In this document: positions 1-64,000 of the stretch, in pieces
How the letters are laid out: the number at the start of each line of letters is the position of its first letter
Numbering within the stretch: the stretch's first letter is position 1
IMG/VR virus record: IMGVR_UViG_3300021338_000003
Span: 1-64,000 of that record
DNA length: 64,000 nucleotides
Reading direction: 5' to 3' (one strand)
Notes under the pieces: model-generated
Databases searched by the model: none
What the model saw: only the letters and a program-made list of their open reading frames with translations
What the model was told of the DNA's origin: nothing
Translations under genes and position numbers: made by a program

Positions 1-804
1 GAAAGAAACGCCAGGCTTCTCACCGGTGTGGTTAGTGAAAATCATCGAGACGTTCTTGCGACCAAGAAGACGCTTGATCTTCCGAAGACCTCGGGAGTGA
101 ACACCCGCCGGTCCAGCCATGTTTTCCTTCTCGGGGTCATCGGCAGTCATCTTAGCGATGAGTGCAGCGGCCGAGTCACAGACGATGAGCATCTGGGGAG
201 GACCACCCTCATCCTGGTCCTCCAGCTCGTTGAGGAGGTACACCAGGTAATTGTAGTAATCGTCCCCATTGTCGTGAGCCTCCATAGTGAAAAGCTCATG
301 CTCGGGGTCAACCCTGTTGGCCAGCATATATCCCTTATCCCAACTTTCCTCAGCATCCCATGCATCAACCGGGATACCTGACTCAAGGGTTGCCGCCATG
401 GTCTGGAAGCAGAGGGTAGTCTTACCAGAATGTTCAGGGCCAAAGTACACCACGAGCTTGCCACCGGGAATGCCTCCTCCAGTCACAAGGTCCAGGTAAT
501 GGGACCCGGTGGTCAAGCAATCGCCAACGAGCTTTGGGCGCAGCTTCCGACGCCGGAAACCGAGCTTCTTCCGAGCCTTCTTCATTCCAGCACTTTCACG
601 GTCGATCTTCGCACCTCGACCCTTGTACTGATCACATGCGGGGGTACCCGTACCGACCCCACGTCCGAGGCGACACGAAATACCCGGAGGCAGGCCGCTC
701 TTCTCAAAGAAGGTATCAATGAACGAACACTGACCGCAGAAATGGTCAGCAAGAACCTTGCGACCGTGTGGGGCTTCGGGTATATCGGTTTTCTTGGCAG
801 GCAT
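1..804 (-). CDS. recA: RecA/UvsX-like recombinase, 3' end truncated by the window edge, with an N-terminal 4-Cys extension
   Basis: Absent from the ORF track because it runs off the edge. Manual translation from ATG 804 gives TGSHYLDLVTGGGIPGGKLVVYFGPEHSGKTTL (RecA P-loop), WDAEES, LIVCDSAAAL (Walker B) and MIFTNH. Confidence 0.92.
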   Translation of the reverse strand, partial: MPAKKTDIPEAPHGRKVLADHFCGQCSFIDTFFEKSGLPPGISCRLGRGVGTGTPACDQYKGRGAKIDRESAGMKKARKKLGFRRRKLRPKLVGDCLTTGSHYLDLVTGGGIPGGKLVVYFGPEHSGKTTLCFQTMAATLESGIPVDAWDAEESWDKGYMLANRVDPEHELFTMEAHDNGDDYYNYLVYLLNELEDQDEGGPPQMLIVCDSAAALIAKMTADDPEKENMAGPAGVHSRGLRKIKRLLGRKNVSMIFTNHTGEKPGVSF

Positions 805-809
805 TGTTG

Positions 810-2597
810 CTATACCTCAATATCAGTGATGGGGGTAACGTTCTCGGCCATACAACCAGTACAATTCACTCTGGATCCAAACCAGTTGCGGCTTTCGGAT
901 AGAGTTTCCTTTCCACACTCAGGACAAAGACCCGGAACGACTCGGCTTTGGAACCCAGAAACGACCCCATCCTCCGAGAAATCGAGGCCGATGTCCCCAT
1001 TCACTCGCTCATTCCTGAAATAGGGCTGGGTCTCGATGTCCTTGGGATAGACGAGGGTATAATATGTCTGGGTCCTATGGTCGAATGGTTCCTTAACCCT
1101 AGACCCTTCCTCGATGACCTTCACCAGGGACTTGAGGTTGGACATCAGGGGCTTGATGTCCGCCATTGTGTCAAAATGACCTCGAAACTTAGATGCCACT
1201 ACCATCTCAGCCCAGGAACTGGAGGACAGGATATTAAGAATAAGTTCACCACGCAGAGTGATTTGGCATGTACTGGGTCCAATCTTCTTCAGCAAACCCT
1301 GACTGAACAGACTTGCCATGACCCGACCAAAATTGGATTGGCGGTCCATGGAATACTCCCGGATAGCCGTCCGCAAAAGGTGACCCTCTGACACATTGGG
1401 ACTGGGCACATACCACTTCTGGACCACAGAAGAAGACTCTACAACAAATTCAGACGCCTTGAACCCTCTTTTGGGAAGGACGTTCTTGTCATCTAGGGTT
1501 GGTTTGGACACGAAGAGCATGCTCTTTGACCCCAATGGCCTCCTCTGACCAGGACCATCCCACAACTTCCACTGGATGGTGCTGCCCTTATTTGCAGACT
1601 CCAAAGCGAGGAGGGCCTGTGACCATACCCACTTGTAAATCACACCCTCGTCAGAGGAGGGATGATCAGCAGGAGTCACAGCAGGGTCTACAGGTTGAAT
1701 GAACAGTGGACCCGGACGCTGAGAGACCCCAGCCGTCTTATATCCCGCGGCCTTCAGAACTTTCTTTCCTCCCCGGATGAATTCTGGATCCATACCATCC
1801 TTAGCCCCCAGTACAGCAGTAATCATCCCACTGCTTTCCAATTTCTGTAGAGCTTTGATTATCCTTGAGCCCGGAAGGCCAACCTCAAGGCAAATATCAT
1901 AAACAAGACTGCCCAGGTTGAGCACAGATGGAGTACTACGACCCGTATCCCACTTGGACACAGTGTCTACAGTCAGAAACCCAGATTCGGCCATCCTCTG
2001 GTATCGTCTAGCAATGCCTTCAGACCCAACACATCCAGACTCCAAAACAACGTCCACTGGACCGCTCAATTTGGTCCGGCATATCCACTCGCATGAGACC
2101 ATCCGTCGACTCTGGAACATTGGCACCGCGGCGATGTGGAGAAGCAACAATTCCCCGACCCCAATGTTCACAGAAGTGCCCAAATATTCGGTAAGAGCCC
2201 GGGAGATATGAAGCCTGGAGAGACCTCGGGCTGCCGTCAGAGCAGTATACTGCTCGATGGCCCCCAGGTCAATGGACTGCTTCTTTCGAAGGGCAGAGTC
2301 CAGACCCTTCTTGTCGGTCACCCTGGAGAGGTCCACCCTGGTACATTTGGCGTCGGGGTGGAACGCCTGCACTTGTTTCTGGATGGCCAGAGATAGAGCC
2401 TCGCCTTCGTTGGTCTGGGGGAACCCCAAGTATACCACGTCTGTGTCCAGATTGGCCAACGTGGATACGGTTCCCGGGTGAAGGGATATCCCCTTTGGAC
2501 CCACCTTCATTCGGTGCTCGGGTAGACAAAGCACCGAATCGTGGATACGACCCAGGAATTCAGCCCGGCTAGGGGACTGCACGAAAATAACGGACAT
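810..2597 (-). CDS. Type IA DNA topoisomerase homolog, predicted catalytically inactive, with C-terminal zinc ribbon
   Basis: Colinear with TopA motifs: IFVQSPSRA (IVESPAKA), VYLGFPQTNEGEAL (IYLATDxDREGEAI), LQKLESSGMITA (AQRLYEAGYITY), IYKWVWSQ, PNVSEGHLL. Ends with CPECG...CTGC. Confidence 0.8.
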   Translation of the reverse strand: MSVIFVQSPSRAEFLGRIHDSVLCLPEHRMKVGPKGISLHPGTVSTLANLDTDVVYLGFPQTNEGEALSLAIQKQVQAFHPDAKCTRVDLSRVTDKKGLDSALRKKQSIDLGAIEQYTALTAARGLSRLHISRALTEYLGTSVNIGVGELLLLHIAAVPMFQSRRMVSCEWICRTKLSGPVDVVLESGCVGSEGIARRYQRMAESGFLTVDTVSKWDTGRSTPSVLNLGSLVYDICLEVGLPGSRIIKALQKLESSGMITAVLGAKDGMDPEFIRGGKKVLKAAGYKTAGVSQRPGPLFIQPVDPAVTPADHPSSDEGVIYKWVWSQALLALESANKGSTIQWKLWDGPGQRRPLGSKSMLFVSKPTLDDKNVLPKRGFKASEFVVESSSVVQKWYVPSPNVSEGHLLRTAIREYSMDRQSNFGRVMASLFSQGLLKKIGPSTCQITLRGELILNILSSSSWAEMVVASKFRGHFDTMADIKPLMSNLKSLVKVIEEGSRVKEPFDHRTQTYYTLVYPKDIETQPYFRNERVNGDIGLDFSEDGVVSGFQSRVVPGLCPECGKETLSESRNWFGSRVNCTGCMAENVTPITDIEV

Positions 2598-2606
2598 TTG
2601 CTCTCC

Positions 2607-2930
2607 CTAGAACAGGCCGAGAGGGCGTAGCCTGTCCCCTAGTGAGTTCAGGTCATCCTGATTTAGCAGGACGTCATGGATGATCTTACCATCCTTGAAG
2701 AAGCGAATCCGTGGGGCCCGAGCGATATCCACCAGGTGGCTTTGAGTCTCATCGATAGGCATCACAAACACTGGTTGTGATCCCTTAATACCATGAAGGT
2801 GCTCGACGAACTTCAGATGCTTTTTGGTTGGCGCTACCATCAGAAGGGCAAACTCCTGATTATCCCTGATAAGAGAGGTATATTGGTGCGCATGGACGTA
2901 GGTGAAACCTTCAGACCCCACGAATTGCAT
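2607..2930 (-). CDS. Thioredoxin-fold protein with no cysteines
   Basis: 107 aa. APRIRFFKDGKII matches the thioredoxin cis-Pro/beta hairpin (PTLLLFKNG), and VFVMPIDE resembles VAKLNID. The WCGPC position reads APTKKHL. Confidence 0.55.
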   Translation of the reverse strand: MQFVGSEGFTYVHAHQYTSLIRDNQEFALLMVAPTKKHLKFVEHLHGIKGSQPVFVMPIDETQSHLVDIARAPRIRFFKDGKIIHDVLLNQDDLNSLGDRLRPLGLF

Positions 2931-2938
2931 ATCTTACC

Positions 2939-4237
2939 TCACTCCATCGGCCGACGCTTGCGCCGACGCTTGCGAGGTGCCTCTTCGGAATCAGACTTGG
3001 TCGGAGGGCGCTTGCGCCGACGCTTACGCGGAGGCGGGGCCTCGTCCTCGCCATCAGCAGGAGGACGAGACTTGCGGGTACGAGTCCGAGTCTTGCCTCT
3101 GGCGGACTTGCTACCGGTCTTCTTCGAACGACGGCGACGGCGAGGAGCCTCTTCCTCCTCCTCGTCATCTTCGGAGCCCGTGTCCTTCCAAGCGTTATCG
3201 TTCTCATCCTTGCCTTCATACAACTCACGACGGGGGCGACCGTCGTCGTCATAATACCCAGACCGCTCCATGAACCGACGCATGTTGTCAGGGTCAACGT
3301 CAGCAGCCGCCATCTCTTCCAGAGGAAGAAGACCGGCCTCCTCGATCACCTTCATGCCTACCAGCGCCTTGGGGTTCTCACGACGGAGCTTGAAAATCCC
3401 CATGATATTGGTCTTCTTGCCGTTCTTGAGAATGTAGCGGCCGAAAACCTCTTTTATCTCATCTGAAGTGAGAGGGTGATTTGGAGCGTCATTGCACTTC
3501 TGTACGGAATACATGTCGTCGGCACGACGAGCCGTCTTGTCGAGGCTCATGGTGATGTCAAATCCCTGTTTGGGGTCAGCGGGATCGACACGTTCAAACT
3601 TGGCGATCTTATCGATAGCCTTCATAGGAGTGTAGGGCATTCCAGATTTACCCAGAACACCGAAGTCAGAATTACCCTTGACCACATCCCGGCCGCGGAT
3701 CGTCTTGACGTTGCGCTCGAAGCAGAACCACCAGGTACGCTGATTTGGGCGGGACTTGAAATCATCACACATGGGGCAGCAAAGGCGGTCCAGACGGACG
3801 GCCTTACCATTTTCCATAGCCCGAGGACAGAACCGGTCCTTGTTGCGGTCCGTTCCTCTGGGCACCTCGATCCCCTGTCGCTCCAGGGCGACAGCCTTTA
3901 CGACCTCGGAATCATACCAGCCCTGACCGGTCTTGGGGTTCTTCCAATCAACAACCTTCTCACGGAAGAGGTCGAACTTGGGGCAGAGGAAAGGAACACC
4001 AGGCGGAGCCTTCGGGGGCTTGAACTCCCTGCCCTCGGCGATGGCCTTTTCTCGCATTGACCCGAGCTTGTCAGCGTAGTCGCCGGCTCCCTGAACACAC
4101 CAATGGTTGGCGATGTCCTGGACGGGACCCACAAGCCGGAAACGACGATTCCGGTTATCAGGTACGATGAAGTTGACATCCTCGTCCCAGCGGCTGCGTC
4201 GCTCGCTGCCGCGGTCACTGTAATTGCGCATATTCAA
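2939..4237 (-). CDS. Putative single-stranded DNA-binding protein (T4 gp32-like) with acidic then Arg/Lys-rich tail
   Basis: RRFRLVG...HW, CCPMCD, DPKQGFDITMS and MYSV resemble the gp32 pattern. It lies in the same operon as recA. Confidence 0.6.
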   Translation of the reverse strand: MNMRNYSDRGSERRSRWDEDVNFIVPDNRNRRFRLVGPVQDIANHWCVQGAGDYADKLGSMREKAIAEGREFKPPKAPPGVPFLCPKFDLFREKVVDWKNPKTGQGWYDSEVVKAVALERQGIEVPRGTDRNKDRFCPRAMENGKAVRLDRLCCPMCDDFKSRPNQRTWWFCFERNVKTIRGRDVVKGNSDFGVLGKSGMPYTPMKAIDKIAKFERVDPADPKQGFDITMSLDKTARRADDMYSVQKCNDAPNHPLTSDEIKEVFGRYILKNGKKTNIMGIFKLRRENPKALVGMKVIEEAGLLPLEEMAAADVDPDNMRRFMERSGYYDDDGRPRRELYEGKDENDNAWKDTGSEDDEEEEEAPRRRRRSKKTGSKSARGKTRTRTRKSRPPADGEDEAPPPRKRRRKRPPTKSDSEEAPRKRRRKRRPME

Positions 4238-4350
4238 ATTTTCCTAATGGTGGCGTCATGGTCGTCATGACGGTTGGTGGGATGGTAACCAAGTGGTGGC
4301 GCCATTTAGGCGATGTGGTGTTGTGTTGCAACAATCGCAACACTCAGAAT

Positions 4351-5016
4351 TTAAGGCACGTCACCCACATAAGAGGGCGCCCACAGAATGTCACAGGTAT
4401 CCGTGCCGTTGGCTTCCAAAAGAACCCCCAGAGAGTAGATACGGGACCCAGTTGCGGAGGGCTCTGTGGTTGTGGCCTTGCCGATTGCATTGGACAGGTA
4501 TACCGGATTACCGACATCCCCAGCCACCGGAGTGGAACTGAACTTCGCCGTCACCTGATGCCCAAAGAAATTGTGGACAGATGCGATATCCCCCGACGAT
4601 GTATCGGCCAGAGCCACTGCTAGGGCATTCTGTCGAGTTCCCACATCATTCGAATCGGCCAAAAGCCAGCCCCCAGCAGGTCCAATGCACAAGATTTCCC
4701 CTGCCGACAGAGATGCTTTGGACTCAATGCGAGGACCACGAAGGGCGGCCCAAAGACCCCTCACCAGGTATCCAATTACGGTCTTGTCAATCTGGGTGAG
4801 GTCTGGTCCGTCGGTAGCAGGGCTGCCCACAGGCTTCGGATTCCAGGCAGCGCCGGCCAGAAATTGATTGCCACTGATGTCTACTGTATTCCAATTGGGA
4901 CTGGACCCTACATCGCCTAGGGATGCCCGAACAACGGACAATCCGGCGGGGTCAGCCAGGTAAGCCTCTTCCACTACCTGAATGATGGCTGCCTTCAAGT
5001 CTGCATACTCGCTCAT
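4351..5016 (-). CDS. Putative virion decoration / capsid-cement-like protein
   Basis: C-terminal LSAGEILCI...GNPVYLSNAIGKATTTEP...LGVLL resembles beta-clip head decoration domains. Confidence 0.45.
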   Translation of the reverse strand: MSEYADLKAAIIQVVEEAYLADPAGLSVVRASLGDVGSSPNWNTVDISGNQFLAGAAWNPKPVGSPATDGPDLTQIDKTVIGYLVRGLWAALRGPRIESKASLSAGEILCIGPAGGWLLADSNDVGTRQNALAVALADTSSGDIASVHNFFGHQVTAKFSSTPVAGDVGNPVYLSNAIGKATTTEPSATGSRIYSLGVLLEANGTDTCDILWAPSYVGDVP

Positions 5017-5017
5017 G

Positions 5018-6310
5018 TTACGACCTCTTCATCTGATCGACCGCAATGAGGGCCATCTGTCGGAGTCTTTCACGGACTATGTCCAGTGGGTACATGTCCT
5101 TACTATCCGGGACAAGGTCAAAGGTACCAAAACAGCAACAGATGACCATTCTTTCTTTGTAGGATAGGGCCGACATGTAGTCACTAGCCTGAGTGGATGA
5201 CTTCCGGGACAACGAGTCCTCTACAGACTCACCTTCGTCTACTACGTTGTCTCGAAGCATGGTGCCAGGGTCGTCTTCGGACAGTGGACTTTCAAGACTG
5301 ACTGGACGATTGATCTGAATGGCCTGCATGACTTCGACCACTTGCTCCTCGGTCATCTTCATTTCTTTGGCGATGGCGGGGATGTCGCCTACAATCCCCT
5401 TGTCGTGGCTCATCTGCTCCATCTTGCGGTACACCTGCCAAAGAGGGGCAGGGATCTTGCACATGTTGGCTTCGGTCTTAAGATGAAGCAGGACCGAAGC
5501 CTGAATCCAGTTGCGAGCCAGTCCCGAAAATGCCTTTTCCCGATTGGGGTCGAAATAATTGGCTGCTCGAACCAAACCAGTGGACCCGTGCTGGAAGTTG
5601 TCGAGTATCTGCTGTTCTGACCTTCCATACTTCCGAGCCATCTGCATCACCAAGCGACGGAAGGAGACCAGAACCTTTGTCCTCATGGCCATAGCAATCT
5701 TCATGTGCCACTGTACCTGCTTGACCACCCCGTAGAAGTGAGTTTGTGTCGCCCCAAACCTTTCCTCCATTGACCTCGCTTTCATTTCCAGTCTTGCTAC
5801 TTCCAGTCTCAACTTCGGTCGAACCCTTTCCCCTATATCCTCAAGTCGTTCAACTTCCAGCCGTTTAGGGATGGCTTGGTCAACATACATGCAGTAGCGC
5901 TTGGTGCTTCGGAGGAATGACTCTCCTAGGATGATATACACTGCATAGACGAAAGGAAGAGATTCCTTGTGTTGAACATAGGGGGATATTGTATCCTTTT
6001 CCTTCATCGCTGAGTGATACATGAAGTCCAAACCCAGCTCAATCAGCAGAACTTCCCGCGGCAGATAATCATCAACTTCATACCCACCCCGCTCTCTGAT
6101 GATGTCCTCCCCGTAGAAGATCGTGACATTTTTGAGAACCTTCGCCGCCATCTTGGTGGTATTCTCAATCATGAAGGCATCGAAGAAGGAAGTATGAGCG
6201 CCTATCAGGTCAGCAACGTCTTCAATCACCTCATAGAACTCATGATACCACCACACCATCTCTCTATGGGGTATCAACGGTGCGTTGTATAGGGTTCCGA
6301 GATTGTACAC
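5018..6310 (-). CDS. Phage-encoded sigma70-family RNA polymerase sigma factor
   Basis: Region 2 LVMQMARKY...QHGSTGLVRAANYFDP...FSGLARNWIQ; region 3 PVSLESPLSEDD; region 4 LSYKERMVI...RERLRQM. Confidence 0.88.
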   Translation of the reverse strand: MYNLGTLYNAPLIPHREMVWWYHEFYEVIEDVADLIGAHTSFFDAFMIENTTKMAAKVLKNVTIFYGEDIIRERGGYEVDDYLPREVLLIELGLDFMYHSAMKEKDTISPYVQHKESLPFVYAVYIILGESFLRSTKRYCMYVDQAIPKRLEVERLEDIGERVRPKLRLEVARLEMKARSMEERFGATQTHFYGVVKQVQWHMKIAMAMRTKVLVSFRRLVMQMARKYGRSEQQILDNFQHGSTGLVRAANYFDPNREKAFSGLARNWIQASVLLHLKTEANMCKIPAPLWQVYRKMEQMSHDKGIVGDIPAIAKEMKMTEEQVVEVMQAIQINRPVSLESPLSEDDPGTMLRDNVVDEGESVEDSLSRKSSTQASDYMSALSYKERMVICCCFGTFDLVPDSKDMYPLDIVRERLRQMALIAVDQMKRS

Positions 6311-6358
6311 TAGACCCCCCTAGGTCCTACAGGTTAAAGGAAACACACGGGTAACCGC

Positions 6359-6979
6359 ATGCCTGAAAACATACCGAAGCTGAACCTCGGTCAGATAATA
6401 CGCCTTACACCCAAGCAGATACGCCAAAGGGGCGTCAGGACGTGCTCAGTGAGGGTGTCCAGGGTGTCCGTTGAACTCGATGACTTCGGTGCCTCGAAGG
6501 TTGTCCAATCGCGTTCGCTCTGTATTGACAGAGTACACGTTTCCTCTATTCGATTCTACCATTCGGAAGGAATTCCATCCTCCCTGGTAGCACTTCGAAA
6601 CCTCCGTCGAGAAATCCCAACGGGCCGGGAACTCTACGGAGTACCGGTATGGGTATCCTGTGATTGTGAATGGTTTCTGTATGACTGCGAGGTTGCCCTG
6701 AACCGCTATGGGTGCACAGACATCCGGTTCTCCAACGGTGACTACCCCGTTGTACGAAACAGTGGGATGGTCCCTCGCCTATGCAAGCATCTGATTGCAT
6801 TGGCTCCGCTCGCCGTGGCGGCCAAGGAGAAGAGCAACCGGCCGGTGTCTTCTCCTACGTACCCTGTGCGACCTGGACCATTGCCCAGTCAGCTGCAACG
6901 TCAACTTGAAAGGGCCAAAGACCTTCCGAGTAGGGAAGAACTCGATGAAGCCATGAAGGGTGTCACCGATTTTCTTTGA
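6359..6979 (+). CDS. SWIM-type zinc finger protein
   Basis: VSCDCEWF...RLCKH (CxC...CxH). Confidence 0.7.
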   Translation: MPENIPKLNLGQIIRLTPKQIRQRGVRTCSVRVSRVSVELDDFGASKVVQSRSLCIDRVHVSSIRFYHSEGIPSSLVALRNLRREIPTGRELYGVPVWVSCDCEWFLYDCEVALNRYGCTDIRFSNGDYPVVRNSGMVPRLCKHLIALAPLAVAAKEKSNRPVSSPTYPVRPGPLPSQLQRQLERAKDLPSREELDEAMKGVTDFL

Positions 6980-7250
6980 CGATGTCCCATAGAACCTGGG
7001 TTCTATTGGCCTGCATCTTTCGGATGCCTGCATCGATCAAGGCAACCCGCTTGTAGTCATCATCTGAAAGGACGTGAAGAGACTTGCGCTTCTCCCGACC
7101 GACCAAGGCACCCTCTCGGTGGTGGATGTGGACCGTCGAATCGGGGTCCACATCCAGGGTCTCAACCCACCCGATATAATGGCGGTCAGTGACCTCACAG
7201 TAGAAAAACACCCGAGTCCAATCGGGAGTAACCTCGGCAACATGTGGCAT
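6963..7250 (-). CDS. Hypothetical protein
   Basis: 95-aa ORF with an AGGTGA-type RBS upstream; fills the gap between genes. Confidence 0.55.
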   Translation of the reverse strand: MPHVAEVTPDWTRVFFYCEVTDRHYIGWVETLDVDPDSTVHIHHREGALVGREKRKSLHVLSDDDYKRVALIDAGIRKMQANRTQVLWDIVKENR

Positions 7251-7287
7251 GAATCACCTCTAATGGATGGAGTTTAGTGGAGACTGC

Positions 7288-8115
7288 ATGCCCGAATGGC
7301 CCGAAGTCAAAGTGGTAGTCCACCAGCTCCAAAGACTGGTAGGGTCTGTCACTTCAAGATCCTGGTCCAACTCCAAGTACAACCCAGGCAGAAAACTCGG
7401 CGGGATAGAAGGACTGAAGGTCAAGAGAATCCGGCAGCGGGCCAAGTTCATCGAATTTCACCTTCGGCAAGGTTCGACCCGCAAAGTAGTCATCTTCCAT
7501 CTTGGCATGTCAGGAAAGCTTGGTATCGTTCCTCTGAGTAGCCCAGCTCTACAGGGTGTTCACTGCCACGCGTGGATGGCTTTCGAACACAAAGAGGCCC
7601 TAGTGTTCGTGGATCCCCGAAAGTTCGGGCGGGCCATGGTCATTGAAGACCCCAGCGTATATCGCTTCGAGTTATACAAAAATATAGGCCCCGAAGCGGC
7701 GGCTATTGACTTCAACACCTTTCACAGTCGCGTGTCCCAGAAACCGAAATGGACGGTCAAGAAGGCTTTGCTTGACCAAAGCCTGGTTTCAGGATACGGC
7801 AATATATATGCGAATGAAATCTTGCATTATGCCCAGGTTCATCCCCACTCAAGGATAGAGCTTGTTCCCCGAGAGCGATGGTTGGCAATCCACGGAGCAA
7901 CCCCACGTCTGTTTGACCATGCCTTCCGATGCGGAGGTTCTAGTCCCCAAAGCTTCCGAGGGCCAAATGGCGAGTCGGGGACCTTCCAAAACCACCACAG
8001 GATATACGGAAGGGAGGGAAAACCTTGTAACAGGTGTGGCAGGCCCATAATGAAAGGGTACCTCGATGGGAGGAGCACCTTTTGGTGCCAATGTTCAACA
8101 ATCTTCGATTATTAG
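7288..8115 (+). CDS. mutM: Formamidopyrimidine-DNA glycosylase / AP lyase (Fpg/MutM)
   Basis: Start reassigned to ATG 7288 (GGAG RBS), giving the catalytic N-terminus MPEWPEV. Also HLGMSG, DPRKFG, H2TH LLDQSLVSGYGNIYANE and zinc finger CNRC...WCQC. Confidence 0.93.
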   Translation: MPEWPEVKVVVHQLQRLVGSVTSRSWSNSKYNPGRKLGGIEGLKVKRIRQRAKFIEFHLRQGSTRKVVIFHLGMSGKLGIVPLSSPALQGVHCHAWMAFEHKEALVFVDPRKFGRAMVIEDPSVYRFELYKNIGPEAAAIDFNTFHSRVSQKPKWTVKKALLDQSLVSGYGNIYANEILHYAQVHPHSRIELVPRERWLAIHGATPRLFDHAFRCGGSSPQSFRGPNGESGTFQNHHRIYGREGKPCNRCGRPIMKGYLDGRSTFWCQCSTIFDY

Positions 8116-8123
8116 GAGAGGCC

Positions 8124-8375
8124 ATGCGTATGGTGGTTTTCTATTTGCTTCTGACTGGCTGTGTTTCCGAAGACACGGCTGTGTCTTATGCTCGGCGAGC
8201 CCACCCCGAGTGCTCCGGTCATGACGCCCTGTCACACCGATGGGCGGAAACCAGCCAGACCGAGGTGTCTATGGTCTGTGGGCCACCTGACCAGCCGGTG
8301 CGCCGTTCCATCACCGTCAAATGTGTGCATGGATTCGGCATTTTCGCCGATACCACCTGTCACGAAAACAACTGA
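8124..8375 (+). CDS. Small lipoprotein
   Basis: Start ATG 8124 after AGGAG. MRMVVFYLLLTG-C is a lipobox; the mature part is Cys-rich. Confidence 0.6.
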   Translation: MRMVVFYLLLTGCVSEDTAVSYARRAHPECSGHDALSHRWAETSQTEVSMVCGPPDQPVRRSITVKCVHGFGIFADTTCHENN

Positions 8376-8387
8376 GGGAGGTCCCAC

Positions 8388-9254
8388 GTGGCCAAGGTTA
8401 CGCTCAAATCTGCTGCCTATCTCAGGGGTGAGAAGGTGGTGTCCATCTTGGCCGTGTCCGAAGGCCAAATCCAATCCTCGCTCTTCTTCCGGCTGGGTAT
8501 GAAGTGCATGGAGAGAAAGAACGAGGATGGGGATGTTAGGGAGATTTGGTACTATGACCACCCCACCAACATCATGGCCATCCGCAATCTCAAGATGTCT
8601 TGGAAGGCCCAGGGAGTTGACCTCACTCTAGACTTGACCGATGCACTTGGTAATTCCATGGTTGACCTTTTGCATCCACGGGCGGTGAGATTCTATTCCA
8701 AGGAATTTCATCAAAAGATGGGTACTGACCCCATCTGGCAGGCACCCACTGCCGTGGACAAAATGGCAATGGGCCTCATAGCCAAGAAGCATCCACATCT
8801 GGCATCGGCTGCCGTCCTCATCCTCATTGAGGATTATGACCCCGAAAAGAAGGCAGAGCAAATCGCTCGAACAGGAAAGAAGAGCGAGGTTTGGGGATTC
8901 TGCCAGAAGATGAGCAAGACCGAGAAATCTCACACTGGGTTTGATTTCAAGATCACTCTTTGTCACGAGATTTGGCAACGGTTCGATCATGCCCACAAGC
9001 GCTATATGCTGGACCATGAGTTGATGCACTGTGGCCGAACCGAAAAGGGCAGGTGGGTATTGCTGGACCATGACGTTCAGCTCTTCAGCCAAGAGGTAGA
9101 AGAGTACAGCAACGTCATCCCTGCCCTCAATAGAGAAGTTAGCGCTCTATTGTTCAAGAAGAAGAGTGCCGACGCCGAGGGTGATACCAAGAGCGCTGAT
9201 AAGAAGGTACGGAGGCGCAAGAAGAAGCGCAAGCCCAAACCTGAATCCGACTGA
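8388..9254 (+). CDS. Phage metallopeptidase-domain protein
   Basis: DFKITL...LDHELMHCG...LLDHDVQLF (HExxH plus downstream HD); basic C-terminal tail. Confidence 0.75.
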   Translation: MAKVTLKSAAYLRGEKVVSILAVSEGQIQSSLFFRLGMKCMERKNEDGDVREIWYYDHPTNIMAIRNLKMSWKAQGVDLTLDLTDALGNSMVDLLHPRAVRFYSKEFHQKMGTDPIWQAPTAVDKMAMGLIAKKHPHLASAAVLILIEDYDPEKKAEQIARTGKKSEVWGFCQKMSKTEKSHTGFDFKITLCHEIWQRFDHAHKRYMLDHELMHCGRTEKGRWVLLDHDVQLFSQEVEEYSNVIPALNREVSALLFKKKSADAEGDTKSADKKVRRRKKKRKPKPESD

Positions 9255-9271
9255 TGCGGTAGGATTCGGAC

Positions 9272-9463
9272 ATGGCAAACAATCCTGCACTACAGGATAA
9301 GATAGAGTGGGCCCCAGACGATTGGGACTACCACTATGTGCCGTTGACTGATACCCACATCTTCGTTCATGACCTCACCGGACATTCGGTCATCATAAAC
9401 GGAGACTTCGATATAGACGAGATGAAAGAATACCTCAAGGAGTGGTCAAATGCACATTCTTGA
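9272..9463 (+). CDS. Hypothetical protein
   Basis: 63-aa ORF in the operon with an AGGA RBS. Confidence 0.55.
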   Translation: MANNPALQDKIEWAPDDWDYHYVPLTDTHIFVHDLTGHSVIINGDFDIDEMKEYLKEWSNAHS

Positions 9464-10112
9464 CTGGAGTTGGGGCCCGGACAACAAGCTCGGTCTCGGA
9501 GCAGCCCTGGGTATCGGGATGTTCGTGGGGTCGGTGGTCCTCATCATTTTGAATGAAACCACCGACATCTTCAGAAAGCCCAAACCGCCAGCCTTTCAAG
9601 GTGATTGGATTCCCGACCATCAGAACGCTTGTCATGACTACAAGGAACTCGGACTATTGCAAGAGGCCAAAATCCTCTTCGAGGAGGACCTTTCCTGGCC
9701 GATATGGCCTGACCTCGACGTAGTCACCTGTGACTACGTTCACGGGCCATCTCCTACTGGCACCATCACCTTCAGGTCCTGCAATTCTCTCCGCAGGACC
9801 CGAGATGGGGACGTTATCCCTTGCCCCATGGAGGGGCTCAAAAGGGTCCCTGGAGCTACGTACACCAATGTGGATGCCAACGGCATGGTCCGGTCCATTG
9901 ATGTGTACACCAACTTCAACGAAATCAGTATGTGCAGCCCCGCCCACGAATATGGGCATGCCAGGGGTCTACGAAAGAAGAGGGATGAGGAAGTCCCAGG
10001 CATGTACGTGATCAGCGGACACACCGAGAAGCCTGGTCACCTGATGGGCACACCATGTGGGTTCGGAACCAAGTGGCTGGACCGTGGCCCCGACGGTGAC
10101 TGGCCCTACTAG
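9450..10112 (+). CDS. Membrane-anchored metzincin-like zinc protease
   Basis: N-terminal TM helix; AHEYGHARGL...GH...LMG (HExxHxxG, displaced third His, Met-turn). Confidence 0.6.
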   Translation: MHILDWSWGPDNKLGLGAALGIGMFVGSVVLIILNETTDIFRKPKPPAFQGDWIPDHQNACHDYKELGLLQEAKILFEEDLSWPIWPDLDVVTCDYVHGPSPTGTITFRSCNSLRRTRDGDVIPCPMEGLKRVPGATYTNVDANGMVRSIDVYTNFNEISMCSPAHEYGHARGLRKKRDEEVPGMYVISGHTEKPGHLMGTPCGFGTKWLDRGPDGDWPY

Positions 10113-10534
10113 AGAAACTCGTGGTCTATGGCCCTATCCAGTTCGACCCCGCGGACAAAATCGTTCCATGGGTCCGTGGCTTCGACGAAATCGCAACGTC
10201 GATTGCCATCATGGGTCAGAGCACAATCCACTACCCGCCAAACGGGCACATTATCTGTGCCCCTTTTCATAACCCAACCAGTAGCAATCGGAAAATATTG
10301 CTGGTCTGTGAAAAGGTCTCCAGCATCAGCATGCATGAATTGAGAAGCATCGCCGGCCAGGAACCCACGGTCAGCATACAGAACCCACCGGATAACCTCA
10401 CACTCTCGAAGCATATCAGGTAGGCTGGGGTTTATCCATACCTCAATCTCAGGAGGAACATAGTTGTGAGCCCGAGTCGCACGCCAAGTGGGTCTGCACT
10501 TCCGAATAATGGGCTCTGGGTAAGAATGTTTCAC
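10109..10534 (-). CDS. Hypothetical protein
   Basis: GTG start overlaps the TGA of the upstream gene (GTGA coupling). Confidence 0.55.
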   Translation of the reverse strand: MKHSYPEPIIRKCRPTWRATRAHNYVPPEIEVWINPSLPDMLRECEVIRWVLYADRGFLAGDASQFMHADAGDLFTDQQYFPIATGWVMKRGTDNVPVWRVVDCALTHDGNRRCDFVEATDPWNDFVRGVELDRAIDHEFL

Positions 10535-11064
10535 TTCAGCGCCCCCTGCACGTCTTCCAGGGTCAGGATTGCATTGTCCGGCCCCATGGACTTGAGCTTG
10601 GACTCCCATAGGTCCCGGAGCGTTTTTGGGTCTACATCAACAGCCAGACTGGCTGCCTCCTCGGTGGAGTAGGCACCCAATACCCACGCGTGGTCACAGG
10701 CAACGAGAAAGTGACCGTTCAGCGGGTGAATGGTTACGTCTGGAACGTAACCCTCATCTTCATCCTCGATGCCCGGTGTTGTAGCGGACTTGACCACTTT
10801 GTGATAGAGGGCAGCCACCAAAGTCTCCGTCATCTCTGCGATCGGAGTCATGGGCCTGTTTGTGTTCTGGTATTGAAGGACGTACCGGACCCCCGCCTCT
10901 TCACTAACAGTACGGACCAGCCAGAACACCGATTCAACTTCGTCATTCCACCCACATACCAACACCTGGTCATCAGGACCAGGGGCGTCGACATACACGG
11001 TTATGTCATTCCAAGGGGTTTTGACGAGCCGATCCAGAAGTTCGTCTTGCAATTGCTTGTTCAT
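10531..11064 (-). CDS. Hypothetical protein
   Basis: 177-aa ORF with a GAGG RBS in the minus-strand operon. Confidence 0.6.
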   Translation of the reverse strand: MNKQLQDELLDRLVKTPWNDITVYVDAPGPDDQVLVCGWNDEVESVFWLVRTVSEEAGVRYVLQYQNTNRPMTPIAEMTETLVAALYHKVVKSATTPGIEDEDEGYVPDVTIHPLNGHFLVACDHAWVLGAYSTEEAASLAVDVDPKTLRDLWESKLKSMGPDNAILTLEDVQGALK

Positions 11065-11071
11065 TTGTACC

Positions 11072-11611
11072 TCAGTGCATCGGCCCGCTGTTGACCATGA
11101 CGAACCAGTCAGGTTTCTGGATTACCCCGGTTTCAACCAACCACGACAGGTGGTCAGCCAGTGGCACCCCTGTGGCCTTGGCTTGAAGCCGGTACAACTC
11201 CATTTGGTCGAAGGGGACCATGACGAACTCCCCTCTATGGACCATGGCTACCATCTTAGCCAGAGACATACAATCATCCTCGGTGAAAGTTGCCTCAATA
11301 TGAACCTTCACCAACCGGGACCATTCATCCCGGAGGTCCACGGGCGGGGTCCACCAAGAATGGAGAATCCACCTCAGGGCGATACCATACCCCTCCCAGG
11401 TAGAGAGGTCCATGACCAAGGTGTCAGCCGGTGTTTTGTACGAATAGTCCTCACCGAGCGGGAAGTAGAGAGGATCCTCAGTGACAGCCCTATCCCAAGG
11501 GAGGTGCACAATACCACGAGTAGGGTGCTCTGTACACATGTGAATCACATGTTGACCATGGGAGAACACAAGACCCCGAGGGAGTTCGTATGCCCAATCG
11601 GGAATTCTCAT
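11072..11611 (-). CDS. Hypothetical protein
   Basis: 179-aa ORF with an ATGA overlap with the SbcC-like gene. Confidence 0.6.
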   Translation of the reverse strand: MRIPDWAYELPRGLVFSHGQHVIHMCTEHPTRGIVHLPWDRAVTEDPLYFPLGEDYSYKTPADTLVMDLSTWEGYGIALRWILHSWWTPPVDLRDEWSRLVKVHIEATFTEDDCMSLAKMVAMVHRGEFVMVPFDQMELYRLQAKATGVPLADHLSWLVETGVIQKPDWFVMVNSGPMH

Positions 11612-13677
11612 CTCTTCCTCCTCTTGATTTGGCTGAAGACTTCAGGTCTGCTGACGGTATACTCGCGGTCAAAACCCTCAAACGACTTGATAGCCGGAGT
11701 GTGGGTGATGGCGAAGATGGTCTCGTATTCACTCTTAAGATCGGCCAGGACCTCAACCAGCTCCTCTGGACGGTCGAGACCACCATCGAATTCATCAAGG
11801 AACAGGAGGTTGGTCTTAACCCGCCGAATGTCCCGCTCAGTGAGAAGAAGAGCAATAGACAGCCGCTTTTTCTCACCCTTACTCAACACCCGGACATCAC
11901 TGTTAACACCTTCCACCTTGTCGTGGCACATGAACGCCGTCTTCTTCTCGTTGTCCACTAGGCTGAAAGTATACCGAGGTAGAAGAGTATTGGCATAATG
12001 GTCGAGGTGCTCGGCAATCAATGCCAGAATCTCTCGTACCCGGTCCCGGCGAAGACCTTGTCGACCGAAAGCAGATACCAAGCCCTCGAAGATTTCCAGT
12101 TCTTCGGCTATGGGCTTACCCTTCTCCACCAAGCCTTCAACACGTTCAATGGATTCCTTAATACGGGCTTCCTTCTGGATGTGAGCCCTGACCTTTTCTA
12201 CCTCCTCAGTCAGCACTCGCTCCTTCCGTCTGCATTTCTCCAAGCGGGCCTTCCACTGCTTCAGTTCTACTTGGGTTTTGCGTGGGTCACCCTTGGCCAG
12301 CCCTTGGAGTTTCTTTTCTTGTTCGGCATTCTTCTTGGCCCGCACAATCCGATTGTGGAGAGCAGTGTCCTTCTCATACAGGACATCCTTTTCTCTCTCT
12401 AGTCTCTCTAGAACCCCCGGTGGTCTTGAAGGAAGGGCAGCCTTGGCCTCCCGAACCACCTCACGAAGCCCTCTGGCTTCATCAAAGACCTCAAGGATGT
12501 CTTCCAAGGTCTCAATCTTCTTCTGATATATCCGAGAGCGCTTCGTAAGAATAGCCAGTCTGGATTCGTAATTCCCCTGGTGGATATGGTCCAATCCCTG
12601 TTCGCAAGTGGGGCATGTGTCCTGCCCCTCAAGCCGTTCCATCAAAGAAATCTCTGCTTCAACCTCGGCGAGATTTTTCCGAGTGACCTTGACCCTTGCC
12701 CGGCATTTCTTTTCGTCATGGCTACTAACCTCTGACAATGCTTCTTTCAGGTCAACAACCGCTTTCTCATGGCGTTTTTTGTGGGCATAATAGGAGTCAT
12801 GGATGTCAAGCTTGTCATCGATTTGGTCCATCTTATCCCGAATCTTGGTTTGACGAGCCCGAAGAACCTCAAGGGACTCCTTCTCCTTTCCCTGCGCTAG
12901 AGTCATTTGAATGTTCTGCCTGGTCCTCTGCTCGGCCAAGAGTTTAACCAAATTGACGACCAAACGGTCAGCTTTGTCAACCTTTTTCCTGACGGCATCT
13001 CTGGCGGATTTCTTCCTCTTCAACTCGGAGTAATCGACTGGCTTGAGATTGCGGAGGTCTTCACGAAGAAGCTTCAACCGAACTTCATTTTCTTTGTGTT
13101 CCTCCATCAAACCCCGAATAGCCTTGAGCCTCTTTTGGGCCGCATCGTGATACTCCCCATACTCAAGGTCAAAAGTTTGGGATACGTAATCAGTCCGGCT
13201 GGCATCCGTCCCATCAATGAGAGGGTGAATTGACTCCGACCCCAAAGACACCACAGCCCGGAACTCGGCATAGGACATACCCAAAAGGTCGGATGCCATT
13301 TTCTGGGCCTGCACCGGCTTCTTAACCGGCGTGATGGGCTCCTCTTCTTCCCCCCTCCAGATTCGAATGCCCGTAGGCTCCCCTGGCACCTTTCGGCAGC
13401 ACATAACCACATATGGGACCCACTCGTCGCCCTCCTGGCGCTCAAGCTCCACCATACCCATGAAGTCTTTGCCGACGGTCCTAGAAATGACGTCGTTGTT
13501 CTTCCCGGATTTCTCACTCTGATTGTAGAAAATCAGCGATAGAAGCTCGGGGATGTTGGACTTCCCGGTTCCATTCTTTCCCTGAACCAGGACAAGACCT
13601 CGGTTCTCCAACCGCAGGAACAGCTCCTTCCAAGTGAGCCCATGGCGAACCTTCAAGCTCTTCAGACGAATTTGCAA
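11608..13677 (-). CDS. sbcC: SbcC/Rad50/gp46-like ABC ATPase recombination nuclease subunit
   Basis: Walker A GKNGTGKS, long coiled coils with a CPTC zinc hook, signature LSKGE, Walker B LFLDE and H-loop ITH. Confidence 0.92.
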   Translation of the reverse strand: MQIRLKSLKVRHGLTWKELFLRLENRGLVLVQGKNGTGKSNIPELLSLIFYNQSEKSGKNNDVISRTVGKDFMGMVELERQEGDEWVPYVVMCCRKVPGEPTGIRIWRGEEEEPITPVKKPVQAQKMASDLLGMSYAEFRAVVSLGSESIHPLIDGTDASRTDYVSQTFDLEYGEYHDAAQKRLKAIRGLMEEHKENEVRLKLLREDLRNLKPVDYSELKRKKSARDAVRKKVDKADRLVVNLVKLLAEQRTRQNIQMTLAQGKEKESLEVLRARQTKIRDKMDQIDDKLDIHDSYYAHKKRHEKAVVDLKEALSEVSSHDEKKCRARVKVTRKNLAEVEAEISLMERLEGQDTCPTCEQGLDHIHQGNYESRLAILTKRSRIYQKKIETLEDILEVFDEARGLREVVREAKAALPSRPPGVLERLEREKDVLYEKDTALHNRIVRAKKNAEQEKKLQGLAKGDPRKTQVELKQWKARLEKCRRKERVLTEEVEKVRAHIQKEARIKESIERVEGLVEKGKPIAEELEIFEGLVSAFGRQGLRRDRVREILALIAEHLDHYANTLLPRYTFSLVDNEKKTAFMCHDKVEGVNSDVRVLSKGEKKRLSIALLLTERDIRRVKTNLLFLDEFDGGLDRPEELVEVLADLKSEYETIFAITHTPAIKSFEGFDREYTVSRPEVFSQIKRRKR

Positions 13678-13680
13678 GGT

Positions 13681-13932
13681 TCAGTCCTTGTAGTCAGTGG
13701 GCAGCGGGCCATCAGAGGGAAAGTCTTCACCCGGAAAGCTCTCCGGACCGGCAGGCTCCAGAACATCCCTAATAATTTCAGACAGTGTCTCGGCCACTTC
13801 CAGGGGCGGTTCCTGAAGTTCTGCATCGAACGCGACCGAGGGTACAACATCCATCAAGCAACACCCGCCGGCTGAACAACCTCGGGGGTTGCAACAATCG
13901 GTACCTGTCTTCGCACAAGTGAAAGACACCAC
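13681..13932 (-). CDS. Small Cys-rich hypothetical protein
   Basis: 83 aa, coupled to the dnaX stop; N-terminal CAKTGTDCCNPRGCSAGGCC. Confidence 0.45.
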   Translation of the reverse strand: MVSFTCAKTGTDCCNPRGCSAGGCCLMDVVPSVAFDAELQEPPLEVAETLSEIIRDVLEPAGPESFPGEDFPSDGPLPTDYKD

Positions 13933-15062
13933 TACTCCCCATGCAGGCGATTGACAGCATAGGAAGCGAAGGACACCAACTCCAAAGTGCTATCCCCCGT
14001 GAAGTCCTTGGCTCGCTGTAGAGTAGCATCCAAAAGCATGCCAGTGTGGCCCACATGCGTCGTGTTGCACCGAACGTTCTTAACCTTCTTGGTCCACCAA
14101 GCATGGGACTTCGGCACCAGGTCGGGTGCGTGCAACGACACTACCCAGTGGGACCAGTGGCGGACTACAAACCCCAAGAAGATGGAGGCTGGGACGTCCA
14201 CTGCATATGCCGCGGCATACGCACCCTCAAGATTGCCCCGGATAATGGCCTCGGTGTACTTCATGGAAGCCTGATAGGGATTCGCCGCCTCGTTGGAATC
14301 CATGATGCCCAACATCATGTTCTCGATGTCATCAGAGGACAAAGAGCCCTTGCTGGTCACCAAAGCCATCACCTTGTCCAGCATGCCAATGGCATTGCGC
14401 GGATGACCATCGGAAATCTCGGCGATGCGAATCAGGACCTTCTTAGGGACCTTAACCCTTTCCCTTTTGCATATGGCATACAACCTTTTGGCCAGGGTCT
14501 CGGCCTCTACTCTGCGGAACGTGAGGTGACCGGCTGAACATCGACCAACAATCGCCTTCTTAAGCTTACCCGGGTCCGTGGTGCAGAAGATCCATATAGT
14601 GTTGGGCGGAGGATTCTCAATGGGAATCAGCAAAGCTTCCTGTCCCTCCTTGATGATGCCCTGGGGCTCGTCAAGAAGAAACACCCTTTTGTGACCTCTC
14701 ATGGGGGCATACTTCGATTTGCGGATCAGACTCCGCATATTATCAAGCTTCCGATGATTTGAGGCATTAACCTCTAGGTGAGAGGGGTGATCCGGGGGGT
14801 CCTGTAGCATCCCAAGGCATGATTCACACTCCCCACAAGGATCGATACCATCAGGGGACTTGCAATTGACTCGCATCGAGATCCAACGAGCCATGGACGT
14901 CTTGCCACACCCTGTTGGACCCTCCAGCAGCCAGGCATGCGGCATCTTATCAACACCCCGCTCCACGATGCCCCGGACCATATCAATGGTCGCCTCATTG
15001 CCTGCGAACTCGCGCAGCTTGCGGGGCCTACTGGTGTGGGTCAGGTTATCCAACTGGGACAT
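13932..15062 (-). CDS. dnaX: DNA polymerase III gamma/tau-like clamp loader subunit
   Basis: Start ATG 15062 (GGAGG RBS). RP..L.EFAGNE, GPTGCGKT, zinc module NC...PCGECESC, VFLLDE, GRC arginine finger and GHPRNA. Confidence 0.92.
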   Translation of the reverse strand: MSQLDNLTHTSRPRKLREFAGNEATIDMVRGIVERGVDKMPHAWLLEGPTGCGKTSMARWISMRVNCKSPDGIDPCGECESCLGMLQDPPDHPSHLEVNASNHRKLDNMRSLIRKSKYAPMRGHKRVFLLDEPQGIIKEGQEALLIPIENPPPNTIWIFCTTDPGKLKKAIVGRCSAGHLTFRRVEAETLAKRLYAICKRERVKVPKKVLIRIAEISDGHPRNAIGMLDKVMALVTSKGSLSSDDIENMMLGIMDSNEAANPYQASMKYTEAIIRGNLEGAYAAAYAVDVPASIFLGFVVRHWSHWVVSLHAPDLVPKSHAWWTKKVKNVRCNTTHVGHTGMLLDATLQRAKDFTGDSTLELVSFASYAVNRLHGE

Positions 15063-15117
15063 ACAACCTCCGTTGACAGCGTTTAAATCGTTGTTATCCG
15101 TTACTGTGAGGTTTTCT

Positions 15118-15987
15118 ATGTCTGAAATGCCCAAGAGGCGTATTCTAGGTCTGGCGTTCATCAGCCCCGCTATGGCTATCGTCATGGCAATGGCGGATCA
15201 CCGCCTGAATGCCATGCTCGTCAATGACGACACCTCCGTGTCTGACGTACGAGAGTTCATCAAGGCCCAGCGTTCCGGAATGAAAAGAGAGAAGACCCTG
15301 GTGGTATCCGGAATCCGGAACCTCAGGAAGCTTGGCCCTAAGCCCCAGCTCGTCCACGTCGTGGTGTGCGATATCCCAGCTATCTTGGGCGAACTCCCCG
15401 AGGTGAAGGTAGGTGACGGTCGTCTGGTGGATGGGAGGTGGAAGCTCGAAAGTCTCACTCCGGCGGAACTTGTCAATCGTATCCGTTGGTCCAAGTATTC
15501 GGTGACTATCCACCCCAAAAAGGTAGCCGCTATCCGGGCATCTCACATCCGAGTTCTGCCTGACCACTCCAAAAAGTTCGACCCTCTGGCCGCTCTCGAC
15601 GAGATTCTGTCCGACCTGAAGGAGGACTTCCGCCCCGATTTCGAGAGCGGTATGTACAAATTCCTTGGTGGTTTCTCAAAGCGCCGGGACTTCACTTCCC
15701 TTCGGGTTAAGGCCGCAGCACGGTTCACAGGACCAGATAGCACTGAAGCGTTGCAGCAATTCAAGAAGAAGTGCTCAACGCTTCAGAAATGGATTGAGGA
15801 CCCAGAAAAGGGTCGGTCGGTTACGGCTGCCTACCAAATTTGCTGCCGCAAACCATCCATCAAGGTAGTGGCCGCGGCAGAAAGGACAAACGCCAGTCTT
15901 GAGGTGCTGACCCGCCTCATCCGGGCAATCCCTCCTAGTAAGAAGGTCGATTTTCCCGGCTACAAGGCAGACCTCAAGAAGGTTTGA
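15118..15987 (+). CDS. Hypothetical protein, possibly a degenerate clamp-loader accessory (delta-like) subunit
   Basis: Divergent from dnaX. DDTSVSDVREFIK...KTLVVSG weakly resembles an AAA+ clamp-loader segment; no P-loop. Confidence 0.5.
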   Translation: MSEMPKRRILGLAFISPAMAIVMAMADHRLNAMLVNDDTSVSDVREFIKAQRSGMKREKTLVVSGIRNLRKLGPKPQLVHVVVCDIPAILGELPEVKVGDGRLVDGRWKLESLTPAELVNRIRWSKYSVTIHPKKVAAIRASHIRVLPDHSKKFDPLAALDEILSDLKEDFRPDFESGMYKFLGGFSKRRDFTSLRVKAAARFTGPDSTEALQQFKKKCSTLQKWIEDPEKGRSVTAAYQICCRKPSIKVVAAAERTNASLEVLTRLIRAIPPSKKVDFPGYKADLKKV

Positions 15988-15990
15988 CCT

Positions 15991-16401
15991 CTATCCCGGG
16001 CGGGCAATCAACCCACTGTCGGGTTGAACCCACCCATGCTTCTCATCGTTCCACTCAAGACTCAGTTCACCCCGTGTGCGAGACTCGACCTTGAGCTTGC
16101 GATTGGTCTTGCTGACGTCTAGAACGTGGACCCGAAGGCGAATACGTCTCCCTTCAAAAACACCCTGAAGAAGTAGAGAGTCTGGTGGCTTTGGAACCCC
16201 CTTCGTCTCTTGCTTGCCATACACAGTGCCCAAGTTGCCTTGCCACCTGGCGATCTTGCCTTCCTCTACCAAAGCCTCAAGATGTTTGAGGGCAGTAGGA
16301 GTAGAACACTCTGCCTTGCGGGCGACAACAGTTGTACCACCAGACTCTTCGAGCACGGCAGATAGAACACGGTTACGAATATCAGGATTGAAAGAAGCCA
16401 T
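15991..16401 (-). CDS. Winged helix-turn-helix DNA-binding protein
   Basis: RNRVLSAV...TTVVARKAECSTPTALKHLEALVEEGKI; GGAG RBS before ATG 16401. Confidence 0.7.
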   Translation of the reverse strand: MASFNPDIRNRVLSAVLEESGGTTVVARKAECSTPTALKHLEALVEEGKIARWQGNLGTVYGKQETKGVPKPPDSLLLQGVFEGRRIRLRVHVLDVSKTNRKLKVESRTRGELSLEWNDEKHGWVQPDSGLIARPG

Positions 16402-16429
16402 TTCTCCACTCTCTTCAGGTCCCACTTCC

Positions 16430-17092
16430 TTACTCCTCCACGTCCAGCTCGGTAGTCAATGACCCACCGCTCCCCAGACCAGCCCAATCCATACCCAGAA
16501 TGTCCGGGCACTCATGGTCGCAAAGCTCATGAACAAGCTTTGCAAGGTCCTCCAGGGGGCCATGGAAGTTGAACTTGTAGAAGTTTCCCTTGGTACAATC
16601 GGGAGCGACTGCGGAAGCTCCAGGTTCGACCTCAATCTCAAGGGGTTCTTCTCCACCTGGGACACGGAAGGATGCGAAGTACACGTTCCTCCCAGCCTCT
16701 TGGCGGCGAATGTGGCGTCGAGCTTCATCGATGGCCTTCACCACCCCCTCGTCATCGAGGCTGGCCAGGACCCACACCTTGGACCCCATATACATATACT
16801 TCGACGCATCCACAGAAAGGTCGTCGGTGACAATCCACGACTTGGGCGGTTCTGCCTCCTCCAAAGCAGCCCTCTTCATATCCCGGGCACGTTGCACCAG
16901 GGCCTTGATCCTGTCGGAGGACACCCTGTAGAATCCATCACACACCTTCTCGGCGTCGCGCCCGGCCAGGCGATAGAGCCTGGCCAAAGTGGACCCAGGA
17001 AACGTAGCCCTCGGAGCCTCACTATGATTCGAACAATACTCTAGAAAGAAGTCATCAGTCCAGGTACTCATGTCAGTGGAATCGAAATTCAT
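16430..17092 (-). CDS. Hypothetical protein
   Basis: 220-aa ORF with an ATGA overlap with the DUF2786 gene. Confidence 0.6.
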   Translation of the reverse strand: MNFDSTDMSTWTDDFFLEYCSNHSEAPRATFPGSTLARLYRLAGRDAEKVCDGFYRVSSDRIKALVQRARDMKRAALEEAEPPKSWIVTDDLSVDASKYMYMGSKVWVLASLDDEGVVKAIDEARRHIRRQEAGRNVYFASFRVPGGEEPLEIEVEPGASAVAPDCTKGNFYKFNFHGPLEDLAKLVHELCDHECPDILGMDWAGLGSGGSLTTELDVEE

Positions 17093-17832
17093 CGCACACC
17101 TCCCTCGATTCTCTTCGTTTCCTTGATTTCGTCCTTCTTGGGCCCCTCCACACCCTTGTGGAGCTTGATATCCAGACCGGCCTTGTAGCCATCCCGGTTG
17201 AAGTCACTCTTGGACCCACCCTTGTACTTTCCGATCTTGGGGCAACGAGCCAACATGAACTCGTCGGACTTCTGGGCCCGAGACAGCACCAACGCAGTGC
17301 CCTGGGGGTCCTCGGCCTTGCCGGCGTCACGAATCTCTTGAAGCTTGACCGACAGGCCCCACACCGCAGACTCACGGTAGGACTGACAGTCACCATAGAG
17401 GTTGCGAAGGCCACGAGCAGTCCGCTCCTTCTTCCACTTCTTGAGGGCCTGCTGGATCTGACGTTCGCAGATATCGTAGAGGTAGTGCAGAATTTCAATA
17501 TCGGTCTTGTGACCAAAGAGCCGGGCGACGGCCTTGTTGGAGCCCTTGCCGGGGGTCTTGACCTTCATACGGAGGGCCTTGACGTTGCAGTGGTTGGCCA
17601 GAGCCCACACCAGCTTCATACGCCAAGTGACGCGACCAACATCCAGGCGGTCCTCAACGAGAGGGTCGGCTTCGAGGCTCACATCATTGATCTCCGACAT
17701 GGAGATGGCATGCTCCCGCATCATCTTGGCGGCGAGCTTGGCGGCGAGTTCCCCCTCGGGGGTACCAGCCTGGTCGTCGGCCAGGGCCATCATCTTCTTG
17801 AGCTTCTTCACGATCGGATTGATGTTAGTCAT
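17089..17832 (-). CDS. DUF2786 domain protein
   Basis: KKLKKMMALA...TPEGELAAKLAAKMMREHAIS; start ATG 17832 after AGGAGG. Confidence 0.8.
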   Translation of the reverse strand: MTNINPIVKKLKKMMALADDQAGTPEGELAAKLAAKMMREHAISMSEINDVSLEADPLVEDRLDVGRVTWRMKLVWALANHCNVKALRMKVKTPGKGSNKAVARLFGHKTDIEILHYLYDICERQIQQALKKWKKERTARGLRNLYGDCQSYRESAVWGLSVKLQEIRDAGKAEDPQGTALVLSRAQKSDEFMLARCPKIGKYKGGSKSDFNRDGYKAGLDIKLHKGVEGPKKDEIKETKRIEGGVR

Positions 17833-17855
17833 CAGGTTGCCTCCTTGACACAAGT

Positions 17856-17884
17856 ATTATAACACGGCATGATATACCTGTCAA
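17856..17884 (-). promoter_or_regulatory. Perfect-consensus sigma70 promoter with extended -10
   Basis: Minus strand reads TTGACA-ggtatatcatgccgTGt(17)-TATAAT, just upstream of the DUF2786 RBS. Confidence 0.88.
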
Positions 17885-17909
17885 GCAGGTCCTTCTGGGA
17901 GGATCCCAA

Positions 17910-18224
17910 ATGGAATTCGATTTGTATAGTGTTCTTGTTGCTGCCCTTACCTGGGTACTCACTCTTGGCGCCGGAAAGGTTATAGACCTTTCCAAGTACC
18001 CTCGTATGCGTCATATCCTACCCCTTGTGGCTATGGTCCTGGCTACTGGTCTTCAGTCTGCATTGGCTGTATGGCAGGGTGCCGATGCTTTCAGCGCCGA
18101 GGTGTTGTTGACGGGTCTATCCACTGGGGCTGTGGCTATCGCGAGTCATAGTCAAGGCCGGGAGATCTTGAAGCTCATCGCCGAGCTTGGGAAGCCTCTT
18201 CCTGAAGAGAATCCGACCGAGTGA
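17910..18224 (+). CDS. Putative holin (three TM helices)
   Basis: 104 aa with three hydrophobic segments, GLSTGAVAIASH and a charged C-terminus. Confidence 0.55.
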   Translation: MEFDLYSVLVAALTWVLTLGAGKVIDLSKYPRMRHILPLVAMVLATGLQSALAVWQGADAFSAEVLLTGLSTGAVAIASHSQGREILKLIAELGKPLPEENPTE

Positions 18225-18237
18225 TGGTGATTGCGAC

Positions 18238-18266
18238 TTGTGCTTCCTAGGATGCCATGTTAAAAT
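18238..18266 (+). promoter_or_regulatory. sigma70-type promoter
   Basis: TTGTGC-17-TAAAAT; spacer ends in TGCCATGT; upstream of AGGAGG and the 18290 ORF. Confidence 0.7.
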
Positions 18267-18289
18267 GGTTGTGTACCTAGGAGGCACAA

Positions 18290-18598
18290 GTGAGTGAAGA
18301 CCCCCTCTCCTTCCCCTGGCTGGAGGAGAACATTGGCCGCATCCTCGGTGGTCCCTCTTCAATGCGTGAAGTCAAGGGTCACCCCCTGAACAAGCTGGCA
18401 AAGGCCATCAGGGTCCTCAGCGAGGACCCCGGGACCACCGACTACGACGTGGCTACCGTGCTCTGGGATGTCTACGATGTCGCCCGGAAGTTCGGTCAAC
18501 AGGAGGCCCGCCGGAAGGCCCTCAGCCAGGCGATCACCCAGAACTCAGTGGAGGGTCGACGCCTCCACGATGAATGGTTCAAGGAAGTGACCAAGTGA
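18290..18598 (+). CDS. Hypothetical protein
   Basis: AGGAGG RBS; first gene after the promoter. Confidence 0.65.
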   Translation: MSEDPLSFPWLEENIGRILGGPSSMREVKGHPLNKLAKAIRVLSEDPGTTDYDVATVLWDVYDVARKFGQQEARRKALSQAITQNSVEGRRLHDEWFKEVTK

Positions 18599-19092
18599 AC
18601 GTCACACCAGGGTACAAGACGTCCAATAAGCGTATCGATGACTTCTGGGGCCAGAAGCTCCAGAAGGGGGTCGACCAACTCGTCAAGGCCATCGAGGCCG
18701 GAGCCATCGACGAAGCCAAGATGACCCCCTTTCAGGTGAGGATGGTCATCGGTTGCAAGACCGCCATGGCTTCCAGAGTGATCCGTGTGTACAAAGACAA
18801 GAAGAACGAGAAGCTCAAGAGAATTGTGGTCCCTATTGTTCACCCCAAAGGTCATGTGGTAAGGCCCAACCCGGATGCGGAGCCCAAGCCCAACACAGCA
18901 ACCGAGGATTCTCTTCTCGAAACCGTCATCAACTCCCTAGACAGGCTTGAACTTGCCAAGGGCAAGGGGGTCTACGCCAAGGAGATCTCCGGGGATACCG
19001 GGTACCCTCACGGCGAGGTGCTGGAGGCCCTGGTCATGGCCCATAACATCGGATGCGTGGTCAAGAAGGGACCAAGCTGGAGGCTCGGATGA
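18595..19092 (+). CDS. Hypothetical protein with C-terminal winged-HTH-like domain
   Basis: GTGA coupling; GVYAKEISGDTGYPHGEVLEALVMAHNIGCVVKKGPSWRL. Confidence 0.55.
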   Translation: MNVTPGYKTSNKRIDDFWGQKLQKGVDQLVKAIEAGAIDEAKMTPFQVRMVIGCKTAMASRVIRVYKDKKNEKLKRIVVPIVHPKGHVVRPNPDAEPKPNTATEDSLLETVINSLDRLELAKGKGVYAKEISGDTGYPHGEVLEALVMAHNIGCVVKKGPSWRLG

Positions 19093-19319
19093 AAATCCAC
19101 AAAATGTCGTTGCTGTTCGAAGACATCCCGGAGGATGTGCGGGCTGATATGACCAGCGTGGTTGAGGACATCGTTCTGAGGGGCAAAATCCCACACCCCT
19201 ATCCGGAGTGGATGGCGGAATGGTTGAAGATTGGAGAGTTCAGCGACAAGCAACACTTGATGGTCATCTCTACAGTGCTACCGGCTAGGGTGTTGATCTC
19301 TATTGTTCGAGAATCTTGA
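19089..19319 (+). CDS. Hypothetical protein
   Basis: ATGA coupling. Confidence 0.55.
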   Translation: MKIHKMSLLFEDIPEDVRADMTSVVEDIVLRGKIPHPYPEWMAEWLKIGEFSDKQHLMVISTVLPARVLISIVRES

Positions 19320-19658
19320 ATGGGTGATAAGCCCTGGTTCCTCTATATGGTCCAATCCGAAAAGACGGGGTACGTGTATGTCGGAGTAACTGTTCTCATG
19401 GCAAGGAGACTCCGGCAACACAACGGGGAAATCAAGGGAGGGGCCAGGGCTCTCCGGGGGCAACGTCCGGTCAGGTTGTTGTGGTGCGCCGAGGTGGAAG
19501 GAGGCAAGATTCCTGCACTTCGGTGTGAATACTGGCTGAAGAGGCATTCGAAGAAGTGGAAGCTTGAGTTTGCTCGGCTCGGTTCAGAGGAATCCACGGC
19601 CAGACTCCCGGAGAAGCTCCCTTATGGGTTCATTGTGATCAAGAAGGAGGAGCCATGA
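19320..19658 (+). CDS. GIY-YIG nuclease (SLX1/YhbQ-like)
   Basis: WFLYMV...YVGVT...RRLRQHNGEIKGGA...RP...ALRCE. Confidence 0.85.
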   Translation: MGDKPWFLYMVQSEKTGYVYVGVTVLMARRLRQHNGEIKGGARALRGQRPVRLLWCAEVEGGKIPALRCEYWLKRHSKKWKLEFARLGSEESTARLPEKLPYGFIVIKKEEP

Positions 19659-20320
19659 CTACGGTATGGCGAGAAAGATGGGAACGCGCAGTATATGAGG
19701 GCACTGAATCATATATCTTCAATCACGGATATACCATTACCCGGGCAGCCCACGGTCTCATTTGGTCAGTCGGGTACCCATGTGCCTTGATGATGGACGA
19801 CATCAGTGACGTTATGGTAATAACCATGTCCCTATTCACTTCCCTACTTGAGGGACCAACTCTCAACGACCCCGACCCAAATCTCCAACTCAGAAGGGAC
19901 CCAGACGAACCAGAAAAGATGTATGCCAAACACTTCGGGAAGGTGTATATCAAGGTCAATACTGACTGGTATGATGTCGACACCATGAAGCTTGATGTCG
20001 GGGCCAGCAAAGGCATTGAGGCTGGCCTTGACCTTCGAAAGAGGCAGGCAGAAGCCATGAAGGTCGAGATTCAAGCAGAATTGGCAAAATCCCTGTTCGA
20101 GGCCGAAGGCGGAGAACTGTCCCTCCTTGACGGGGACGATGGGGAAGATGAGGAAGAACCCGACGATGAGTTGAAGGTCTCTATCTCCAACGTCTTGACA
20201 TGGGACGACATCACATCTGATAGCAGGCTGTACCCGTGGAGGGGGTTTGCCGAGAAAAACAACTTTCCTCCTGCACTAATGGAGGCTATTTTGCAAAAGG
20301 AAAGAAGGAGAAAGTCATGA
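19655..20320 (+). CDS. Hypothetical protein
   Basis: 221-aa ORF with AGGAGG RBS and ATGA coupling. Confidence 0.6.
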   Translation: MTTVWRERWERAVYEGTESYIFNHGYTITRAAHGLIWSVGYPCALMMDDISDVMVITMSLFTSLLEGPTLNDPDPNLQLRRDPDEPEKMYAKHFGKVYIKVNTDWYDVDTMKLDVGASKGIEAGLDLRKRQAEAMKVEIQAELAKSLFEAEGGELSLLDGDDGEDEEEPDDELKVSISNVLTWDDITSDSRLYPWRGFAEKNNFPPALMEAILQKERRRKS

Positions 20321-21003
20321 GTAGACAGCCCCTGAGGATCGCCTTTGCTGGAGCCTCCGGCACCGGCAAGACCACCCTGGCCAAGTACGTGTATGAGGTC
20401 ATGGCTCCTGACATGAAGTTCAACCCTATCGGGTCTCGAAGTGTCTCGAAAATGATGGGGTTCAACTCTCCATATGACGTAGATATGGCTTCCCTGCTGG
20501 TGTACAACCAAACCCTGAACAGGACCCGGGACGCCAACAAAGCAGCCCGGAAGAGTATGGAGGGGTGTACGCTTGGTGACACCACCATGAGGGCCAAGTT
20601 CCAGCAAGTGCTCATGCTAGAGAAGGTTGCTTGGGAAGAAAACCATCCATTCATGGTTACGGATCGAACCACTCTGGACGTCGCGGCATATATCGCCATG
20701 CACTGTCCCAACGAGTTGCATACTGGCATCCTTGATGTGGCCGTCAAACATATGGCCCTCTATGACATCATTTTCTATTGCCCTATGGAACCATTCATTC
20801 GTTTGGATGATGGCGTTCGTGTGACTACCCTTGGATACCACAAGGCATACGACTTCTTCATTCATGGTGGGCTCAAGAAGTGTACTGACGGAGAGTCTCA
20901 CACGGAACTCATCGCCCTTCAGACGCCCGACCTGGACAAAAGAAAGGAAATCGTCCACAAGACTGTTACCAGATGGGTCGAGTGGCTCAAGAGCAAGAAT
21001 TAG
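20317..21003 (+). CDS. P-loop nucleotide kinase (NadR/AAA_28-like)
   Basis: IAFAGASGTGKTT, VTDRTTLD, YDIIFY and DDGVR; start ATG 20317. Confidence 0.78.
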   Translation: MSRQPLRIAFAGASGTGKTTLAKYVYEVMAPDMKFNPIGSRSVSKMMGFNSPYDVDMASLLVYNQTLNRTRDANKAARKSMEGCTLGDTTMRAKFQQVLMLEKVAWEENHPFMVTDRTTLDVAAYIAMHCPNELHTGILDVAVKHMALYDIIFYCPMEPFIRLDDGVRVTTLGYHKAYDFFIHGGLKKCTDGESHTELIALQTPDLDKRKEIVHKTVTRWVEWLKSKN

Positions 21004-21015
21004 GAGAGATAGAAC

Positions 21016-21249
21016 ATGGGACTACGAGCACAACGGAAGAAGATGGCCAAGAAGTTCCGAGTAGGAGATATAGTCACATGGGGAAACGGAAGTGTCAATG
21101 CCAAGGTCGATGAAGTGTCCAGTGCGGGCTTGTATGTCAACACTGTCATGTCAGATGGCAGGCCCGCACCCAGGTATTTCGTCCCCTTTGTTCCCGACAC
21201 CGACATGGAGCCTCTTCGATTAGTAGAGAGACCAAAAGGAAAGGGCTGA
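21016..21249 (+). CDS. Small hypothetical protein (SH3/KOW-like)
   Basis: KFRVGDIVTW...AKVDEV; AGGAG RBS. Confidence 0.5.
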   Translation: MGLRAQRKKMAKKFRVGDIVTWGNGSVNAKVDEVSSAGLYVNTVMSDGRPAPRYFVPFVPDTDMEPLRLVERPKGKG

Positions 21250-21287
21250 TATTATAAAACGGCGGCACCACAAGAGAGGTGACCCCC

Positions 21288-22535
21288 ATGGCTACTGATA
21301 TCGCCATTTCCTTTGATACGACTGGTTCTATGAACTCCATCATGCAGCAAGTACGCCGCCAGGTGGAGGACACAGTCAATGAACTCTTCGAGTCCGTACC
21401 GGACCTTCGGGTATCCATTATCGCCCACGGCGACTACTGCGATGCCATGTCGTCCTATCTGTCCAAGCACATTGAGTTGACCTCGGATCAGAAGAAGATC
21501 GTGTCCTTTGTCAAGAGCACCGGTTCCACCTGCGGGTATTCCGCCGAGGAAGCATACGAGCATGTCCTCTGGCTGGCTCGGTCACTCAATTGGCGGGCCG
21601 ACGCCACCAAGGCCCTAGTCATGATCGGAGACGCTCACTGTCACCCGGAGAGCAGGTGGGGTACAAAGGAATGTGGCCAAGTCATCAACCCTCGTCGCCT
21701 TGACTGGAAGAACGAGGCCAAACTCCTGCATAACAACTTCGGTGTCAAGGTGTTCTCGGTTCATGCACTCGCCCGTTATCGCAGGGGGTCGGCCTTCTTT
21801 TGGAGGGGAATGGCCGAAGCCACCTCTGGGAAGTATCTGACCCTCGATGACTTCCCCGAGATCGTCGCCACCCTCAAGCTCCTCACATACACTCAGACCG
21901 ACAAGGCTCCCGACCTGGTCAACCAATACGTCGAGTCCCTGGTGACCACCAAGAAGATGACCTCTGGCCTGGCTGACACCGTCGCCGAATTGACCGGGAT
22001 GGAGCGTCCAACGGTCACCAAGATGAGCCTCGGTGGAGGGGGTGGGTCGACACGGTCCACCAGCACCCGCACCCGGAGGGTGGCCACCACCGTTTCGGAA
22101 GCCGACCTCGAAGCATACGGGGATGTATCCTTGGAGCCGGTTCCTCCCGGGCGGTTCCAAATCCTCGAAGTGGAAAAGGACACTGACATCCAGAAGATGG
22201 TGGTAGCCAACGTCGGCGAAGGGTCGTTCCAGAAGGGGTCTGGATACTACGAATTCGGACGCGGTGGACCGAAGGGCAAGGGCAAGTCAGTCAAGGTTCA
22301 GTCCTACAAGAATGTGGTTCTTGTAGACAAGACCAGTGGTGACCTCTGGACGGGAGATGCAGCCCGAAAGCTCATTGGGCTGCCCAAGGACAAGGACTAT
22401 ACCCTGTCCCCCTCCAAGGCGGGTGATTTCCTAGACCAGTACTTCGTGTTCATTCAGAGCACATCGTATAATCGCAAGCTTCTAGCCAACACCCTCTTCC
22501 TCTATGAGGTTGCAGAGTTCGCTGAAGCGGCCTGA
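21288..22535 (+). CDS. von Willebrand factor A (MIDAS) domain protein
   Basis: DIAISFDTTGSM, IIAHGDYCD, EAYE and LVMIGDA. Confidence 0.85.
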   Translation: MATDIAISFDTTGSMNSIMQQVRRQVEDTVNELFESVPDLRVSIIAHGDYCDAMSSYLSKHIELTSDQKKIVSFVKSTGSTCGYSAEEAYEHVLWLARSLNWRADATKALVMIGDAHCHPESRWGTKECGQVINPRRLDWKNEAKLLHNNFGVKVFSVHALARYRRGSAFFWRGMAEATSGKYLTLDDFPEIVATLKLLTYTQTDKAPDLVNQYVESLVTTKKMTSGLADTVAELTGMERPTVTKMSLGGGGGSTRSTSTRTRRVATTVSEADLEAYGDVSLEPVPPGRFQILEVEKDTDIQKMVVANVGEGSFQKGSGYYEFGRGGPKGKGKSVKVQSYKNVVLVDKTSGDLWTGDAARKLIGLPKDKDYTLSPSKAGDFLDQYFVFIQSTSYNRKLLANTLFLYEVAEFAEAA

Positions 22536-22582
22536 TCAGGTGGGCAGATTGCTCTTGAAACCCCACCGGGGAAGGAGCAATC

Positions 22583-22882
22583 ATGGCCTTCACTATCCAG
22601 GCTGCGGAGCAGACTGACCTGAATCTCACCACCACTCCCCAGAGGCTGGAATATTCCTCTGGGAACCCGCTGGTAGGTCAGGAATTCGTTCATATCAGCA
22701 GCGCCTCCGTGGATTCCGCCATCGTCGTGTACGTTGACCTTCGACGTGGGTCCACCCCTACCTCCGCTGGCACTGATAAGGCCCCCCTAAGCCAGCTCCC
22801 TCATTACTTTGTATGTGAGGGAGTCACCGAAATATGGCTTTCGGCTTCTGCGGCCACTACTGTCTGCGTCACCGTGAAGTGA
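22583..22882 (+). CDS. Small beta-rich putative virion/adaptor protein
   Basis: 99 aa, AAGGAG RBS; leads the operon of giant virion proteins. Confidence 0.5.
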   Translation: MAFTIQAAEQTDLNLTTTPQRLEYSSGNPLVGQEFVHISSASVDSAIVVYVDLRRGSTPTSAGTDKAPLSQLPHYFVCEGVTEIWLSASAATTVCVTVK

Positions 22883-22889
22883 CCTGACA

Positions 22890-25800
22890 ATGACTACCCG
22901 ACGCAAAAACAGCCTAACAAAGATGTTCGGGTGGATGAAGAACAGCCCTCTCATCCGCAAGGTTGTAGCCTTTGCCCTATCTCGAAAGAGGGGTGGTCCC
23001 TCAGCCGCCCTGGCAGTCGAGCATCAGGGTGGTCAGGACCTAGATGACCGTTATGGTCCTCTACCCGTAGATTCCGATAACTATATTCTCGACCCCTATA
23101 CCGGTGAAAGACTTCAGGTTGAAAACGGTTGGGAAGATACCGATACGGTTGGGGACCACGAACCGTATTTGGGTGCCATCGGTCGTAGTGATGGTTCTAT
23201 TCGGATCGGAAGCGGCGCACCTGCCTCCCAAAGGCGACAAGGTCTAGACCAACTAGACTTCACTAATTATTTGCAGGTCACCCTTTCAGAAGACGCTCAC
23301 AGCTTCATTGCGCAAGCCACGATGACTGGGTCTCCGACGCTAGAAAACCCGGTCTTCGGGATCGATGCATCCGATTACCGGTGGGGTATTCAGGTAGTCG
23401 GGCCGAACGAGATTAGTAACCGCATTTTCGATAACACCGTGGTACGTGCTACTGCCACCATCACGGGTGCCAGCGCATTCGCATCTGGTGTGACGTTCAC
23501 CGCTGGAGGTGGTGCCGACTCTGATGGTGATGTATCCCTAGCCGCGTGGGATGACACGGGCACGGAAGTTAACACCCCAGATACCGACAACTTCGCCGGT
23601 ACCGTCACCAGCCTGGCGGGTGAGTACACTATTGGCCGTGGCCGCGGAGGCGGTGATTTCGTCAATGGGACCATCAATGTATGGGGTGGCTTCGACGGTG
23701 ACCATTATGATTCTGCGACGCTTTCAACAATGGAGGCATCCATTCGTGCCGGGATGGATGTAGATACCCTAGCCGGGACGTATGGCGGGGCTTGGTCGGA
23801 TGGTATAACACCGGGCGCTTACTCCCGCATCGCAACCGAGAAACTTTTCAGTCTATCAGGGGCTGGGTCGAAGCCAGTGGTTGCTCGCCCGGGCACATCA
23901 GGAGAAACATACACCCAGCCACAGGATATCGATGGTCTAATCGGTGATTGGGATTGCTTGCGCGGTGCTACCTATACCGGTACCACCCTGACGGGTTGCT
24001 ATGATTATGGTCCAAATGAGTGGGACCTGACTCACGGTAGCACCGTAGGCCAACGTACTGTCGAGATGCTGGGTCGCAACGTATTCCTTCCAGGTACCGG
24101 TGGAGGGACTTACCTGGAGCGTGCGATCACTACAACCATCGAAGACTTCACCGTTACGTGCTCGATCCCGATCAGGTCGTACAGCTCGACGGGCCGTTCG
24201 TATTTCAGCATGAACGTAGCGGCCATCGCCACGTGGGGACTTCAGATCCAGCAGGGGCCGTCTGTTGGTACAATGGCCATCCTTGACGATTCTGGTACTA
24301 CGGTTGCAACCATACCTCATGGTGCCCGTACCTCGGGCAACGGTGATGCTGCTCATGCGATCCTGGTGTTTCGACGTACAGCTGGTGGGGATGTTGTTGT
24401 CGACTGCTGGTATGACCAGGACGCGGGAGGCGGGTTGGTACGGTCCACACAGGTGGTAGCCTCCGATACCTTCTCTGCGTCGATTGACGTTACTGGAGTG
24501 GCAGTCGGCGGAAGGTATGGAACAAGCGTAGGGTCGTGGAACAGCTTTTCAGGCGTGCACCGTGTTACTATGCACGACAGCGCCATATCTGACGATGACA
24601 TGATTGCCGTGGTCAAGGGTCACGCTGCCCGACTGGGTTGGGACACCGATTTGATTAAGCCTCTGGTTCTACCGGCCAAGGCTGCGCGTTACGTCGGCGG
24701 GAAGACGCTCGAAGATAGCGTAGGCGAGCTTCCGAAGGACGCAGACGGTTACTATCTTACGCGGAATGGGTTGTCCTACCTCACGGTAGACGATGGGTTC
24801 GACATTGGCGATGTCGTCGGTGAACCCAAGCTCTACGGTCTACTCACTGCACAGGTGATAGGAAACCCGGCCACCCAGCGCCGCTCGGGCTTCGACAACA
24901 ATGACGACCTCAACTACGCGCTCGTGACTCTCGATACGAGCGACATCTCCTTCCTCGTCTCGGCCAACCGTGCAACGAACACCTATGACGCCATCTTCGA
25001 TTCAACAACGGCTGACCCGCGAGTCCAGTTATCGACTGGTCCAGGAGGCATCGCCACACTGCGGATGCGCACCACCGACGGAGGCGTCACCGAATTTGCT
25101 GATACAGCAGGAATTGTCCCGCCTGGGCAGAACTTCTTCGGCGGTACCTTGGATGGTAGCACGGGAGACATGCTGTCGAAGGTGTGGGATAGCTCCGGTG
25201 CCCCATTGGGCACAGGGTCTCACACCGGAACGGTAGCTGTCGACATTTCCGGTCCCCTCTACTTGGGTCGGCAATTCAACAACGCATATGCCTGGGATAG
25301 CGGCATCTTCTGGGCCATGGGTTGGGACGGGACGGTCATGTCCGAAGCTGACCTTGACGCCATCGTAGCGGCAATGCAGGCCGGTGCGGACATCGATGAC
25401 ATCAGGACCACCTACGGTGTCACGTTGGCCACGGACGGTATCGTCTGCGGTGCCTACGACCCCGATAACCCTACGGTCCTCTTCACCGAAGCTGGTGCAG
25501 GCGAGTCTGTCCGACTCCACAACACGGCTCCGGCACTCCCCGCAGTCGCCGCCCGCTACATCGGAGGGAAGACTCTGAATGACTCCATCGGGGAGCTGTT
25601 CAAGGATGATGACGGCTACTACCAGTCGCGCCTCACCGGCGAATACCTGACTTTGGACGATGGATTCGGGTCAGGGGATGCGATTGGTCCGGAGTACATG
25701 TATGGCCTGAAGACCGCCGTAGTAGAGAACAACGGCACACCAATCGCACGTGGTGGGTTGCGCCGGAACGGGTTTACATTCGATAGCTCTGGCAGTCAGT

Positions 25801-27338
25801 ACATCGGATTCAACCTCACCTCCGAAGAGGCTCACAGCTTCCTCGTCTACCTGGAAGGCGATCCGTCTGTGACGAGCCCCAGCACCCAGTTCGTGTTTGG
25901 CTTTGATGCCACGGCTCCTCTCGGGGCAGGCTGGCAAGGCTTGCTGTCGAACTTGGAACCCAACCTTCGGACTTACAACGCTGCGACCACCGAGGATGTA
26001 GCCGCACGTGTACTGATTTCACAACCGGTCACTGCCAATGACCTCCAGTGGATCGGCGGCTTCCACGACGGCACCGACACCGAGCTATCGTGCTGGGATG
26101 ATGTCGGTGCACAGCTGGGGGTCACTGGCACAAGTACCCGCTCTGTGCCCGTCACGCTTACGGCGCAGCCCTACTTCCTCGGCGGTCGGCCTGGCGGTGG
26201 TGTGCCTCTCCAGTACGCCGAAGTGCTGGAAGTCTACGGATGGGACGGTGGTGCAGGGAAGACTTTCTCGGAGCTGCAGGCAGTCATCGACGCATCCATT
26301 GCAGGCGGAGAACCCTCCGCCAATGCACCGGGTGCAGACCTGGCCTCCGACGGCATCATCTGCGGTGCCTACGACCCGCTGGACACGACCATCCTCTTCA
26401 CCGAATCCGGGGCAGGGGAGTCGGTGCGTGCTCACGTCACTGCACCCGTGGTACCGGCTCTCGTCGCACGCTACAACGGAGGTAAGACTCTCACGGATGC
26501 AACAGGTGAGCTGCCCAAGGACGAGAACGACTACTATAAGTCGCGCCTTACCAACGAGTACCTCTCTGTCGATACGGGATTCGCCGACACAGACGTTGTG
26601 GGTGAGCCGAAGGTGTACGGTCTTCTGACTGCCACGGTACATGGCGCGCCTGCAACTGCGCGACGTTCGGGCTTCGATGCCTGCACCGACGCAGACTACA
26701 TCGAGATCCTCCTGTCTGACTCTGACTACGGGAGTGCGCTGGCGCTGACTCGACAGACATCCACCCCGGCTGTACCGCAGGGATTCCTCTTCGGGGCAGG
26801 TACTGACCCTCGATGGGGAATGCTGTACACCTCGGGTGATTACCGAACCCAGACGGTCAACAGTGGTGTACTGCAGACCGACATAGCCGGAGCACTGTCC
26901 ACCACGGCGGCTGATCGGTTCATCGCTGCCACTGTAGACAACGCGAGCGGAACTCTTACGCAGACGGCACACGCATGGGATGAGACAGGAACGCCACTGG
27001 CAGGCTCTCCGGATCAGGACACTAGCGGTGCCCACGGCGGGGACCTTTCCGGAGTCTATTACCTTGGTCGGACCAAGAGCACCGGGTATGCCTACACCAG
27101 TGGAACAGTCCGAATTGCTCTCGGATGGGATGGAGCGACTTTGTCCGATGCGCAGCTGCAGTCTGTCGTAGATGACATCCTGGCTGGAGAGGATATCGAC
27201 ACTGTAGCCAGCAACGCTGCTGTGATGCCTGCCCTGGCGACAGACGGACTCGTTTGTGGAGTCTATGACCCCTACGATACCGCCCTACTCTACACTTTGG
27301 GAGCCTCAGGTGCTGACGTTACCCTGACAACTCCGTAA
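22890..27338 (+). CDS. Giant repetitive virion fibre/adhesin with ConA/LamG-like modules
   Basis: 1482 aa, rich in G/T/A/D. Four units of about 290 aa start with ARYxGGKTLxDxxGELxKD (first copy degenerate) and end with DGxxxGxY, plus one different LamG-like insert. Confidence 0.7.
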   Translation: MTTRRKNSLTKMFGWMKNSPLIRKVVAFALSRKRGGPSAALAVEHQGGQDLDDRYGPLPVDSDNYILDPYTGERLQVENGWEDTDTVGDHEPYLGAIGRSDGSIRIGSGAPASQRRQGLDQLDFTNYLQVTLSEDAHSFIAQATMTGSPTLENPVFGIDASDYRWGIQVVGPNEISNRIFDNTVVRATATITGASAFASGVTFTAGGGADSDGDVSLAAWDDTGTEVNTPDTDNFAGTVTSLAGEYTIGRGRGGGDFVNGTINVWGGFDGDHYDSATLSTMEASIRAGMDVDTLAGTYGGAWSDGITPGAYSRIATEKLFSLSGAGSKPVVARPGTSGETYTQPQDIDGLIGDWDCLRGATYTGTTLTGCYDYGPNEWDLTHGSTVGQRTVEMLGRNVFLPGTGGGTYLERAITTTIEDFTVTCSIPIRSYSSTGRSYFSMNVAAIATWGLQIQQGPSVGTMAILDDSGTTVATIPHGARTSGNGDAAHAILVFRRTAGGDVVVDCWYDQDAGGGLVRSTQVVASDTFSASIDVTGVAVGGRYGTSVGSWNSFSGVHRVTMHDSAISDDDMIAVVKGHAARLGWDTDLIKPLVLPAKAARYVGGKTLEDSVGELPKDADGYYLTRNGLSYLTVDDGFDIGDVVGEPKLYGLLTAQVIGNPATQRRSGFDNNDDLNYALVTLDTSDISFLVSANRATNTYDAIFDSTTADPRVQLSTGPGGIATLRMRTTDGGVTEFADTAGIVPPGQNFFGGTLDGSTGDMLSKVWDSSGAPLGTGSHTGTVAVDISGPLYLGRQFNNAYAWDSGIFWAMGWDGTVMSEADLDAIVAAMQAGADIDDIRTTYGVTLATDGIVCGAYDPDNPTVLFTEAGAGESVRLHNTAPALPAVAARYIGGKTLNDSIGELFKDDDGYYQSRLTGEYLTLDDGFGSGDAIGPEYMYGLKTAVVENNGTPIARGGLRRNGFTFDSSGSQYIGFNLTSEEAHSFLVYLEGDPSVTSPSTQFVFGFDATAPLGAGWQGLLSNLEPNLRTYNAATTEDVAARVLISQPVTANDLQWIGGFHDGTDTELSCWDDVGAQLGVTGTSTRSVPVTLTAQPYFLGGRPGGGVPLQYAEVLEVYGWDGGAGKTFSELQAVIDASIAGGEPSANAPGADLASDGIICGAYDPLDTTILFTESGAGESVRAHVTAPVVPALVARYNGGKTLTDATGELPKDENDYYKSRLTNEYLSVDTGFADTDVVGEPKVYGLLTATVHGAPATARRSGFDACTDADYIEILLSDSDYGSALALTRQTSTPAVPQGFLFGAGTDPRWGMLYTSGDYRTQTVNSGVLQTDIAGALSTTAADRFIAATVDNASGTLTQTAHAWDETGTPLAGSPDQDTSGAHGGDLSGVYYLGRTKSTGYAYTSGTVRIALGWDGATLSDAQLQSVVDDILAGEDIDTVASNAAVMPALATDGLVCGVYDPYDTALLYTLGASGADVTLTTP

Positions 27339-27374
27339 GGTCGCAGCTTCTTCGTAAGAACTCGGAGAAGCAAA

Positions 27375-30300
27375 GTGCCAGTAGACAGACCATCCTGGAC
27401 CGAGAACTTTGTTGAGGCTCTCCTGAGGTATGGCCTCAAAAAGCGCTACGTTAATACGGTTGTACCCGCAGCACCAAATATCTCTTCAATCACGGTAACC
27501 CCCATGGGCCCCGTCCGAGTAGGAGATGTCCTTACAGCTGTAGTCAATCTCACTTGGACCCCCACCGGGTCCCTAACATACCAATGGCGGGTGGGCGGCG
27601 TTGACCAGCCCGGAGAAACCAACCCTACGTATACTACGACGGCTGCCGGTGACGTCACAGTATACGTGGTGGCCACCAATACCGAGGGATCCGACAATCT
27701 CGAAAGTGACACAGTGCGGGTCAACTCTGAGGTGACCATCGCCATGATGGGGGATGTCAACTCGGTTGGTGGCCACTCGGATACCTCCAGTGATGCTGGG
27801 CTATTGGGTGCATGGTATGAATACCGAAATTCCGGAGGCGCCACTACCATACCCACTACTGGATTTGGTCCCGCCCTAGGAGTCACGCAGAGCTTGGCTT
27901 CGGCCAGCCAATTCGTCCAGCTGGCTGACCACTCTGTATCCGGGGCTACCCTATCCGATTGGGCCTCAACCCACGAGGCAACTTGGTACGCTGTCATCGA
28001 TGCCATGACATCGGGTGACACCCCCACCGATGTAATAATCACCCACGGCGAGGAGGATGCTAAGACTCTTTCTGATGCCGATGCATATGAAGCCAACCTC
28101 CTGGCGCTCATATCCCGGATTCGGGCATTGTATGGTATAGCAGTACGCATCCACCTTTGCTCTCTGCGATCCCTGCCCCTCGGTACATACCCCTATTGGG
28201 CCACAGTACAAGCCGCCCAGGCTGCCGTGGTTGCTGCTGACCCCTTAGTGTTTGCCATCAATCCAGCCGGATTCCCTAAGGTAGACCCTGTTTCGTATAC
28301 TGGAGAGGGCCAGCGAGACCTTGGGCAGGCATATGCTACCTCAATAGTCGATGAGGGAGGAGCCATTACTATTCTCCCCCGTTTTGTGGGTGGAACCATC
28401 GATCCTTCCTCTCCCCTTGAGGGGCAAACTCTCACCGCCACTATGAGGTGGGCCGGTACGTATCCACAGTCCTATGCCTCCCAATGGTCCGATGATGGGG
28501 TAGAACTCTCGGGAGAAACTTCTGAAACCCTAGTGGCAGCCCCAGAGGGCACCGTAGAACTCAACCAGGATGCCACCAATAGCGTCGGAACCGTATCCGG
28601 AAACGTGTCTACCACTGTCGGGGCCGTGGCCTCTTTGGGTAGTGCCATTAAGAGAAAAGCTCTGGGAGACGACTATATTATCACTGCCGGTCAAGTCACT
28701 ACGGTCAGTGACACCGTTGCTTTTGTCCTATTCGAGCTTGATGATTTTTCAGGGTCTGATGGAACCATCATCGACTTTGGTATTGATGGAAGCACCGGAT
28801 CACCCTTCCGGCTGTCTATCACCGGAGAATCCAGTCTCCAACTCGAATACAGAACCAACTCTGGACTGCAAACTCTGGCCCTTGCTACTTCCGTTGATAC
28901 CTTCTATGACGGCGCCCAACACCTGGTATGGATTCGAATTCAAGACGGCACTCCGGGAACCGTTCGAATGGGCATCGCCGCTACTGGTGGGGATGAAGCC
29001 ACTGATTCCCGGCCCGAAGGTATCACTTCCGGGCTGACCAGCGCCGCAGCCGCTTTGTTTGCTGACATTACCACTCCAGCCCGAGAAATGGCCGGAGCTG
29101 TGTCAGCAGTGGTTATTGATGGCTGGATCACAGACACCCGAGTTGATTCCCTACACACCTCCATCGCTGGGGTCAGTGGTTCTCTATCTTGGGTCGTATT
29201 CCTGTCCGAACTGGATTCTCATATGACCGCCGAGGGGTCTACGTACATTTGGTCTCCTATTGCGGATATTGGTGACATCACTGTTGCTGGTGATGTCACT
29301 GATAACTCTGGGACCTTCAGTCACACCCTGGTGTCCGGTATCAATAATACGGCCGGATGGCCTTATGCCGAAGGATTCAGTCAGTCCACGTTGTCACTGA
29401 GCGGAGGAACTCACATCCAAGGGTCCTCTACATATGCAGTGTCTGATACCATGACCCTCCTATGGTACGGAAATGTTCAAAGCCTTGGTATTTTGGACGG
29501 GTTTCTAGCCGGAGCGGTCCCGGACTCCGGCGAATTTGGTGTGGCCATACGGTATACCGACAGCGCGACCATCCAGGCTATTTGGAGAGATGGTGGGGAC
29601 AATCTTGTCACCCAAGACCATACTGTGGAAAATATATCGACAGCCGATCGAGATTTGCACTTTGTGGCTGCCAATCCATCGTGGGGCGTACGGGTTGGTA
29701 TGGCCCATATGACTGCCCAGAGTTATTATTCTGAGAATTCTACAACTGTTGCTGCTGGCACTTCCCCTCACGGTCCAGGCTTCGGTTCTCCACATACCTC
29801 TACCTCGCAGACAAACCCCACCCTGCGAGGGGTTACATATGAAAACGCTTGGGCGCTGCAAATCAACCGAGACCTCACTGATGACGAGTGGGAAAGGGCT
29901 CGTAGAGGTGATTGGTTCTGGGCCTACGGAGATGCTTCCGTAGCGTGGATTGTTGTTCCGACTACAGACCTGGAAATCGGAGAGACCATCAGTGATTCAA
30001 AGGTAGACCAATCTGAACTCACAATGGTTGTTGATGGACATCAAAGTACCCTTTCTGGACAAATATCAGGGGATGATGTTATACCTCCTACCCCCACTGC
30101 CCCAGTCATTCTAGATATAAGCATAGACTGGACAGACGCTGATGCTGATACAGACCCCAACGTCGGGGACACTTTCTTCCCTATATTTTCGACCACTGGT
30201 GACCCAACTCCTGTTCTGTCGTACGAATGGTTCCTGGGCGCCGTGTCCCAAGGCACGACAACCTCCCTCGTGGTTGGGTCTGATGGAAGCTTGACTGTTG

Positions 30301-31139
30301 ATATAGAGGCTACAAACAGCGAGGGTACTGATAGCGATACATCAGCAGCCGTTATAGTGTTGGCCAGTGCATCCGGCCTGGCTCCAGACGAAGTATCAGG
30401 ACTATACTTGTGGGAGGATGGATTTGACTCAGCCACCTACAATGGGTCTAATGAGCTTACTGGTATTACGGACAAAGGCCCAAATGGTATTGATATCACG
30501 CCTGACTCCGGTACTGGTCCGACCCCTACCTCATATGAAGTGGATGGGGTCCCAACTGATCTTCCAGGGCCCTTCACGGTTGCGCTTCCTACTAACCATC
30601 CCGAAAGCGCTACCGGACTCGCCAAGGTATTCACCGATATTACCGTTATGGCTATTGTACCAACCATAACATCGCAAACAAATGGTACTGCGATGTTTAG
30701 TATGTATGGCGATGACGGCGGCGGTGCCAACTATCAACTTGTTCTAGGCCAGGGTCCAACCCCTGATGATATTCAAGCGTTTATGCAAGGAGGGTCTATT
30801 GAAATACCGGTTGACTGGTCAACCGGTAACAATGGGTCTCATGCCATCGTGTTCTTTCGCAGGCAGGCAGGGGTTGACCTCTATCTTGACAGCTGGTATG
30901 ACAACCTGTCAGGTGGAGGAATAACAAAACCCGCACAGGTTACATACGGGTCAGACCCGACTACCGGTACCATGACTATTGACAGTGTAGCGTTCGGGGG
31001 TAGAGGGTCCATTACACAAGTGTGGGTAGGAAACCCCATACATATGGTTGCCGTATGGGACGAGTATGTCAGTGATGGAGACATTGTATCCCTGGCCCAA
31101 TGGGCAGGATCCCGACTTGGATTCACCGGAATATCGTAG
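27375..31139 (+). CDS. Large modular virion protein: Ig-like repeats, SGNH/SASA-like domain and LamG-like domains
   Basis: VGDVLTA...YQW...VATNxxG Ig-like motif three times; MMGDVNS / HGEED / DPVSY SGNH-like blocks; C-terminal LamG-like module. Confidence 0.7.
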   Translation: MPVDRPSWTENFVEALLRYGLKKRYVNTVVPAAPNISSITVTPMGPVRVGDVLTAVVNLTWTPTGSLTYQWRVGGVDQPGETNPTYTTTAAGDVTVYVVATNTEGSDNLESDTVRVNSEVTIAMMGDVNSVGGHSDTSSDAGLLGAWYEYRNSGGATTIPTTGFGPALGVTQSLASASQFVQLADHSVSGATLSDWASTHEATWYAVIDAMTSGDTPTDVIITHGEEDAKTLSDADAYEANLLALISRIRALYGIAVRIHLCSLRSLPLGTYPYWATVQAAQAAVVAADPLVFAINPAGFPKVDPVSYTGEGQRDLGQAYATSIVDEGGAITILPRFVGGTIDPSSPLEGQTLTATMRWAGTYPQSYASQWSDDGVELSGETSETLVAAPEGTVELNQDATNSVGTVSGNVSTTVGAVASLGSAIKRKALGDDYIITAGQVTTVSDTVAFVLFELDDFSGSDGTIIDFGIDGSTGSPFRLSITGESSLQLEYRTNSGLQTLALATSVDTFYDGAQHLVWIRIQDGTPGTVRMGIAATGGDEATDSRPEGITSGLTSAAAALFADITTPAREMAGAVSAVVIDGWITDTRVDSLHTSIAGVSGSLSWVVFLSELDSHMTAEGSTYIWSPIADIGDITVAGDVTDNSGTFSHTLVSGINNTAGWPYAEGFSQSTLSLSGGTHIQGSSTYAVSDTMTLLWYGNVQSLGILDGFLAGAVPDSGEFGVAIRYTDSATIQAIWRDGGDNLVTQDHTVENISTADRDLHFVAANPSWGVRVGMAHMTAQSYYSENSTTVAAGTSPHGPGFGSPHTSTSQTNPTLRGVTYENAWALQINRDLTDDEWERARRGDWFWAYGDASVAWIVVPTTDLEIGETISDSKVDQSELTMVVDGHQSTLSGQISGDDVIPPTPTAPVILDISIDWTDADADTDPNVGDTFFPIFSTTGDPTPVLSYEWFLGAVSQGTTTSLVVGSDGSLTVDIEATNSEGTDSDTSAAVIVLASASGLAPDEVSGLYLWEDGFDSATYNGSNELTGITDKGPNGIDITPDSGTGPTPTSYEVDGVPTDLPGPFTVALPTNHPESATGLAKVFTDITVMAIVPTITSQTNGTAMFSMYGDDGGGANYQLVLGQGPTPDDIQAFMQGGSIEIPVDWSTGNNGSHAIVFFRRQAGVDLYLDSWYDNLSGGGITKPAQVTYGSDPTTGTMTIDSVAFGGRGSITQVWVGNPIHMVAVWDEYVSDGDIVSLAQWAGSRLGFTGIS

Positions 31140-31148
31140 GAGAGACCG

Positions 31149-31556
31149 ATGACATACGCTATTTTTCTATCTTTGTCCTGGGCAAACCCCAGTATTGAGC
31201 AAGTCCAGAAGGAAAACCTCACTCTCAGGGCAGCCATTGAAGACTACCAGAAGTCCAACGAAGCTCTAGAAGAAGCCGTCGAAGCTCTTCAATCTCAAAA
31301 TAAGGAGCTTCGGCTATCTATTCGAGAATTTGAAACAGCCACTCGAAGTTTCGAGGACACTTTGAAAGCCAAAGAGGAACTCATCATCCTCCATAAGAGC
31401 CGTGCTGATGCGGCTGAAAAATGGGCCGAGCGAAGTGAGGAACTCCGAAGGAAAGAGATCAATTCTCCCGACCTCGGCAAGGCTGAACGGTTGATTTGGG
31501 CTGGTGCAGTGGTAATCACTACTGGGTATGCTCTGATTCAAAAACAAGGAGGATAG
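31149..31556 (+). CDS. Exported coiled-coil protein with C-terminal TM (spanin-like?)
   Basis: Signal-like N-terminus, long heptad region and hydrophobic C-terminus. Confidence 0.45.
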   Translation: MTYAIFLSLSWANPSIEQVQKENLTLRAAIEDYQKSNEALEEAVEALQSQNKELRLSIREFETATRSFEDTLKAKEELIILHKSRADAAEKWAERSEELRRKEINSPDLGKAERLIWAGAVVITTGYALIQKQGG

Positions 31557-31557
31557 C

Positions 31558-31908
31558 GTGGAAATCGAATTCAATTCCCTGTGGGGTATCATATTAGCTG
31601 TTGTTGCGGTTGCCATAGGGGTTGTGGGGTCCAACCTCAAAAAGTGGAAGTCCAACAGAGATGCTCACAGGGCCCTGGAGGAGTACAACAAAGCCCGTGA
31701 AGATATTGAGAATAGTGTCTCAATAGTTAGCGAAAGAGCCAAAAGGTCCGAGAAAACAGCCCAAGAAGCACTTGGAAGGGCCCGGAAGGGTGTCGAAATA
31801 GCTGATGCCATAGGACCGAAGGCCGACAGACTACTCCAGGAGGCCCGAGAAGCTCGCTTGCGGGCTGAAAAACATCTAGATAGCCTTGACGACAAGAAGG
31901 ACGTCTGA
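31558..31908 (+). CDS. N-terminal TM plus coiled-coil protein (i-spanin-like?)
   Basis: LWGIILAVVAVAIGVVG followed by a charged helical domain. Confidence 0.45.
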   Translation: MEIEFNSLWGIILAVVAVAIGVVGSNLKKWKSNRDAHRALEEYNKAREDIENSVSIVSERAKRSEKTAQEALGRARKGVEIADAIGPKADRLLQEAREARLRAEKHLDSLDDKKDV

Positions 31909-31909
31909 C

Positions 31910-32104
31910 ATGCCCTCTAACCTTGTCAAGACCGAAAGAGACGAACGACTATGGGAAAAGGCCAAAGACCAAGCCAAGGAGGCCGGAAAAGCCGAGGATT
32001 GGGCCTATGTCAATGGTATCTTTCAGCGCATGAAGCATCGAGATGGGGGCGGAGAGCGTACCTCTGCTATTCGAGAAATCATTCTTCGCTCTCTCGAACA
32101 ATAG
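31910..32104 (+). CDS. Small helical phage protein
   Basis: MPSNLVKTERDERLWEKAK...DWAYVNGIF; start ATG 31910. Confidence 0.55.
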   Translation: MPSNLVKTERDERLWEKAKDQAKEAGKAEDWAYVNGIFQRMKHRDGGGERTSAIREIILRSLEQ

Positions 32105-32116
32105 GGAAGGATCGTC

Positions 32117-32341
32117 ATGGACGACAAGGAGACCAATACTTCAGGATTGACAAAAATTGTCCTATCTCTCCTTCCCTATGATGGTACCATAATTATCATG
32201 TTCAAATCAGGGGACATAGAGAAGATCCCCGTCGGACTTTTCCCTGAGGAAATGCAGGAAAGATTCTGGGAAATGATTCTGGATGTTTCCCAGGAGTCCT
32301 GGGAAACATACGAGAAATTCGGGGAAGTAGCCGAATCTTAA
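32117..32341 (+). CDS. Hypothetical protein
   Basis: 74 aa with an AAGGA RBS. Confidence 0.5.
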   Translation: MDDKETNTSGLTKIVLSLLPYDGTIIIMFKSGDIEKIPVGLFPEEMQERFWEMILDVSQESWETYEKFGEVAES

Positions 32342-32863
32342 CCGAATACTTGCGTACCCCTTCAGGCCATGCTACATTGTATATAGGCACACCGGCCTGG
32401 AGGTTCAAATGACCAAGTTCATCGCAATTTTCGCAGGTCGTAGCATCGTCCTGCCTGCTGTCGACTTCGAAACCGCCTGCGTCTACGCCACGCGCATTTT
32501 TGGACCCACGGTCCATGTTTGCGCTGTCTAGAGGCGGCTCCGACTGGTGATTAAACCAAGTCGGCTTCAACACACAACACAGAAACCCTCGTCAGATTGC
32601 CTCCGACGGGGGTTTCTTTGTATCCGGAGGGCCATATGGGCCGTACTTCGTTGTCACAATATAGCGCGTTGGAACTTCTGGAAGAGCTGCAGAAGAGAGG
32701 ATACTTGGTTGCCCATGATGTCCACAAAGTCAAACAGCGTGTTCGGGTGACAGACCGCTTCAGACACCTCATGAGAAAGCACCTGGGTCCAACCGTCCTA
32801 GAAGAAGAGATGACGTCCAGGTCGAGGTCGAATTTTGAGCGATTCCTATTCCCGACAGGTATA

Positions 32864-32957
32864 TTGACATGTCAAAACGATCGCGAAGGTGGCTTCTAGG
32901 TTGATTGTGCCATTCAATAATGCAACACATTGTTGCATTTTGACATGTCAATGGCAC
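32864..32957. promoter_or_regulatory. Palindrome cluster (two TTGACATGTCAA boxes and nested inverted repeats)
   Basis: TTGACATGTCAA at 32864-32875 and 32940-32951; AATGCAACA-cat-TGTTGCATT; flanking GTGCCATT...AATGGCAC. Confidence 0.6.
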
Positions 32958-33578
32958 TCTGAGACCAGTCAATAGGGGATAGAAAACCCCTAAGCGGTAG
33001 GGTCAGAACTTCCCAAAACGTCTCAGAAGACCCAGAAATGCACTGGATACGGCCCAAAGCCCTTCGTGTATGACCGCGAGCTTTTTGTAGGCCCCAGAAA
33101 ACGTCCAGGCCATACATGAAGGGGCTTCTCAAAATGCTCTTTCTGACACTGATCGTTCCCAGATATTGCCATGTCAATTCTCCGAACACACTGAGCCATA
33201 AGGCATGCATGGACCAACCTTTGGGGAGGGGGGTTTGGGGGGTGGGGCGGTTCCCACCCCACCCCCGATCCCAAGATCGATCTCCCCTGGTGGAAAGGTG
33301 GGGAATAGACTGAGTTCCCCACCACTGGAAAGGTGAGGAAGGTGGAAGCACGAGGTTGCGGAGCAACCGAGTGACCCACAACCCATCCCGCCAGGGATGG
33401 GGCCAAAGAGAATGACCGTTGCCAAATCGATGGAGTTCCGCCAAATCGATGGAACTCTCGTGGAGGACCGGCCAAATTTCGGGTGCAGGCAGATTGTGAT
33501 TAGCCCCATGTCGTCGTAGGGGCTGTCAATCTGCCCCCGGTTAGCCAAATGTTTGACTGTCTCCTCCAAAAACGTGTT

Positions 33579-34373
33579 ATGGTCCATATCATCCCGGCGG
33601 TTCTGATGTTGGGAGCAATTTCCTTTCTGCCCGAGAAAGGAATAGTCCACGGTCCATGCACTACCCTTCCCATTTGGGTACGTCAGGTTTGGGCATTCAC
33701 CGGGTTTTTGACCTGGATATCGTATGGGGAAATAGCCTATCAGGCATGGACCCTTCATGACCATCCCTCCACTTCCTGGCTACCCCGCTGGCTTTTGCCG
33801 GGGGTTACCCTTTTTGTGGGTACTTGTGGTCTGGGTCACCTTCTAGCTTCCGTGGGCCTTCAGTTTTGGGCCCGTTGGGACCTCGTCGCATTCTGGCAGG
33901 GTATTACTGCCGCCATATCGGTCCCTGTTGCTCTCGCTATTGCCCTTGGTTCCAACTCCCTGAAGCACGAGGCCATGATCGCCTCGTGGGGTCTGCATGA
34001 AACTCTTGTGAACCTGGGCCGATCTTTTGTCTACCGGGTTCGCCCAGATAACACCATCGTTTTTTCTATTGGCGACGGGTGGAAGCTTCCTGCGTTTCGT
34101 AAGTTTGCCCCCAACGGGTTTCTTGAAGACCCAGAACTCATGCACCTTTCAAAATGGATTGATGAAGGTTCTATTCTCCGAGACACCAACATTGATCAAG
34201 TTCGAAAGACAAAAAAGCAACATGAGTGGGTATCCCGCTCATATGGCTATACCTGGTTGAATACCGCCCGACCCCTCCCGGGCGGTGACATCGTTATCGA
34301 AGTCCAAAACGCGTCCAAAGTGGCGTCGGAGGAACGATATCGGATTATGGATGAAGTATTGGGAGAGGAGTAG
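33579..34373 (+). CDS. Membrane sensor: ETR1-like ethylene/Cu-binding TM domain plus PAS-like domain, no kinase
   Basis: LTWISYGEI, LFVGTCGLGHLL and ITAAISVPVAL match ETR1 helices I-III (IAIAYFSI, FIVLCGATHL, LTAVVSCATAL). The C-terminus ARPLPGGDIVIEVQN is PAS-like. Confidence 0.7.
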   Translation: MVHIIPAVLMLGAISFLPEKGIVHGPCTTLPIWVRQVWAFTGFLTWISYGEIAYQAWTLHDHPSTSWLPRWLLPGVTLFVGTCGLGHLLASVGLQFWARWDLVAFWQGITAAISVPVALAIALGSNSLKHEAMIASWGLHETLVNLGRSFVYRVRPDNTIVFSIGDGWKLPAFRKFAPNGFLEDPELMHLSKWIDEGSILRDTNIDQVRKTKKQHEWVSRSYGYTWLNTARPLPGGDIVIEVQNASKVASEERYRIMDEVLGEE

Positions 34374-34376
34374 CCC

Positions 34377-35117
34377 ATGAGCTTGGACAAAACACCTGAC
34401 CTTCCGCCTCTACGGGAACCGAGGAGGGAAGAACTCTCGGACTCGGAGCGGATCGACCAAACCATTCGCGTGCTCAGTGCTGTACGCGGCGAATTGAAAA
34501 GTGTGTCTGTGCAGGTGGCTTCCCTCAATGGGCACATAGCCACCGAGATATCAGCTCTTACTACTTCTATTACGACGTTGAGTAGTCGCATCCGAACCTT
34601 GGAATCACACCGTCAAGACGAAGAAAGAGACAACGAAATACACCAAGCCAAAAGGGAAGCCAAAAGGGAGGGTAGGGATGAGGGGTATATCCAGGCAGCC
34701 CAAGACATTGCTGCCCGTCTCGGCATCAATACCGAGGATGTCTTGGCTATGCGTCAGTCAGATACCTTGGTCCCCAGGGCCCGGGACCATGGACCATCTA
34801 TCCCTACTAACCCTGGAACCGCAACCCCACTATCCGAGAAAAAACCGCACTGGGTCATCCAGGCTGTTGGGACCTTTTTCTCCAATACTATCAGCCTAGC
34901 TGGCACCGAGGGCGGGAAACGTCTGATTGTAGGGGCCGTCGCTTTGGGCCTCGGTCAAGACGCTATTATTACTCTTGGGAAAATCATAGAGAAAATAGAC
35001 CCAACGCCAGCCCAAGTGGTATCGGTTGAAGTTGGCAACCCAGATACAGATGCGGACGCCGACGTTGACATAACCGAAAGTGACGCCGATACAGATGCCG
35101 ATGGGGGACCACGGTGA
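34377..35117 (+). CDS. Coiled-coil membrane protein with acidic DADAD tail
   Basis: Heptad region, hydrophobic LIVGAVALGLG and C-terminal DTDADADVDITESDADTDAD. Confidence 0.6.
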   Translation: MSLDKTPDLPPLREPRREELSDSERIDQTIRVLSAVRGELKSVSVQVASLNGHIATEISALTTSITTLSSRIRTLESHRQDEERDNEIHQAKREAKREGRDEGYIQAAQDIAARLGINTEDVLAMRQSDTLVPRARDHGPSIPTNPGTATPLSEKKPHWVIQAVGTFFSNTISLAGTEGGKRLIVGAVALGLGQDAIITLGKIIEKIDPTPAQVVSVEVGNPDTDADADVDITESDADTDADGGPR

Positions 35118-36286
35118 ACATACTGCGCAAGACGATTCTGGCCAGGTTTGATAGCATACTGCTATACCATGGAACCGACGCCTATAACGTTGAATCCATT
35201 CTCCGTCAAGGCTTGAAACCCCGTGGGTCAGTGGGCAACCTGGGTTGGGACAAGAATACCCTCGTCGACGTGAGAAACAATTCTGTGTTTCTCACAGCTG
35301 ACATCGAAAAGGCCGCTCGATATTCTTTTGGTGAAGAGAAAGACCAGGTACCAGCCATCCTTGAAATTCGCATTTCTGGACGCCATGCCCAAAAACTCAA
35401 GTATGATCCTCTTGACCGTAATGATGCTGCATGGGAAATAGACGATGAGGGCGGAACTGATTTTGAAGCCCTCGTTATACTAGAAGACATTGCTAGTGAT
35501 GCCATACGTAACATCACTGGTCACAAACCCCACTTTTCGGTTAGGGGACTACCTCAATTCCATGAGGTAGAGGATTTGGATGGGGTTAATGTCTACAAGG
35601 TCCTACCTCAAGCCATCCTGAAGGTGCTAGACTCGAACTGGATTACTAGGAAGGATGTGGTTCGGGCTATACAGGATGCACTTAAGAAGTGGGGTAGGGC
35701 CAACAAGAGAACCCCTGGGCAGTACCAGTCAATCAGTATTCACCCATACCTAGACGTGCGAAGAGACGGCACTATCAAAATGTCCAAAGACTGGATGGAA
35801 ACCCGAGAACAATTGTTCTATCAAAAGGGGTTACCCCCAAGTACTATCAAAGGTGTGTGGTTTAGGGAGATTGACTTTCGATCATCTGGTATTAATCAGA
35901 TGAAGGTCGATGAAAAGTCATTCGGGGTCAGACGCCTACCATACGAGGTGGTCGAGGACCATCAGACATCCATAGAAATCACCAACAAAATCATCAGAAA
36001 AGAATATTACACAGTCGACATGCTATATCGGAATTCGGAAGATTTTTTGGTAGTATCCGACCACCTGGAGAATATGGGCCTCGAAAGATGGGAAGAAGTA
36101 GACCATCTTCAGACTCTGACCCGGGAAGAAATCGAGGAGGATTTTGAATCCTTGATAGACACTCTTGCTGAAAGTGCAATCTATATACAGGATGACCTCC
36201 ATAACAGTCACGGAAATGACCCTGCTATTCATGAAGATTTGTGGATTCTCGTAAACCCTAGGGATGCCATGGAGCTTGTGTCATGA
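35114..36286 (+). CDS. ADP-ribosyltransferase-fold protein (KptA/PARP-like clade)
   Basis: LLYHGT...SILRQGLKP...VFLT...A.RYS...AILEI, with a distal EQLFY...LPPSTIK. Confidence 0.65.
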   Translation: MNILRKTILARFDSILLYHGTDAYNVESILRQGLKPRGSVGNLGWDKNTLVDVRNNSVFLTADIEKAARYSFGEEKDQVPAILEIRISGRHAQKLKYDPLDRNDAAWEIDDEGGTDFEALVILEDIASDAIRNITGHKPHFSVRGLPQFHEVEDLDGVNVYKVLPQAILKVLDSNWITRKDVVRAIQDALKKWGRANKRTPGQYQSISIHPYLDVRRDGTIKMSKDWMETREQLFYQKGLPPSTIKGVWFREIDFRSSGINQMKVDEKSFGVRRLPYEVVEDHQTSIEITNKIIRKEYYTVDMLYRNSEDFLVVSDHLENMGLERWEEVDHLQTLTREEIEEDFESLIDTLAESAIYIQDDLHNSHGNDPAIHEDLWILVNPRDAMELVS

Positions 36287-36819
36287 AATCCAAGTATAAC
36301 CTCGCCGTTCCCAAGTTAGCCAAAGCTTGGGGAATTGTTGAGAAAATGGGAAAGTCCGAAAACCCCGAGGTACTTGGGTTTCATGAAGAGCTTATCAAGG
36401 CCCTCGATACGTCCAAGTGGACAGACGCCGAAGACCAGATGCTCGCGAAGGTGACCGAGAGGGCCAATTATCTGCGGCACGTGTTGGACATGCACTTCGC
36501 CAAGGACACGGCACAGGGGAAATGGAACCCTGATGTTCCATCAACAGGACACTGTGCTGTTGCGGCCATAATCGGACACTGGATGTTCAGGTGGCGGGTT
36601 GGCAGTAGTATAGTCAATCAGGCCAGTCACTGGTACAACATGGCCCACGGTCTCACTATTGATATCACCGGTGACCAATTCGGAAAGCCTGAAGTCCAAG
36701 TGTCCCGAAGCATCTTGTATCCGCACAAGCACCGTGTTCGCGCTATCAGTGAGGCCAATGAAGAGACCATCAGGCGCGCCAACTTGCTAGCCCAACGAGC
36801 CGGATTGGTATATTCATGA
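36283..36819 (+). CDS. YunG-like papain-fold protein
   Basis: GHCAVAA...SHWYN...DITGDQF (Cys-His-Asp/Asn). Confidence 0.6.
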   Translation: MKSKYNLAVPKLAKAWGIVEKMGKSENPEVLGFHEELIKALDTSKWTDAEDQMLAKVTERANYLRHVLDMHFAKDTAQGKWNPDVPSTGHCAVAAIIGHWMFRWRVGSSIVNQASHWYNMAHGLTIDITGDQFGKPEVQVSRSILYPHKHRVRAISEANEETIRRANLLAQRAGLVYS

Positions 36820-37076
36820 ACACCATTGACGCACATAAGTATAGCGGCCATCATGGCCAGGACCTTCTAGCCAGCGAGAAGGCTGGATGCTTTCACTGCG
36901 AAAGGATATTTCCGGTGGGTGATATACAGCAATGGACCGACAGCAAAAAGACGGCCCTCTGCCCTCATTGTGGTATCGATGCTGTGCTCCCGGACATCCG
37001 GGTAGACATTAGCCCCGAGTTCCTTGCCAAAATGAATGACGATTGGTTCAAGAAGAAGGCTGACGTCCATAAGTGA
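36816..37076 (+). CDS. Small zinc-ribbon protein
   Basis: GCFHC...TALCPHCGIDAVL. Confidence 0.7.
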   Translation: MNTIDAHKYSGHHGQDLLASEKAGCFHCERIFPVGDIQQWTDSKKTALCPHCGIDAVLPDIRVDISPEFLAKMNDDWFKKKADVHK

Positions 37077-37154
37077 CTGAAAGGGTGTAAGGTTGGGTGT
37101 CCGGAGGGTAGCGAGTCACCCCCTCTGGCTTACCCCAACAAAGAGAGATACCCA

Positions 37155-37664
37155 ATGAAGTCCAGCACCCCCACCACCAAGGCTTTCTCGGGCCAGGAAG
37201 TGGAGCTGACCCTCAACCACGGCGAGGGCACCATGCGGCCCCGCAAGGTCAACGTGACCGCTGCTGATGCCCTCGGCATCGCCTATGAGTGGTCGTTCCG
37301 CGGGTCGCCCCGTGAGGACTTTGCCCCCTGGAGCGCTGTCCATATGATTTCGCTCAAGCATGGTCCGAGCAAGGAGTTTCCGCCCAAGTCCTGGGCCAAG
37401 ACCTTCAAGAAGTCCAAGCCCGCTGGTGCCACTGGTATGGTTGTGGTTGGCAAGAACTGCGAAGTCATGATCCGTGACCTCGGCACGGATGATACCGAGA
37501 AGGTCACCACCATCAAGGGCTACGTGCAGACCATTGACGACCAGGCTGCCATGATCGTCCACAACCGGTTCGGTCAGGTATACCAGTCGACGATCCCCCT
37601 CACTCACGTGGTGAACATCGAATACCGTGAGAAGAAGGATACGAAGCCGCCCGGCGTCGCCTGA
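37155..37664 (+). CDS. Hypothetical beta-barrel protein (possibly tandem Sm/SH3-like)
   Basis: Two similar halves (GQEVEL...PWSAVHMI; GKNCEV...PLTHVVNIEY) and high GC3 codon bias. Confidence 0.55.
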   Translation: MKSSTPTTKAFSGQEVELTLNHGEGTMRPRKVNVTAADALGIAYEWSFRGSPREDFAPWSAVHMISLKHGPSKEFPPKSWAKTFKKSKPAGATGMVVVGKNCEVMIRDLGTDDTEKVTTIKGYVQTIDDQAAMIVHNRFGQVYQSTIPLTHVVNIEYREKKDTKPPGVA

Positions 37665-37696
37665 TCTGAATTCTCACGTGAATTCTCACGACCACT

Positions 37697-37729
37697 TAGG
37701 CCACCCTAGGGAAATCCTTGGGTGGCCTA
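37697..37729 (+). terminator. Intrinsic terminator-like hairpin
   Basis: TAGGCCACCC-taggGAAAtcctt-GGGTGGCCTA after the 37155 ORF. Confidence 0.65.
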
Positions 37730-37824
37730 TCTGTATACGAAATACTTGCACATCTGAGATATAATGTGTTATATTCCTAGTGTGGTCGTGAGAGACCAGG
37801 GAATTCAACAACAGGAGAGATACC

Positions 37825-38649
37825 ATGTTCGGTGGTGATGATTCGTGGGATGAGGACGATTGGGGCGAGTGGAGCGAGGACGGGGATTCGTCCGGGGCTG
37901 CTTCCGATGACAAGCCGGCTGAGGAGGAGGCCCCCAAGCCTGCTGCTGCCAAGCCGGCAGCCAAGAAGAAGCGGCCCGCCAAGGCCAAGGCGGTTGACAA
38001 GCCCGCTGCGGCCAAGAAGAAGCGGCCCGCCAAGGCCAAGGCGGTTGACAAGCCCGCTGCGGCCAAGAAGGCAGCTGCGGCGAAGAAGGCAGCTGCGGCG
38101 AAGAAGCCAGCCGCTGCCAAGAAGCCTGCGGCCAAGAAGGGTCCGCTGGTTCCGCTGACCTTCTTCAAGGCCGGTGACAACCTCGTTCTCCAGAAGAACG
38201 ACCCCCAGACTGGCGAGGCGCAGAACTTCAACAAGGCGCACTTCAAGAAGGGTGCCCTCAAGGGTCTGATGACGTACGACTTCAAGTCGGTGGGCTATAC
38301 TACGCCCTACGCCCAGATCAAGGAGCTTCGGGCCGCCCTGAAGGAAGCTGGCTACAAGCTCGTTCGTGGCAAGGCTCCAGCTGCTGCGAAGCCGGCCGCT
38401 TCCAAGAAGCCGGCCGCTTCCAAGAAGCCGGCCGCTTCCAAGAAGCCCGCGGCTGCGAAGCCGGCTGCAGCCAAGAAGCCGGCCGTCAAGCTGGCCAACC
38501 GGAAGGCGTACAACACCCTCGTGTCCTCCATCCGGGACAGCCTGGTGATGGTCGGTGCTCGCTTCAGCGAGGACGACGCCCGCAACGCCCTGGACTACTT
38601 CCTGTCGCGCCCCGAGGCGTCCGTCAGAGATGCCTGGGACAAGCGGTGA
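37825..38649 (+). CDS. Histone H1/AlgP-like Lys-Ala-Pro-rich DNA-binding protein with acidic N-terminus
   Basis: KKPAAA repeats in two blocks; N-terminal DDSWDEDDWGEW; AGGAG RBS. Confidence 0.75.
   Translation: MFGGDDSWDEDDWGEWSEDGDSSGAASDDKPAEEEAPKPAAAKPAAKKKRPAKAKAVDKPAAAKKKRPAKAKAVDKPAAAKKAAAAKKAAAAKKPAAAKKPAAKKGPLVPLTFFKAGDNLVLQKNDPQTGEAQNFNKAHFKKGALKGLMTYDFKSVGYTTPYAQIKELRAALKEAGYKLVRGKAPAAAKPAASKKPAASKKPAASKKPAAAKPAAAKKPAVKLANRKAYNTLVSSIRDSLVMVGARFSEDDARNALDYFLSRPEASVRDAWDKR
37960..38061 (+). repeat. 51-bp perfect tandem duplication in the histone-like gene
   Basis: GCCAAGAAGAAGCGGCCCGCCAAGGCCAAGGCGGTTGACAAGCCCGCTGCG twice; an 18-bp unit also occurs three times at about 38389-38442. 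Confidence 0.9.
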
Positions 38650-38656
38650 GAGCCCT

Positions 38657-38747
38657 TGTTCTCAAACCATTCCATTATCCCCCTGATGGAATGGTTTGAG
38701 AACATCAGTGATGAACCCCCTACAACTTCCAGAGTAGGGGGTTCATC
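38657..38747. terminator. Double hairpin between convergent genes
   Basis: 18-bp stem TGTTCTCAAACCATTCCA/TGGAATGGTTTGAGAACA (38657-38704) and 13-bp stem GATGAACCCCCTA/TAGGGGGTTCATC (38710-38747). Confidence 0.75.
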
Positions 38748-38789
38748 TGTATTAGGAGTAGCCGTGGGCCAAGACCGTACTGGGAACCT

Positions 38790-39722
38790 CTAGACGTCCC
38801 GACACTTGATTTTGAGTTGAGCCTCCATCCGTATGCTGCCGCCTTTGGACAGACGGATGTTTCGAGACTCCTCCCACGACTTGCGAACGCTCCTAGCCGC
38901 CTCAGACGGGGGCGTATTGCATTCTAGAACCCTTCTCATCTGGGCTACCAGGTCCTCCCAGTCGTCACCCCATGGCTCATCCTCGATACGCTTGACTGGC
39001 GGAGCATCGAGGGTGGTCACCTTTCCATTCCTAGGGAACTTCTTTCCGGTTTCAGTTCGGAACACCATCTCCGATGTACCACGAGGGTGGGTTTGACCTC
39101 TGACCCGTATATCTCTTCCGGCCGCTTTGAACCCAACGCTCCCGGAGAACATGATTTCTGGGCCCTTAGAAAGGTCAAGAGGGTCCTCGTATTGGGTTAG
39201 GAAGCGGCCGTGGGGTCCGTCGAGTATTTCGACGGGGGCGACAGTCCATGAGCCCTCCCCGGGGCCCTCCGAGACCCAGGTCAGGAGCAGGCCCTCGTGC
39301 TCACCATTTCTGACCAGTATTGGAGTGGTTTGGGAATGGGTAGCCAGGGCAAATTCCTGGGCCAGGACCCCACCCACTCTGATGGTCCTGTTTTGGACTT
39401 TCTGTACTTGGTCAGACATATCCTTGAAATGCTCACAGGATATTGACTCGGCACTTCGATGATTGTCCATGCCATCAATAAGGCCCAAGTCCGAGCATGG
39501 TTTGGACTTCCTGTAGCGACTGAACTTTGTCCAAAATTGGCATTCGCCACAAGTGGCATGGGTCAAGGGGGTGTACTTATCACAGAGGTAGTCAGGGGGT
39601 GTTCCGATGACCTTCTTACCATCTATTTTGACCCTTTTGGATACCTTGCACGTACGACCCCGCACCTTGTGTTGCCACAAAAAACAGGTGGCACAACTTG
39701 GGGGTGGTTGACTGTTTGCCAT
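38790..39722 (-). CDS. Hypothetical protein with two tandem 4-Cys modules
   Basis: CATCFLW...C...CDKY and CGECQFW...C...CEHF. Confidence 0.65.
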   Translation of the reverse strand: MANSQPPPSCATCFLWQHKVRGRTCKVSKRVKIDGKKVIGTPPDYLCDKYTPLTHATCGECQFWTKFSRYRKSKPCSDLGLIDGMDNHRSAESISCEHFKDMSDQVQKVQNRTIRVGGVLAQEFALATHSQTTPILVRNGEHEGLLLTWVSEGPGEGSWTVAPVEILDGPHGRFLTQYEDPLDLSKGPEIMFSGSVGFKAAGRDIRVRGQTHPRGTSEMVFRTETGKKFPRNGKVTTLDAPPVKRIEDEPWGDDWEDLVAQMRRVLECNTPPSEAARSVRKSWEESRNIRLSKGGSIRMEAQLKIKCRDV

Positions 39723-39731
39723 TCGCCCCTG

Positions 39732-40067
39732 TTACTCCTCTGGATCGCCCTCTGGTATGTTGAGGGGCTCGGTTATGAGGTACTCGTCGTAGTCCTCTTC
39801 ATCTTCGTACTCGACCTCATATTCCTCATTGTCTTCAGTGATAGTGGTCATGTACTCGTATACCTCGGGGCTCACGATGCATCGAGTCCAATATGTCCAA
39901 ATTCCGGCCACACCCTCATCCAATTCTGGATCCAGGTAGACGGCTATATTCCCAGTGAATTGAGAGATGGTAGCAATGTTGTGTGCCATGTCCTCAGAAG
40001 GTATGCGGCACACAACAGGGAAGTGGTCGATGAACTCGGGAATTTCCCTCTCTTCATCGGTGCTCAT
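39732..40067 (-). CDS. Small acidic hypothetical protein
   Basis: 111 aa with a GGAG RBS and an E/D/Y-rich tail. Confidence 0.6.
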   Translation of the reverse strand: MSTDEEREIPEFIDHFPVVCRIPSEDMAHNIATISQFTGNIAVYLDPELDEGVAGIWTYWTRCIVSPEVYEYMTTITEDNEEYEVEYEDEEDYDEYLITEPLNIPEGDPEE

Positions 40068-40097
40068 TTTCTCTCCCTGTCTACAAAAAAGCTGTCG

Positions 40098-41723
40098 CTA
40101 CTTGTCAGACTTCAAACGACGCCTAACAAAGCTTGCGTGCCGGGTCTTGATGCCGGGGGTATCTTCCTGGCGTTCGATTTCAATGGTAGTACCCAGGAGG
40201 GAATCCCGGATCTCCCAGAACTTCTCTCGTTGGGCATCACTGTAGCCTCCACCCACCTGGATTTCAACTCCGTTGTCAAGACGACATTTCAAACCACCCA
40301 GGATATGCTCATATTTGGTCCCTGGGTTCCCGGGGTAGAACCCAACCACCTCAACGTCCACCGTTTCAAACGGCTTAATACGGTGATATCCACTGCGCTT
40401 TCTATTGCGTTCTCCGGCGGCATAAGAGGCGTCGACATCCTTGATGACGATCCCCTCATATCCCTTGTTGCGGGCAACGCCATACAGATGCATGATCTTT
40501 TTGAACCGGTCCTTGGACCCTACCCGACGGGCAGGGGACAATACCAGACTAGGGGCGATATCAGAGGATCCGTCCAGAAGTTCTTCGATCACCGACCTCC
40601 GGTCACCGAAAGCCACATCAGCGACCCCATCTTCAAAGCATTGGAGGTCCCAGATGAAGTCAAACACCATCAGTTGAAGCGGTCTATCTTCCATATCCTG
40701 GGTGGTTTGGGCGGATACGGCGTCCGAGTACTTAGTCGACCCCTTGGCTACGGCTTCGCAGTCCAGAACCCCCATGGTATACCCACCGGCATTCAGAAGG
40801 GCAGCAGCTTCTCTAACCAGATACTGAAGATGGTCCAGTGGCAGGCCCTTTCGGGAATACACTCGACCCAGACCCTGAGTAGAGTCCGTCACCTGCACCA
40901 AGGTGCGCAGACCATCATACTTGGTCTCGATGATGAGCCTCGGGGGGAGTTCGCTCAGAACTCGCTCCAGGTTGATATCCCTCTTGACCGTAGAACACAA
41001 GCTGACGTTGAAGCTTGGAAGGAGGTCCTTCCATACTTTGCGGACATTTCCTTCCTTGAAACCAATCTTGAGGTCTCGCTGTAGGATACGGAACGCCCAT
41101 TTCCTATACTTGACGGTCATCTTTTCGAGGAGCGTCGTGAGCCGGTCCAAATCCCTCTGGTTGGCGGCTGGCTTCTCATTAAGGGCCCGGAGATGGGCTA
41201 CAAACTTGGTCCACGCCTTAAGTGTGTTGGCCTTACTGCCGGATGTTGACCAGTCAATAGTGAACTTAGAGCCTACCCCATACGCCAGGTGCCAATCATA
41301 GGCCAGAACGAAACAATCTTGCAAAATGGGGTTGTCCTTATGGCCCTCGAACACCTCCAACTTCGGCTTAATTTTGGTTCCGATGCCTTCCACCCTTTCG
41401 AGAGCATTGATGGCAGCAGGCAGGAAATGCCGAAGAGCCCGGGGATCGTAGGGGTCAAGCCCCTTGAGGACCTCTTGCTGGGCATGTTCTTTGCGGATCC
41501 TCTTGAGGTCATCAGCCTCCACTTCGGATATCACGTTCTCTCGAAGGTGCTTCAAGACGATGGCCTCTCGGGATACAGGTGGGAATCCTCCATCTTTTCC
41601 CTGTAGAGCGTGACTGAAAACAACATCGATTTCCGCGGCCTTCATCCTATACTTGAGGCCCTTAGTGACGGCGTCATGGGCCTTGGACCGGACCTTGCTG
41701 AGGGTGTTCATTGAGATCTCCAT
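40098..41723 (-). CDS. ATP-dependent DNA ligase
   Basis: Motif I ETKYDGLR, YSRKG, LDCEA, MVFD, EGIVIK, RIKP, OB domain VGGGYSD and RHASF. Confidence 0.93.
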   Translation of the reverse strand: MEISMNTLSKVRSKAHDAVTKGLKYRMKAAEIDVVFSHALQGKDGGFPPVSREAIVLKHLRENVISEVEADDLKRIRKEHAQQEVLKGLDPYDPRALRHFLPAAINALERVEGIGTKIKPKLEVFEGHKDNPILQDCFVLAYDWHLAYGVGSKFTIDWSTSGSKANTLKAWTKFVAHLRALNEKPAANQRDLDRLTTLLEKMTVKYRKWAFRILQRDLKIGFKEGNVRKVWKDLLPSFNVSLCSTVKRDINLERVLSELPPRLIIETKYDGLRTLVQVTDSTQGLGRVYSRKGLPLDHLQYLVREAAALLNAGGYTMGVLDCEAVAKGSTKYSDAVSAQTTQDMEDRPLQLMVFDFIWDLQCFEDGVADVAFGDRRSVIEELLDGSSDIAPSLVLSPARRVGSKDRFKKIMHLYGVARNKGYEGIVIKDVDASYAAGERNRKRSGYHRIKPFETVDVEVVGFYPGNPGTKYEHILGGLKCRLDNGVEIQVGGGYSDAQREKFWEIRDSLLGTTIEIERQEDTPGIKTRHASFVRRRLKSDK

Positions 41724-41730
41724 AGAATGG

Positions 41731-41759
41731 TTGCCTTTTTACGGCTGCCGTGTTATAAT
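41731..41759 (+). promoter_or_regulatory. sigma70-type promoter
   Basis: TTGCCT-17-TATAAT; shares TGCCGTGTTATAAT with the promoter at 17856-17884. Confidence 0.8.
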
Positions 41760-41776
41760 GGGTTAGGAGGCATCAA

Positions 41777-42145
41777 ATGGCGAAATACATCTTCGTAACG
41801 ACCAATTGTGACGAGTGTGGGAGCATTTTCTCATCCATCTGCAAGGCGGGGGACTACAGCGGAAAGTGCATGGACTGCCAGGAAAAGGCCGAGGCCCCTG
41901 TGGTCAACCCTGAGCACGTTGCGGCTGACTTGGACCAAATCGAAGTTCGGTCTACCGGCGCAGCCAACCGCAAGCCGCGTCCTTTCTTCTGTGACCGTGT
42001 CTGTCTGCATGAATTCGACCTCTCCTTCGTTCAGCATCACGTAGGACTGGATATCAAGGTGTGTGAGTGCGGATGGCATAGAGACTGGACCAACGAAGTT
42101 CACACCAGGCCCTACACCACCCCACAGAAGCCCTGGAGGCGATGA
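41777..42145 (+). CDS. Cys-rich zinc-binding hypothetical protein
   Basis: CDEC, CMDC, CDRVC and CECG; AGGAGG RBS. Confidence 0.6.
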   Translation: MAKYIFVTTNCDECGSIFSSICKAGDYSGKCMDCQEKAEAPVVNPEHVAADLDQIEVRSTGAANRKPRPFFCDRVCLHEFDLSFVQHHVGLDIKVCECGWHRDWTNEVHTRPYTTPQKPWRR

Positions 42146-42732
42146 TGGTACCTATCGATTATGCCTCGTGGTGGGCTGGTTTGCCTTCGGGCCAAGTTTT
42201 CACACCTTGGCGGCAATACATGATCGAGTGTGTGTCCGGAACCCGGAAAATGGAGCCATTCATGGCCTGTCTTTCTCATCCATTAACCACCGAACCCATT
42301 TCCAAGGATCCATTCATCAACGAGCATGAGCTTGCTCACTTCATCCTATGTCCCGATGACAAGGTGTTGGACCCCTTGTGGGGTATCGAGTTTGATGGTC
42401 CCTTCGAAGAGGAATTCAGGGACCTTGACAAGGCACGTTTTGAGGTGCGAGTCCTGTTCATCCAGGAAGTCATTCTCAATTACACTCACCACCGGGAGCA
42501 CTATCTGCAGTGGGTCAAATCCCCGGTCGGTCGAGAGGTGATGCTTAATAACAAGTGTCACCCCTGGATTGGGTCGGTTCAGATGGCAATGACATACTGC
42601 TATATCAGCCCCCTATCGACCGCCCAGGTTCGGCACGAGGTGGACCACATGGTCGCTGCCGACTGGACCATCGGAAAGGTGTGGTCGGAGCTGGAACGAA
42701 AGAAAGAGCTTGTCAGACAGCTTCTGCTGTGA
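42142..42732 (+). CDS. Hypothetical protein
   Basis: 196-aa ORF with ATGA coupling. Confidence 0.6.
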   Translation: MMVPIDYASWWAGLPSGQVFTPWRQYMIECVSGTRKMEPFMACLSHPLTTEPISKDPFINEHELAHFILCPDDKVLDPLWGIEFDGPFEEEFRDLDKARFEVRVLFIQEVILNYTHHREHYLQWVKSPVGREVMLNNKCHPWIGSVQMAMTYCYISPLSTAQVRHEVDHMVAADWTIGKVWSELERKKELVRQLLL

Positions 42733-42783
42733 TAAACCGTAGTCGCCAAAGTAGAACGGGGCATATGCCCCAAAGGAGAGCCA

Positions 42784-43770
42784 ATGGCCGCCAAGAAGTC
42801 CCGCAAGCCCAAGTCCCGCAAGCCCGAGCCCGAGGTCGAGGAAGACGACGATTGGGCAGACGACGACTGGGGTGATGACGAGGAAGAGTCCGACGATGAG
42901 GGGTCTGACGACGATTGGGAGGATGAGGAGCCCGAGGACGATGATGAAGACTGGGGCGATGACGAGGAGTCTGACGACGAGGACGACGAGGAGTGGGAAG
43001 ACGAGGAGTCTGACGACGAGGACGACGAGGAATGGGAAGAGGAAGAGTCCGAAGATGAGGACGACGATTGGGACGACGAAGAGTCCGAAGATGAGGACGA
43101 CGATGACTCGGACGAGGATGACTCCGAGTGGGATGATGAGGACGAAGACGACGACTCGGACGACGATGATGACTCTGACTCTGATGATGACTGGGACGAC
43201 GATGACTCGGACGACGATGATTCGGACGACGATGACTCGGACGACGATTGGGACGACGATGATTGGGACGACGAGTCCGAGGACGAGTCGGACGATGAAG
43301 AGTCGGATGACGAGGACGATGAAGAGTCGGATGACGAGGACGATGAAGAGTCGGATGACGAGGACGATGAAGAGTCGGATGACGAGGACGATGAAGAGTC
43401 GGATGACGAGGACGATGAATCCTCCTCCCTTGCTATGACTCCCCTCGAAGACGGCTCCCTGGGCATCGTAGGCAACGACTTCCCCAAGGGCATCACCAAA
43501 AACCTCCTCAAGGAGCTTGGGTTCACCTGGAATCGCAACAAGAAAATCCCAGGTATCGGTCAGCGTGGTGTCTGGACCCTCGACAAGAAGGCTACCAAGA
43601 AGGTCACCAAGGCTCTCATGAAGCACAATGTGTCCATCACCATGCTCGATGGTGATGAGGGCAAGTTTGCGGCCATGCAGGCCCGTCTCGCCACCCTCCG
43701 CAAGACGTACGATGCCATGGGTCTTGCCTTGCAGGAGTTTGAGGCTCTCCTGAACGCAGCAAAGGCGTAG
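42784..43770 (+). CDS. Extremely acidic low-complexity protein with a globular C-terminal domain
   Basis: About 200 residues of almost only D/E/S/W. Basic N-terminus MAAKKSRKPKSRK; C-terminal LLKELGFTWN...GVWTL; AAGGAG RBS. Confidence 0.85.
   Translation: MAAKKSRKPKSRKPEPEVEEDDDWADDDWGDDEEESDDEGSDDDWEDEEPEDDDEDWGDDEESDDEDDEEWEDEESDDEDDEEWEEEESEDEDDDWDDEESEDEDDDDSDEDDSEWDDEDEDDDSDDDDDSDSDDDWDDDDSDDDDSDDDDSDDDWDDDDWDDESEDESDDEESDDEDDEESDDEDDEESDDEDDEESDDEDDEESDDEDDESSSLAMTPLEDGSLGIVGNDFPKGITKNLLKELGFTWNRNKKIPGIGQRGVWTLDKKATKKVTKALMKHNVSITMLDGDEGKFAAMQARLATLRKTYDAMGLALQEFEALLNAAKA
43291..43419 (+). repeat. 24-bp tandem repeat, five copies plus a partial (DDEESDDE)
   Basis: GACGATGAAGAGTCGGATGACGAG perfect copies start at 43291, 43315, 43339, 43363 and 43387. 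Confidence 0.92.
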
Positions 43771-43791
43771 GACTACCTTCTCCCTACCCAC

Positions 43792-43824
43792 GAGGCCCCG
43801 GTAGCGCTTCCCTACCGGGGCCTC
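43792..43824 (+). terminator. Intrinsic terminator-like hairpin
   Basis: 13-bp stem GAGGCCCCGGTAG/CTACCGGGGCCTC after the acidic protein gene. Confidence 0.75.
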
Positions 43825-43839
43825 CCTGTATTTGGGATA

Positions 43840-43868
43840 TTGCCTTCCTTTGTATGTCGTGCTAAAAT
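43840..43868 (+). promoter_or_regulatory. sigma70-type promoter
   Basis: TTGCCT-17-TAAAAT; spacer ends in TGTCGTGC. Confidence 0.72.
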
Positions 43869-43890
43869 ACAATCAGACAGGAGAGAACAT

Positions 43891-44400
43891 ATGTGGGTCG
43901 ATGAAGCACGACGACAACTTTCTGACCACGTACCAGCGTATATGTGGGAGGGTGAAGAGGAAGACTCTTGGCCTGAGCTTCAGGCTGAGGTCCATGGCAC
44001 CTTGTATGATGGTAGCGACGTTTTGTGGCGTGTCGATGACAGCCATATCAGCCTGGAGATCGACAGCCTCCAGCTGAAGTGCGCACATGAAGGCGACTAC
44101 GCAGTGTGTGCTGCAGCATTAATAGAGGCTATGTATGCTTTCAATACCAAGCACAACAAGCTGGCCTCTATCCGAAGTGCCAATAGGAGGGTGTCCGGGA
44201 ACAGAAAGCCTTACCCTTCCATGGGTAACCACGCAGTACATCCGGGTCATGACGCGATCGACTGCGAGGAGCGCATCACAGTCAACGCCCACCCTATGGG
44301 CACAAGCCACAATGGGTATGCGTGTGGTGCTACGGGTGGGCACTGCCTCCCGGGAACCGACAAGTGCCCCCTGACGCTCGGAGGAAAGAATGTCTCGTAG
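43891..44400 (+). CDS. Hypothetical protein
   Basis: ATG 43891 after AGGAG; Cys/His-rich C-terminus. Confidence 0.6.
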   Translation: MWVDEARRQLSDHVPAYMWEGEEEDSWPELQAEVHGTLYDGSDVLWRVDDSHISLEIDSLQLKCAHEGDYAVCAAALIEAMYAFNTKHNKLASIRSANRRVSGNRKPYPSMGNHAVHPGHDAIDCEERITVNAHPMGTSHNGYACGATGGHCLPGTDKCPLTLGGKNVS

Positions 44401-44737
44401 TCAAAGGGTCGATCAACTGCGGTTTCTCATCGAAGATGCATTTGATGAATCCATCCGACATGATTCATCCTACACCAACGCTGTCAACGCCCTTGAGCGG
44501 CTGTGTTCTATGGCCAAAGGAGATACACCCGACCCACCTGTAACCCAGGAGGGTTGGATTTCTACCCCTAGGGGTGCTTGGATGGAACACCTCAAAAAGA
44601 CCGGGGTATATGACCCGAAGGTGTTCAAAAATTGCATTGAGGACGCGTCTCGACTTAAGGGGCATCCTTCGCGTGCCATATCCCATCTGATTGAGGCAAT
44701 CAAAATTCTGGGTGAAGCCACGTTCGAGGTGGAGTGA
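44390..44737 (+). CDS. Hypothetical protein
   Basis: GGAGG RBS; overlaps neighbouring operon genes. Confidence 0.55.
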   Translation: MSRSQRVDQLRFLIEDAFDESIRHDSSYTNAVNALERLCSMAKGDTPDPPVTQEGWISTPRGAWMEHLKKTGVYDPKVFKNCIEDASRLKGHPSRAISHLIEAIKILGEATFEVE

Positions 44738-44919
44738 TGGTTGAACTGACCGATCGAGAGAAGAGGAAGTGGTCAAAGGACCTTATTCATGATGACGGGG
44801 TGTTCATGTCCCTTCTACGTTCAGCGCTGAAGGGATCTGCCGTCGCCATGATTCAAATCCGCAACGATCGTGAAGCCCGCCGGGCACTTGGGCTATTGGA
44901 GTATGAAGATGCTACCTAG
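44734..44919 (+). CDS. Hypothetical protein
   Basis: GTGA coupling. Confidence 0.5.
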   Translation: MMVELTDREKRKWSKDLIHDDGVFMSLLRSALKGSAVAMIQIRNDREARRALGLLEYEDAT

Positions 44920-45148
44920 GGAAAACTCGAAGTGGGTGCACACCGAGTCTGGAGGTGTGTATGAGGTTATCGGGTTGGCTGTAGTCAAGTCCAGAGCCAA
45001 ATCCATCGACGGACGCTATACAGTCGTGTACAAGGATTCATCCGGTCAAATGTACACGAGGTCCCTGCCCAACTGGAGTGCCCGAATGGTTCCGTTGGAT
45101 AGCCCGACTGGCGCCGCTGCTGTCGCCACGGCAAAGAGGGTAGGATGA
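44903..45148 (+). CDS. DUF1653-like protein
   Basis: WVHTESGGVYEVIGLA...VVYK...MYTRSL. Confidence 0.65.
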   Translation: MKMLPRENSKWVHTESGGVYEVIGLAVVKSRAKSIDGRYTVVYKDSSGQMYTRSLPNWSARMVPLDSPTGAAAVATAKRVG

Positions 45149-45657
45149 AGGTGATGTTTGATACTCACCCTATCCAGTGTACTGTCAAGTTCGCACGCCC
45201 CGAAGCCGGTCAGGGCATTGGACGGATGATTTTCAGGTATCCTCGCGTTGGCCGTTTGGTCGCTTCGGTGGCTTTCATCGACGAGAGACATGGATATATC
45301 GATACCAAAAGGATGACCGCCCGTCAGGCTCGACTATTGTGGAAGAAGGCTGTCACTCCCTATCGTCGGAAGTGGGGTAACGTGTTCTTCTCTCGGGTCA
45401 AGCTTGGTATACCTTTGGCCGACCGGGTGTCTGACATCGAAGCCATTGATGAGTTCCTAGTCCAGGAAGGGGTGTACAAAAGGATGCCCGACGACCGCCT
45501 CGAAGACCTTCGATTCAATGGGTCCAGCACTCTCAACTTTTTCTCAGGGTATGCCAACTTGGCCAAACAGGCTCTGGACCGGGGTGTTGAGCAGGGAGTC
45601 GTGTCCAGTGAAGATGCCTACATGTTTATGAATCGAGTTCATTTGGCCATCAGGTAG
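45145..45657 (+). CDS. Hypothetical protein
   Basis: 170 aa with ATGA coupling. Confidence 0.6.
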   Translation: MKVMFDTHPIQCTVKFARPEAGQGIGRMIFRYPRVGRLVASVAFIDERHGYIDTKRMTARQARLLWKKAVTPYRRKWGNVFFSRVKLGIPLADRVSDIEAIDEFLVQEGVYKRMPDDRLEDLRFNGSSTLNFFSGYANLAKQALDRGVEQGVVSSEDAYMFMNRVHLAIR

Positions 45658-45683
45658 CCTCTAAACCACGGTTTGGAGGTAAT

Positions 45684-45947
45684 ATGGTTCACGATGTAGA
45701 AATGGACTTTGATGGGGTTATCAACGACCCCAACATTTTCCCCGGCCATGGAAGGATGCTGGGCCATTTCTCCTTCCATGATGTTGAGAACAAGGCGTTG
45801 AAGGAGCATTATGCTCACTTTGCTTATTTGGCCATCCATGTTATAACCTCATGCCCTGCGGTTCTAGAGCGACAGGTGGAGGCCACGGTGGCACTACGTA
45901 AGCTTCTTGAGGCCCGGGACGCTTTCGAGCGGGCTGTGGCGTGGTAG
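45684..45947 (+). CDS. Acb2/Tad1-like helical hairpin protein (putative cyclic-nucleotide sponge)
   Basis: HFSFH...HFAYLA..VI..CP...EATVALRKLLEARDAFERAV; GGAGG RBS. Confidence 0.5.
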   Translation: MVHDVEMDFDGVINDPNIFPGHGRMLGHFSFHDVENKALKEHYAHFAYLAIHVITSCPAVLERQVEATVALRKLLEARDAFERAVAW

Positions 45948-47572
45948 CCAAGAAGAAAAAGAAGCCCCAGACTGCCATCCTCAACGAGCGGCTGTGGGTG
46001 CCTGCCGGGCATGTTGACAGGTCAATAACCTCCGAATTTACGTACACCTTCAAGAGGAAGGAAGACGTGCGAGTGGAGGATGACTCTGGATATTTCTCGC
46101 ACTACGAGTACCGGTTCTTCGATGAAGTGCATGAAATGTTCGTCCGTGAGGGCCGCATGTTCGGCTTCCATCGGGGTAACATTGAACGACTGAAGAAATT
46201 CTTCGGGCACCTGAAGTGGAAGGATGAGAGGACCTCCATTCCTATGGGGGCGGCCCTGGCTCATAAGGAAGGTATCTCCTACCGCCATGACCAAGAGAAG
46301 TGCATCCAGAGCATGCTCAAGACCGACGGCGGGGGCCTTCAAATCGCCCCTACCGGATGGGGGAAGACGTTCTTTGGTATCTCAATGGCCATCGAGACCG
46401 GACAGCGTACCCTAGTCCTAGCCAGCCGAACCAACTGGTTGGATGATTGGATGAAGGACCTCCGCAAGCATACCAACATGGAGGAGCTTGAAGAGGAGTA
46501 TGGCGGGCCAGTCTGCGGCATCATCAAGAACAGCGTCAGAGAAGAAGACCTCTTTCCTTGCATCAACTTCTGCACCTTCAGCGCATTCTACACCCATATT
46601 GCCGAGCACCAGAGAGAAAGACTCAAGAATTCTTTCGGGATGGTCATTGCAGATGAGGCGTCCCAGCTGCCAGCAAAGGAGGTGTCTGCCGCATTCACGG
46701 CATTCAACCCGAAGTGGCGGGTTGCCCTGACTGCCGATGAGAAAAGGGCTGACCGTCTCCATAAGCTCACGTACGATATCGTCGGCCCCATTATTTCTCG
46801 TGGCAAGAGAAGGGATAACCTGACTGGAAAGGTGATTCGTGAGAACTCGGGGATTACCCTGAATGCCGCCCGCTTCTATGGCAACTGGCTGGGTACCCTC
46901 CAGTCTAAGATCAGCAAGAACAAGCAATTCTCGGAGCTTGTGATTCGTAGGGCCATTGAAGATGTGGCTGCTGGGTACAAGGTGATGATTATCACCAAGA
47001 CCAAAGCCCAGGTGGCATACATCAGCCAGAGGCTAGCCACCGAGGAATATCCAGTCAGGCAGAGAAACAAGAAGACTGGGAAGACAAGGACCGTGTACCG
47101 CGAAATACAGGTGGCGGTCCTACAGGGTGGGAAGAGCAAAAGGGACAATTACAAAAACGACGAGGTCAAAAAGCAGGCCCGGGCCGGCGAAGTTGATGTC
47201 TTGGTGTGCACTCCTATCGTCGAACTCAATACCGACATCGACAGGATGGACTGCCTGCATGACATGATGCCTGTCGGAAACGAGCAGGCCATCCGCCAAA
47301 GATGGGGTCGTGTCGGCCGCGAGCACCCCGACAAGAAAACCCCTCGTATCCGGATTTGGGATTTCAAGGCCGGACCTGACCATCACCCCGCGGCCAAGTT
47401 CCTCGTCAAGGCTTGGGCCCTTAAGGAAGAGTGGGCCTTGCGCCATGGATATCAGATATCCGACTATACCCCCAGGGGGTCCCTGGAGCGTCTGGATGCC
47501 AGGATCCGGAGTAAGGAGGGGTCGGATAAGAGGGTCGAACAGAGCTTTATTAGGCGCAAGAAGGACTACTAG
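45941..47572 (+). CDS. Superfamily 2 DNA helicase (UvsW/XPB-like)
   Basis: Q-motif YRHDQ, APTGWGKT, IADEAS, ALTA and QRWGRVGR. Confidence 0.88.
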   Translation: MVAKKKKKPQTAILNERLWVPAGHVDRSITSEFTYTFKRKEDVRVEDDSGYFSHYEYRFFDEVHEMFVREGRMFGFHRGNIERLKKFFGHLKWKDERTSIPMGAALAHKEGISYRHDQEKCIQSMLKTDGGGLQIAPTGWGKTFFGISMAIETGQRTLVLASRTNWLDDWMKDLRKHTNMEELEEEYGGPVCGIIKNSVREEDLFPCINFCTFSAFYTHIAEHQRERLKNSFGMVIADEASQLPAKEVSAAFTAFNPKWRVALTADEKRADRLHKLTYDIVGPIISRGKRRDNLTGKVIRENSGITLNAARFYGNWLGTLQSKISKNKQFSELVIRRAIEDVAAGYKVMIITKTKAQVAYISQRLATEEYPVRQRNKKTGKTRTVYREIQVAVLQGGKSKRDNYKNDEVKKQARAGEVDVLVCTPIVELNTDIDRMDCLHDMMPVGNEQAIRQRWGRVGREHPDKKTPRIRIWDFKAGPDHHPAAKFLVKAWALKEEWALRHGYQISDYTPRGSLERLDARIRSKEGSDKRVEQSFIRRKKDY

Positions 47573-48210
47573 TGAAAAAGATCCACCGGGGATGGAAATT
47601 CAACAAAGCCACGACCCAGGAGAAGCTCTTGGCTCTGGCCGGAGTCCCTCCCGAGAATTGGAAGCCTATCAGTGGTGACGTGGTCTTCTCGAATATGTCA
47701 TACTCTCACTACCGTGGGAGTTCTACCATCACTGACAAAGAGCAGCAGGAGTGGTTCAACCTTCTGATGGACCCGGATGAATTGCTCAAGGGGCGGCTTG
47801 TGCTGATTGGGTGCCCAGGTCACGACACCCATGCTCTACATGTTGCAGTTGACATGGTCCGGCCCATCATGGACCAGGCTGCTGAATCGGGAGTAGCCAC
47901 CAAAAAGGTCAGGTTCACCGACCTGTCCCAGGTTCCAGATTTTGACACGTCAATGCCTGATGGTACCCGTGGTTCTCGTTGGTGGTGGGAGGGGAAGGAA
48001 ACCGCGGTTCATGTAATCCACAACATCACCGAGGAATGCACCCCTGGAAGGCTCCAAAAGTGCCGTGACGTCATTAGGGCTTTTCACCTGTCCACAAGGA
48101 TTGTGGTAATTGCTGGAGCTGACCCTATTGAGTTTGCCCTTGACGTTCTTCGAGTGAAGCCTGAGGTCTGTTTGTATATGGACCGGATTTCTGTGAAGGT
48201 GAGCCGTTGA
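47572..48210 (+). CDS. Putative degenerate DnaC/IstB-like helicase loader
   Basis: LVLIGCPGHDT at the Walker A position and VHVIHNI at the Walker B position; coupled to dnaB by a TTGA overlap. Confidence 0.45.
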   Translation: MKKIHRGWKFNKATTQEKLLALAGVPPENWKPISGDVVFSNMSYSHYRGSSTITDKEQQEWFNLLMDPDELLKGRLVLIGCPGHDTHALHVAVDMVRPIMDQAAESGVATKKVRFTDLSQVPDFDTSMPDGTRGSRWWWEGKETAVHVIHNITEECTPGRLQKCRDVIRAFHLSTRIVVIAGADPIEFALDVLRVKPEVCLYMDRISVKVSR

Positions 48211-49595
48211 GCAACTCAATGCCCTTGTACAACCCGAAGCTTGAACAGCGGGTTCTCGTTACTATTACCGATAGCCACGATCGGGCGCGTAACCACTTGA
48301 TGTCTCAGCTTCGGACTTCGTGGTTTGGATATGAGCCTGCTCTGGAGGTATACGAGCATGTTGCCAGGATGATGAGGGAAGGGGCGGAAATCCCTACTGC
48401 TCGAACTCTGGCTATGGACTCCGGCCTGACGGATAGGGCTCGCTCCTTCCTTCAGAAGGGTCAGGGGAGGGGGTCAAAGCATCCAGCAAGGATGTCCAAG
48501 AAGGCTGATCTCGAAAGGTCCCTCAAATACCTCTCCAAGTACAGAAAGCAGCGCATTTGCCACCACATTGGGAACCTTGTCGGTGATGAGCTGGAGAAGG
48601 AGAACCCAGACCACGAAGACCTCTTCGAAGATGTTGAGAAACTCATTCTCCAAGCCCGCAGAGGCCAGGGTCAGTCCATAGTCCACATCGGCCAGGGTGA
48701 CAACTTCAACGATGACTTTGAGGACCTTCTGTCCGACGAGTCAATCGATCTCATCCCTACCGGATGGAAGCCGTTTGACGCCGAGACGGGCGGATTTGGT
48801 CGCACAGACCTCGTGTTCCTGGCAGCCAATTATGGTGGCGGCAAGACCACTGTAGCCCTAGACATGGCCAAGAATGTCTACAAGGAAGGGTATTCGGTAT
48901 GCGTGGTCTCCCTGGAGATGCCCCGCCGTCAGGTGTGGGCTCGTGTCTGGTCCAATGAGACCAAGATTGAATTCTCAAAATTCCGTCTGCACAACCTCAG
49001 CGGTGACGACAAGAAGAGAATCCGCCATGCCCGCAAGAAGTGGATGGAGTATGGAAAAGCAAATGGGGTGCGATTCTCGGTTTGGAACCCCGGGGCCCTG
49101 ACACCAACCCAAATGATCAATGAGTTGAAGGCATATGGTTTCGACCTCATTATCGTTGACTACATCAATCTCTTTGAAATGCCTTCCGGGAAGGATGAGC
49201 GAATCGCCCTAGGTGAGATGGCCCGGACCCTGAAGCTTGGTGCCGGTGAAAACTTCCTCAACTGCCCTATCGTGGTCCTTGCTCAGCTCAATGACGAAAA
49301 TCGCATCAAATACAGCCGGGCCATGGCCGAGCACGCTGACTATATTTTGTGGTGGCGCCGGGATGATGAGGAGAAGATCACCCACTATTTTGATGTCCAC
49401 CAGGACAAGGCCCGTAACGCCCGCCAGTATTCTATGAAGTTCAGGGAAGATTTCTCCACCATGTCCGTTGAGGCGCTCCACGAGATCAAGCCTGAGACCC
49501 AGGATACTCCCAAGGAAGCGGACGAAGATCCCAAGAAGAAGCCCAAGAAGCGTAACAGACCACGCGGGGCCATGGATGGGTTGACCCTGTTGTGA
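48207..49595 (+). CDS. dnaB: DnaB-like replicative helicase
   Basis: IPTGW..FD...GGF, AANYGGGKT, VSLEM, IIVDYINL, VLAQLN, YSRAMAEHAD and KARN. Confidence 0.92.
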   Translation: MSNSMPLYNPKLEQRVLVTITDSHDRARNHLMSQLRTSWFGYEPALEVYEHVARMMREGAEIPTARTLAMDSGLTDRARSFLQKGQGRGSKHPARMSKKADLERSLKYLSKYRKQRICHHIGNLVGDELEKENPDHEDLFEDVEKLILQARRGQGQSIVHIGQGDNFNDDFEDLLSDESIDLIPTGWKPFDAETGGFGRTDLVFLAANYGGGKTTVALDMAKNVYKEGYSVCVVSLEMPRRQVWARVWSNETKIEFSKFRLHNLSGDDKKRIRHARKKWMEYGKANGVRFSVWNPGALTPTQMINELKAYGFDLIIVDYINLFEMPSGKDERIALGEMARTLKLGAGENFLNCPIVVLAQLNDENRIKYSRAMAEHADYILWWRRDDEEKITHYFDVHQDKARNARQYSMKFREDFSTMSVEALHEIKPETQDTPKEADEDPKKKPKKRNRPRGAMDGLTLL

Positions 49596-49601
49596 GGAAA
49601 T

Positions 49602-50543
49602 ATGCGTTCTCTTTTCGGCGAATCCAACGAACCAATGTTGGCCACCTCGATGGTGGGTCCACTGCTCAAGACGAAGTGTGTTCTGGTGGTGGATGTATCC
49701 AACATCGCCCACAGATGCTGGCACTCCCCAGGCTACAAGAACATGTCGCACAATGGTCAACAGACTGGCCACGTGTACGGTTTCTTTCGTACCATCGACT
49801 CCTTCGTCAACGCCTCAAAGATTCGGCCAGTATCCATCGTCTACTGCACAGACGGCCACGCAGCCGCAAGGTATGAAAGGTATCCTGAGTACAAAGGCAA
49901 TCGAGACAAGAAGTATGACCTCGTTCCAGAGGTTGTAGAGGTTGCTCACCTCATGCCTGGGTACACTGTGCATCGAGATGACTGGGAGGCCGATGACTGT
50001 GCCGGGTCTTTTGTGCGTGCTCTTCGGGCCCGGGAGGCCAAGGAAGGAGTTAGACCAGCCAAGGTCATGCTTGTCACTGGCGACAAGGATTTTGAGCAAT
50101 TGCTCGATTTTGAAGATGTCTATATTTGGACGTCCTCGAAATCCAACCCCTATGGTCCATCCGGAATCAAAGAAGCTCAGGACCCGCGACACATCCCGAT
50201 GATGAAGGCCATACATGGAGACACGTCGGATAACATCTTTGGAATTCCCTACTTCAAGAAGAAGGTCACAGCTGCGATCCTCCCCAAGATGGAGGACCCT
50301 CTATCTGTTGATGAGTTCGTGGCCCTAGCCAAGCAGGAATGCTCCAGTAGGGTGTACGAAAAGGTCCTGAATTACAGGAGAAAGGTCGAGGACAATATTT
50401 TCCTAACTCGCATCAGGACTGAACTCCGATTGAAGATACGCAAAAATCGGGCTTCGGAAAGTAAACTCCGAGGTCTACTACAAGACAAGTACGGATGCAG
50501 CAAGCTGGACCACAGCATGAGGAGGCTATTCGGTGGGCCGTAA
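49602..50543 (+). CDS. 5'-3' exonuclease / flap endonuclease (Pol I N-terminal, T5 D15-like)
   Basis: LVVD, RYERYPEYKGNR, EADD, TGDKDFEQL and GDTSDNIFGI. Confidence 0.92.
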   Translation: MRSLFGESNEPMLATSMVGPLLKTKCVLVVDVSNIAHRCWHSPGYKNMSHNGQQTGHVYGFFRTIDSFVNASKIRPVSIVYCTDGHAAARYERYPEYKGNRDKKYDLVPEVVEVAHLMPGYTVHRDDWEADDCAGSFVRALRAREAKEGVRPAKVMLVTGDKDFEQLLDFEDVYIWTSSKSNPYGPSGIKEAQDPRHIPMMKAIHGDTSDNIFGIPYFKKKVTAAILPKMEDPLSVDEFVALAKQECSSRVYEKVLNYRRKVEDNIFLTRIRTELRLKIRKNRASESKLRGLLQDKYGCSKLDHSMRRLFGGP

Positions 50544-51729
50544 TCTCAAGCGAAAGAAGAAAAACGTCTCCGAGCCACTGAGCCAGTGCCGGTTCAAGGT
50601 GGCCACCCAGGCTTTCCTTCATGGTCTGGGTCGAGTGTCCAGCATGCTGGCCATCAATGACGTTAAGGCCGAGCACCAACGGGTTCTCGTCACCGCCAAG
50701 GAAGAGGGGTACATACTCATCGAGTCTGGGTCCTCGGGGTCCTACTGCAAGGTCAAGGTCACGGCGGAGGTGGTTCAGCCTGGCTACTTCTGCACCCAGA
50801 TGCAGATCCCTCAACTTCGGTATGGCGGCCCGACCGTCATGTTCTCTACCGACACCGAGGCCAGGAGGGTCAAGTATTCCTCTCGGATCCGTGGAGACTT
50901 CGTATGCTCCACCAACCCAGACTCCATTGTCAGGAATCGCCCCAAGGACAAGCCAGAGAACTCCATGTGGGTGCCAGTCAAGAAGTTCTCGGAGGTATAT
51001 CAGACGGCATATTTCAACGCTGATGTGGCTGAAGACAACCCAGACGTGCTGGTGCGGTATGACATTGAGCCCAAGGCCAAGAAGGGTGACGGCCCGTCCC
51101 ACATCCTTCGTTTGACCGTCCATGACCTTCACCGTGCTGCCTTCTCCCATGATGGCATCTCGGTCAAGGGCAAGTCCGGCACTGGCACCTTCCTGGCTTC
51201 CTCGATGTGGAAGTTCCTCCGCGGAGCCTCCCAAGAGGAGGTGTCCATGATGATCGGGGCCACAGACGACTCCATATGGCTTCACACCGACGTCTGTACT
51301 TCGGTATCACCTAGGGTACATGGTAATGTCCGCAATGTGTCCGAGTGGTCCAATGCCTTCGAGGATGACGAATCTGATTTCGGGTTTGCTATTGACACTG
51401 CAAACCTTGTGGAGGCTGTTCGTGATGTGGCCTCTATTCATGATGGAGATGCCGAGTCCGAATACCGGTTGAGTATGATGGTCAACAAGAATGGCCGCAA
51501 GCTCAAGTTGGTCATGGAATCGAACATTGGGAAGGCCGAGCAGGAGATTCCGATCCATTCCGGGCAGGCAGGAACGGTGGATGTAGATTCGGCCTTCCTC
51601 CTCAATTCTCTGGGCCTCTTCAAAGAGAATTGCCCCTCCTTCTTCACAGTGTGGGAGAACGCACTACGGATGAAGGTTATGGGAGATCACGAGTCCACCC
51701 ATTTCATGAGCACTCTGGTGCGCCGATGA
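50533..51729 (+). CDS. Probable DNA sliding clamp (DnaN beta-like)
   Basis: 398 aa with a three-domain alpha/beta periodicity; LTVHDLHRAA resembles DnaN VATDGHRLA; replication-operon context with a DnaX loader in the window. Confidence 0.6.
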   Translation: MGRNLKRKKKNVSEPLSQCRFKVATQAFLHGLGRVSSMLAINDVKAEHQRVLVTAKEEGYILIESGSSGSYCKVKVTAEVVQPGYFCTQMQIPQLRYGGPTVMFSTDTEARRVKYSSRIRGDFVCSTNPDSIVRNRPKDKPENSMWVPVKKFSEVYQTAYFNADVAEDNPDVLVRYDIEPKAKKGDGPSHILRLTVHDLHRAAFSHDGISVKGKSGTGTFLASSMWKFLRGASQEEVSMMIGATDDSIWLHTDVCTSVSPRVHGNVRNVSEWSNAFEDDESDFGFAIDTANLVEAVRDVASIHDGDAESEYRLSMMVNKNGRKLKLVMESNIGKAEQEIPIHSGQAGTVDVDSAFLLNSLGLFKENCPSFFTVWENALRMKVMGDHESTHFMSTLVRR

Positions 51730-52205
51730 CTACTGATTTCACAAAAACCGGACCCCGAGAATTCAGGGTATATGTCCTGAAGTCGTCGAAGGCCCCTAGG
51801 AGAGAACCAGAGGAATATGGGGCACTCAAGAAGTCTTTGTATAGGGATGGTCGGGTGACCCTATATGTGTGGCTACATGATGGTAAGCCGATCATGTACT
51901 CCCTGGAAGTAAGCCGGGAGCCCACGGCTTCTGTGGATGGCCCTATTTCGGCCGCCATTTTTTTCAGGAAGCACTCCAAGGAGTACAAACGTCGCAAGAT
52001 GTCTGTCATGTTCAGGGATGAATACGTACGGCTGTTGCGGTTTGGGAAGAGCAATTTTGATTATGTGTTCTGTTGTTCCAAGCCCCGGTCCAATCTTCGA
52101 CTGGGCGATAGACGCTTTTCTACCATTGCCAACATTCATCCTATGGAAAAGGAAGTCACTCGTGTCAATGTGACCATACCCAAGAAGGAGCCAAACGATG
52201 GCTAG
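51726..52205 (+). CDS. Hypothetical protein
   Basis: ATGA coupling to the clamp gene. Confidence 0.55.
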   Translation: MTTDFTKTGPREFRVYVLKSSKAPRREPEEYGALKKSLYRDGRVTLYVWLHDGKPIMYSLEVSREPTASVDGPISAAIFFRKHSKEYKRRKMSVMFRDEYVRLLRFGKSNFDYVFCCSKPRSNLRLGDRRFSTIANIHPMEKEVTRVNVTIPKKEPNDG

Positions 52206-52998
52206 CAAGAAGCCGGAGGTATACCGGGATGAAGAGGGTAACCTTATGCGTCCAGAGGAGGTTGCGGGTACGGCCATATGCGGTCGGTGTATATTCTATT
52301 CTGCCCTTCACCCGGCAACCATGGGACCATGCAAGGATACGTTCTCAGTCACCCGCACAACCAGGGCGTGCGTGGACTTTGAAATCGATGTTGACCCGTC
52401 ATACTACCGTCGTATTTCTGCTGTGAAGAAATACAATCTTTTGGCAGGACCTTACCTGGAGCAGCTGGGGGACTTGATCGAAGAGGTTCAAAGCCTGGCC
52501 GGGCGAGTATTCTCTAGGGCCCAAACCAGAGCCGGCAATAAGAGGACCATGGCCCCAGTGTTGGAAGTCCTCAGGAAACACAAGGATACCTCTGCGCTCA
52601 TCCCATTTTTGGAGGAGGTGCAGAGGTACAGGGACCGCGTATCCGAAATTCAAAGTATGGCCATCAATTGGGCTGGGGAGATCGGGGTCATCAGAGAGAA
52701 GGCCGAATCTTACATGTATTCCAAGTTCTCAGAAACCCGTACCGTCAAGCCAGAAGCCATCAGGAAGGCCACTATCTCTTCCGTCCTAGCGGAGCTGCAG
52801 GAAGCCCATGACCGGGTGGATGTTCTCCTCAAACAATGTGATGCTGCCCTGCGCAATTTCTCTGCCCAGCATAACGCTCTCATTGAGATTCAGGTTTCTG
52901 CCCGCACACCGGTAGCAATCCCTAAGGTAGCCTTGTCCGAGTTGAAGGCTGATGATAGTCCCATCCTCCGGGGCAAGAGCAGGAATAGAAACCGGTGA
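52198..52998 (+). CDS. 4-Cys module plus long helical domain (UvsY-like recombination mediator?)
   Basis: CGRCIFY...C...CVDF at the N-terminus; long amphipathic helices at the C-terminus. Confidence 0.5.
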   Translation: MASKKPEVYRDEEGNLMRPEEVAGTAICGRCIFYSALHPATMGPCKDTFSVTRTTRACVDFEIDVDPSYYRRISAVKKYNLLAGPYLEQLGDLIEEVQSLAGRVFSRAQTRAGNKRTMAPVLEVLRKHKDTSALIPFLEEVQRYRDRVSEIQSMAINWAGEIGVIREKAESYMYSKFSETRTVKPEAIRKATISSVLAELQEAHDRVDVLLKQCDAALRNFSAQHNALIEIQVSARTPVAIPKVALSELKADDSPILRGKSRNRNR

Positions 52999-53453
52999 AT
53001 AGGCGCCCTACCATAGACGAACGGTCTTGTCCCGATTGCGGGCAAGCCGTAGACTGGGGAGAAGAAGGAAAAAGTCCGTCTAAACCAACTCTTTGCATGA
53101 GTTGCAATTGGGAAGGACCATTCTATAATACGATACCTCGTCCCCCTAACCCGAAAGATGGCAAGAGGGTGGATGACCTGTATTCTGCGTTCAAGGAAGT
53201 CCTTGAATTCGAAGTGGCATCAGAGAAAGCGTTTGGGAAATTTCAAAACTTCATGGTGTCAAATCCCAATGCCGACAATGATGAAACGTCCCAGAAGATA
53301 TTCAGGGAGTACATAGACAAGGTGGGCCAGATCAAATTCCTCATTAACATCTTGAGTCTGTCCAGTGTGGACCCGGAAGTAGCCAAGCACATCGTCGGTA
53401 ATGAGGTAAACAGGCTATTTCCGAACCTTCCAATGAGGATCGCCAGGCAATGA
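52995..53453 (+). CDS. Zinc-ribbon hypothetical protein
   Basis: CPDCG...CMSC. Confidence 0.55.
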   Translation: MNRRPTIDERSCPDCGQAVDWGEEGKSPSKPTLCMSCNWEGPFYNTIPRPPNPKDGKRVDDLYSAFKEVLEFEVASEKAFGKFQNFMVSNPNADNDETSQKIFREYIDKVGQIKFLINILSLSSVDPEVAKHIVGNEVNRLFPNLPMRIARQ

Positions 53454-53809
53454 AGATCCGCACGTTCTTTCTTCTGCTGAAGAATAGGGCCCCTATCTTC
53501 TCATCCAACGAGGGGAGGAGGTCGGTCCTGGTATGGACTTCCAGGGCCAAGGCTCGGGCCTATCAAAACGCCCGTACGAATGAAGGTGAAGATACATTCG
53601 ATATTGAGGAGTGGAAGCCTCTTTTCCTGGTCAAAACCCTCGAATCGTACAAGAGTGTGCTAGAAAAGGGAGGGGTCGAATGGGTAATGGTGGACCATCC
53701 GGGGAGGTCGGCGAAAAAGGTTCTGCACCTGAGATTGGAGGACGTGTTGGGCCTGGAAAGCAACCGTCCCTTCAGGGCGATCCGGGACAAAAGCACCCAG
53801 GGGTCGTAG
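53450..53809 (+). CDS. Hypothetical protein
   Basis: ATGA coupling. Confidence 0.55.
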   Translation: MKIRTFFLLLKNRAPIFSSNEGRRSVLVWTSRAKARAYQNARTNEGEDTFDIEEWKPLFLVKTLESYKSVLEKGGVEWVMVDHPGRSAKKVLHLRLEDVLGLESNRPFRAIRDKSTQGS

Positions 53810-53883
53810 CCCTCTCTCACCCTGGTCTGGAACAGCTGGTGGGTGGTGCTGTATTCCAGTTAGGCTCTGGACCCCAGAGGGGC

Positions 53884-54243
53884 ATGGCTGTGTCCGCTGC
53901 CCTGCGAGACATCACCCCCAAAGTTCAAGGCATCCTTCCTGAGTATTTGTATGACTCTAATCTGGATTTTGTCGAAGAGCCTACGGTGAACACCGAGTGT
54001 GACTTGGAGTCGTATATTCTCATTCGAGCCCAGGCTCTCGTGGTTGACCTTGACTACTCTCCGGCAGGAGCCGAATGCTTGATAGCCAAGGCCCACAAGA
54101 TTCCAGTGATTGGGCTCAGTGAGCGTAGAACGTTCTTGCCATCCACTCGAATCAACACCGATTACCTGATTTGGCCACGGCTAGAATCCGTGCAGCTCAT
54201 TGTAGAAGCCTTGAGGAGCCAGGTATGGCCAACGTCAAGATAG
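53884..54243 (+). CDS. Nucleoside 2-deoxyribosyltransferase-like protein (start uncertain)
   Basis: LIRAQALVVDLD...GAECLIAKAHKIPVIGL resembles the NDT motif AD.VVA.LD...G.E...A.A..KPV. Confidence 0.5.
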   Translation: MAVSAALRDITPKVQGILPEYLYDSNLDFVEEPTVNTECDLESYILIRAQALVVDLDYSPAGAECLIAKAHKIPVIGLSERRTFLPSTRINTDYLIWPRLESVQLIVEALRSQVWPTSR

Positions 54244-54806
54244 AGAAATACGACGACTACCCGACACCACTTCCTGACGCCCGGTATCTGACCTCTCTTC
54301 TTCCGATCGAACCGGGCTCAACCATACTTGAGCCCCATGCCAACAAAGGCAACTTCCTCCGAGCCATCAAGCTTGAGACTCGGGGCATGGGCTGCAAGTA
54401 TTTTGCCAATGAATATCAGGCGAAGTACATTCCTACGCTTCGGAGGGTTATCCGGCCCAAAAGAGTACGACATGGGGATTTCTTTGACATCAAACCTCGG
54501 AGCGATGGTAGGTTTCGGTTTGATTGGGCCATTGGCAATCCTCCATTCACCGGAAATTCTGGGATTCTCCATACAGAGCATGCCCTGAAGCTCGCTCGAA
54601 ACGTAGCATTCTTTCTTCCGCTGCGCTACCTCTCGTCGGGTCAGAGATTCCAGTTTTGGAATGAATCACCCATTCGTCGTTTTTGGAGTGTTGCAGAGAG
54701 GCCGGTATTTGTTGGTTCCTCTGGTGGTCGTACGGATTATGCTTTCTACCACTGGCAGCACGGATACGAAGAAGAGCCTACGTTCGGGGTGATTTCGCTC
54801 TTGTGA
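54225..54806 (+). CDS. Orphan amino (N6-adenine/N4-cytosine) DNA methyltransferase
   Basis: DYPTP, ILEPHANKGNF (SAM binding), GDFF and IGNPPF (motif IV); ATG 54225 after GAGGAG. Confidence 0.85.
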   Translation: MANVKIEKYDDYPTPLPDARYLTSLLPIEPGSTILEPHANKGNFLRAIKLETRGMGCKYFANEYQAKYIPTLRRVIRPKRVRHGDFFDIKPRSDGRFRFDWAIGNPPFTGNSGILHTEHALKLARNVAFFLPLRYLSSGQRFQFWNESPIRRFWSVAERPVFVGSSGGRTDYAFYHWQHGYEEEPTFGVISLL

Positions 54807-54815
54807 GGGGTCAGC

Positions 54816-57767
54816 ATGTTTGAAGACGATCCAAAGCGTAATCTCATTGAGGATGCGCGTGTGTGGATCTCGGGGGTCGAGGTAACCTCCCGCTTGACCT
54901 CGGCTGTCACCATCACCAAGGTAGGAAGGGGTAGCCATAACACTGTTCAGTTCACCCTATCGAACGCTTCGGATGGGTTCGTCCTTAATGAGAGGAACCT
55001 TGATTCCAGCTTGCCTCTGAATGAGCGGTTCTATACTGGTGGCAGTCCAGCCGAGCATGGTGAGAGCATCAAGCTCGCAATGTTCCAGTACAAGAACGAT
55101 GAAACCAGAAATCCAATTGATGAGCAGACCGGAGAGCGACGGTGGCCCCTATCGGTCAACTCGACCATTCTCCACTCCCTGGACACCATCTTTGTGGCGG
55201 AACGTTGGCCCTATAGTCAACAAACCCTCTACTATCCAGCGTTCAAAGGATATGTCGAAACCAAAACCATCTCGGAAAACTTCGTCAATGGACAGTCCAA
55301 CATTACGGTCACTGGCTTTGACATCCGGGCTTTGATATCTCGGATGCGGCTTCAGATGAATTACGTCATCACCAACGCGTTGGCTCCGGTGTCTTTCAAT
55401 TCTGGAGCCACGTCCAATGCTGATACTCTGAATGCCTTCGACCCAGTGGTTCAGGAGGGTATATTCTCGGACCTTCAGAATCCGAGCCAATGGACCACTC
55501 CTGTCGCTGGTCTGTCCCTCAAGGATACCATCGAGTTCTTGGTGACTGGAACCATCACCGAGACCGAAGAGATCCAAATTCCTGGGTATTCTAGCGAAAT
55601 TCGGGACAAAATTCTCTCTACTTCTCGGGAGGAAGTGGCCCGCAGGGGTGTGGGCCGAATGAAGACTGGTATTGTTGTTTCCTATCCCAATGGGGGCGGG
55701 GAGAGTGCCAACGATGTGAGGATTTTGGAGGAATGGCACCGCCTGTGCCTATTCGGGGTACCCGATCAGGGGGACGATCTCGAAGTATCCGACGAGGCTC
55801 AAGATGCGGTGTCGGCTGACCTTCCCGACGAGGATGCCGACACTTTGAATCTCACCCTAGGCCAGCGCCTGTTGTTCTCCACCTCAAGCCGGCCCTGGAC
55901 CCCAGAAGAGACCGAGCGTCACGGCCAAGGAAGCACCTGGGATGGCCCTACAGCCCCTCATGCTATGTCTCTCCATTTCCTATTGCCTTCTACTGGCGGA
56001 GGCATGAATGGGGTCACATCCTTCACGGTGGACCAGGGTTCTGATGAAAGACGTTGGCAGAGCCGGATGTCTATTATAGAGGATTATCTCGACAACCTGG
56101 ACTACCACATCGCGGTGACTGGCGCCGGGGATATGGTCATCGAATTTCCAATGTATGACTTCCAGCCGGACAGGTTTGGTGAATTCGAGGAGGCATTTCG
56201 AGTTCGGCACGATGGGGAAGGAAAGTCCATCACCTTTGATGATGACCGACCCAACGTCCCAGCCTGCATGATCATGACTGCAGGGTACAACCCAGATGTA
56301 GAGAGGATAGGGCAACTTGAGGACGCGGCCGTGGAAGAGGAATTCACCTCGGTGTTGCGAGTCGTCCTCCTGGCCCCTGTCGTGGCGTCCCGTATTGGGA
56401 TGAATATCGAGCGAACGTCCCTGCCGTTTGCATTGGATGACGTTTGCCGTCTCCGTCAATTCGCCGTCTTGCGATTCCAAAGGAAGCTTGCTGAGGCCAA
56501 CAACCTTGCGGTTGACTTGGTTTATCGACCACTCCTGTTCCCAAATCGGCCGCTCCACGAAAGCAAGCGGGACCGGATGGGGTGGATATCCCAGGTGACG
56601 TCCACCGTCCCCCCCTCTCGTATGCACATGGGACACGCCACCATTGGTGCTGTCCTGAAGTACGTCCGAAAGCCGGTTACCTTGGCCAACGGTGACATCG
56701 AATACCGTCTCATCACGGGCTCGAAGACGCTTCCTCTCTCGTACACCGGAGAGGGTCCGGCCATGAACTCGTCCCGGGGTATTCTTATTTCGGACACGAG
56801 CCCTACGGACTTGGACATCACTGCCGACCCGTGTGATGGGTCCACCCGCGGTGCCCCTGCGGTTGACTACTTGTCCTTGGACAATGCCATCGGCTTGGTA
56901 TTTGATGAGAATGCCGCCCAATCTTGCTCTAAGAGTGCCGATGACTTGGCAGCCGACGTTCGGTCTCTGTGGGAGCGTCTCCAGCAGCTGGCGTTGGACG
57001 AGTTGCGCCTGAGGCTGGAGCTTACGTGTACGTTCCGTGACCCAGTGGTGGACACGAACGAGCCGTTTGACCCTGACCTTCACTCCATATATCCTGCCCG
57101 GGCTTTTGACCTTGTGGTGTACCGGTGGGACTTCTCGGCTGGTACCCAGGAGGATTACGAAGCTGTTGGGGCCCTAGGAAAGTCCATCGGTCTACAATGG
57201 GGAGGAGATGCTCCTACTTTCGAGTCGGCTCCCACTATTGCCGATGTGCAGGAAAAGATCTTCGAGCGAGTGAACTTCCACCTATCCAACACCAGCACCC
57301 GGTTCAAGGACGGAGGGTCTGGTACTCCCTACATATATGGCGGAGCGTTCAACAAGCAAGACCCATCCCCTAAGTCCATTGGGGTTGATTGCTCCGGTCT
57401 GATCGTTGACTGCTATGTGTACGCTGGTCTGATGAGCCGGGATACCCGCCCAAACTCAAGCCAGCTTGCTGGTATCTTTCCCTCGACCGACAACCCCAGA
57501 CCCGGGGACATCCTGTTTGTAGGCAAGGGGCGAATCACCCATTGCGTGCTTATTGGTGAAGCTGGGTATCCCTCAGTGGTTGGTGCTTCGGGTGGAACCA
57601 AGGACACAACCACCCTCAAGAAGGCAAGTGACAAGAATGCTCGGGTGAAGACTTTCAGCAATTACGTTCCGGGAATTCGCCCCGAGTCTGAAGTCCAGGG
57701 TTTTGCCACACCCTTCGACAACCTCGTGTCCAGTATTCCCTTCCTAAACCACTTCAGTCTCCCGTGA
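54816..57767 (+). CDS. Baseplate hub-like tail protein fused to peptidoglycan hydrolase domains (M15 and NlpC/P60)
   Basis: N-terminal hub-like beta region (FKGYVET...ITVTGFD). C-terminal M15 motifs TFRD...LH...AFD...LQWGGD...HF, and NlpC/P60 PYIYGG...DCSGL...PGDILF...HCVL. Confidence 0.75.
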   Translation: MFEDDPKRNLIEDARVWISGVEVTSRLTSAVTITKVGRGSHNTVQFTLSNASDGFVLNERNLDSSLPLNERFYTGGSPAEHGESIKLAMFQYKNDETRNPIDEQTGERRWPLSVNSTILHSLDTIFVAERWPYSQQTLYYPAFKGYVETKTISENFVNGQSNITVTGFDIRALISRMRLQMNYVITNALAPVSFNSGATSNADTLNAFDPVVQEGIFSDLQNPSQWTTPVAGLSLKDTIEFLVTGTITETEEIQIPGYSSEIRDKILSTSREEVARRGVGRMKTGIVVSYPNGGGESANDVRILEEWHRLCLFGVPDQGDDLEVSDEAQDAVSADLPDEDADTLNLTLGQRLLFSTSSRPWTPEETERHGQGSTWDGPTAPHAMSLHFLLPSTGGGMNGVTSFTVDQGSDERRWQSRMSIIEDYLDNLDYHIAVTGAGDMVIEFPMYDFQPDRFGEFEEAFRVRHDGEGKSITFDDDRPNVPACMIMTAGYNPDVERIGQLEDAAVEEEFTSVLRVVLLAPVVASRIGMNIERTSLPFALDDVCRLRQFAVLRFQRKLAEANNLAVDLVYRPLLFPNRPLHESKRDRMGWISQVTSTVPPSRMHMGHATIGAVLKYVRKPVTLANGDIEYRLITGSKTLPLSYTGEGPAMNSSRGILISDTSPTDLDITADPCDGSTRGAPAVDYLSLDNAIGLVFDENAAQSCSKSADDLAADVRSLWERLQQLALDELRLRLELTCTFRDPVVDTNEPFDPDLHSIYPARAFDLVVYRWDFSAGTQEDYEAVGALGKSIGLQWGGDAPTFESAPTIADVQEKIFERVNFHLSNTSTRFKDGGSGTPYIYGGAFNKQDPSPKSIGVDCSGLIVDCYVYAGLMSRDTRPNSSQLAGIFPSTDNPRPGDILFVGKGRITHCVLIGEAGYPSVVGASGGTKDTTTLKKASDKNARVKTFSNYVPGIRPESEVQGFATPFDNLVSSIPFLNHFSLP

Positions 57768-59107
57768 GTCCAATGATCACTGCAGCCACTGGTCCGGCCC
57801 CGGATTCGCAGAATATCGCCCTGAAGACCAAAGAGGAATTCCTGAAGAGTAGGAATCCTAGAGGCAAGTTTCATGACCCCAAGTCCTATGACCAAGGATT
57901 AGAGGAACTCAATCGCGACTATAAGCGACGAGGTATTGGGGAAATCTCATATGGCCATGACCAACTTTTGGTGGAGGAAACATCCGATGGTCTGTTTCTC
58001 AACCACCGGCAACGTGGACCAGTGGCCTACCTGTATGACACCATCCTATACCACATCCATGGCTTCAACCCAGGCCGATTGGCTGACCGATATTGGTCCG
58101 AGGAGTGGACCTCAAGCGATAACGACTGGGTGAATTTTGCTTTCTCCCGGTCTGTGAAGGTCAAATATCTGGCTGAGGTGGTTGAGGCAAAAAGTAGTCA
58201 AGGCCGACGTATGAGGAGGAAATATCCTCGTGTTCTGCAACGCCTGAAGAGAAAGAAGCAAGAATTTGAGCTTCGCCAGGGTGCCGAAGACCAACCGTTA
58301 GGTATGAATCTTGCCATCCTCAACGGTAAGGGGGAGGTAGTGGCCGTGGCTCAGAATGAATGGGGTGCCACTCTGGTCATTGTGGCCCGAGAATACCGAG
58401 GTATGGGCCTCGGCCAGTATATCACCGAGAAGTGGTATGAGATGAACCCTCAGAACGAGTCTGGCGGATTCACTCCTCAAGGGTACAACAACGCCATCCG
58501 AGTGTGGGAGAAGGCCGTCCGTGACCTCTTGGCGCGGGGCTGGTATTCCCAACTGGTTAGAGATGGGTCCTTGACCCAAGAGAAAGCGCAGGATATCATC
58601 TCCGGGCTGTCTGACTCCAAGGTTCAACGGTCTAACATACCGGAGCCTAGTCAAGAGGAGGTTGCGAAGGCCAAGCCTCTAATCCTTGTGGATGACAACA
58701 TCTCCTTCGTATTGTATGACGCTAGGGTATACGAAGGGTCGGTCGATGACGTTTATGACGGAAAGTACGTATATGGCTACGGATTTCTGCGTGATTCCGG
58801 CGACAAAACCTTCATCTTCTCCTTGGACTATGACCGACCATATGCCAGGTTGGCCACGGCCATTATCATGCAGATGGCCAGAGACGAAGGTGAGGATCTC
58901 TATGACGGAGAAGGATACCACGACCTCGTAGAATTTGATCTCCTACCTGGGGGATCTTGGGAACGAGATGGTGACCTGGTAAGGTTGAAGGAAGACCTTC
59001 TGGACCTTGAGGGGGCGGCCATTATTGAAAGAAACATTCGGAACGCCAACGACAAGTATGGGATGTACCGTACGTCTCTCCTAGAAACGGCAAACAGTAA
59101 GTGGTGA
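57764..59107 (+). CDS. GNAT acetyltransferase-domain protein
   Basis: IVAREYRGMGLGQ (acetyl-CoA motif A) and FTPQG. Confidence 0.65.
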   Translation: MSPMITAATGPAPDSQNIALKTKEEFLKSRNPRGKFHDPKSYDQGLEELNRDYKRRGIGEISYGHDQLLVEETSDGLFLNHRQRGPVAYLYDTILYHIHGFNPGRLADRYWSEEWTSSDNDWVNFAFSRSVKVKYLAEVVEAKSSQGRRMRRKYPRVLQRLKRKKQEFELRQGAEDQPLGMNLAILNGKGEVVAVAQNEWGATLVIVAREYRGMGLGQYITEKWYEMNPQNESGGFTPQGYNNAIRVWEKAVRDLLARGWYSQLVRDGSLTQEKAQDIISGLSDSKVQRSNIPEPSQEEVAKAKPLILVDDNISFVLYDARVYEGSVDDVYDGKYVYGYGFLRDSGDKTFIFSLDYDRPYARLATAIIMQMARDEGEDLYDGEGYHDLVEFDLLPGGSWERDGDLVRLKEDLLDLEGAAIIERNIRNANDKYGMYRTSLLETANSKW

Positions 59108-59110
59108 CCG

Positions 59111-60178
59111 ATGGATGACTGGCGCAAAATAGCCCGAGAGGCCACGTCCAAGCCTGCCGATGAAAGGGAAGGTCTCAACCGCCCCACCGAGGCTGTGGTT
59201 GAATCTGTCTCCACCGAAACTGAGACCATTCAGGCTTCCGACTTCGGTGGCGGTGGAAAATGTATAGTCACACACCCGTTCATGGGTGTGCGATCTTGGA
59301 TTCGAGCCCTGCCCGAGCGAGGCGCCTCGGTAGTCTTGTCCCGGCGCGGAGATTCTGCGGTTTCCGAAACCGCATATTACCGGTCCCTGGATCCTGCCCG
59401 CCGGGTGGCCAAATATAGGGCCGGTGTTGGCTACTATCGTGCTATTGACCAGGGCGAATTCGATATGTCGTCCTATGGGTTGGCCCAGGTGTACGGGTCC
59501 CGGGGCGGGTCTTTGGACCTCCGTGGAGGCATCACTAGGGGGTGGTTCAATAACGAGTCCCTTGAGGTTGGATTCAAGGCTCCACTTCACGTTCGTCAGC
59601 TCCACGACCATCGATATGCCAGCCTGGCGGGAGAAGAGAGGTTTGGTGCCGTGTGGAGGCCGACCGGACTTCAGAATGATACCCGGGGATGGCAGGAAAT
59701 CGATGGGTCCTTTGCCCGGGAATATACCCGTGTTCTATCTTTCCAGGGTATTCCTGGTGTCTTGGTAGACTACCGTGAGGGACATGTCTTTGAGGATGAT
59801 GGGTCCCGGGCCAACACTCCATCAGCTCAGCCTGCCCGACGCCGGGCGATATACTACGATTCTCAAGGGGACAACAACCTGGAGTTGATGGACGAATCTG
59901 GCAACACCTGGGAGTTTCTCTCTTCCAATGCCAAACTTGGCAAGCAAATAGACATCCCAGAGGGATCCCACCGCATCAAGGTAGGAGTTAACATCGCCAT
60001 GCAGGCGGACAAGGATATTACTGCCACAGGCCAAAACCTCATCGTGCGGACAAGGAACATCATTCACCTGGAGTCCGAAGTGGCCATCAAGCTCGTGTCC
60101 AAGGGGATGATCACCCTGAGCGCGGCGATAGTCGAAATAAACAAGAGAGTCATCAACTCTACACCCTCGCCCTTCTGA
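59111..60178 (+). CDS. Baseplate spike / gp5-gpV-like protein
   Basis: N-terminal OB-like region with LPERGASVVL, C-terminal beta-helix-like repeats and position next to the hub gene. Confidence 0.6.
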   Translation: MDDWRKIAREATSKPADEREGLNRPTEAVVESVSTETETIQASDFGGGGKCIVTHPFMGVRSWIRALPERGASVVLSRRGDSAVSETAYYRSLDPARRVAKYRAGVGYYRAIDQGEFDMSSYGLAQVYGSRGGSLDLRGGITRGWFNNESLEVGFKAPLHVRQLHDHRYASLAGEERFGAVWRPTGLQNDTRGWQEIDGSFAREYTRVLSFQGIPGVLVDYREGHVFEDDGSRANTPSAQPARRRAIYYDSQGDNNLELMDESGNTWEFLSSNAKLGKQIDIPEGSHRIKVGVNIAMQADKDITATGQNLIVRTRNIIHLESEVAIKLVSKGMITLSAAIVEINKRVINSTPSPF

Positions 60179-60191
60179 AAGGAGGTACCTC

Positions 60192-61004
60192 TTGGCTACC
60201 GACCTCGAAGAGTCTGAATTTGAGCTTCCTGTTGCTGTTATACCGGTCCCGTCGCCGTTTCCCTGCAACATTGAGGCACCGGAACTCAAGTTCCTGAACG
60301 GAATTAGCATCAAGCCGTTTCTGGCCCCAGGAACCCCGTTCACGGACTGCAACCTTATCGAGAAGTTGATGGCCCAGCTTCAGGCCGCTCTGGCTGCCAT
60401 CTCTCCGTTGTTCCTCATTTCGGACGTTCTATTAGCCATTCTCCAGTGTATCCAGGCCATCCCTGATGCCATCACCAGCCTATCGCCTCAACCGCTGCTG
60501 GAGTGTTTGGAGAATCTCATTGCCGTTGTAGTGGCTCTTCTGTGTGCGGTCTATCCTCCGTTCGCATTCCCGACCATGATTCTCTCCTGGTTCGAATTTC
60601 TCATTCGCCTCATGGGGTGCGTGATTGATGAGCTGACGGCCCTTTGTGATGGCATTCGTCGTTTGACCAACCTGGAAGAGCTTCTCAAGATTCGAGCCCA
60701 GCCCGAATTGGAGGACATTTTGCTGGCAGCGGAATACAACCTGGAGTGCCAGCAGAGCAACGTCTATACTCTGTTTGAGGTGGTCATCGCCATCATCGAA
60801 ACCATCAATTCTTTCATTCAGCTTGCCAACACTGTGGCAGGCGAGGACCTCATCCCAGAAATCCCAATCCCTGTCTTCTCGCAGGATACTCCCTGTGAGG
60901 AAGTTTTGGAGATTGTCCAAAACATCAAGGACGTTCTCGTGGCTGGTGCCGGTGCCATCAAGATTCTGGATTGTGACGCTCCTCTTGGCCTTGGGGCATC
61001 GTGA
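60192..61004 (+). CDS. Helical hydrophobic putative tail/baseplate protein
   Basis: 270 aa with an AGGAGG RBS, directly after the spike gene. Confidence 0.5.
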   Translation: MATDLEESEFELPVAVIPVPSPFPCNIEAPELKFLNGISIKPFLAPGTPFTDCNLIEKLMAQLQAALAAISPLFLISDVLLAILQCIQAIPDAITSLSPQPLLECLENLIAVVVALLCAVYPPFAFPTMILSWFEFLIRLMGCVIDELTALCDGIRRLTNLEELLKIRAQPELEDILLAAEYNLECQQSNVYTLFEVVIAIIETINSFIQLANTVAGEDLIPEIPIPVFSQDTPCEEVLEIVQNIKDVLVAGAGAIKILDCDAPLGLGAS

Positions 61005-61375
61005 TGAGTGATTTCTTTCAATGGCACGACGATGGCTCTCTATCCCTAGATGTCGAATGTCTGGAGCCCGATGGGTCCAAGGTGTGGCGCCGGGTTCGCA
61101 TTGACCAGGAGCGTTTGGCCTCTGTAATCTCGGATAGTCCCCAGGGCACGAGATTTTTGATGAACCGGGTGATTCGGAAAGTCACCCCTGCTTTCAAGAA
61201 CCTCAACCCCAAGTCGGTGTCTAAGTTCTTGCAAGCCCCTGACATGCTTCAGAAGGCGATGGAGAATCCGACCACAGATTCGGATCAGCTCCTGCCTCCC
61301 CAGATTCTTGAACTGGAGAGCAAGTATCTTCCAGCCCAAGAAATCAAGGCCCACTACTTCGCACTCAAGGTATGA
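61001..61375 (+). CDS. Hypothetical protein
   Basis: GTGA coupling. Confidence 0.55.
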   Translation: MMSDFFQWHDDGSLSLDVECLEPDGSKVWRRVRIDQERLASVISDSPQGTRFLMNRVIRKVTPAFKNLNPKSVSKFLQAPDMLQKAMENPTTDSDQLLPPQILELESKYLPAQEIKAHYFALKV

Positions 61376-61378
61376 CTA

Positions 61379-62998
61379 ATGGCCGGTATCAGGTATCGCG
61401 CGTGTGAGTTCGATGCAGACCTCGGTGCTGCGGTTCAGGACTACCAGTCGTATGTCATTTCGAGGCACGAGACAGTCCGGTCAAACATTTCGACCGTTCT
61501 CAACACCGTGGCCAATAACTTCCGGGATCTCGATGATCTGGAGGATGTACTTCTAGCCGCTCTAGGTAACTTTGGCATCACATCCAGGGCTGCCCTGCGT
61601 CAACGTTATGGCATGTATGAACTCCCCCAAACCCAAGAGGAGAGGGAACTCTGGTTGCTGGAACAGGTGAATACGGTTGTGGTGGATGGCCAATATTTGA
61701 TGAAGGACCCGGGAGGCATTGACCTCACGTCCTATACCACGTTGCATTCCTACGTAGGCGACGCCATCTCTTCCCTGATTTCCTCCGGTCGCCCTTTTCA
61801 CATCCATGCCAAGTACCAGGGCGTTACGTATACCGACGTCAACCTCAACAAGGTGGCTGAAGACCTCGGCATATCGGTATCTGAGTTCGATTCTATCCTG
61901 TTTGCCTGGAATGGGAACGTGAACTCGGGTCTTCGTAATCTCATCATTGAAAAAGGCATTCCGGGTGCTGCCCTATATGGAGTCATGTCTGGCCAAAGTC
62001 GGAATGGGGTTGAGGTGGTGGTTATTCCTCGTGTTGACCTTATTCAGAAGCTCCGGTCCATGGGCCTGTCGGATTCTGGTGTATACAAGCTCTTCAGCCG
62101 TGGTGTGTCCAAGGTGACCATCGATTCTCAGGAAATCCGAGAGGGGGACAGTGAGGACACATTGCCTGGGGCCTTCCTGTCCACTCCCTATCCAGGAGAG
62201 ACAGCCCGAGCCCTGACCGCCGAGATTCGGATGTATCCTGGTGTTGGGGGCCGGCTCAATTCGGGGGTAGAGGTGTATTTGGCCCCTATCTTGGTGTTGG
62301 CTCGGGCCATTGATTTGAGTCAGACCTTTGCCAGTCAGGATGTTATGGCCCGCACTTCGACCAAGATAGGGGCCGACGCCCAAGTGGGTCAGGCAGCACT
62401 AGCGGCCCAGGAAGTTCAATTCACTCAGATGACTCAGACATTTGGGGCTTTTCAGCAGAGCGCTGACTTCTTCATCGAGCAGGCGGCCCTAGCTGAAGAG
62501 ACAGCCGCGTTTTTTGGTGTCGGTGCTGATTGTGGCCGCAATTCGGGTACTGGCGGGTTTGGTGACTTTGATTTTTGGGGTACGGTCTTGTCCGACCTCC
62601 AAAGTCAAAGCATCGACAACCTCGTGAAGGAATGGAAAGATGTGGCTACCAACATCAACTTCGGCGGTGACCTCATAAACGACCTCTCTTTCAACATGGT
62701 GTCTTTGTCCTGTGAGGCTGTCTCGCTGAATTGCCAGGGACAGAATAACCTCGAAGACCTTGGCGCCGAAGGCGGACCATACGATACCGATGGCGGCACC
62801 AACATGGCTCTCGAAGATGTGTCGGACGTGCTCAAGAGCACAGAGCGCATGCTGGAGGCGTTCCAGCAAATAGGGCCCAACCTCTCGTTGGCTTCCATTG
62901 GCTTGGGTCAGCTAGAGAGCTTGACTACCGAGCCATGTGAGAGTCCCGCCAACATCTCCTTCCTTCAGTCCATCCGAGGCAACGGGACTCTGGGATGA
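61379..62998 (+). CDS. Hypothetical, probably structural protein
   Basis: 539-aa acidic ORF in the tail operon. Confidence 0.55.
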   Translation: MAGIRYRACEFDADLGAAVQDYQSYVISRHETVRSNISTVLNTVANNFRDLDDLEDVLLAALGNFGITSRAALRQRYGMYELPQTQEERELWLLEQVNTVVVDGQYLMKDPGGIDLTSYTTLHSYVGDAISSLISSGRPFHIHAKYQGVTYTDVNLNKVAEDLGISVSEFDSILFAWNGNVNSGLRNLIIEKGIPGAALYGVMSGQSRNGVEVVVIPRVDLIQKLRSMGLSDSGVYKLFSRGVSKVTIDSQEIREGDSEDTLPGAFLSTPYPGETARALTAEIRMYPGVGGRLNSGVEVYLAPILVLARAIDLSQTFASQDVMARTSTKIGADAQVGQAALAAQEVQFTQMTQTFGAFQQSADFFIEQAALAEETAAFFGVGADCGRNSGTGGFGDFDFWGTVLSDLQSQSIDNLVKEWKDVATNINFGGDLINDLSFNMVSLSCEAVSLNCQGQNNLEDLGAEGGPYDTDGGTNMALEDVSDVLKSTERMLEAFQQIGPNLSLASIGLGQLESLTTEPCESPANISFLQSIRGNGTLG

Positions 62999-63063
62999 TT
63001 TCGAAGGTAGAAGTTTGACGATTGGACTCGGGAGTGATAGGATCCCTTCATCAGGGAACACTT

Positions 63064-64000
63064 ATGACCAAAAGCATCGAAAAAGTAATCAAAGCGGCCA
63101 CTCAATCCCAGATTGTCGAGGCCATTGAAGAATGGCTTCACTGGCCCGAGACCGCCCATGGTGTTGACGTACAGTGGCTTAACCGTTTCTTCACTGGGTT
63201 CTGCCGTGACGTTGCCTACATCGATGGTGTCCGGAAGCATGCCCAGCTCAACAGGGCCGTCAGTCCTGAGGCATGGGATGAAGTCCTAGAGGTTGTTCAG
63301 GACTACACTCTGGCGACCTTTGTGAAGGACTCCTATGTCAAACAGAGAGGCGGAGGTCAGCATCACAGGGATTTTGAGATTCTTATCCAAGGGAGGCGTC
63401 CCTTCAAGGTCCCATCGACCCTCGACAAAAATCAACGCGGAAATCTGTACAGGTATCTCTATGACTTCCTCAAGACCAACCAAGAAATCAAATCCGTCAG
63501 GTCTGGAGTCACCTTCTTCATCCTCACTACCGATACCGCCGCTGACCTTAATAACATAACCAAGAGATGGGTCAAGAAGAATGTTGGCAAGGTCTATAAG
63601 CTTGACAACCTCTTGTACATGTTCGGTTCAGGACCGGGGTTCTTCTCTGCTCATGCCTCTCAAAATACGATAGTGCCAATCCTGATAGAGCGGTTCGGTG
63701 ACCACATCGAGGAGATTGACGGCGGAGGTGGATATATTGAAGGTTACCGCACCAGCAACAGGGAGTTCTATAACCGAGTCAAGCAATGGTACAAGGACTC
63801 CAGGGTTTGGGGTCTGCCCACCAGCGCAAAATGGAGTACCTTCTCCGGCTGGCCACAAGAGGAAATGAGATTGTGGTGGAAAGGGTTGGATGACTCTGAT
63901 GCAAAGGAGATTGAACACCATATCATCGAAGCCATACCCTTCAACGTCATCCCTTCTGCGAGTGGTAAGGCAATCATCGTTGAGAATTGTGGCGACTGGG
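63064..64000 (+). CDS. Hypothetical protein, 3' end truncated
   Basis: Not in the ORF track. The frame is open from ATG 63064 (MTKSIEKVIKAATQS...) to the window end. Confidence 0.65.
   Translation, partial: MTKSIEKVIKAATQSQIVEAIEEWLHWPETAHGVDVQWLNRFFTGFCRDVAYIDGVRKHAQLNRAVSPEAWDEVLEVVQDYTLATFVKDSYVKQRGGGQHHRDFEILIQGRRPFKVPSTLDKNQRGNLYRYLYDFLKTNQEIKSVRSGVTFFILTTDTAADLNNITKRWVKKNVGKVYKLDNLLYMFGSGPGFFSAHASQNTIVPILIERFGDHIEEIDGGGGYIEGYRTSNREFYNRVKQWYKDSRVWGLPTSAKWSTFSGWPQEEMRLWWKGLDDSDAKEIEHHIIEAIPFNVIPSASGKAIIVENCGDW

What the first reader, a model, noticed from the sequence alone, without database searches (positions are those of the whole stretch)
625..738. Recurring 4-Cys module (C-x2-C-x11-17-C-x12-21-C-x2-[YF]) on RecA and two other DNA-metabolism-linked proteins
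Seen: four copies share the layout. They are RecA residues 23-60 (CGQCSF...C...CDQY), the 52198 ORF (CGRCIF...C...CVDF, nt 52279-52380) and two tandem copies in the 38790-39722 ORF (CATCFL...C...CDKY and CGECQF...C...CEHF, nt 39426-39695). Known: canonical RecA and UvsX have no such domain, and the spacing with flanking aromatic residues resembles HiPIP-type [4Fe-4S] ligation. Inference: a phage-specific Fe-S or Zn tag that could mediate assembly or redox sensing among recombination proteins.
Basis: partly seen in the sequence, partly recalled or inferred. Interest (0 to 1): 0.72.

Follow-up and report, generated by a model that had tools for sequence, protein, structure and literature searches.

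The report
HiPIP-like four-cysteine module on phage RecA
A rare marine jumbo phage puts the same small four-cysteine metal-binding domain, laid out like the iron-sulfur core of HiPIP proteins, at the start of its RecA recombinase and of two other replication/repair-linked proteins. This architecture is not described for RecA, and which metal it binds is untested.

Summary
The 250.8-kb seawater phage genome holds four copies of C-x2-C-x11-17-C-x12-21-C-x2-[YF] and no others. They sit at the N-termini of RecA, of a protein downstream of the ATP-dependent DNA ligase (two tandem copies), and of a protein in the helicase/DnaB/FEN operon.

The regex alone is barely above chance; the comparative evidence decides it. 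All 8 RecA orthologs of this clade (36-57% identity) keep the four cysteines. The one related large phage genome found (G001, 31-37% protein identity) has orthologs of all three proteins, with all 16 cysteines conserved and again exactly four copies.

Profile comparison links the RecA, p52 and p38b modules. The p38a copy is only weakly linked. A 14-module profile aligns collinearly with genuine HiPIPs (HHalign probability 68%, P 4.7e-5), while Zn-ribbon controls score at noise. Pfam and ESM Atlas hits also point to HiPIP and to the HiPIP-like small subunit of 4-hydroxyphenylacetate decarboxylase, but all are sub-threshold.

Best reading: a mini-HiPIP-like [4Fe-4S] domain (about 0.5), with a Zn(Cys)4 finger as the main rival. 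Its function (docking, stability or redox/iron dependence) is inferred only. It is a new variant of a known kind.

The parts
1..804 (-). 5' part of the RecA gene (residues 1-268 of 462); the rest lies at the end of the circular contig
   Evidence: Pfam RecA PF00154 E 3e-18 over residues 95-268; PHROG UvsX-like recombinase; full-length P0002; 136-bp end overlap
625..738 (-). RecA N-terminal 4-Cys module (residues 23-60, CGQCSF...C...CDQY)
   Evidence: conserved in all 8 RecA orthologs of the clade
38790..39722 (-). p38 gene (310 aa): two tandem modules followed by a C-terminal domain of unknown function, last gene of the DNA ligase operon
   Evidence: ortholog in G001 at 37% identity over residues 4-210, also next to the ligase. 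Database gene calls start at residue 116, but the N-terminal region is conserved in frame.
39573..39695 (-). p38 module a (residues 10-50, CATCFLW...C...GTPPDYLCDKY), the most divergent copy, strongly basic (+7)
   Evidence: HHalign link to the other copies is weak
39426..39551 (-). p38 module b (residues 58-99, CGECQFW...PC...CEHF)
   Evidence: Pfam HiPIP E 0.012-0.045; HHalign to p52 P 6e-4 and to RecA-N P 8e-4 to 1.5e-3
52198..52998 (+). p52 gene (266 aa): N-terminal module followed by a long helical/coiled-coil part, function unknown
   Evidence: ortholog in G001 at 31% identity
52279..52380 (+). p52 module (residues 28-61, CGRCIFY...GPC...ACVDF)
   Evidence: A profile of RecA orthologs from other phages ranks it second of 4,788 ORFs, E 0.002. 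HHalign to RecA-N gives probability 71%, P 3.7e-5. Its ESMFold model matches HiPIP (TM 0.60) and the HPAD small subunit (TM 0.65).
40098..41723 (-). ATP-dependent DNA ligase, first gene of the operon that ends with p38
   Evidence: Pfam DNA_ligase_A_M, OB_2 and A_N; same adjacency in G001
39732..40067 (-). small acidic protein between the ligase and p38; its stop lies 9 nt before the p38 start codon
45941..51729 (+). replication gene run upstream of p52: SF2 helicase, DnaB-like helicase, 5'-3' exonuclease/FEN, putative sliding clamp
   Evidence: Pfam and PHROG hits; the clamp call is weak (E 0.0026)
52995..53453 (+). Zn-ribbon protein whose start overlaps the p52 stop; a conserved neighbour in G001; used as negative control
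810..2597 (-). 595-aa gene immediately upstream of RecA, in the position held by type IA topoisomerase in relatives
   Evidence: no Pfam hit for the window's own protein

Best explanation
The module is a genuine, independently folding metal-binding domain of about 40 residues. A rare lineage of marine jumbo phages has duplicated it and fused it to the N-termini of three DNA-transaction proteins: RecA, a ligase-operon protein (twice in tandem) and a replisome-operon protein.

Its four invariant cysteines, the aromatic residue two positions after Cys2 and the aromatic three positions after Cys4 are collinear with the cluster-binding core of high-potential iron-sulfur proteins. The most likely cofactor is therefore one cubane [4Fe-4S] cluster per module, held as in the mini-HiPIP small subunits of glycyl-radical enzymes (HPAD gamma, BSS beta and gamma). 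There the cluster domain has a structural and docking role rather than carrying electrons.

Inferred mechanism: the cluster staples a small N-terminal knob. In RecA the knob precedes the polymerisation helix, so it would be displayed once per protomer on the filament. The knob is needed for stability and/or for docking to a shared partner or to DNA. This would make recombination, ligation-linked and replication-linked functions depend on the host's Fe-S supply and redox state.

Shown: existence, conservation, copy number, context, and the HiPIP-like layout. Inferred: the metal, the fold and the role.
For: - Four copies at exact coordinates and no others in the genome.
- 8 of 8 RecA orthologs at 36-57% identity keep all four Cys. 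More distant RecAs lack the module.
- The second phage G001 has orthologs of RecA, p52 and p38 with 16 of 16 Cys conserved, the same ligase adjacency and exactly four copies.
- A profile built only from foreign RecA orthologs ranks p52 second of 4,788 ORFs, E 0.002.
- HHalign between copies: RecA-N to p52 probability 71%, P 3.7e-5; p52 to p38b P 6e-4; RecA-N to p38b P 1.5e-3. Each beats 100 of 100 column shuffles.
- Two unrelated Zn-ribbon domains of the same phages score at noise, probability at most 2.4%.
- Against 67 Pfam-verified HiPIPs the 12-module profile gives probability 43%, P 2.5e-4, with 0 of 100 shuffles reaching it and all four Cys in register. With 14 modules it gives probability 68%, P 4.7e-5.
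- HiPIP PF01355 is the only recurrent Pfam hit.
- ESM Atlas: p38 residues 1-112 by features, and the p52 module by predicted structure, reach the same cluster of HPAD small subunits (PF18524 HPIP_like). p52 also matches a HiPIP cluster at TM 0.60.
- HPAD gamma carries two tandem [4Fe-4S] sites in about 90 aa, like the p38 N-terminus, and GRE small subunits are HiPIP-like (PMC13450708).
- Established knowledge: Zn fingers of DNA-metabolism proteins are typically two CxxC knuckles, not one knuckle plus two isolated Cys.
Against: - No match to HiPIP or HPIP_like reaches a curated threshold. Only 2 of 12 modules hit HiPIP, at E 0.045-0.17.
- The HMM profiles find no HiPIP in the PDB sequences.
- The profile gives only noise in 5 bacterial genomes that encode HiPIP.
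- The RecA module alone scores poorly against HiPIP (probability 1-7%) and has no Atlas match.
- AlphaFold2 did not produce a confident fold (pLDDT 37 and 47), so no structural search on a model of my own was possible.
- The modules lack the N-terminal half of true HiPIPs.
- The phage comes from seawater, where iron is scarce and exposed clusters would meet oxygen.
- The phages encode no IscA or IscU scaffold.
- No experiment bears on the metal or on the function.
Confidence: 0.5

Rival explanations
1. The module is a structural Zn(Cys)4 finger, not an Fe-S site. It would act as a small protein-protein or protein-DNA interaction domain, like the N-terminal C4 finger of RadA/Sms or the zinc-binding domain of T7 gp4.
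For: - Cys4 sites on DNA-metabolism proteins are mostly zinc sites (established knowledge).
- No HiPIP match passes a curated cut-off.
- PDB sequence searches return only zinc-finger or rubredoxin-type noise.
- The habitat is iron-poor, oxic seawater.
- The phages encode no Fe-S assembly genes.
- p38a is strongly basic, as DNA-binding fingers are.
Against: - One CxxC knuckle plus two isolated Cys, 11-17 and 12-21 residues apart, is not the usual two-knuckle zinc geometry.
- The layout is collinear with HiPIP, including both aromatic positions.
- Genuine Zn-ribbon domains from the same phages do not resemble the module.
- Atlas hits converge on Fe-S families.
Confidence: 0.33
2. The four copies are not one domain family. 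They would be independent cysteine clusters that fit a pattern chosen after the fact.
For: - The regex is only marginally above shuffled expectation.
- Leave-one-out HMMs fail.
- Pairwise identity is 10-22%.
- p38a versus p52 is at noise: 56 of 100 shuffles score as well.
Against: - Once orthologs are added, RecA-N, p52 and p38b are linked by HHalign at P 4e-5 to 1.5e-3, and 0 of 100 shuffles reach those scores.
- A foreign RecA profile picks p52 as the best non-RecA ORF.
- All copies are N-terminal.
- The copy number and every Cys are conserved between two phages at 31-37% identity.
- MAFFT aligns all 12-14 modules with the four Cys in invariant columns.
Confidence: 0.1
3. The two p38 copies are not translated. 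The real gene would start at the GTG at residue 116, as database gene callers have it, leaving only two real copies.
For: Both database gene calls (P0001, 195 aa; P0153, 227 aa) start downstream of the modules.
Against: - The upstream 115 codons are open and are conserved in frame in G001, including 8 of 8 Cys and the GTPPDYLC block.
- The long ORF starts 9 nt after the upstream stop in the window and overlaps the ligase gene end in G001.
- Gene callers also cut the module off two RecA orthologs, where the DNA clearly encodes it.
Confidence: 0.05

Closest known systems
High-potential iron-sulfur proteins (HiPIP, Pfam PF01355)
   Same: Same order and similar spacing of the four ligands: HiPIP has C-x2-C, then 11-14 residues to Cys3, then 13 to Cys4; RecA and p52 modules have 12 residues between Cys3 and Cys4. 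An aromatic sits two residues after Cys2 and three after Cys4, and Gly/Pro precedes Cys3. HHalign gives probability 68%, P 4.7e-5, with all four Cys in register.
   Different: The modules are cytoplasmic N-terminal domains of larger proteins, not free TAT-exported periplasmic electron carriers. They lack the N-terminal half of the HiPIP fold. No Pfam match passes the 22-bit cut-off.
HiPIP-like small subunits of glycyl-radical enzymes (HPAD gamma, PF18524 HPIP_like plus PF18671; BSS beta and gamma; MASS beta and gamma)
   Same: Cytoplasmic mini-HiPIP [4Fe-4S] modules of about 40 residues that serve as structural or docking parts of larger assemblies. HPAD gamma has two cluster sites in tandem within about 90 aa, like the p38 N-terminus (PMC13450708). 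They are the top ESM Atlas hit for p38 by features and a structural neighbour of the p52 module.
   Different: Those are separate subunits of anaerobic radical enzymes, not domains fused to DNA enzymes. There is no detectable HMM match to PF18524. One HPAD gamma site uses His plus 3 Cys.
RadA/Sms (RecA-family ATPase with an N-terminal C4 zinc finger)
   Same: A RecA-fold recombination ATPase that carries a small 4-Cys metal domain at its N-terminus (established knowledge).
   Different: The RadA/Sms finger is a two-knuckle CxxC...CxxC zinc ribbon, followed by a KNRFG motif and a Lon-like domain. The phage protein is a true RecA (PF00154) with a single-knuckle, HiPIP-like layout.
Fe-S clusters of DNA replication and repair enzymes (AddB, Dna2, XPD/DinG, primase, EndoIII/MutY)
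   Same: A [4Fe-4S] cluster used as a structural, DNA-positioning or redox-sensitive element in DNA-processing proteins (PMC3378879, listed; established knowledge).
   Different: Their ligand spacings and folds differ: C-x6-C-x2-C-x5-C, or C...C-x2-C-x5-C. None is HiPIP-like, and none is known on a RecA/UvsX recombinase.

Membership tests
RecA (PF00154), for the host protein | RecA ATPase core with Walker A/B, scoring above Pfam's gathering cut-off | tested here: met
   66.7 bits against a 27-bit cut-off over residues 95-268; GPEHSGKTT Walker A is present; 7,484 relatives at E up to 0.001
HiPIP (PF01355) | Sequence match at or above the curated 22-bit cut-off | tested here: not met
   Best 16.3 bits for whole p38; 14.5 bits (p38b) and 12.7 bits (p52) for single modules; none for RecA-N or p38a; no genome-level hit
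HiPIP (PF01355) | Four Cys ligands in the order and spacing C-x2-C...C...C, with aromatic residues flanking Cys2 and Cys4 | tested here: met
   HHalign against 67 verified HiPIPs aligns all four Cys and both aromatic positions; probability 43-68%, P 2.5e-4 to 4.7e-5; 0 of 100 shuffles reach it; Zn-ribbon controls are at noise
HiPIP (PF01355) | HiPIP fold | tested here: inconclusive
   The Atlas ESMFold model of the p52 module matches a HiPIP cluster at TM 0.60 over 41 residues and the HPAD small subunit at TM 0.65, but short-stretch TM scores mean little. My AlphaFold2 models had pLDDT 37 and 47. The RecA module had no match.
HiPIP (PF01355) | Binds a [4Fe-4S] cluster cycling between 3+ and 2+ at high potential | not testable with these tools
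   Needs UV-vis, EPR, Mössbauer and voltammetry. The ligand co-folding job was not run by the tool.
HiPIP (PF01355) | Free soluble periplasmic electron carrier with a TAT signal | tested here: not met
   The reference HiPIPs carry TAT signals. The phage modules are N-terminal domains of cytoplasmic DNA proteins with no signal peptide visible in the sequence.
HPIP_like (PF18524, HPAD gamma C-terminal domain) | Sequence match at or above the 28.1-bit cut-off | tested here: not met
   No hit at E up to 10 in hmmscan of the modules or in the genome. The only links are an ESM feature similarity of 0.89 and a structural TM of 0.65.
Zinc ribbon / two-knuckle C4 zinc finger (RadA/Sms, RecR, topoisomerase IA type) | Two CxxC (or CxxH) knuckles | tested here: not met
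   Only the first pair is CxxC; Cys3 and Cys4 are isolated in all 14 modules. HHalign to two real Zn-ribbon domains of the same phages gives probability at most 2.4%.

The most novel reading that the evidence does not exclude
A RecA-family recombinase that carries one HiPIP-like [4Fe-4S] cluster per protomer. The same cluster module would sit on ligase-associated and replisome-associated proteins, forming a phage-encoded network. Through it, recombination, nick sealing and replication would be jointly gated by redox state or iron supply, or coordinated by docking of the shared module on a common hub. This would be the first Fe-S recombinase.
Probability: 0.15. Interest if true: 0.85.

Novelty: new variant of a known kind. 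Interest (0 to 1): 0.62.

Why it matters
Fe-S clusters are known on helicases, nucleases, primases, polymerases and glycosylases. I know of none on a RecA/Rad51/UvsX recombinase, and two literature searches found none. A HiPIP-type module has so far been seen outside electron transport only in the small subunits of glycyl-radical enzymes.

If the module binds a cluster, these phages offer a small, separable domain for asking what Fe-S cofactors do on DNA enzymes. It is about 40 residues long and appears in three protein contexts. It would also be a case of a marine virus spending scarce iron on its replication and recombination proteins.

The practical lesson holds even if the metal is zinc. 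Gene callers cut this domain off in 4 database entries (P0001, P0153, P0007, P0008), so it is under-represented in protein databases.

Tried and rejected
- AlphaFold2 on p38 residues 1-115 (single sequence) and on RecA-N with 6 orthologs gave pLDDT 37 and 47. The models were unusable, so I ran no fold search.
- Complex prediction with the 12-module alignment plus a 4Fe-4S ligand was not folded by the tool. It gave no verdict and is no evidence either way.
- PDB sequence searches with profiles A5 and A7 and with the p38 N-terminus returned nothing or noise.
- Searches for further relatives of p38 and p52 found only G000 and G001. I searched the 5.8-billion-protein index, IMG/VR, JGI metagenome contigs and GenBank phages.
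- The RecA scan of genome contigs found nothing.
- The Pfam HiPIP and HPIP_like models found nothing in the genome DNA.
- PF18524 was not found in the 401 Pseudomonadota genomes searched, so no HPAD gamma sequences were available for a profile comparison.
- Profile A7 gave only noise in 5 HiPIP-bearing bacterial genomes.
- Neither phage encodes IscA or IscU.
- Read laying on p38 showed no variants in three seawater runs, so there was no population test of coding or selection.
- Net charge does not support a uniform DNA-binding role: RecA modules are near neutral and only p38a is strongly basic.
- A leave-one-out HMM built from the four window copies alone failed. The link between copies appeared only after orthologs were added.

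Full report
**Setting.** The window is the first 64 kb of a 250,817-bp IMG/VR virus record (G000, CheckV completeness 91%). Its ends overlap by 136 bp with one mismatch, so the record is a circular or permuted assembly. The RecA gene that runs off the window start continues at the contig end. The full protein is P0002, 462 aa. The DNA occurs in seawater metagenomes. The phage is an orphan: GenBank phages match only the RecA core, at about 30% identity, and they do not match p38 at all.

**Observation.**
- RecA residues 23-60 (nt 625-738, minus strand).
- p52 residues 28-61 (nt 52279-52380).
- p38 residues 10-50 and 58-99 (nt 39426-39695, minus strand).

A regex over every six-frame ORF of the whole genome finds no other copy in a real gene. 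HMMs built from the copies find none either.

The pattern alone is weak evidence. The loose regex gives 6 six-frame hits against 2.8 expected from residue shuffles, and the tighter version gives 4 against 0.6. The copies are 10-22% identical. Leave-one-protein-out HMMs built from the window's copies do not retrieve the omitted protein.

**Comparative evidence.** An exhaustive phmmer search of 1.84 billion representatives with full-length RecA found a small clade of close relatives (P0003-P0008, 35-57% identity).
- P0003-P0006 carry the complete module, with all four Cys.
- P0007 and P0008 looked truncated. The DNA of their contigs shows the module in frame upstream of the called start.
- With the RecA of a related IMG/VR phage (below), 8 of 8 clade members have the module.
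- None of the remaining top-150 RecAs has it in its first 140 residues.
- The conserved gene order in the relatives is type IA topoisomerase, then RecA, then an Mre11-like phosphoesterase.

A profile scan of IMG/VR found one related large genome, G001 (IMGVR_UViG_3300009285_003054, 176.8 kb). It encodes orthologs of all three module-bearing proteins:
- RecA: L007:2971-4374.
- p52: L025:1444-2217, 31% identity.
- p38: L026:1144-2172, 37% identity, again directly downstream of the ATP-dependent ligase.

Every one of the 16 module cysteines is conserved, while overall identity is about one third. A profile of all modules finds exactly four copies in each genome.

This also settles a doubt about p38. 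Database gene calls start it at residue 116 (P0001, P0153). But the upstream 115 codons are open, conserved in frame (including a GTPPDYLC block), and packed against the upstream gene.

**Are the copies one family?** With orthologs added, HHalign links three of the four groups:
- RecA-N and p52: probability 71%, P 3.7e-5, 39 columns spanning all four Cys.
- p52 and p38b: P 6e-4.
- RecA-N and p38b: P 1.5e-3.

None of 100 column shuffles reaches any of these scores. A profile made only from foreign RecA orthologs ranks p52 as the second-best of 4,788 ORFs in this genome (E 0.002). Two unrelated 4-Cys Zn-ribbon domains from the same phages score at noise against every module group (probability at most 2.4%). 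The module is therefore not a generic CxxC finger. The p38a copy has a longer second loop and is strongly basic. It is only weakly linked to the others (2-3 of 100 shuffles do as well against RecA-N and p38b, and it is at noise against p52). Its membership rests on layout, position and tandem arrangement. MAFFT places the four Cys of all 12-14 modules in invariant columns.

**What is it like?** Several independent tests point to HiPIP, none of them significant alone:
- HiPIP (PF01355) is the only recurrent Pfam hit, but always below threshold: E 0.012-0.17, 2 of 12 modules.
- I fetched 67 genuine HiPIPs from bacterial genomes by a DNA pattern and verified a sample of four with Pfam at 52-87 bits.
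- HHalign of the 12-module profile against them gives probability 43%, P 2.5e-4, with 0 of 100 shuffles as good. With greedy extension all four Cys, the aromatic after Cys2 and the aromatic after Cys4 are in register.
- Adding the two newly recovered RecA modules raises this to probability 68%, P 4.7e-5.
- In the ESM Atlas, p38 residues 1-112 are nearest by features (0.89, 187 of 256 shared) to the small subunit of 4-hydroxyphenylacetate decarboxylase (PF18524 HPIP_like plus PF18671).
- The Atlas model of the p52 module matches that same cluster by structure (TM 0.65) and a HiPIP cluster (TM 0.60).
[quoted passage not shown] That parallels the tandem pair in p38.

Against the HiPIP reading:
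- No curated threshold is met.
- Plain HMMs do not find HiPIPs in the PDB sequences or in HiPIP-bearing genomes.
- The RecA module alone is unconvincing.
- AlphaFold2 failed.
- The co-folding tool did not run the ligand job.

**Context.** p38 closes an operon made of the ATP-dependent DNA ligase, a small acidic protein and p38. p52 lies in a run of SF2 helicase, DnaB-like helicase, FEN-type exonuclease and a putative clamp. It is followed by a Zn-ribbon protein with overlapping stop and start, a pairing conserved in G001. In RecA the module precedes the stretch that aligns positionally with the bacterial N-terminal polymerisation helix. Pfam's RecA match starts at residue 95, which is profile position 31. 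The module is thus an add-on to a complete RecA, not a replacement; this last step is my inference.

**Explanation and rivals.**
- I commit to a mini-HiPIP-like [4Fe-4S] domain (0.5). It would serve as a cluster-stapled N-terminal knob for stability and/or docking, and would tie three DNA-transaction proteins to Fe-S supply and redox state. The existence, conservation and layout are shown. The metal, the fold and the role are inferred.
- The main rival is a Zn(Cys)4 finger (0.33). It is favoured by precedent on DNA enzymes and by the iron-poor habitat. It is disfavoured by the single-knuckle geometry, the HiPIP collinearity and the Zn-ribbon controls.
- Non-homology of the copies (0.1) and non-translation of the p38 N-terminus (0.05) are largely excluded by the G001 comparison.

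**Novelty and verdict.** I found no description of a RecA/UvsX recombinase with such a domain. The architecture is a new variant of known kinds: a HiPIP-like or C4 metal domain on one side and RecA on the other. It is restricted, as far as the databases show, to a rare marine jumbo-phage lineage. Interest is 0.62: real, conserved and unexpected on RecA, but the metal and the function need bench work.

Noticed in passing
window 1-136 and G000 contig end (250682-250817): The first 136 bases of the record repeat at its end with one mismatch (G/A at position 10). The 'linear' IMG/VR record is therefore a circular or circularly permuted assembly of about 250.7 kb, and RecA spans the junction.
   Followed up: yes
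window 39378-39722 (-); L026; L151:9866-10000; L152:6135-6479: Automatic gene calls cut the Cys-rich N-terminal module off p38 in both phages (P0001, P0153) and off two RecA orthologs (P0007, P0008). The domain is therefore systematically under-represented in protein databases.
   Followed up: yes
window 810-2597 (-): The 595-aa gene just upstream of RecA sits where relatives have a Toprim/Topoisom_bac type IA topoisomerase, yet it has no Pfam or PHROG hit. It ends in a CxxC...CxxC zinc ribbon. It may be a very divergent topoisomerase or a replacement.
   Followed up: partly
window 2939-4237 (-): A 432-aa protein with an internal Cys cluster (C-x17-CC-x2-C) and a long tail of alternating acidic and basic residues. 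It is conserved next to the RecA block in G001 (L007:15-872). No family hit; possibly an ssDNA-binding protein.
   Followed up: no
window 37825-38649 (+): A 274-aa protein with long PAAAKK/AKKPAA repeats resembling histone H1 or AlgP-type basic repeats, facing the ligase-p38 operon. No Pfam hit.
   Followed up: no
window 35114-36286 (+): A 390-aa protein with a weak, sub-threshold match to the PARP catalytic domain (E 3e-4, 20.8 bits against a 26.7-bit cut-off). It is a possible ADP-ribosyltransferase.
   Followed up: no
window 52995-53453 (+) and L025:926-1444 (-): A Zn-ribbon protein whose start codon overlaps the p52 stop codon. The pairing is conserved in G001, which suggests translational coupling and a functional pair with p52.
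   Followed up: partly
window 54816-57767 (+): A 983-aa protein with a C-terminal NlpC/P60 peptidase domain and a minor-tail PHROG hit lies directly after the replication gene run. It is probably a virion-associated cell-wall hydrolase.
   Followed up: no
RecA orthologs, residues just before the module (A2 columns 20-28): A short PHGR[KP] motif 8-18 residues upstream of Cys1 is conserved in 6 of the 8 RecA orthologs. It is absent from p52 and p38, and its meaning is unknown.
   Followed up: no

What the first reader, a model, noticed from the sequence alone, without database searches (positions are those of the whole stretch)
1..4237. Candidate new recombination module: SSB, Cys-less thioredoxin, dead topoisomerase IA and RecA in one operon
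Seen: four minus-strand genes are separated by only 8, 9 and 5 nt. The outer two are a gp32-like SSB and an intact RecA. The inner two look like full-length enzyme folds stripped of catalytic residues. Known: type IA topoisomerases are ssDNA-binding toroids that act with recombinases (Top3-Rmi1, TopB-RecQ), and T7 DNA polymerase uses thioredoxin as a redox-independent processivity factor. Inference: this may be a multi-subunit ssDNA or D-loop handling complex in which both pseudoenzymes are structural parts.
Basis: partly seen in the sequence, partly recalled or inferred. Interest (0 to 1): 0.82.

Follow-up and report, generated by a model that had tools for sequence, protein, structure and literature searches.

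The report
Dead topoisomerase in phage recombination operon
A 250-kb marine phage carries a conserved gene string (single-strand-binding protein, cysteine-free thioredoxin-fold protein, type IA topoisomerase homologue, RecA) in which the topoisomerase has lost every catalytic residue but is still kept, while related phages have a catalytically intact copy at the same position.

Summary
Four minus-strand genes lie 8, 9 and 5 nt apart, each with its own ribosome-binding site. RecA/UvsX is clear by sequence. The 107-aa protein has a thioredoxin fold and no cysteine. The 595-aa protein is a true but very divergent type IA topoisomerase homologue that lacks the Toprim acidic residues, the catalytic Tyr/Arg and the DNA-groove motifs; only a C-terminal Cys4 ribbon stays conserved. 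The gp32-type SSB call is supported only indirectly.

New findings: the same gene order recurs in 11 other uncultured phage contigs, but in 0 of 78 other RecA-bearing viral contigs. Five relatives keep a complete catalytic set, three of them shown in the same slot beside RecA. The ancestral module therefore held a working topoisomerase next to RecA, and catalysis was lost at least twice. The thioredoxin-fold partner lacks CxxC even beside live topoisomerases.

The inner genes evolve about 3-4 times faster than RecA but stay open at saturating divergence, so they are not neutral. A physical complex is neither supported nor refuted: the complex prediction gave no answer. I found no description of this module in the literature. 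Verdict: a real, conserved, undescribed variant of a phage recombination module. Its mechanism is inferred.

The parts
2939..4231 (-). Probable gp32-type single-strand DNA-binding protein, 430 aa. It has candidate Zn ligands (H43, C83, C152/C153/C156) and a C-terminal tail made of an acidic run followed by Arg/Lys-rich blocks.
   Evidence: Atlas features 0.89 with 192/256 shared against gp32 clusters, and TM-by-row 0.57-0.69. The family profile reaches P0139/P0148, which hit phrog_15004 'single strand DNA binding protein'; the syntenic L028 protein hits it at 7e-18. No Pfam, PDB or hhalign support. Start codon and RBS.
2607..2930 (-). Thioredoxin-fold protein, 107 aa, with no cysteine. The cis-Pro loop (P73, motif RxPRIR) is conserved, and APTKKH stands in place of the WCGPC active site.
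   Evidence: Translation. AF2 with a 9-sequence alignment gave pLDDT 83.6 and a beta-alpha-beta-alpha-beta-alpha-beta-beta-alpha topology. Foldseek top 50 PDB hits are all thioredoxins; BFVD and Atlas agree. The family alignment has no CxxC in any member and P73 is invariant. A profile search against PDB gave thioredoxin as top hit, but only at E=0.17.
810..2597 (-). Type IA topoisomerase homologue, 595 aa, catalytically dead. Toprim Glu is Q7. DxDxE is P60-Q-T62-N-E64. Catalytic Tyr is A261 (window 1815-1817) and the partner Arg is L263. The GRVQS, HEAIRP and GRPSTY motifs are lost.
   Evidence: Atlas structure TM 0.75 to bacterial Topo I over residues 1-552. phmmer to P0125 at 7e-20, and P0125 carries PF01131. 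Family profile against T. maritima Topo I 2gai at 9e-122. A profile built only from live members scores P0003 at 87.7 bits and gives the same residue mapping. Motif table. No direct Pfam, PHROG or PDB hit for P0003 itself.
852..926 (-). C-terminal Cys4 zinc ribbon of the Topo-like protein (C558, C561, C579, C582). This is the best-conserved part of the dead forms.
   Evidence: The four Cys are invariant or nearly invariant in the 13-member alignment. In the dead group the C-terminal 115 residues keep 0.84-1.2 of the conservation seen in live forms, against about 0.45 in the catalytic regions.
1..804 (-). N-terminal 268 residues of a RecA/UvsX-like recombinase (full length 462 aa). Walker A is GPEHSGKT, the catalytic Glu is E152, and Walker B includes D210/S211. 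It has an N-terminal Cys4 extension (C23, C26, C44, C57).
   Evidence: Pfam RecA 3e-18 for the partial protein and 2.9e-30 for the full one; PHROG UvsX-like 6.3e-40. Alignment A7. Full gene in L002 and at the other contig end.
805..809 (-). 5-nt spacer between the Topo-like gene and RecA. The GAGG ribosome-binding site lies inside the last Topo-like codons.
   Evidence: Sequence read.
2598..2606 (-). 9-nt spacer (GGAGAGCAA) between the Trx-like and Topo-like genes, containing the ribosome-binding site.
   Evidence: Sequence read.
2931..2938 (-). 8-nt spacer between the SSB-like and Trx-like genes. The ribosome-binding site overlaps the SSB stop codon.
   Evidence: Sequence read.
4323..4343 (-). 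Hairpin (7-bp stem GTGTTGC/GCAACAC, 7-nt loop) in the 119-nt gap upstream of the SSB start. It may be a boundary or regulatory element of the gene string.
   Evidence: Sequence read. The consensus terminator scan did not call it, and its counts do not exceed shuffles.
4351..6310 (-). Upstream context on the same strand: a 221-aa protein of unknown function (4351-5016) and a sigma-70-like factor (5018-6310).
   Evidence: Pfam Sigma70_r2/r3 and PHROG sigma factor 3.3e-24. A sigma-like gene sits at the same relative position in L007 and L018.

Best explanation
The four genes form the translationally coupled core of a larger recombination/repair operon in a ~250-kb marine jumbo phage. The order is SSB, Trx-fold, Topo IA-like, RecA, then an HTH protein, a small protein and an SbcD/Mre11-like nuclease. 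The cassette is old and is shared by a clade of uncultured large phages.

In its ancestral form the third gene encoded a working type IA topoisomerase. It probably served the recombinase by passing strands where RecA pairs DNA without free ends, or by dissolving joints, as E. coli Topo III does with RecA. In the window's lineage, and independently in at least one other, all catalytic and DNA-groove residues were lost. The full-length protein, its predicted toroid fold and its C-terminal zinc ribbon were kept.

The most likely reading is that the protein now works without chemistry. It would be a zinc-ribbon-mediated ssDNA- or protein-binding scaffold for the SSB/RecA/nuclease machinery, with the cysteine-free thioredoxin-fold protein as its small, non-redox partner.

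Shown: gene order, spacing, folds, homology, loss of catalytic residues, conservation of synteny, live relatives, faster but non-neutral evolution. Inferred: the recombination role, the scaffold mechanism and the Trx-Topo partnership.
For: Tight coupling: spacers of 8, 9 and 5 nt with ribosome-binding sites. In relatives the Trx/Topo and Topo/RecA genes often overlap by 4-23 nt.

Synteny: the Topo-like gene lies next to RecA, or separated by 1-2 inserted genes, in all 12 loci. The Trx-like gene lies directly upstream in 10 of 11 assessable loci. An SSB-like gene lies upstream in 8 of 9 loci with enough upstream DNA (none recognised in L015), and an SSB-style tail is visible in 2 more. An SbcD-like gene lies downstream in 9. 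Background: 0 of 78 other RecA-bearing viral contigs have a Topo-like gene within 6 kb.

Homology and death. Five relatives have a complete E / DxDxE / Y-x-R set, and three of them are seen beside RecA.

Independent losses: on the RecA tree, live and dead forms interleave with at least 3 changes. On the Topo tree a single dead clade is rejected, AU p=0.0016.

Not neutral: ORFs of about 500-650 aa remain intact although 4-fold sites are at random identity (22-35%) and pS is 0.67-0.85, while pN for Topo is 0.56-0.59. Constraint has shifted to the C-terminal zinc ribbon.

Precedents: RecA activates Topo III catenation (PMC13760219). Yeast Top3 helps end resection without needing its catalytic activity (PMC7017083).
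Against: There is no direct evidence for any physical interaction; the Topo-like + Trx-like complex prediction scored 0.00, which is 'no answer'. The window's Topo-like protein is the most degenerate of all: it keeps 39 of 101 residues invariant in live forms and has the longest branch, and it has lost the canonical ssDNA-groove motifs, so toroid-type DNA binding is doubtful. Both inner genes evolve 3-4 times faster than RecA, which also fits relaxed selection or an arms race. Most dead forms share a Pro after the Tyr position, so the number of independent losses may be smaller than the trees suggest, and long branches affect both trees. No expression data: no RNA run was listed. Only 64 kb of the 250 kb was examined, so a second, live topoisomerase or a UvsY-type mediator elsewhere in the genome is not excluded.
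Confidence: 0.5

Rival explanations
1. Anti-host decoy or dominant-negative. The dead topoisomerase, possibly with the Trx-fold protein, mimics a host type IA topoisomerase. It would titrate host partners or blunt a host defence that senses or uses topoisomerase or recombination intermediates. Its place in the operon would then reflect only the timing of expression.
For: It evolves fast relative to its neighbours (dN 1.06 against 0.24 for RecA), and catalysis was lost repeatedly while the fold was kept; both are typical of conflict-driven pseudoenzymes. Phages are known to modulate host Topo I (T4 gp55.2, PMC4396842, listed). Nucleus-forming phages import host Topo I (PMC13282480).
Against: The position between SSB and RecA is strictly conserved, with translational coupling, over very deep divergence and in lineages where the enzyme is still live. 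None of the four proteins was scanned against the defence library, so no link to defence systems was looked for.
Confidence: 0.15
2. Same-operon neighbours without a joint mechanism. The Topo-like and Trx-like proteins have some other DNA-related role, such as architectural DNA binding, replication or regulation, and are merely co-transcribed with the recombination genes.
For: The surrounding region is a general replication/repair block: clamp loader, SbcC, Fpg glycosylase, ligase, DnaB, 5'-3' exonuclease and a sigma factor. The complex prediction gave no support.
Against: The immediate order Trx-Topo-RecA is far more conserved than the wider neighbourhood, which is rearranged between loci. 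Gene overlaps suggest coupled translation.
Confidence: 0.15
3. A decaying remnant. After catalysis was lost the gene is drifting toward loss and has no selected function.
For: Conservation in the dead group is flat at about 0.24 identity along most of the protein, and all active-site and DNA-groove motifs are lost. The window's copy has the longest branch.
Against: Nine dead or crippled copies remain full-length open reading frames of 507-646 aa although synonymous sites are saturated. Four zinc-ribbon cysteines and several structural Gly/Leu/Pro residues are invariant. The topoisomerase fold is still predicted. Ribosome-binding sites and tight spacing are kept.
Confidence: 0.1
4. Still an enzyme. 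The protein cleaves or passes DNA strands with non-canonical residues.
For: The full-length toroid fold is predicted. One acidic residue (E64) of the Toprim motif and the zinc ribbon remain.
Against: The Toprim Glu, two Asp, the catalytic Tyr, its partner Arg and three DNA-binding motifs are all replaced by residues that cannot do the chemistry (Q, P, T, A, L). Two independent alignments agree on this.
Confidence: 0.03

Closest known systems
Bacterial type IA topoisomerases (Topo I / Topo III; Pfam PF01751 Toprim + PF01131 Topoisom_bac + zinc ribbons)
   Same: Homologous and of the same predicted fold. The family profile hits T. maritima Topo I at 9e-122, and the Atlas structure gives TM 0.75. 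A C-terminal Cys4 ribbon is retained.
   Different: The window's protein lacks the Toprim Glu and Asp residues, the catalytic Tyr and Arg, and the conserved DNA-groove motifs. It gives no Pfam hit on its own. It is encoded between a Trx-fold gene and RecA in a phage.
E. coli RecA with topoisomerase III or I (catenation/hemicatenation of paired DNA without free ends)
   Same: This is a recombinase and a type IA topoisomerase acting on the same intermediates (PMC13760219). The live relatives (L009, L010, L015) encode such a pair as adjacent, often overlapping genes.
   Different: In E. coli the genes are unlinked and the reaction needs topoisomerase chemistry. In the window the chemistry is gone.
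Eukaryotic Sgs1/BLM-Top3-Rmi1 (dissolvasome)
   Same: A type IA topoisomerase with a small accessory subunit works with recombination proteins. Top3's catalytic activity is not needed for its contribution to long-range end resection (PMC7017083), which is a precedent for a structural role. An Mre11/SbcD-like nuclease gene is in the same phage operon.
   Different: Rmi1 is an OB-fold protein, not a thioredoxin fold. No RecQ-family helicase is adjacent. Top3 itself remains catalytically competent.
T7 DNA polymerase gp5 with E. coli thioredoxin
   Same: A thioredoxin fold is used as a redox-independent accessory of a DNA enzyme (from general knowledge). The cis-Pro loop, which forms part of the partner-binding surface of thioredoxin, is the most conserved feature of the phage family.
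   Different: T7 borrows the host's redox-competent thioredoxin. Here the phage encodes its own CxxC-less copy, and no polymerase is involved. Binding to any partner is not shown.
T4 recombination module (gp32, UvsX, UvsY, gp46/47)
   Same: A gp32-type SSB (probable), a UvsX/RecA-like recombinase and SbcCD-like nuclease genes sit within a T4-like replication gene set: clamp loader, DnaB-like helicase, RNase H-like exonuclease and ligase.
   Different: No UvsY was recognised in the cluster. Two extra genes (Trx-fold, Topo IA-like) sit between the SSB and the recombinase. RecA carries an N-terminal Cys4 extension.
Topoisomerase-like proteins of mobile elements that lack catalytic residues (type IIB; Topo VIII/Mini-A group)
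   Same: This is a precedent for topoisomerase homologues on mobile elements that appear non-catalytic (PMC7671362; only its title and abstract were seen).
   Different: It is a different, unrelated topoisomerase family (IIB against IA) and has no link to RecA.

Membership tests
Type IA topoisomerase | Homology and toroidal four-domain fold (Toprim + Topoisom_bac) | tested here: met
   Atlas structure TM 0.75 over residues 1-552. P0003 to P0125 at 7e-20, and P0125 has PF01131. Family profile against 2gai at 9e-122. Live-only profile scores P0003 at 87.7 bits. The AF2 single-sequence model failed (pLDDT 39).
Type IA topoisomerase | Toprim acidic cluster (Glu, DxDxE) for Mg2+ | tested here: not met
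   Q7 replaces the Glu. P60 and T62 replace the two Asp. Only E64 is kept.
Type IA topoisomerase | Catalytic tyrosine and adjacent arginine (Y-x-R) | tested here: not met
   GMITAVLGA stands where live relatives have GRITYHRTD: A261 for Tyr and L263 for Arg.
Type IA topoisomerase | Conserved ssDNA-groove motifs (GRVQS, HEAIRP, GRPSTY) | tested here: not met
   They are replaced by GVGEL, PLFIQP and DRQSNF.
Type IA topoisomerase | DNA relaxation or cleavage activity | not testable with these tools
   Needs a biochemical assay.
Thioredoxin | Thioredoxin fold with the cis-proline loop | tested here: met
   AF2 pLDDT 83.6. Top 50 PDB hits are all thioredoxins with TM about 0.6. Atlas TM 0.70-0.76. 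P73 is invariant.
Thioredoxin | CxxC redox active site | tested here: not met
   P0002 has no cysteine at all. No CxxC occurs at that position in any of the 9 aligned family members or in the L028 copy, read by eye from its first 40 residues.
gp32-type SSB (PF08804) | Sequence or profile match to the gp32 family | tested here: not met
   No Pfam or PHROG hit for P0001. The profile search against PDB was empty. hhalign against a 7-member gp32 alignment gave E=0.09 over 19 columns.
gp32-type SSB (PF08804) | Fold or feature similarity and an SSB-annotated bridge | tested here: inconclusive
   Atlas features 0.89 with 192 shared, and 79 of 100 hits in the gp32 set. TM by row is 0.57-0.69, but the Atlas model is poor (pLDDT 0.49). 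Relatives P0139/P0148 and the syntenic L028 protein hit phrog_15004 'single strand DNA binding protein' at 2e-4 and 7e-18.
gp32-type SSB (PF08804) | Zn-binding His/Cys3 site | tested here: inconclusive
   H43, C83 and C152/C153/C156 are present in the window's protein but are replaced in L016 and L018.
RecA/UvsX recombinase | RecA core with Walker A, Walker B and catalytic Glu | tested here: met
   Pfam RecA 2.9e-30 and PHROG UvsX-like 6.3e-40. GPEHSGKT, E152 and D210/S211 are invariant in alignment A7.
RecA/UvsX recombinase | Gln gamma-phosphate sensor (the N-Q motif of bacterial RecA) | tested here: not met
   The motif reads T-N-H in the window and its 7 closest relatives. N-Q is kept in L011, L015, L017 and a bacterial RecA. 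The consequence is unknown.
Topoisomerase-recombinase complex (Top3-Rmi1-like or Topo III-RecA-like) | Physical or functional interaction between the topoisomerase homologue, its small partner and the recombinase | tested here: inconclusive
   Complex prediction for Topo-like + Trx-like scored 0.00, 'no answer'. Other pairs were not run. Only synteny and gene overlap support it.

The most novel reading that the evidence does not exclude
A clade of large marine and environmental phages uses a type IA topoisomerase fold plus a non-redox thioredoxin-fold subunit as a dedicated accessory of its RecA/SSB machinery. This would be a new class of recombination mediator or joint-processing factor. Its essential contribution would be structural, which would explain why topoisomerase chemistry was discarded repeatedly while the protein and its zinc ribbon were kept.
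Probability: 0.25. Interest if true: 0.8.

Novelty: new variant of a known kind. Interest (0 to 1): 0.62.

Why it matters
Catalytically dead type IA topoisomerases have not, to my knowledge and in the literature I could search, been described as a conserved protein family. Here one sits in a fixed position beside RecA, and closely comparable phages keep the live enzyme.

This offers a natural live-versus-dead series for asking what a type IA topoisomerase contributes to recombination beyond strand passage. That question is already raised by yeast Top3 in end resection and by the newly reported RecA-Topo III collaboration in E. coli.

It also adds a second case, after T7, of a thioredoxin fold recruited by a phage for DNA work without redox chemistry. 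Finally, it assigns folds and likely roles to four previously unannotated genes of an uncultured group of jumbo phages.

Tried and rejected
- AF2 on P0003 without an alignment failed (pLDDT 39). I relied on the Atlas model and on profiles instead.
- The first complex-prediction job was lost. The rerun scored 0.00, which the tool says is neither for nor against binding.
- dN/dS could not be estimated. Synonymous sites are saturated against the three closest relatives (pS 0.67-0.85; 4-fold identity 22-35%). The second copy of the same genome differs by 1 nt in 4237, so there is no population signal.
- There are no close relatives. megablast and tblastn against GenBank phages found nothing for the region, P0001 or P0003. 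The 5.8-billion-protein search found only P0003 itself. The exhaustive search found 9 relatives, the closest at 29% identity.
- gp32 homology could not be shown by Pfam, PHROG, PDB profile search or hhalign against a gp32 alignment built from T4 and six other phages.
- The Trx alignment was too variable for a DNA-pattern scan.
- The best GenBank 'phage' hit for a live-type topoisomerase (Microcystis phage MaAM05) has a cellular-looking neighbourhood and no RecA nearby. I rejected it as a relative.
- The promoter and terminator scan gave no more sites than shuffles.
- No RNA sequencing run was listed.
- Literature searches for a dead type IA topoisomerase or for this module in phages found nothing.

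Full report
**What is there**

The window is the start of a 250,817-bp IMG/VR contig from a seawater metagenome. The same genome was assembled independently in an ENA sample. That copy, L002, differs by 1 nt in 4237 and supplies the DNA beyond window position 1. The RecA gene is split across the contig ends, so the assembly is circularly permuted.

Four minus-strand ORFs lie at 2939-4237, 2607-2930, 810-2597 and 1-804, with gaps of 8, 9 and 5 nt. Each start is preceded by a GGAG/GAGG-type site, partly inside the previous gene. The first gene most likely starts at ATG 4231, not at the mechanical TTG at 4237.

In L002 the same-strand string continues after RecA with overlapping genes: a 161-aa HTH protein, a 101-aa protein and a 341-aa SbcD/Mre11-like phosphoesterase. 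Upstream lie a 221-aa protein and a sigma-70-like factor. The rest of the window holds a T4-like replication set: clamp loader, SbcC, DnaB-like helicase, 5'-3' exonuclease, ATP-dependent ligase and Fpg glycosylase.

**The four proteins**

- **RecA/UvsX.** It is recognised directly by Pfam (2.9e-30 full length) and PHROG (UvsX-like, 6.3e-40). Walker A, the catalytic Glu and Walker B are invariant across relatives.
- **The 107-aa protein.** It has no Pfam or PHROG hit and not one cysteine. An AF2 model built on nine family members (pLDDT 83.6) has the thioredoxin topology. Its 50 best PDB matches are all thioredoxins, and BFVD and the ESM Atlas agree. The family keeps the cis-proline loop (P73 invariant), and no member has CxxC.
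- **The 595-aa protein.** It has no direct Pfam, PHROG or PDB sequence hit, but the evidence for type IA topoisomerase homology is strong:
  - Its Atlas model superposes on bacterial topoisomerase I at TM 0.75 over residues 1-552.
  - An exhaustive HMMER search found nine relatives. The closest, at 7e-20, carries PF01131.
  - A profile of the 13-member family hits T. maritima topoisomerase I at 9e-122.
  - A profile built only from the catalytically complete relatives scores the window's protein at 87.7 bits.
- **Catalytic residues of the 595-aa protein.** Two independent alignments give the same mapping:
  - Toprim Glu is Q7.
  - DxDxE is P60-Q-T62-N-E64.
  - Tyr-x-Arg is A261-V-L263.
  - The GRVQS, HEAIRP and GRPSTY motifs are gone.
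  - A C-terminal Cys4 ribbon (C558, C561, C579, C582) is conserved throughout the family.
- **The 430-aa protein.** The gp32 call is the weakest.
  - Against: Pfam, PHROG, PDB profile search and hhalign against a purpose-built gp32 alignment found nothing significant.
  - For: Atlas feature similarity to gp32 clusters (0.89, 192 shared features) and partial structural matches.
  - For: a sequence bridge. The family profile reaches P0139/P0148, which hit phrog_15004 'single strand DNA binding protein', and the syntenic protein of L028 hits it at 7e-18.
  - I call it a probable gp32-type SSB.

**Relatives and synteny**

I used the full RecA as a handle, together with the Topo-like relatives, and fetched eleven further loci from uncultured phage contigs: L006-L011, L015-L018 and L028.

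- **Topo-like and RecA.** The Topo-like gene is immediately upstream of RecA in nine of the twelve loci, counting the window's own. In the other three it is separated by one or two inserted genes (L007, L017, L018).
- **Trx-like.** This gene is directly upstream of the Topo-like gene in 10 of 11 assessable loci and absent in L015. It often overlaps the Topo-like gene by 4 nt.
- **SSB-like.** This gene precedes the Trx-like gene in the eight loci where such a gene is recognised; none was recognised in L015. In L009 and L010 the visible end of the upstream ORF has the same acidic/basic tail.
- **SbcD-like.** This gene follows RecA in nine loci.
- **Background.** Among 79 other RecA-bearing IMG/VR contigs, only L028 had a Topo-like gene within 6 kb, and L028 turned out to carry the whole module. 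That leaves 0 of 78. GenBank phages have no relative of this module.

**Live and dead versions**

Five family members have a complete Glu / DxDxE / Tyr-His-Arg set: L009, L010, L015, P0129 and P0130. Eight have lost two or more of these residues, with different replacements at the Tyr position (A, S, F, F, T, H; two keep Tyr but lack the Arg and the Asp residues). L028 is crippled: it has lost one Asp, and its motif reads Y-P-Y.

- On a RecA tree rooted with bacterial RecA, live and dead loci interleave, which needs at least three changes.
- On the Topo tree, a single dead clade is rejected (AU p=0.0016), which needs at least two changes.
- Regaining a full active site is implausible. Catalysis was therefore lost at least twice.
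- Caveats: long branches affect both trees, and most dead forms share a Pro after the Tyr position. L018 clearly lost activity on its own.

The Trx-fold partner is CxxC-less next to live topoisomerases as well. It was therefore never a redox enzyme within this module's visible history.

**Selection**

Against the three closest relatives, amino-acid identity falls in this order: RecA (73/58/57%), SSB (53/45/42%), Trx-like (34/30/31%), Topo-like (30/26/27%).

Synonymous sites are saturated, so dN/dS cannot be computed. dN against L006 is 0.24 for RecA, 0.44 for SSB, 0.65 for Trx-like and 1.06 for Topo-like.

The inner genes therefore evolve 3-4 times faster than RecA. Even so, they remain full-length ORFs with detectable similarity at saturating divergence, which neutral sequence would not.

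In the dead group, conservation collapses in the catalytic regions to about 0.45 of the level in live forms. It is retained in the C-terminal 115 residues that contain the zinc ribbon (ratio 0.84-1.2). The window's copy is the most degenerate, keeping 39 of 101 residues that are invariant in live forms.

**How it most likely works**

- **Ancestral state (inferred).** A phage type IA topoisomerase worked with the recombinase. This matches the reported RecA-activated catenation by E. coli Topo III on substrates without free ends (PMC13760219). It also matches D-loop dissolution by Top3-Rmi1 (PMC7017083).
- **Present state in the window (inferred).** A non-catalytic protein is retained for binding, through its zinc ribbon and toroid, to ssDNA or to the SSB/RecA/SbcCD machinery. 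The Trx-fold protein would be its small subunit, possibly using the conserved cis-Pro surface as thioredoxin does with T7 polymerase (general knowledge).
- **Precedent.** Yeast Top3 contributes to end resection without needing its catalytic activity (PMC7017083).
- **Test of binding.** The one complex prediction I could run gave no answer.
- **Rivals.** The alternatives are an anti-host decoy, an unrelated DNA role with mere co-transcription, a decaying gene and residual enzymatic activity. They are weighed in the rival section.

**Novelty**

Searches of the held literature found no description of a dead type IA topoisomerase family or of this cassette. These included a comparative survey of 224 jumbo phages and a 2026 review of jumbo phages. 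I rate it a new variant of a known kind: a phage recombination module with two undescribed accessory proteins, one of them a recurrently inactivated topoisomerase.

Noticed in passing
window 634-738 (minus strand; RecA residues 23-57); alignment A7: The RecA/UvsX-like protein has an N-terminal extension of about 90 aa with four cysteines (C23, C26, C44, C57). These are conserved in the window and its seven closest relatives and absent in L011, L015, L017 and bacterial RecA. It looks like a zinc ribbon fused to the recombinase.
   Followed up: partly
window 28-33 (minus strand; RecA residues 258-259): The bacterial RecA N-Q motif (gamma-phosphate sensor Gln) reads N-H in this clade, while more distant relatives keep N-Q. 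The consequence for ATP coupling is unknown.
   Followed up: no
window 2939-3240 (minus strand; C-terminal ~100 residues of the SSB-like protein): The tail has a poly-acidic run followed by Arg/Lys-rich blocks (PRKRRRKR-type). The same alternating acidic/basic style is found in all relatives and is extreme in L011, with long poly-D and poly-K blocks. It differs from the purely acidic tail of T4 gp32.
   Followed up: partly
window 4323-4343: A 7-bp inverted repeat with a 7-nt loop lies 8 nt after the stop of the 221-aa gene, in the only sizeable gap (119 nt) of the gene string. It has no T-run. It could be a processing or regulatory site.
   Followed up: no
window 5018-6310 (minus strand): A phage sigma-70-like factor (regions 2 and 3) is encoded two genes upstream of the SSB. 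A sigma-like gene sits in the same relative position in L007 and L018.
   Followed up: partly
L028 (IMGVR_UViG_3300049049_000146, 423,825 bp), 2714-9367: A 424-kb phage contig carries the same module: a phrog_15004 SSB, a Trx-like gene, a Topo-like gene with Y-P-Y and no second zinc ribbon, RecA, two small genes and an SbcD-like gene. The cassette therefore extends to very large phages.
   Followed up: partly
L007 7484-10008: A 93-aa gene and a 748-aa AAA ATPase gene are inserted between the Topo-like gene and RecA in this relative only.
   Followed up: no
window 22890-31139 (plus strand): Two very large adjacent ORFs of 1482 aa and 1254 aa. The first has no family hit. The second has a SASA-type carbohydrate esterase domain and a weak tail-protein match. 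They are probably host-recognition proteins.
   Followed up: no
window ends; L005 (contig 240100-250817): RecA residues 224-462 are encoded at the other end of the contig, overlapping the window's part. This indicates a circular or terminally redundant assembly.
   Followed up: yes
L019 (GenBank MW495066.1, 'Microcystis phage MaAM05', 152343-168301): The topA neighbourhood in this record carries psbU, wecB, rppH, mtnP and uvrA. It looks like cellular rather than phage DNA.
   Followed up: no

Follow-up and report, generated by a model that had tools for sequence, protein, structure and literature searches.

A gene immediately upstream of recA in a marine jumbo phage encodes a protein that has the fold of bacterial topoisomerase I (TopA) and in which the catalytic tyrosine and other key residues are replaced. 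We judge it probable, at roughly 60%, that this pseudo-topoisomerase has been retained for a non-catalytic role in the phage recombination module, for which we infer the partner and the mechanism. Type IA topoisomerases are universal, and we know of no member of the class that naturally lacks its tyrosine; full-text literature searches turned up no report of a type IA pseudo-topoisomerase. The window that we analysed is a stretch of 64,000 nucleotides, and the pseudo-topoisomerase gene, its parts and the neighbouring genes described below are all on its minus strand.

A TopA-derived fold with a conserved C-terminal domain

The pseudo-topoisomerase ORF (810..2597), which was defined by ORF calling, fold, profile homology and coding signal, runs unbroken from an ATG start codon through 595 amino acids to its stop codon. 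A Shine-Dalgarno sequence, GGAGAG (2601..2606), is positioned 3 nt before the ATG and directly follows the stop codon that ends the upstream gene. Codon usage in frame correlated with that of the neighbouring genes (r = 0.75), as compared to −0.11 and −0.02 in the other two frames, and the probability of 595 open codons arising by chance is 1.3e-11. When an AF2 model of the protein (pLDDT 78, pTM 0.72) was used in a Foldseek search, E. coli Topo I was recovered with E = 4.4e-24 and a TMq of 0.71, and all 50 of the top 50 PDB matches were type IA enzymes. The ESM Atlas gave a TM of 0.75 across residues 1–552, and the toroid was predicted confidently by both AF2 and ESMFold.

Scans of the protein against Pfam (PF01131 and PF01751 included), PHROGs, NCBIfam and PDB sequences gave no topoisomerase match, and we dismissed its weak HTH and AMA1 matches in the library scans as noise. 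However, phmmer aligned the protein with two relatives, P0002 (E = 7e-20) and the intact P0005 (E = 5e-7), and P0002 itself matches PF01131 at 1e-33. Moreover, a profile built from the relatives and E. coli TopA, with the query left out, found the ORF at E = 8e-47. The resemblance to type IA enzymes is invisible to standard HMM libraries, yet it is far beyond chance. From these data we conclude that the product of the ORF has a type IA fold derived from TopA and consisting of TOPRIM, domains II–IV and a C4 zinc ribbon. A full-length TopA-type fold had been claimed in a preliminary description of the sequence, and the type IA toroid returned by Foldseek and the result of the profile search agree on it. 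A tblastn search of 50,697 phage records gave no match, a word-indexed homologue search with the protein matched only itself, the same kind of search with a profile built from the degenerate members returned cellular TopA only, and related-locus searches with P0001 or P0002 yielded nothing beyond the source contig and one fragment of a giant virus.

Within the protein, conservation is highest in the C-terminal domain (residues 501–595, 813..1097), which was delimited by its invariant cysteines and its identity to relatives and which evolves at the normal rate of the family. Here the identity to relatives is 30–38%, the same as among the intact enzymes, whereas D1, D3 and D4 are down to 12–29%. 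The alignment places an intact C4 zinc ribbon at C558, C561, C579 and C582 (852-926), preceded by a cysteine-less relic of the first ribbon; the intact ribbon had been recognized in the preliminary description, and its four ligands are invariant in 10/10 family members. PF01396 (Zn_ribbon_Top1) did not match any of the ten members, and a C-terminal profile searched against PDB and Pfam found generic C4 ribbons only, with E values of at least 0.02. The earlier suggestion that the protein competes for the TopA-RNA polymerase interaction found no sign in its favor. The C-terminal domain has one generic C4 ribbon, which PF01396 does not recognize.

Replacement of the catalytic and DNA-binding residues

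Residues were mapped by MAFFT alignment with E. coli TopA as the anchor. Ten positions of that enzyme are replaced in the pseudo-topoisomerase: Glu9, Asp111, Asp113, Arg195, Gln197, Tyr319, Arg321, Asp323, His365 and Glu366. Among them are the nucleophile (the Tyr), the general acid/base (the Glu of TOPRIM) and two of three acidic residues that bind metal. Arg321, His365 and the GRxQ motif support cleavage, religation and DNA binding in E. coli TopA. In the degenerate TOPRIM domain (residues 1–105, 2283..2597; pLDDT 70–91), IVESP is changed to FVQSP, with E9 replaced by Q7 (codon at 2577-2579), and DLDRE is changed to PQTNE, such that P60-Q-T62-N-E64 (2406-2420) stands in place of DxDxE, with P60 for D111 and T62 for D113. 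SAGRVQ became NIGVGE (R195 to V147 and Q197 to E149), with G146-V-G-E149 (2151..2162) as what is left of the GRxQ DNA-backbone motif. Similarly, ITYMRTD became ITAVLGA (Y319 to A261, R321 to L263 and D323 to A265) in the former active-site strand and loop, I259-T-A261-V-L263-G-A265 (1803..1823), which reads ITYxRTD in active enzymes, and AHEAIRP became (G)PLFIQP (H365 to P297, E366 to L298 and R369 to Q301), with P297-L-F-I-Q-P (1692..1709) as the HEAIRP remnant. The acidic set formed by the TOPRIM Glu and DxDxE comprises E9, D111, D113 and E115 (PMC2647314). The motif-by-motif replacement reported in the preliminary description holds in the TopA-anchored alignment, but its statement that every catalytic residue is lost goes slightly too far: E115 is kept as E64, and K13 is conserved as R11.

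The persistence of E64 and R11 in the former active site could be taken to mean that the protein is still a topoisomerase, using a relocated Tyr and another acid/base, or residues contributed by a partner. Migrated catalytic residues are sometimes found in pseudoenzymes (PMC10211241), and the clade to which the protein belongs has gained a conserved Tyr, Y199. However, we consider this reading highly improbable. Besides the concerted replacement of the ten functionally important positions, there is no Tyr within 25 residues of A261, and none of the 13 Tyr residues in the protein aligns to a position lining the TopA active site. Y199 aligns to A257 of TopA in domain II (the arch), a position that we take to be far from the interface between TOPRIM and domain III. 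Finally, the active-site loop was modelled by AF2 with a pLDDT <50, with low values at residues 264-266. Y199 is part of a clade-specific R198-Y199 motif in domain II (2001..2006), which according to the family alignments is conserved only in the lineage without R321 and H365 (P0001, P0002, P0003, P0004, P0008 and P0027).

Loss also extends to the DNA-binding groove. Whereas the nine relatives kept R195 in every case and Q197 in eight of nine, the pseudo-topoisomerase lost both, and it is the only family member without R168, D172 and Y177, which belong to the canonical groove for ssDNA. Because R195, Q197, R168, D172 and Y177 are lost, canonical ssDNA binding may be gone, as judged from the alignment. 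A role as an ssDNA clamp, which had been put forward in the preliminary description, is possible but made less likely by the disappearance of the GRxQ motif and these groove residues in this one protein.

Descent beside RecA, gene neighbourhood and selection

The phage topoisomerase-like family is rare (about 11 clusters), with intact TopA-type enzymes at one end of its range and dead proteins at the other. One member, P0004, keeps the Tyr without the metal site and Arg321, and the alignment of homologues revealed that loss of the Tyr is not confined to the pseudo-topoisomerase, since a sister pair, P0002 and P0027, has Ser at this position. The topoisomerase-like gene is located 0-2 genes upstream of RecA in 9/10 family members, as well as in P0027. 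The linked members include intact enzymes (P0005, P0006 and P0009) and degenerate ones (P0001, P0002, P0003, P0004, P0008 and P0010); the tenth member, P0007, ends at a contig edge where the position of RecA is not readable. Mre11-like and Rad50-like genes usually share the block, which also contains clamp-loader genes.

In the source phage the junctions are tight, with gaps of 9 nt on the upstream side and 5 nt before recA, and the recA Shine-Dalgarno sequence is inside the 3′ end of the pseudo-topoisomerase ORF. The RecA/UvsX-type recombinase gene (1..804; PF00154, E = 2.9e-30), which starts 5 nt after the pseudo-topoisomerase stop codon, is cut by the start of the window and encodes 462 aa in the full contig. 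Directly upstream of the pseudo-topoisomerase gene is that of a 107-aa thioredoxin-fold protein without any cysteine (2607..2930), and this arrangement is conserved in the degenerate clade. The next gene (2939..4237) encodes a conserved 432-aa protein that might be a gp32-type ssDNA-binding protein, a lead that comes from the Atlas feature score (0.89, with gp32 in 79/100 matches) and from synteny with a gene of phage PaBG that is annotated as SSB. BLASTP of this protein against the syntenic PaBG and NCTB proteins gave no significant match, and Foldseek with its weak AF2 model (pLDDT 57) found nothing. A phage sigma-70-family factor (5018..6310) heads the conserved block and is also found at loci L005, L008, L014 and L040, and an SMC/Rad50-SbcC-like ATPase gene in the same replication and recombination region (11608..13677) has syntenic counterparts in L004, L005, L014 and L040. 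Rfam and tRNA scans of the window gave zero matches.

PaBG and NCTB have the order sigma, SSB and then RecA, without a topoisomerase-like gene, and distant phage RecA loci contained no such gene either. Using RecA as bait in metagenome and viral contigs yielded one extra partial locus, L021. A second type IA gene and a PaBG-type IB topoisomerase were also considered, and neither is present in the 64-kb window and its flank, from a genome of about 250 kb. A 2025 ‘moraphage’ paper does not mention the topoisomerase/RecA module. Adjacency of these genes indicates co-regulation and is not proof of physical or functional coupling.

The RecA and topoisomerase trees are congruent. We conclude that the pseudo-topoisomerase is an orthologue of active TopA-type enzymes in related phages and was inherited vertically with the adjacent RecA. 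The ratio of topoisomerase to RecA rates on terminal branches was 1.1, 1.1 and 1.2 in intact or near-intact members, and it rose with increasing degeneracy to 2.0-2.5, 4.5 and 10.5, the last value being that of the pseudo-topoisomerase, which has the longest branch in the family. Consistent with this acceleration, the source phage and the phage of P0002 share 73% identity in RecA and 56% in Mre11, as compared to 24% in the topoisomerase-like protein.

Such strong acceleration, the highest in the family, is what would be expected of a relic in slow decay whose own function is gone and whose frame is open by recent chance or for read-through to the coupled recA start. The joint loss of catalytic and groove residues fits this explanation as well, as does the recA Shine-Dalgarno sequence within the ORF at a gap of 5 nt. 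Nevertheless, we regard a relic as quite unlikely. The RecA divergence from P0002 implies that synonymous change is saturated, yet all 595 codons are open; conservation extends to the fold-determining residues and to all four zinc ligands near the C-terminal end, the toroid is still predicted with confidence, and translational coupling alone does not explain conservation of the fold. In addition, the topoisomerase-like genes of P0002 and P0027 differ with a dN of 0.227 and a dS of at least 2, giving a dN/dS of ~0.1, a value that describes the sister lineage and not the pseudo-topoisomerase itself. Because dN/dS is ~0.1 in this Tyr-less pair, we do not favor decay, and the Tyr-less state is held by purifying selection in the sister lineage. 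For the pseudo-topoisomerase gene itself, the signs of selection are indirect, namely its open frame, codon usage and conserved C-terminal domain, whereas constraint on the core is weak. Three seawater samples carry an identical sequence of the gene, with zero differences, and no RNA run was shown to contain it. Retention rather than decay, as argued in the preliminary description from the intact frame, is thus upheld by the ORF, Shine-Dalgarno sequence and codon usage, by the normal rate of the zinc ribbon and by the sister-pair ratio.

Rapid evolution would also be expected if the protein took part in a conflict, as a decoy or competitor for a topoisomerase-directed toxin or for host TopA, RecA or SSB contacts, and evolved in an arms race. 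Decoy or modulator roles are frequent among viral pseudoenzymes (PMC7605207). However, acceleration is stronger the more catalytic residues a member has lost, and it does not affect the C-terminal domain, so relaxed constraint fits better than targeted positive selection, and in the sister pair the low dN/dS was found in every region with no fast patch. The protein also has active orthologues that occupy the same place in the operon, PADLOC had no match for it, its relatives or its neighbours, and the window contains no defence or anti-defence genes around it. A conflict protein is therefore unlikely, and the toxin decoy proposed in the preliminary description gains nothing from this neighbourhood.

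Proposed role and comparison with known systems

The conserved operon upstream of RecA, together with the gradation from active to dead members, points to recombination rather than to the clamp, decoy or RNA polymerase ideas. According to the model that we favor, the ancestor would have been an active topoisomerase I that worked with the phage RecA/UvsX in recombination-dependent replication or repair. In the source lineage the chemistry would have been lost, with Arg321 and His365 going first, followed by drift of the metal site and the Tyr, and the protein would have been retained in the same machinery for a non-catalytic job, most likely as an architectural or loading factor. Contact would be made through the zinc-ribbon domain and the clade-specific surface of domain II (R198-Y199 and R353), either with DNA or with a partner, which could be RecA, the SSB-like protein or the thioredoxin-fold protein. 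We predict that the pseudo-topoisomerase does not cut, relax or decatenate DNA. More specifically, and only tentatively, we suggest that it is a dedicated accessory factor of the viral RecA-family recombinase that acts as a loader, filament regulator or joint-molecule clamp by means of its zinc ribbon and new domain II surface. E. coli Topo I is specifically stimulated by active RecA filaments (PMC1761438), and ssDNA binding survives active-site mutation in type IA enzymes (PMC2647314).

The family provides a natural series from active to partly degenerate to fully dead proteins, each at the same operon position, and with this series what the TopA scaffold does structurally and in partner binding can be distinguished from strand passage. 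The conserved phage TopA-RecA gene pair is also a genetic handle on the cooperation between RecA filaments and topoisomerase I (PMC1761438). If the accessory-factor reading is true, the family records the stepwise conversion of a DNA-cleaving enzyme into a recombination cofactor, and its active members reveal a functional pair of phage TopA and RecA that had gone unrecognised. A pseudo-topoisomerase that modulates RecA would represent a new class of recombination mediator, whereas one that does nothing measurable would be a well-documented case of a large fold outlasting its function.

Among known systems, Topo VIII and Mini-A are likewise non-canonical topoisomerase homologues on mobile genetic elements, but they are type IIB proteins, an unrelated class with another fold and other partners (PMC7671362). 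Top3 of the Sgs1-Top3-Rmi1 complex is closer in function, being a type IA protein of homologous recombination that has a cleavage-free role, as its catalytic activity is not needed in Sgs1-Dna2 end resection (PMC7017083), and Mre11- and Rad50-type genes belong to the same pathway or module. In contrast to the pseudo-topoisomerase, Top3 is catalytically competent, dissolves D-loops and double Holliday junctions, is a member of the Topo III subfamily and depends on RecQ and RMI1 as partners. A RecQ-Top3-RMI1/SSB dissolvasome was rejected, since the phage family is TopA-type rather than TopB and the conserved block contains neither RecQ nor RMI1; the window has a single helicase gene (45941-47572), 43 kb from the pseudo-topoisomerase.

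Bacterial TopA shares the four-domain toroid and C-terminal zinc ribbon, with a TMq of 0.64-0.71 to the E. coli enzyme and 0.68 to that of T. maritima (2gai). The length and the layout with a single C4 ribbon resemble T. maritima TopA, whereas E. coli TopA consists of a 67-kDa core plus Zn ribbons. Unlike TopA, the pseudo-topoisomerase has none of Tyr319, Glu9, Asp111, Asp113, Arg321, Asp323, His365, Arg195 and Gln197, is not recognized by PF01131, PF01751 or PF01396, and is phage-encoded within a recombination operon. Further counterparts are the active, orthologous TopA-type enzymes of uncultured phages (P0005, P0006, P0007 and P0009), which have the same length (622-670 aa), and the best model for the intact family members is topA_bact (E = 1.6e-118). 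These enzymes end in the same C4 ribbon and, P0007 at its contig edge aside, occupy the same place directly upstream of RecA, with an Mre11-like gene following. However, they have the full set of catalytic motifs and a second ribbon that contains Cys, and they evolve at 1.1 times the rate of RecA as compared to 10.5 times for the pseudo-topoisomerase.

Fold and active site of the topoisomerase-like protein

The topoisomerase-like (topo-like) gene is an ATG-initiated ORF of 595 codons at 810-2597 (-), with a GGAGAG Shine-Dalgarno sequence 3 nt before the ATG and placed directly after the upstream gene's stop codon. Its codon usage correlates with that of the neighbouring genes in frame (r=0.75) and in no other frame (~0), and the probability of 595 codons remaining open by chance at this base composition is 1.3e-11. 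The protein had no topoisomerase match in Pfam, PHROGs, NCBIfam or PDB sequences, and tblastn against 50,697 phage records found nothing. When 1.84 billion cluster representatives were searched exhaustively with phmmer, nine relatives were identified (P0002-P0010; 591-670 aa, E=7e-20 to 6e-4); all contain PF01131, and in four the Toprim domain is full and no catalytic motif is missing. A profile built from these relatives and E. coli TopA, leaving out the query, matched the ORF at E=8e-47 and nothing further in the window or a 10-kb flank. By type, the intact relatives belong with TopA (topA_bact, E=1.6e-118) and not with Topo III.

The AlphaFold2 model (pLDDT 78, pTM 0.72) was matched in Foldseek by full-length E. 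coli Topo I (E=4.4e-24, TMq 0.71), and the best 50 PDB matches were all TopA, Top3 or reverse gyrase, confirming the type IA fold proposed in the preliminary description. ESM Atlas independently gave a TM of 0.75 across residues 1-552. Only four BFVD viral structures matched: three enzymes of giant viruses and a fragment from a phage.

Residues were mapped from an alignment anchored on E. coli TopA, with the canonical catalytic set of type IA enzymes taken from PMC2647314. The replacements are E9 to Q7, D111 to P60, D113 to T62, R195 to V147, Q197 to E149, Y319 to A261, R321 to L263, D323 to A265, H365 to P297, E366 to L298 and R369 to Q301. The motif replacements had therefore been read correctly, but not the claim that every catalytic residue is gone, since E115 is kept as E64 and K13 as R11, which preserves the basic character. 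The protein has 13 tyrosines, of which none aligns with any active-site position or lies within 25 residues of A261, leaving no evident candidate for the substitute Tyr considered earlier; the former active-site loop has a pLDDT <50 in the AlphaFold2 model. That the protein is a cryptically active enzyme is highly improbable, since ten key positions are lost at the same time. The pseudo-topoisomerase observation is solid: by structure the protein belongs to the type IA family, yet none of the sequence hallmarks of the enzyme that were examined is intact, and its residues show a TopA-derived scaffold predicted to be incapable of phosphoryl transfer.

The terminal C4 zinc ribbon (C558, C561, C579 and C582), previously described as intact, is invariant across the family. 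The cysteines of the first ribbon persist in six relatives, the four intact enzymes among them, and are lost in the topo-like protein, P0002, P0004 and P0010.

Genomic setting and the RecA operon

The window is part of a ~250.8-kb contig (250,817 bp) catalogued as viral genome IMGVR_UViG_3300021338_000003. A 250.6-kb second assembly of the same phage (ENA, 250,597 bp; L002) is circularly permuted relative to this JGI contig. Because the ENA assembly and a Logan contig continue straight across the JGI contig end at window position 1, the genome is probably complete, with circular permutation or terminal redundancy. Three seawater metagenome runs contained the same sequence at low depth, with zero differences. 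Neighbouring genes encode a sigma factor, Fpg/Nei glycosylase, phage metallopeptidase, Rad50/SbcC-like ATPase, clamp loader, ATP-dependent ligase, helicase and NlpC/P60 lysin domain, a content typical of a large tailed phage.

The topo-like gene is 0-2 genes upstream of, and on the same strand as, a RecA-family recombinase gene in 9/10 members, the tenth (P0007) being at a contig end; P0027, a sister of P0002 added later, has the same arrangement. The recA gene is usually followed by genes for an Mre11-like phosphoesterase, a clamp loader and a Rad50-like ATPase. These gene orders show the topo-like gene to be co-inherited, and predict it to be co-transcribed, with phage recombination genes. 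Two cultured jumbo phages, PaBG and NCTB, have the sigma, SSB and RecA genes but lack the topo-like gene there, and none was found at distant phage RecA loci. The topoisomerases described in a comparative survey of 224 jumbo phages are of types II and IB, with none of type IA (PMC7824862).

The window recA (1-804, -) runs off the window start and is complete at L002 11794-13182. An N-terminal RecA extension of ~90 aa, common to four aligned lineages (the phages of the topo-like protein, P0002, P0004 and P0008), carries an invariant HGRK motif and invariant C23, C26, C44 and C57 (window 634-738, -), and is probably a zinc finger.

In the degenerate clade, two conserved genes lie upstream. The 432-aa product of one (window 2939-4237, -) may be a gp32-type SSB: its Atlas score for that class is 0.89, and the annotated SSB of phage PaBG occupies the syntenic position. 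However, BLASTP to the syntenic PaBG and NCTB proteins was not significant and Foldseek gave no match with a weak AlphaFold2 model (pLDDT 57). Its last ~130 residues are predicted to be disordered, and its C-terminus has an acidic run followed by three Arg/Lys-rich, nuclear-localisation-signal-like motif copies (EAPRRRRRSKK, PRKRRRKRPP and PRKRRRKRRP). The other gene, directly upstream of the topo-like gene, encodes a 107-aa protein with a confidently predicted thioredoxin fold (window 2607-2930, -; Atlas TM 0.70-0.75). Further copies occur at L004 2221-2541, L005 7664-7987, L009 2969-3295, L040 9669-9989 and, as an uncalled ORF, L014 ~7600-7940. These 106-108-aa proteins have no CxxC motif, and the window copy has no cysteine; this looks like a second pseudoenzyme of the operon. 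Host thioredoxin is a structural cofactor of T7 DNA polymerase, and by analogy the phage protein could possibly be one too.

Other genes were noted as well. An Fpg/Nei-family DNA glycosylase with a zinc finger is encoded near the module both in the window (7267-8115, +) and in the phage of P0003 (L014 1-424), giving this phage group a base-excision enzyme of its own. Near its module, the P0003 locus also carries an anti-Pycsar Apyc1-like metallo-beta-lactamase-fold gene (L014 467-1465) and an intein/LAGLIDADG-containing gene (L014 2386-4587). Adjacent window ORFs of 1482 aa (22890-27338, +; no Pfam match) and 1254 aa (27375-31139, +; SASA-type carbohydrate esterase domain) probably encode virion or tail-fibre proteins. 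A cREC-type receiver domain protein (PF20274; L002 15360-15731), a type known from jumbo phages (PMC7824862), is encoded ~1.5 kb downstream of the Mre11-like gene.

Graded inactivation and probable selective retention

Catalytic residues are intact in P0005, P0006, P0007 and P0009. On the question, raised in the preliminary description, of whether Tyr loss is shared, several members lack it: the Tyr is replaced by Phe in P0008, Ser in P0002 and P0027, Thr in P0010 and Ala in the topo-like protein, which has the most losses in the family. Two members represent intermediate states. P0003 (L014 8001-9938) has Asp for E9, DxI, and ITHYQTDS, in which the Tyr and His positions are exchanged, while P0004 (L005 8001-9851) keeps E9 and Tyr and has P-x-T-x-H for DxDxE, Trp for R321 and no H365. 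One might speculate from E. coli TopA TOPRIM and Arg321 mutants that proteins of these two types cleave ssDNA yet cannot religate it.

Both R321 and H365 are missing from the topo-like protein, P0002, P0003, P0004 and P0008; P0027 lacks R321, while its residue at position 365 is His. The metal site and Tyr states vary from member to member. Such a pattern would fit early damage to the chemistry, with later drift of the remaining residues. Domain II of this lineage has acquired conserved R198-Y199 and R353/L355, which are absent from the intact enzymes. In the ML tree P0008 groups with the topo-like protein, P0002 and P0004 (support 91/94), and P0010 lies beside intact P0007 (96/94), indicating an independent loss in P0010.

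The RecA tree mirrors the topo tree, and the topo-like genes are accordingly orthologues passed on by vertical inheritance. Between the phages of the window and P0002, identity is 73% for RecA, 56% for Mre11, 53% for the SSB-like protein, 34% for the thioredoxin-like protein and 24% for the topo-like protein. The ML topo/RecA terminal-branch ratio is 1.1 for P0005 and P0009, 1.2 for P0003, 2.0 for P0008, 2.2 for P0010, 2.5 for P0004, 4.5 for P0002 and 10.5 for the topo-like protein. Relaxation of the latter is domain-specific: identity in domains D1, D3 and D4 is 34-55% among intact members and 12-29% for the topo-like protein, whereas its C-terminal domain identity (30-38%) equals that of intact enzymes.

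The window recA begins 5 nt after the topo-like stop codon, with its ribosome-binding site inside the topo-like ORF. A decaying relic, its frame kept open for translational coupling to recA, is nevertheless distinctly unlikely given the conserved fold and zinc ligands and the sister-pair dN/dS. P0027 is 67% identical to P0002, with a fully syntenic locus, and their topo-like genes have a dN of 0.227, a dS of at least 2 and a dN/dS of ~0.1 (<=0.15 in every region), on par with ordinary block genes (ATP_bind_3, 0.09), with dN ~4x that of RecA. As both carry Ser for Tyr, these substitution rates show that the Tyr-less state is selectively maintained in this pair. The earlier view of retention rather than decay thus holds for the pair; for the window's own gene the support is indirect, from an open frame despite saturating divergence, conserved zinc ligands at the extreme C-terminus and a confident fold.

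A decoy or competitor in host-phage conflict, along the lines put forward in the preliminary description, is unlikely. Orthologues at the same operon position include active enzymes, purifying selection is uniform in the sister pair, and PADLOC gave no defence-related match for the protein, its relatives or its neighbours.

Proposed role and precedents

As the most likely mechanism, we infer that the active ancestor would have cooperated with RecA, and that the dead descendant would keep a non-catalytic role in the recombination machinery through its zinc ribbon and new domain II patch. The ssDNA clamp suggested earlier is possible but weakened: only the topo-like protein of the window, compared with its relatives, also lacks R195, Q197, R168, D172 and Y177, which may impair the binding of ssDNA in the canonical groove. 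At least as likely is a role as a protein scaffold.

In our search of full-text literature, neither a type IA pseudo-topoisomerase nor a phage TopA-RecA module turned up. The source phage is uncultured; the natural active-to-dead series makes the family directly testable. E. coli Topo I is specifically stimulated by RecA filaments (PMC1761438), Top3 has a part in Sgs1-Dna2 resection that does not require its catalytic activity (PMC7017083), and type IA enzymes mutated at the active site retain ssDNA binding (PMC2647314). The nearest analogy is with the topoisomerase-like proteins of mobile elements, which belong to the unrelated type IIB class (PMC7671362).
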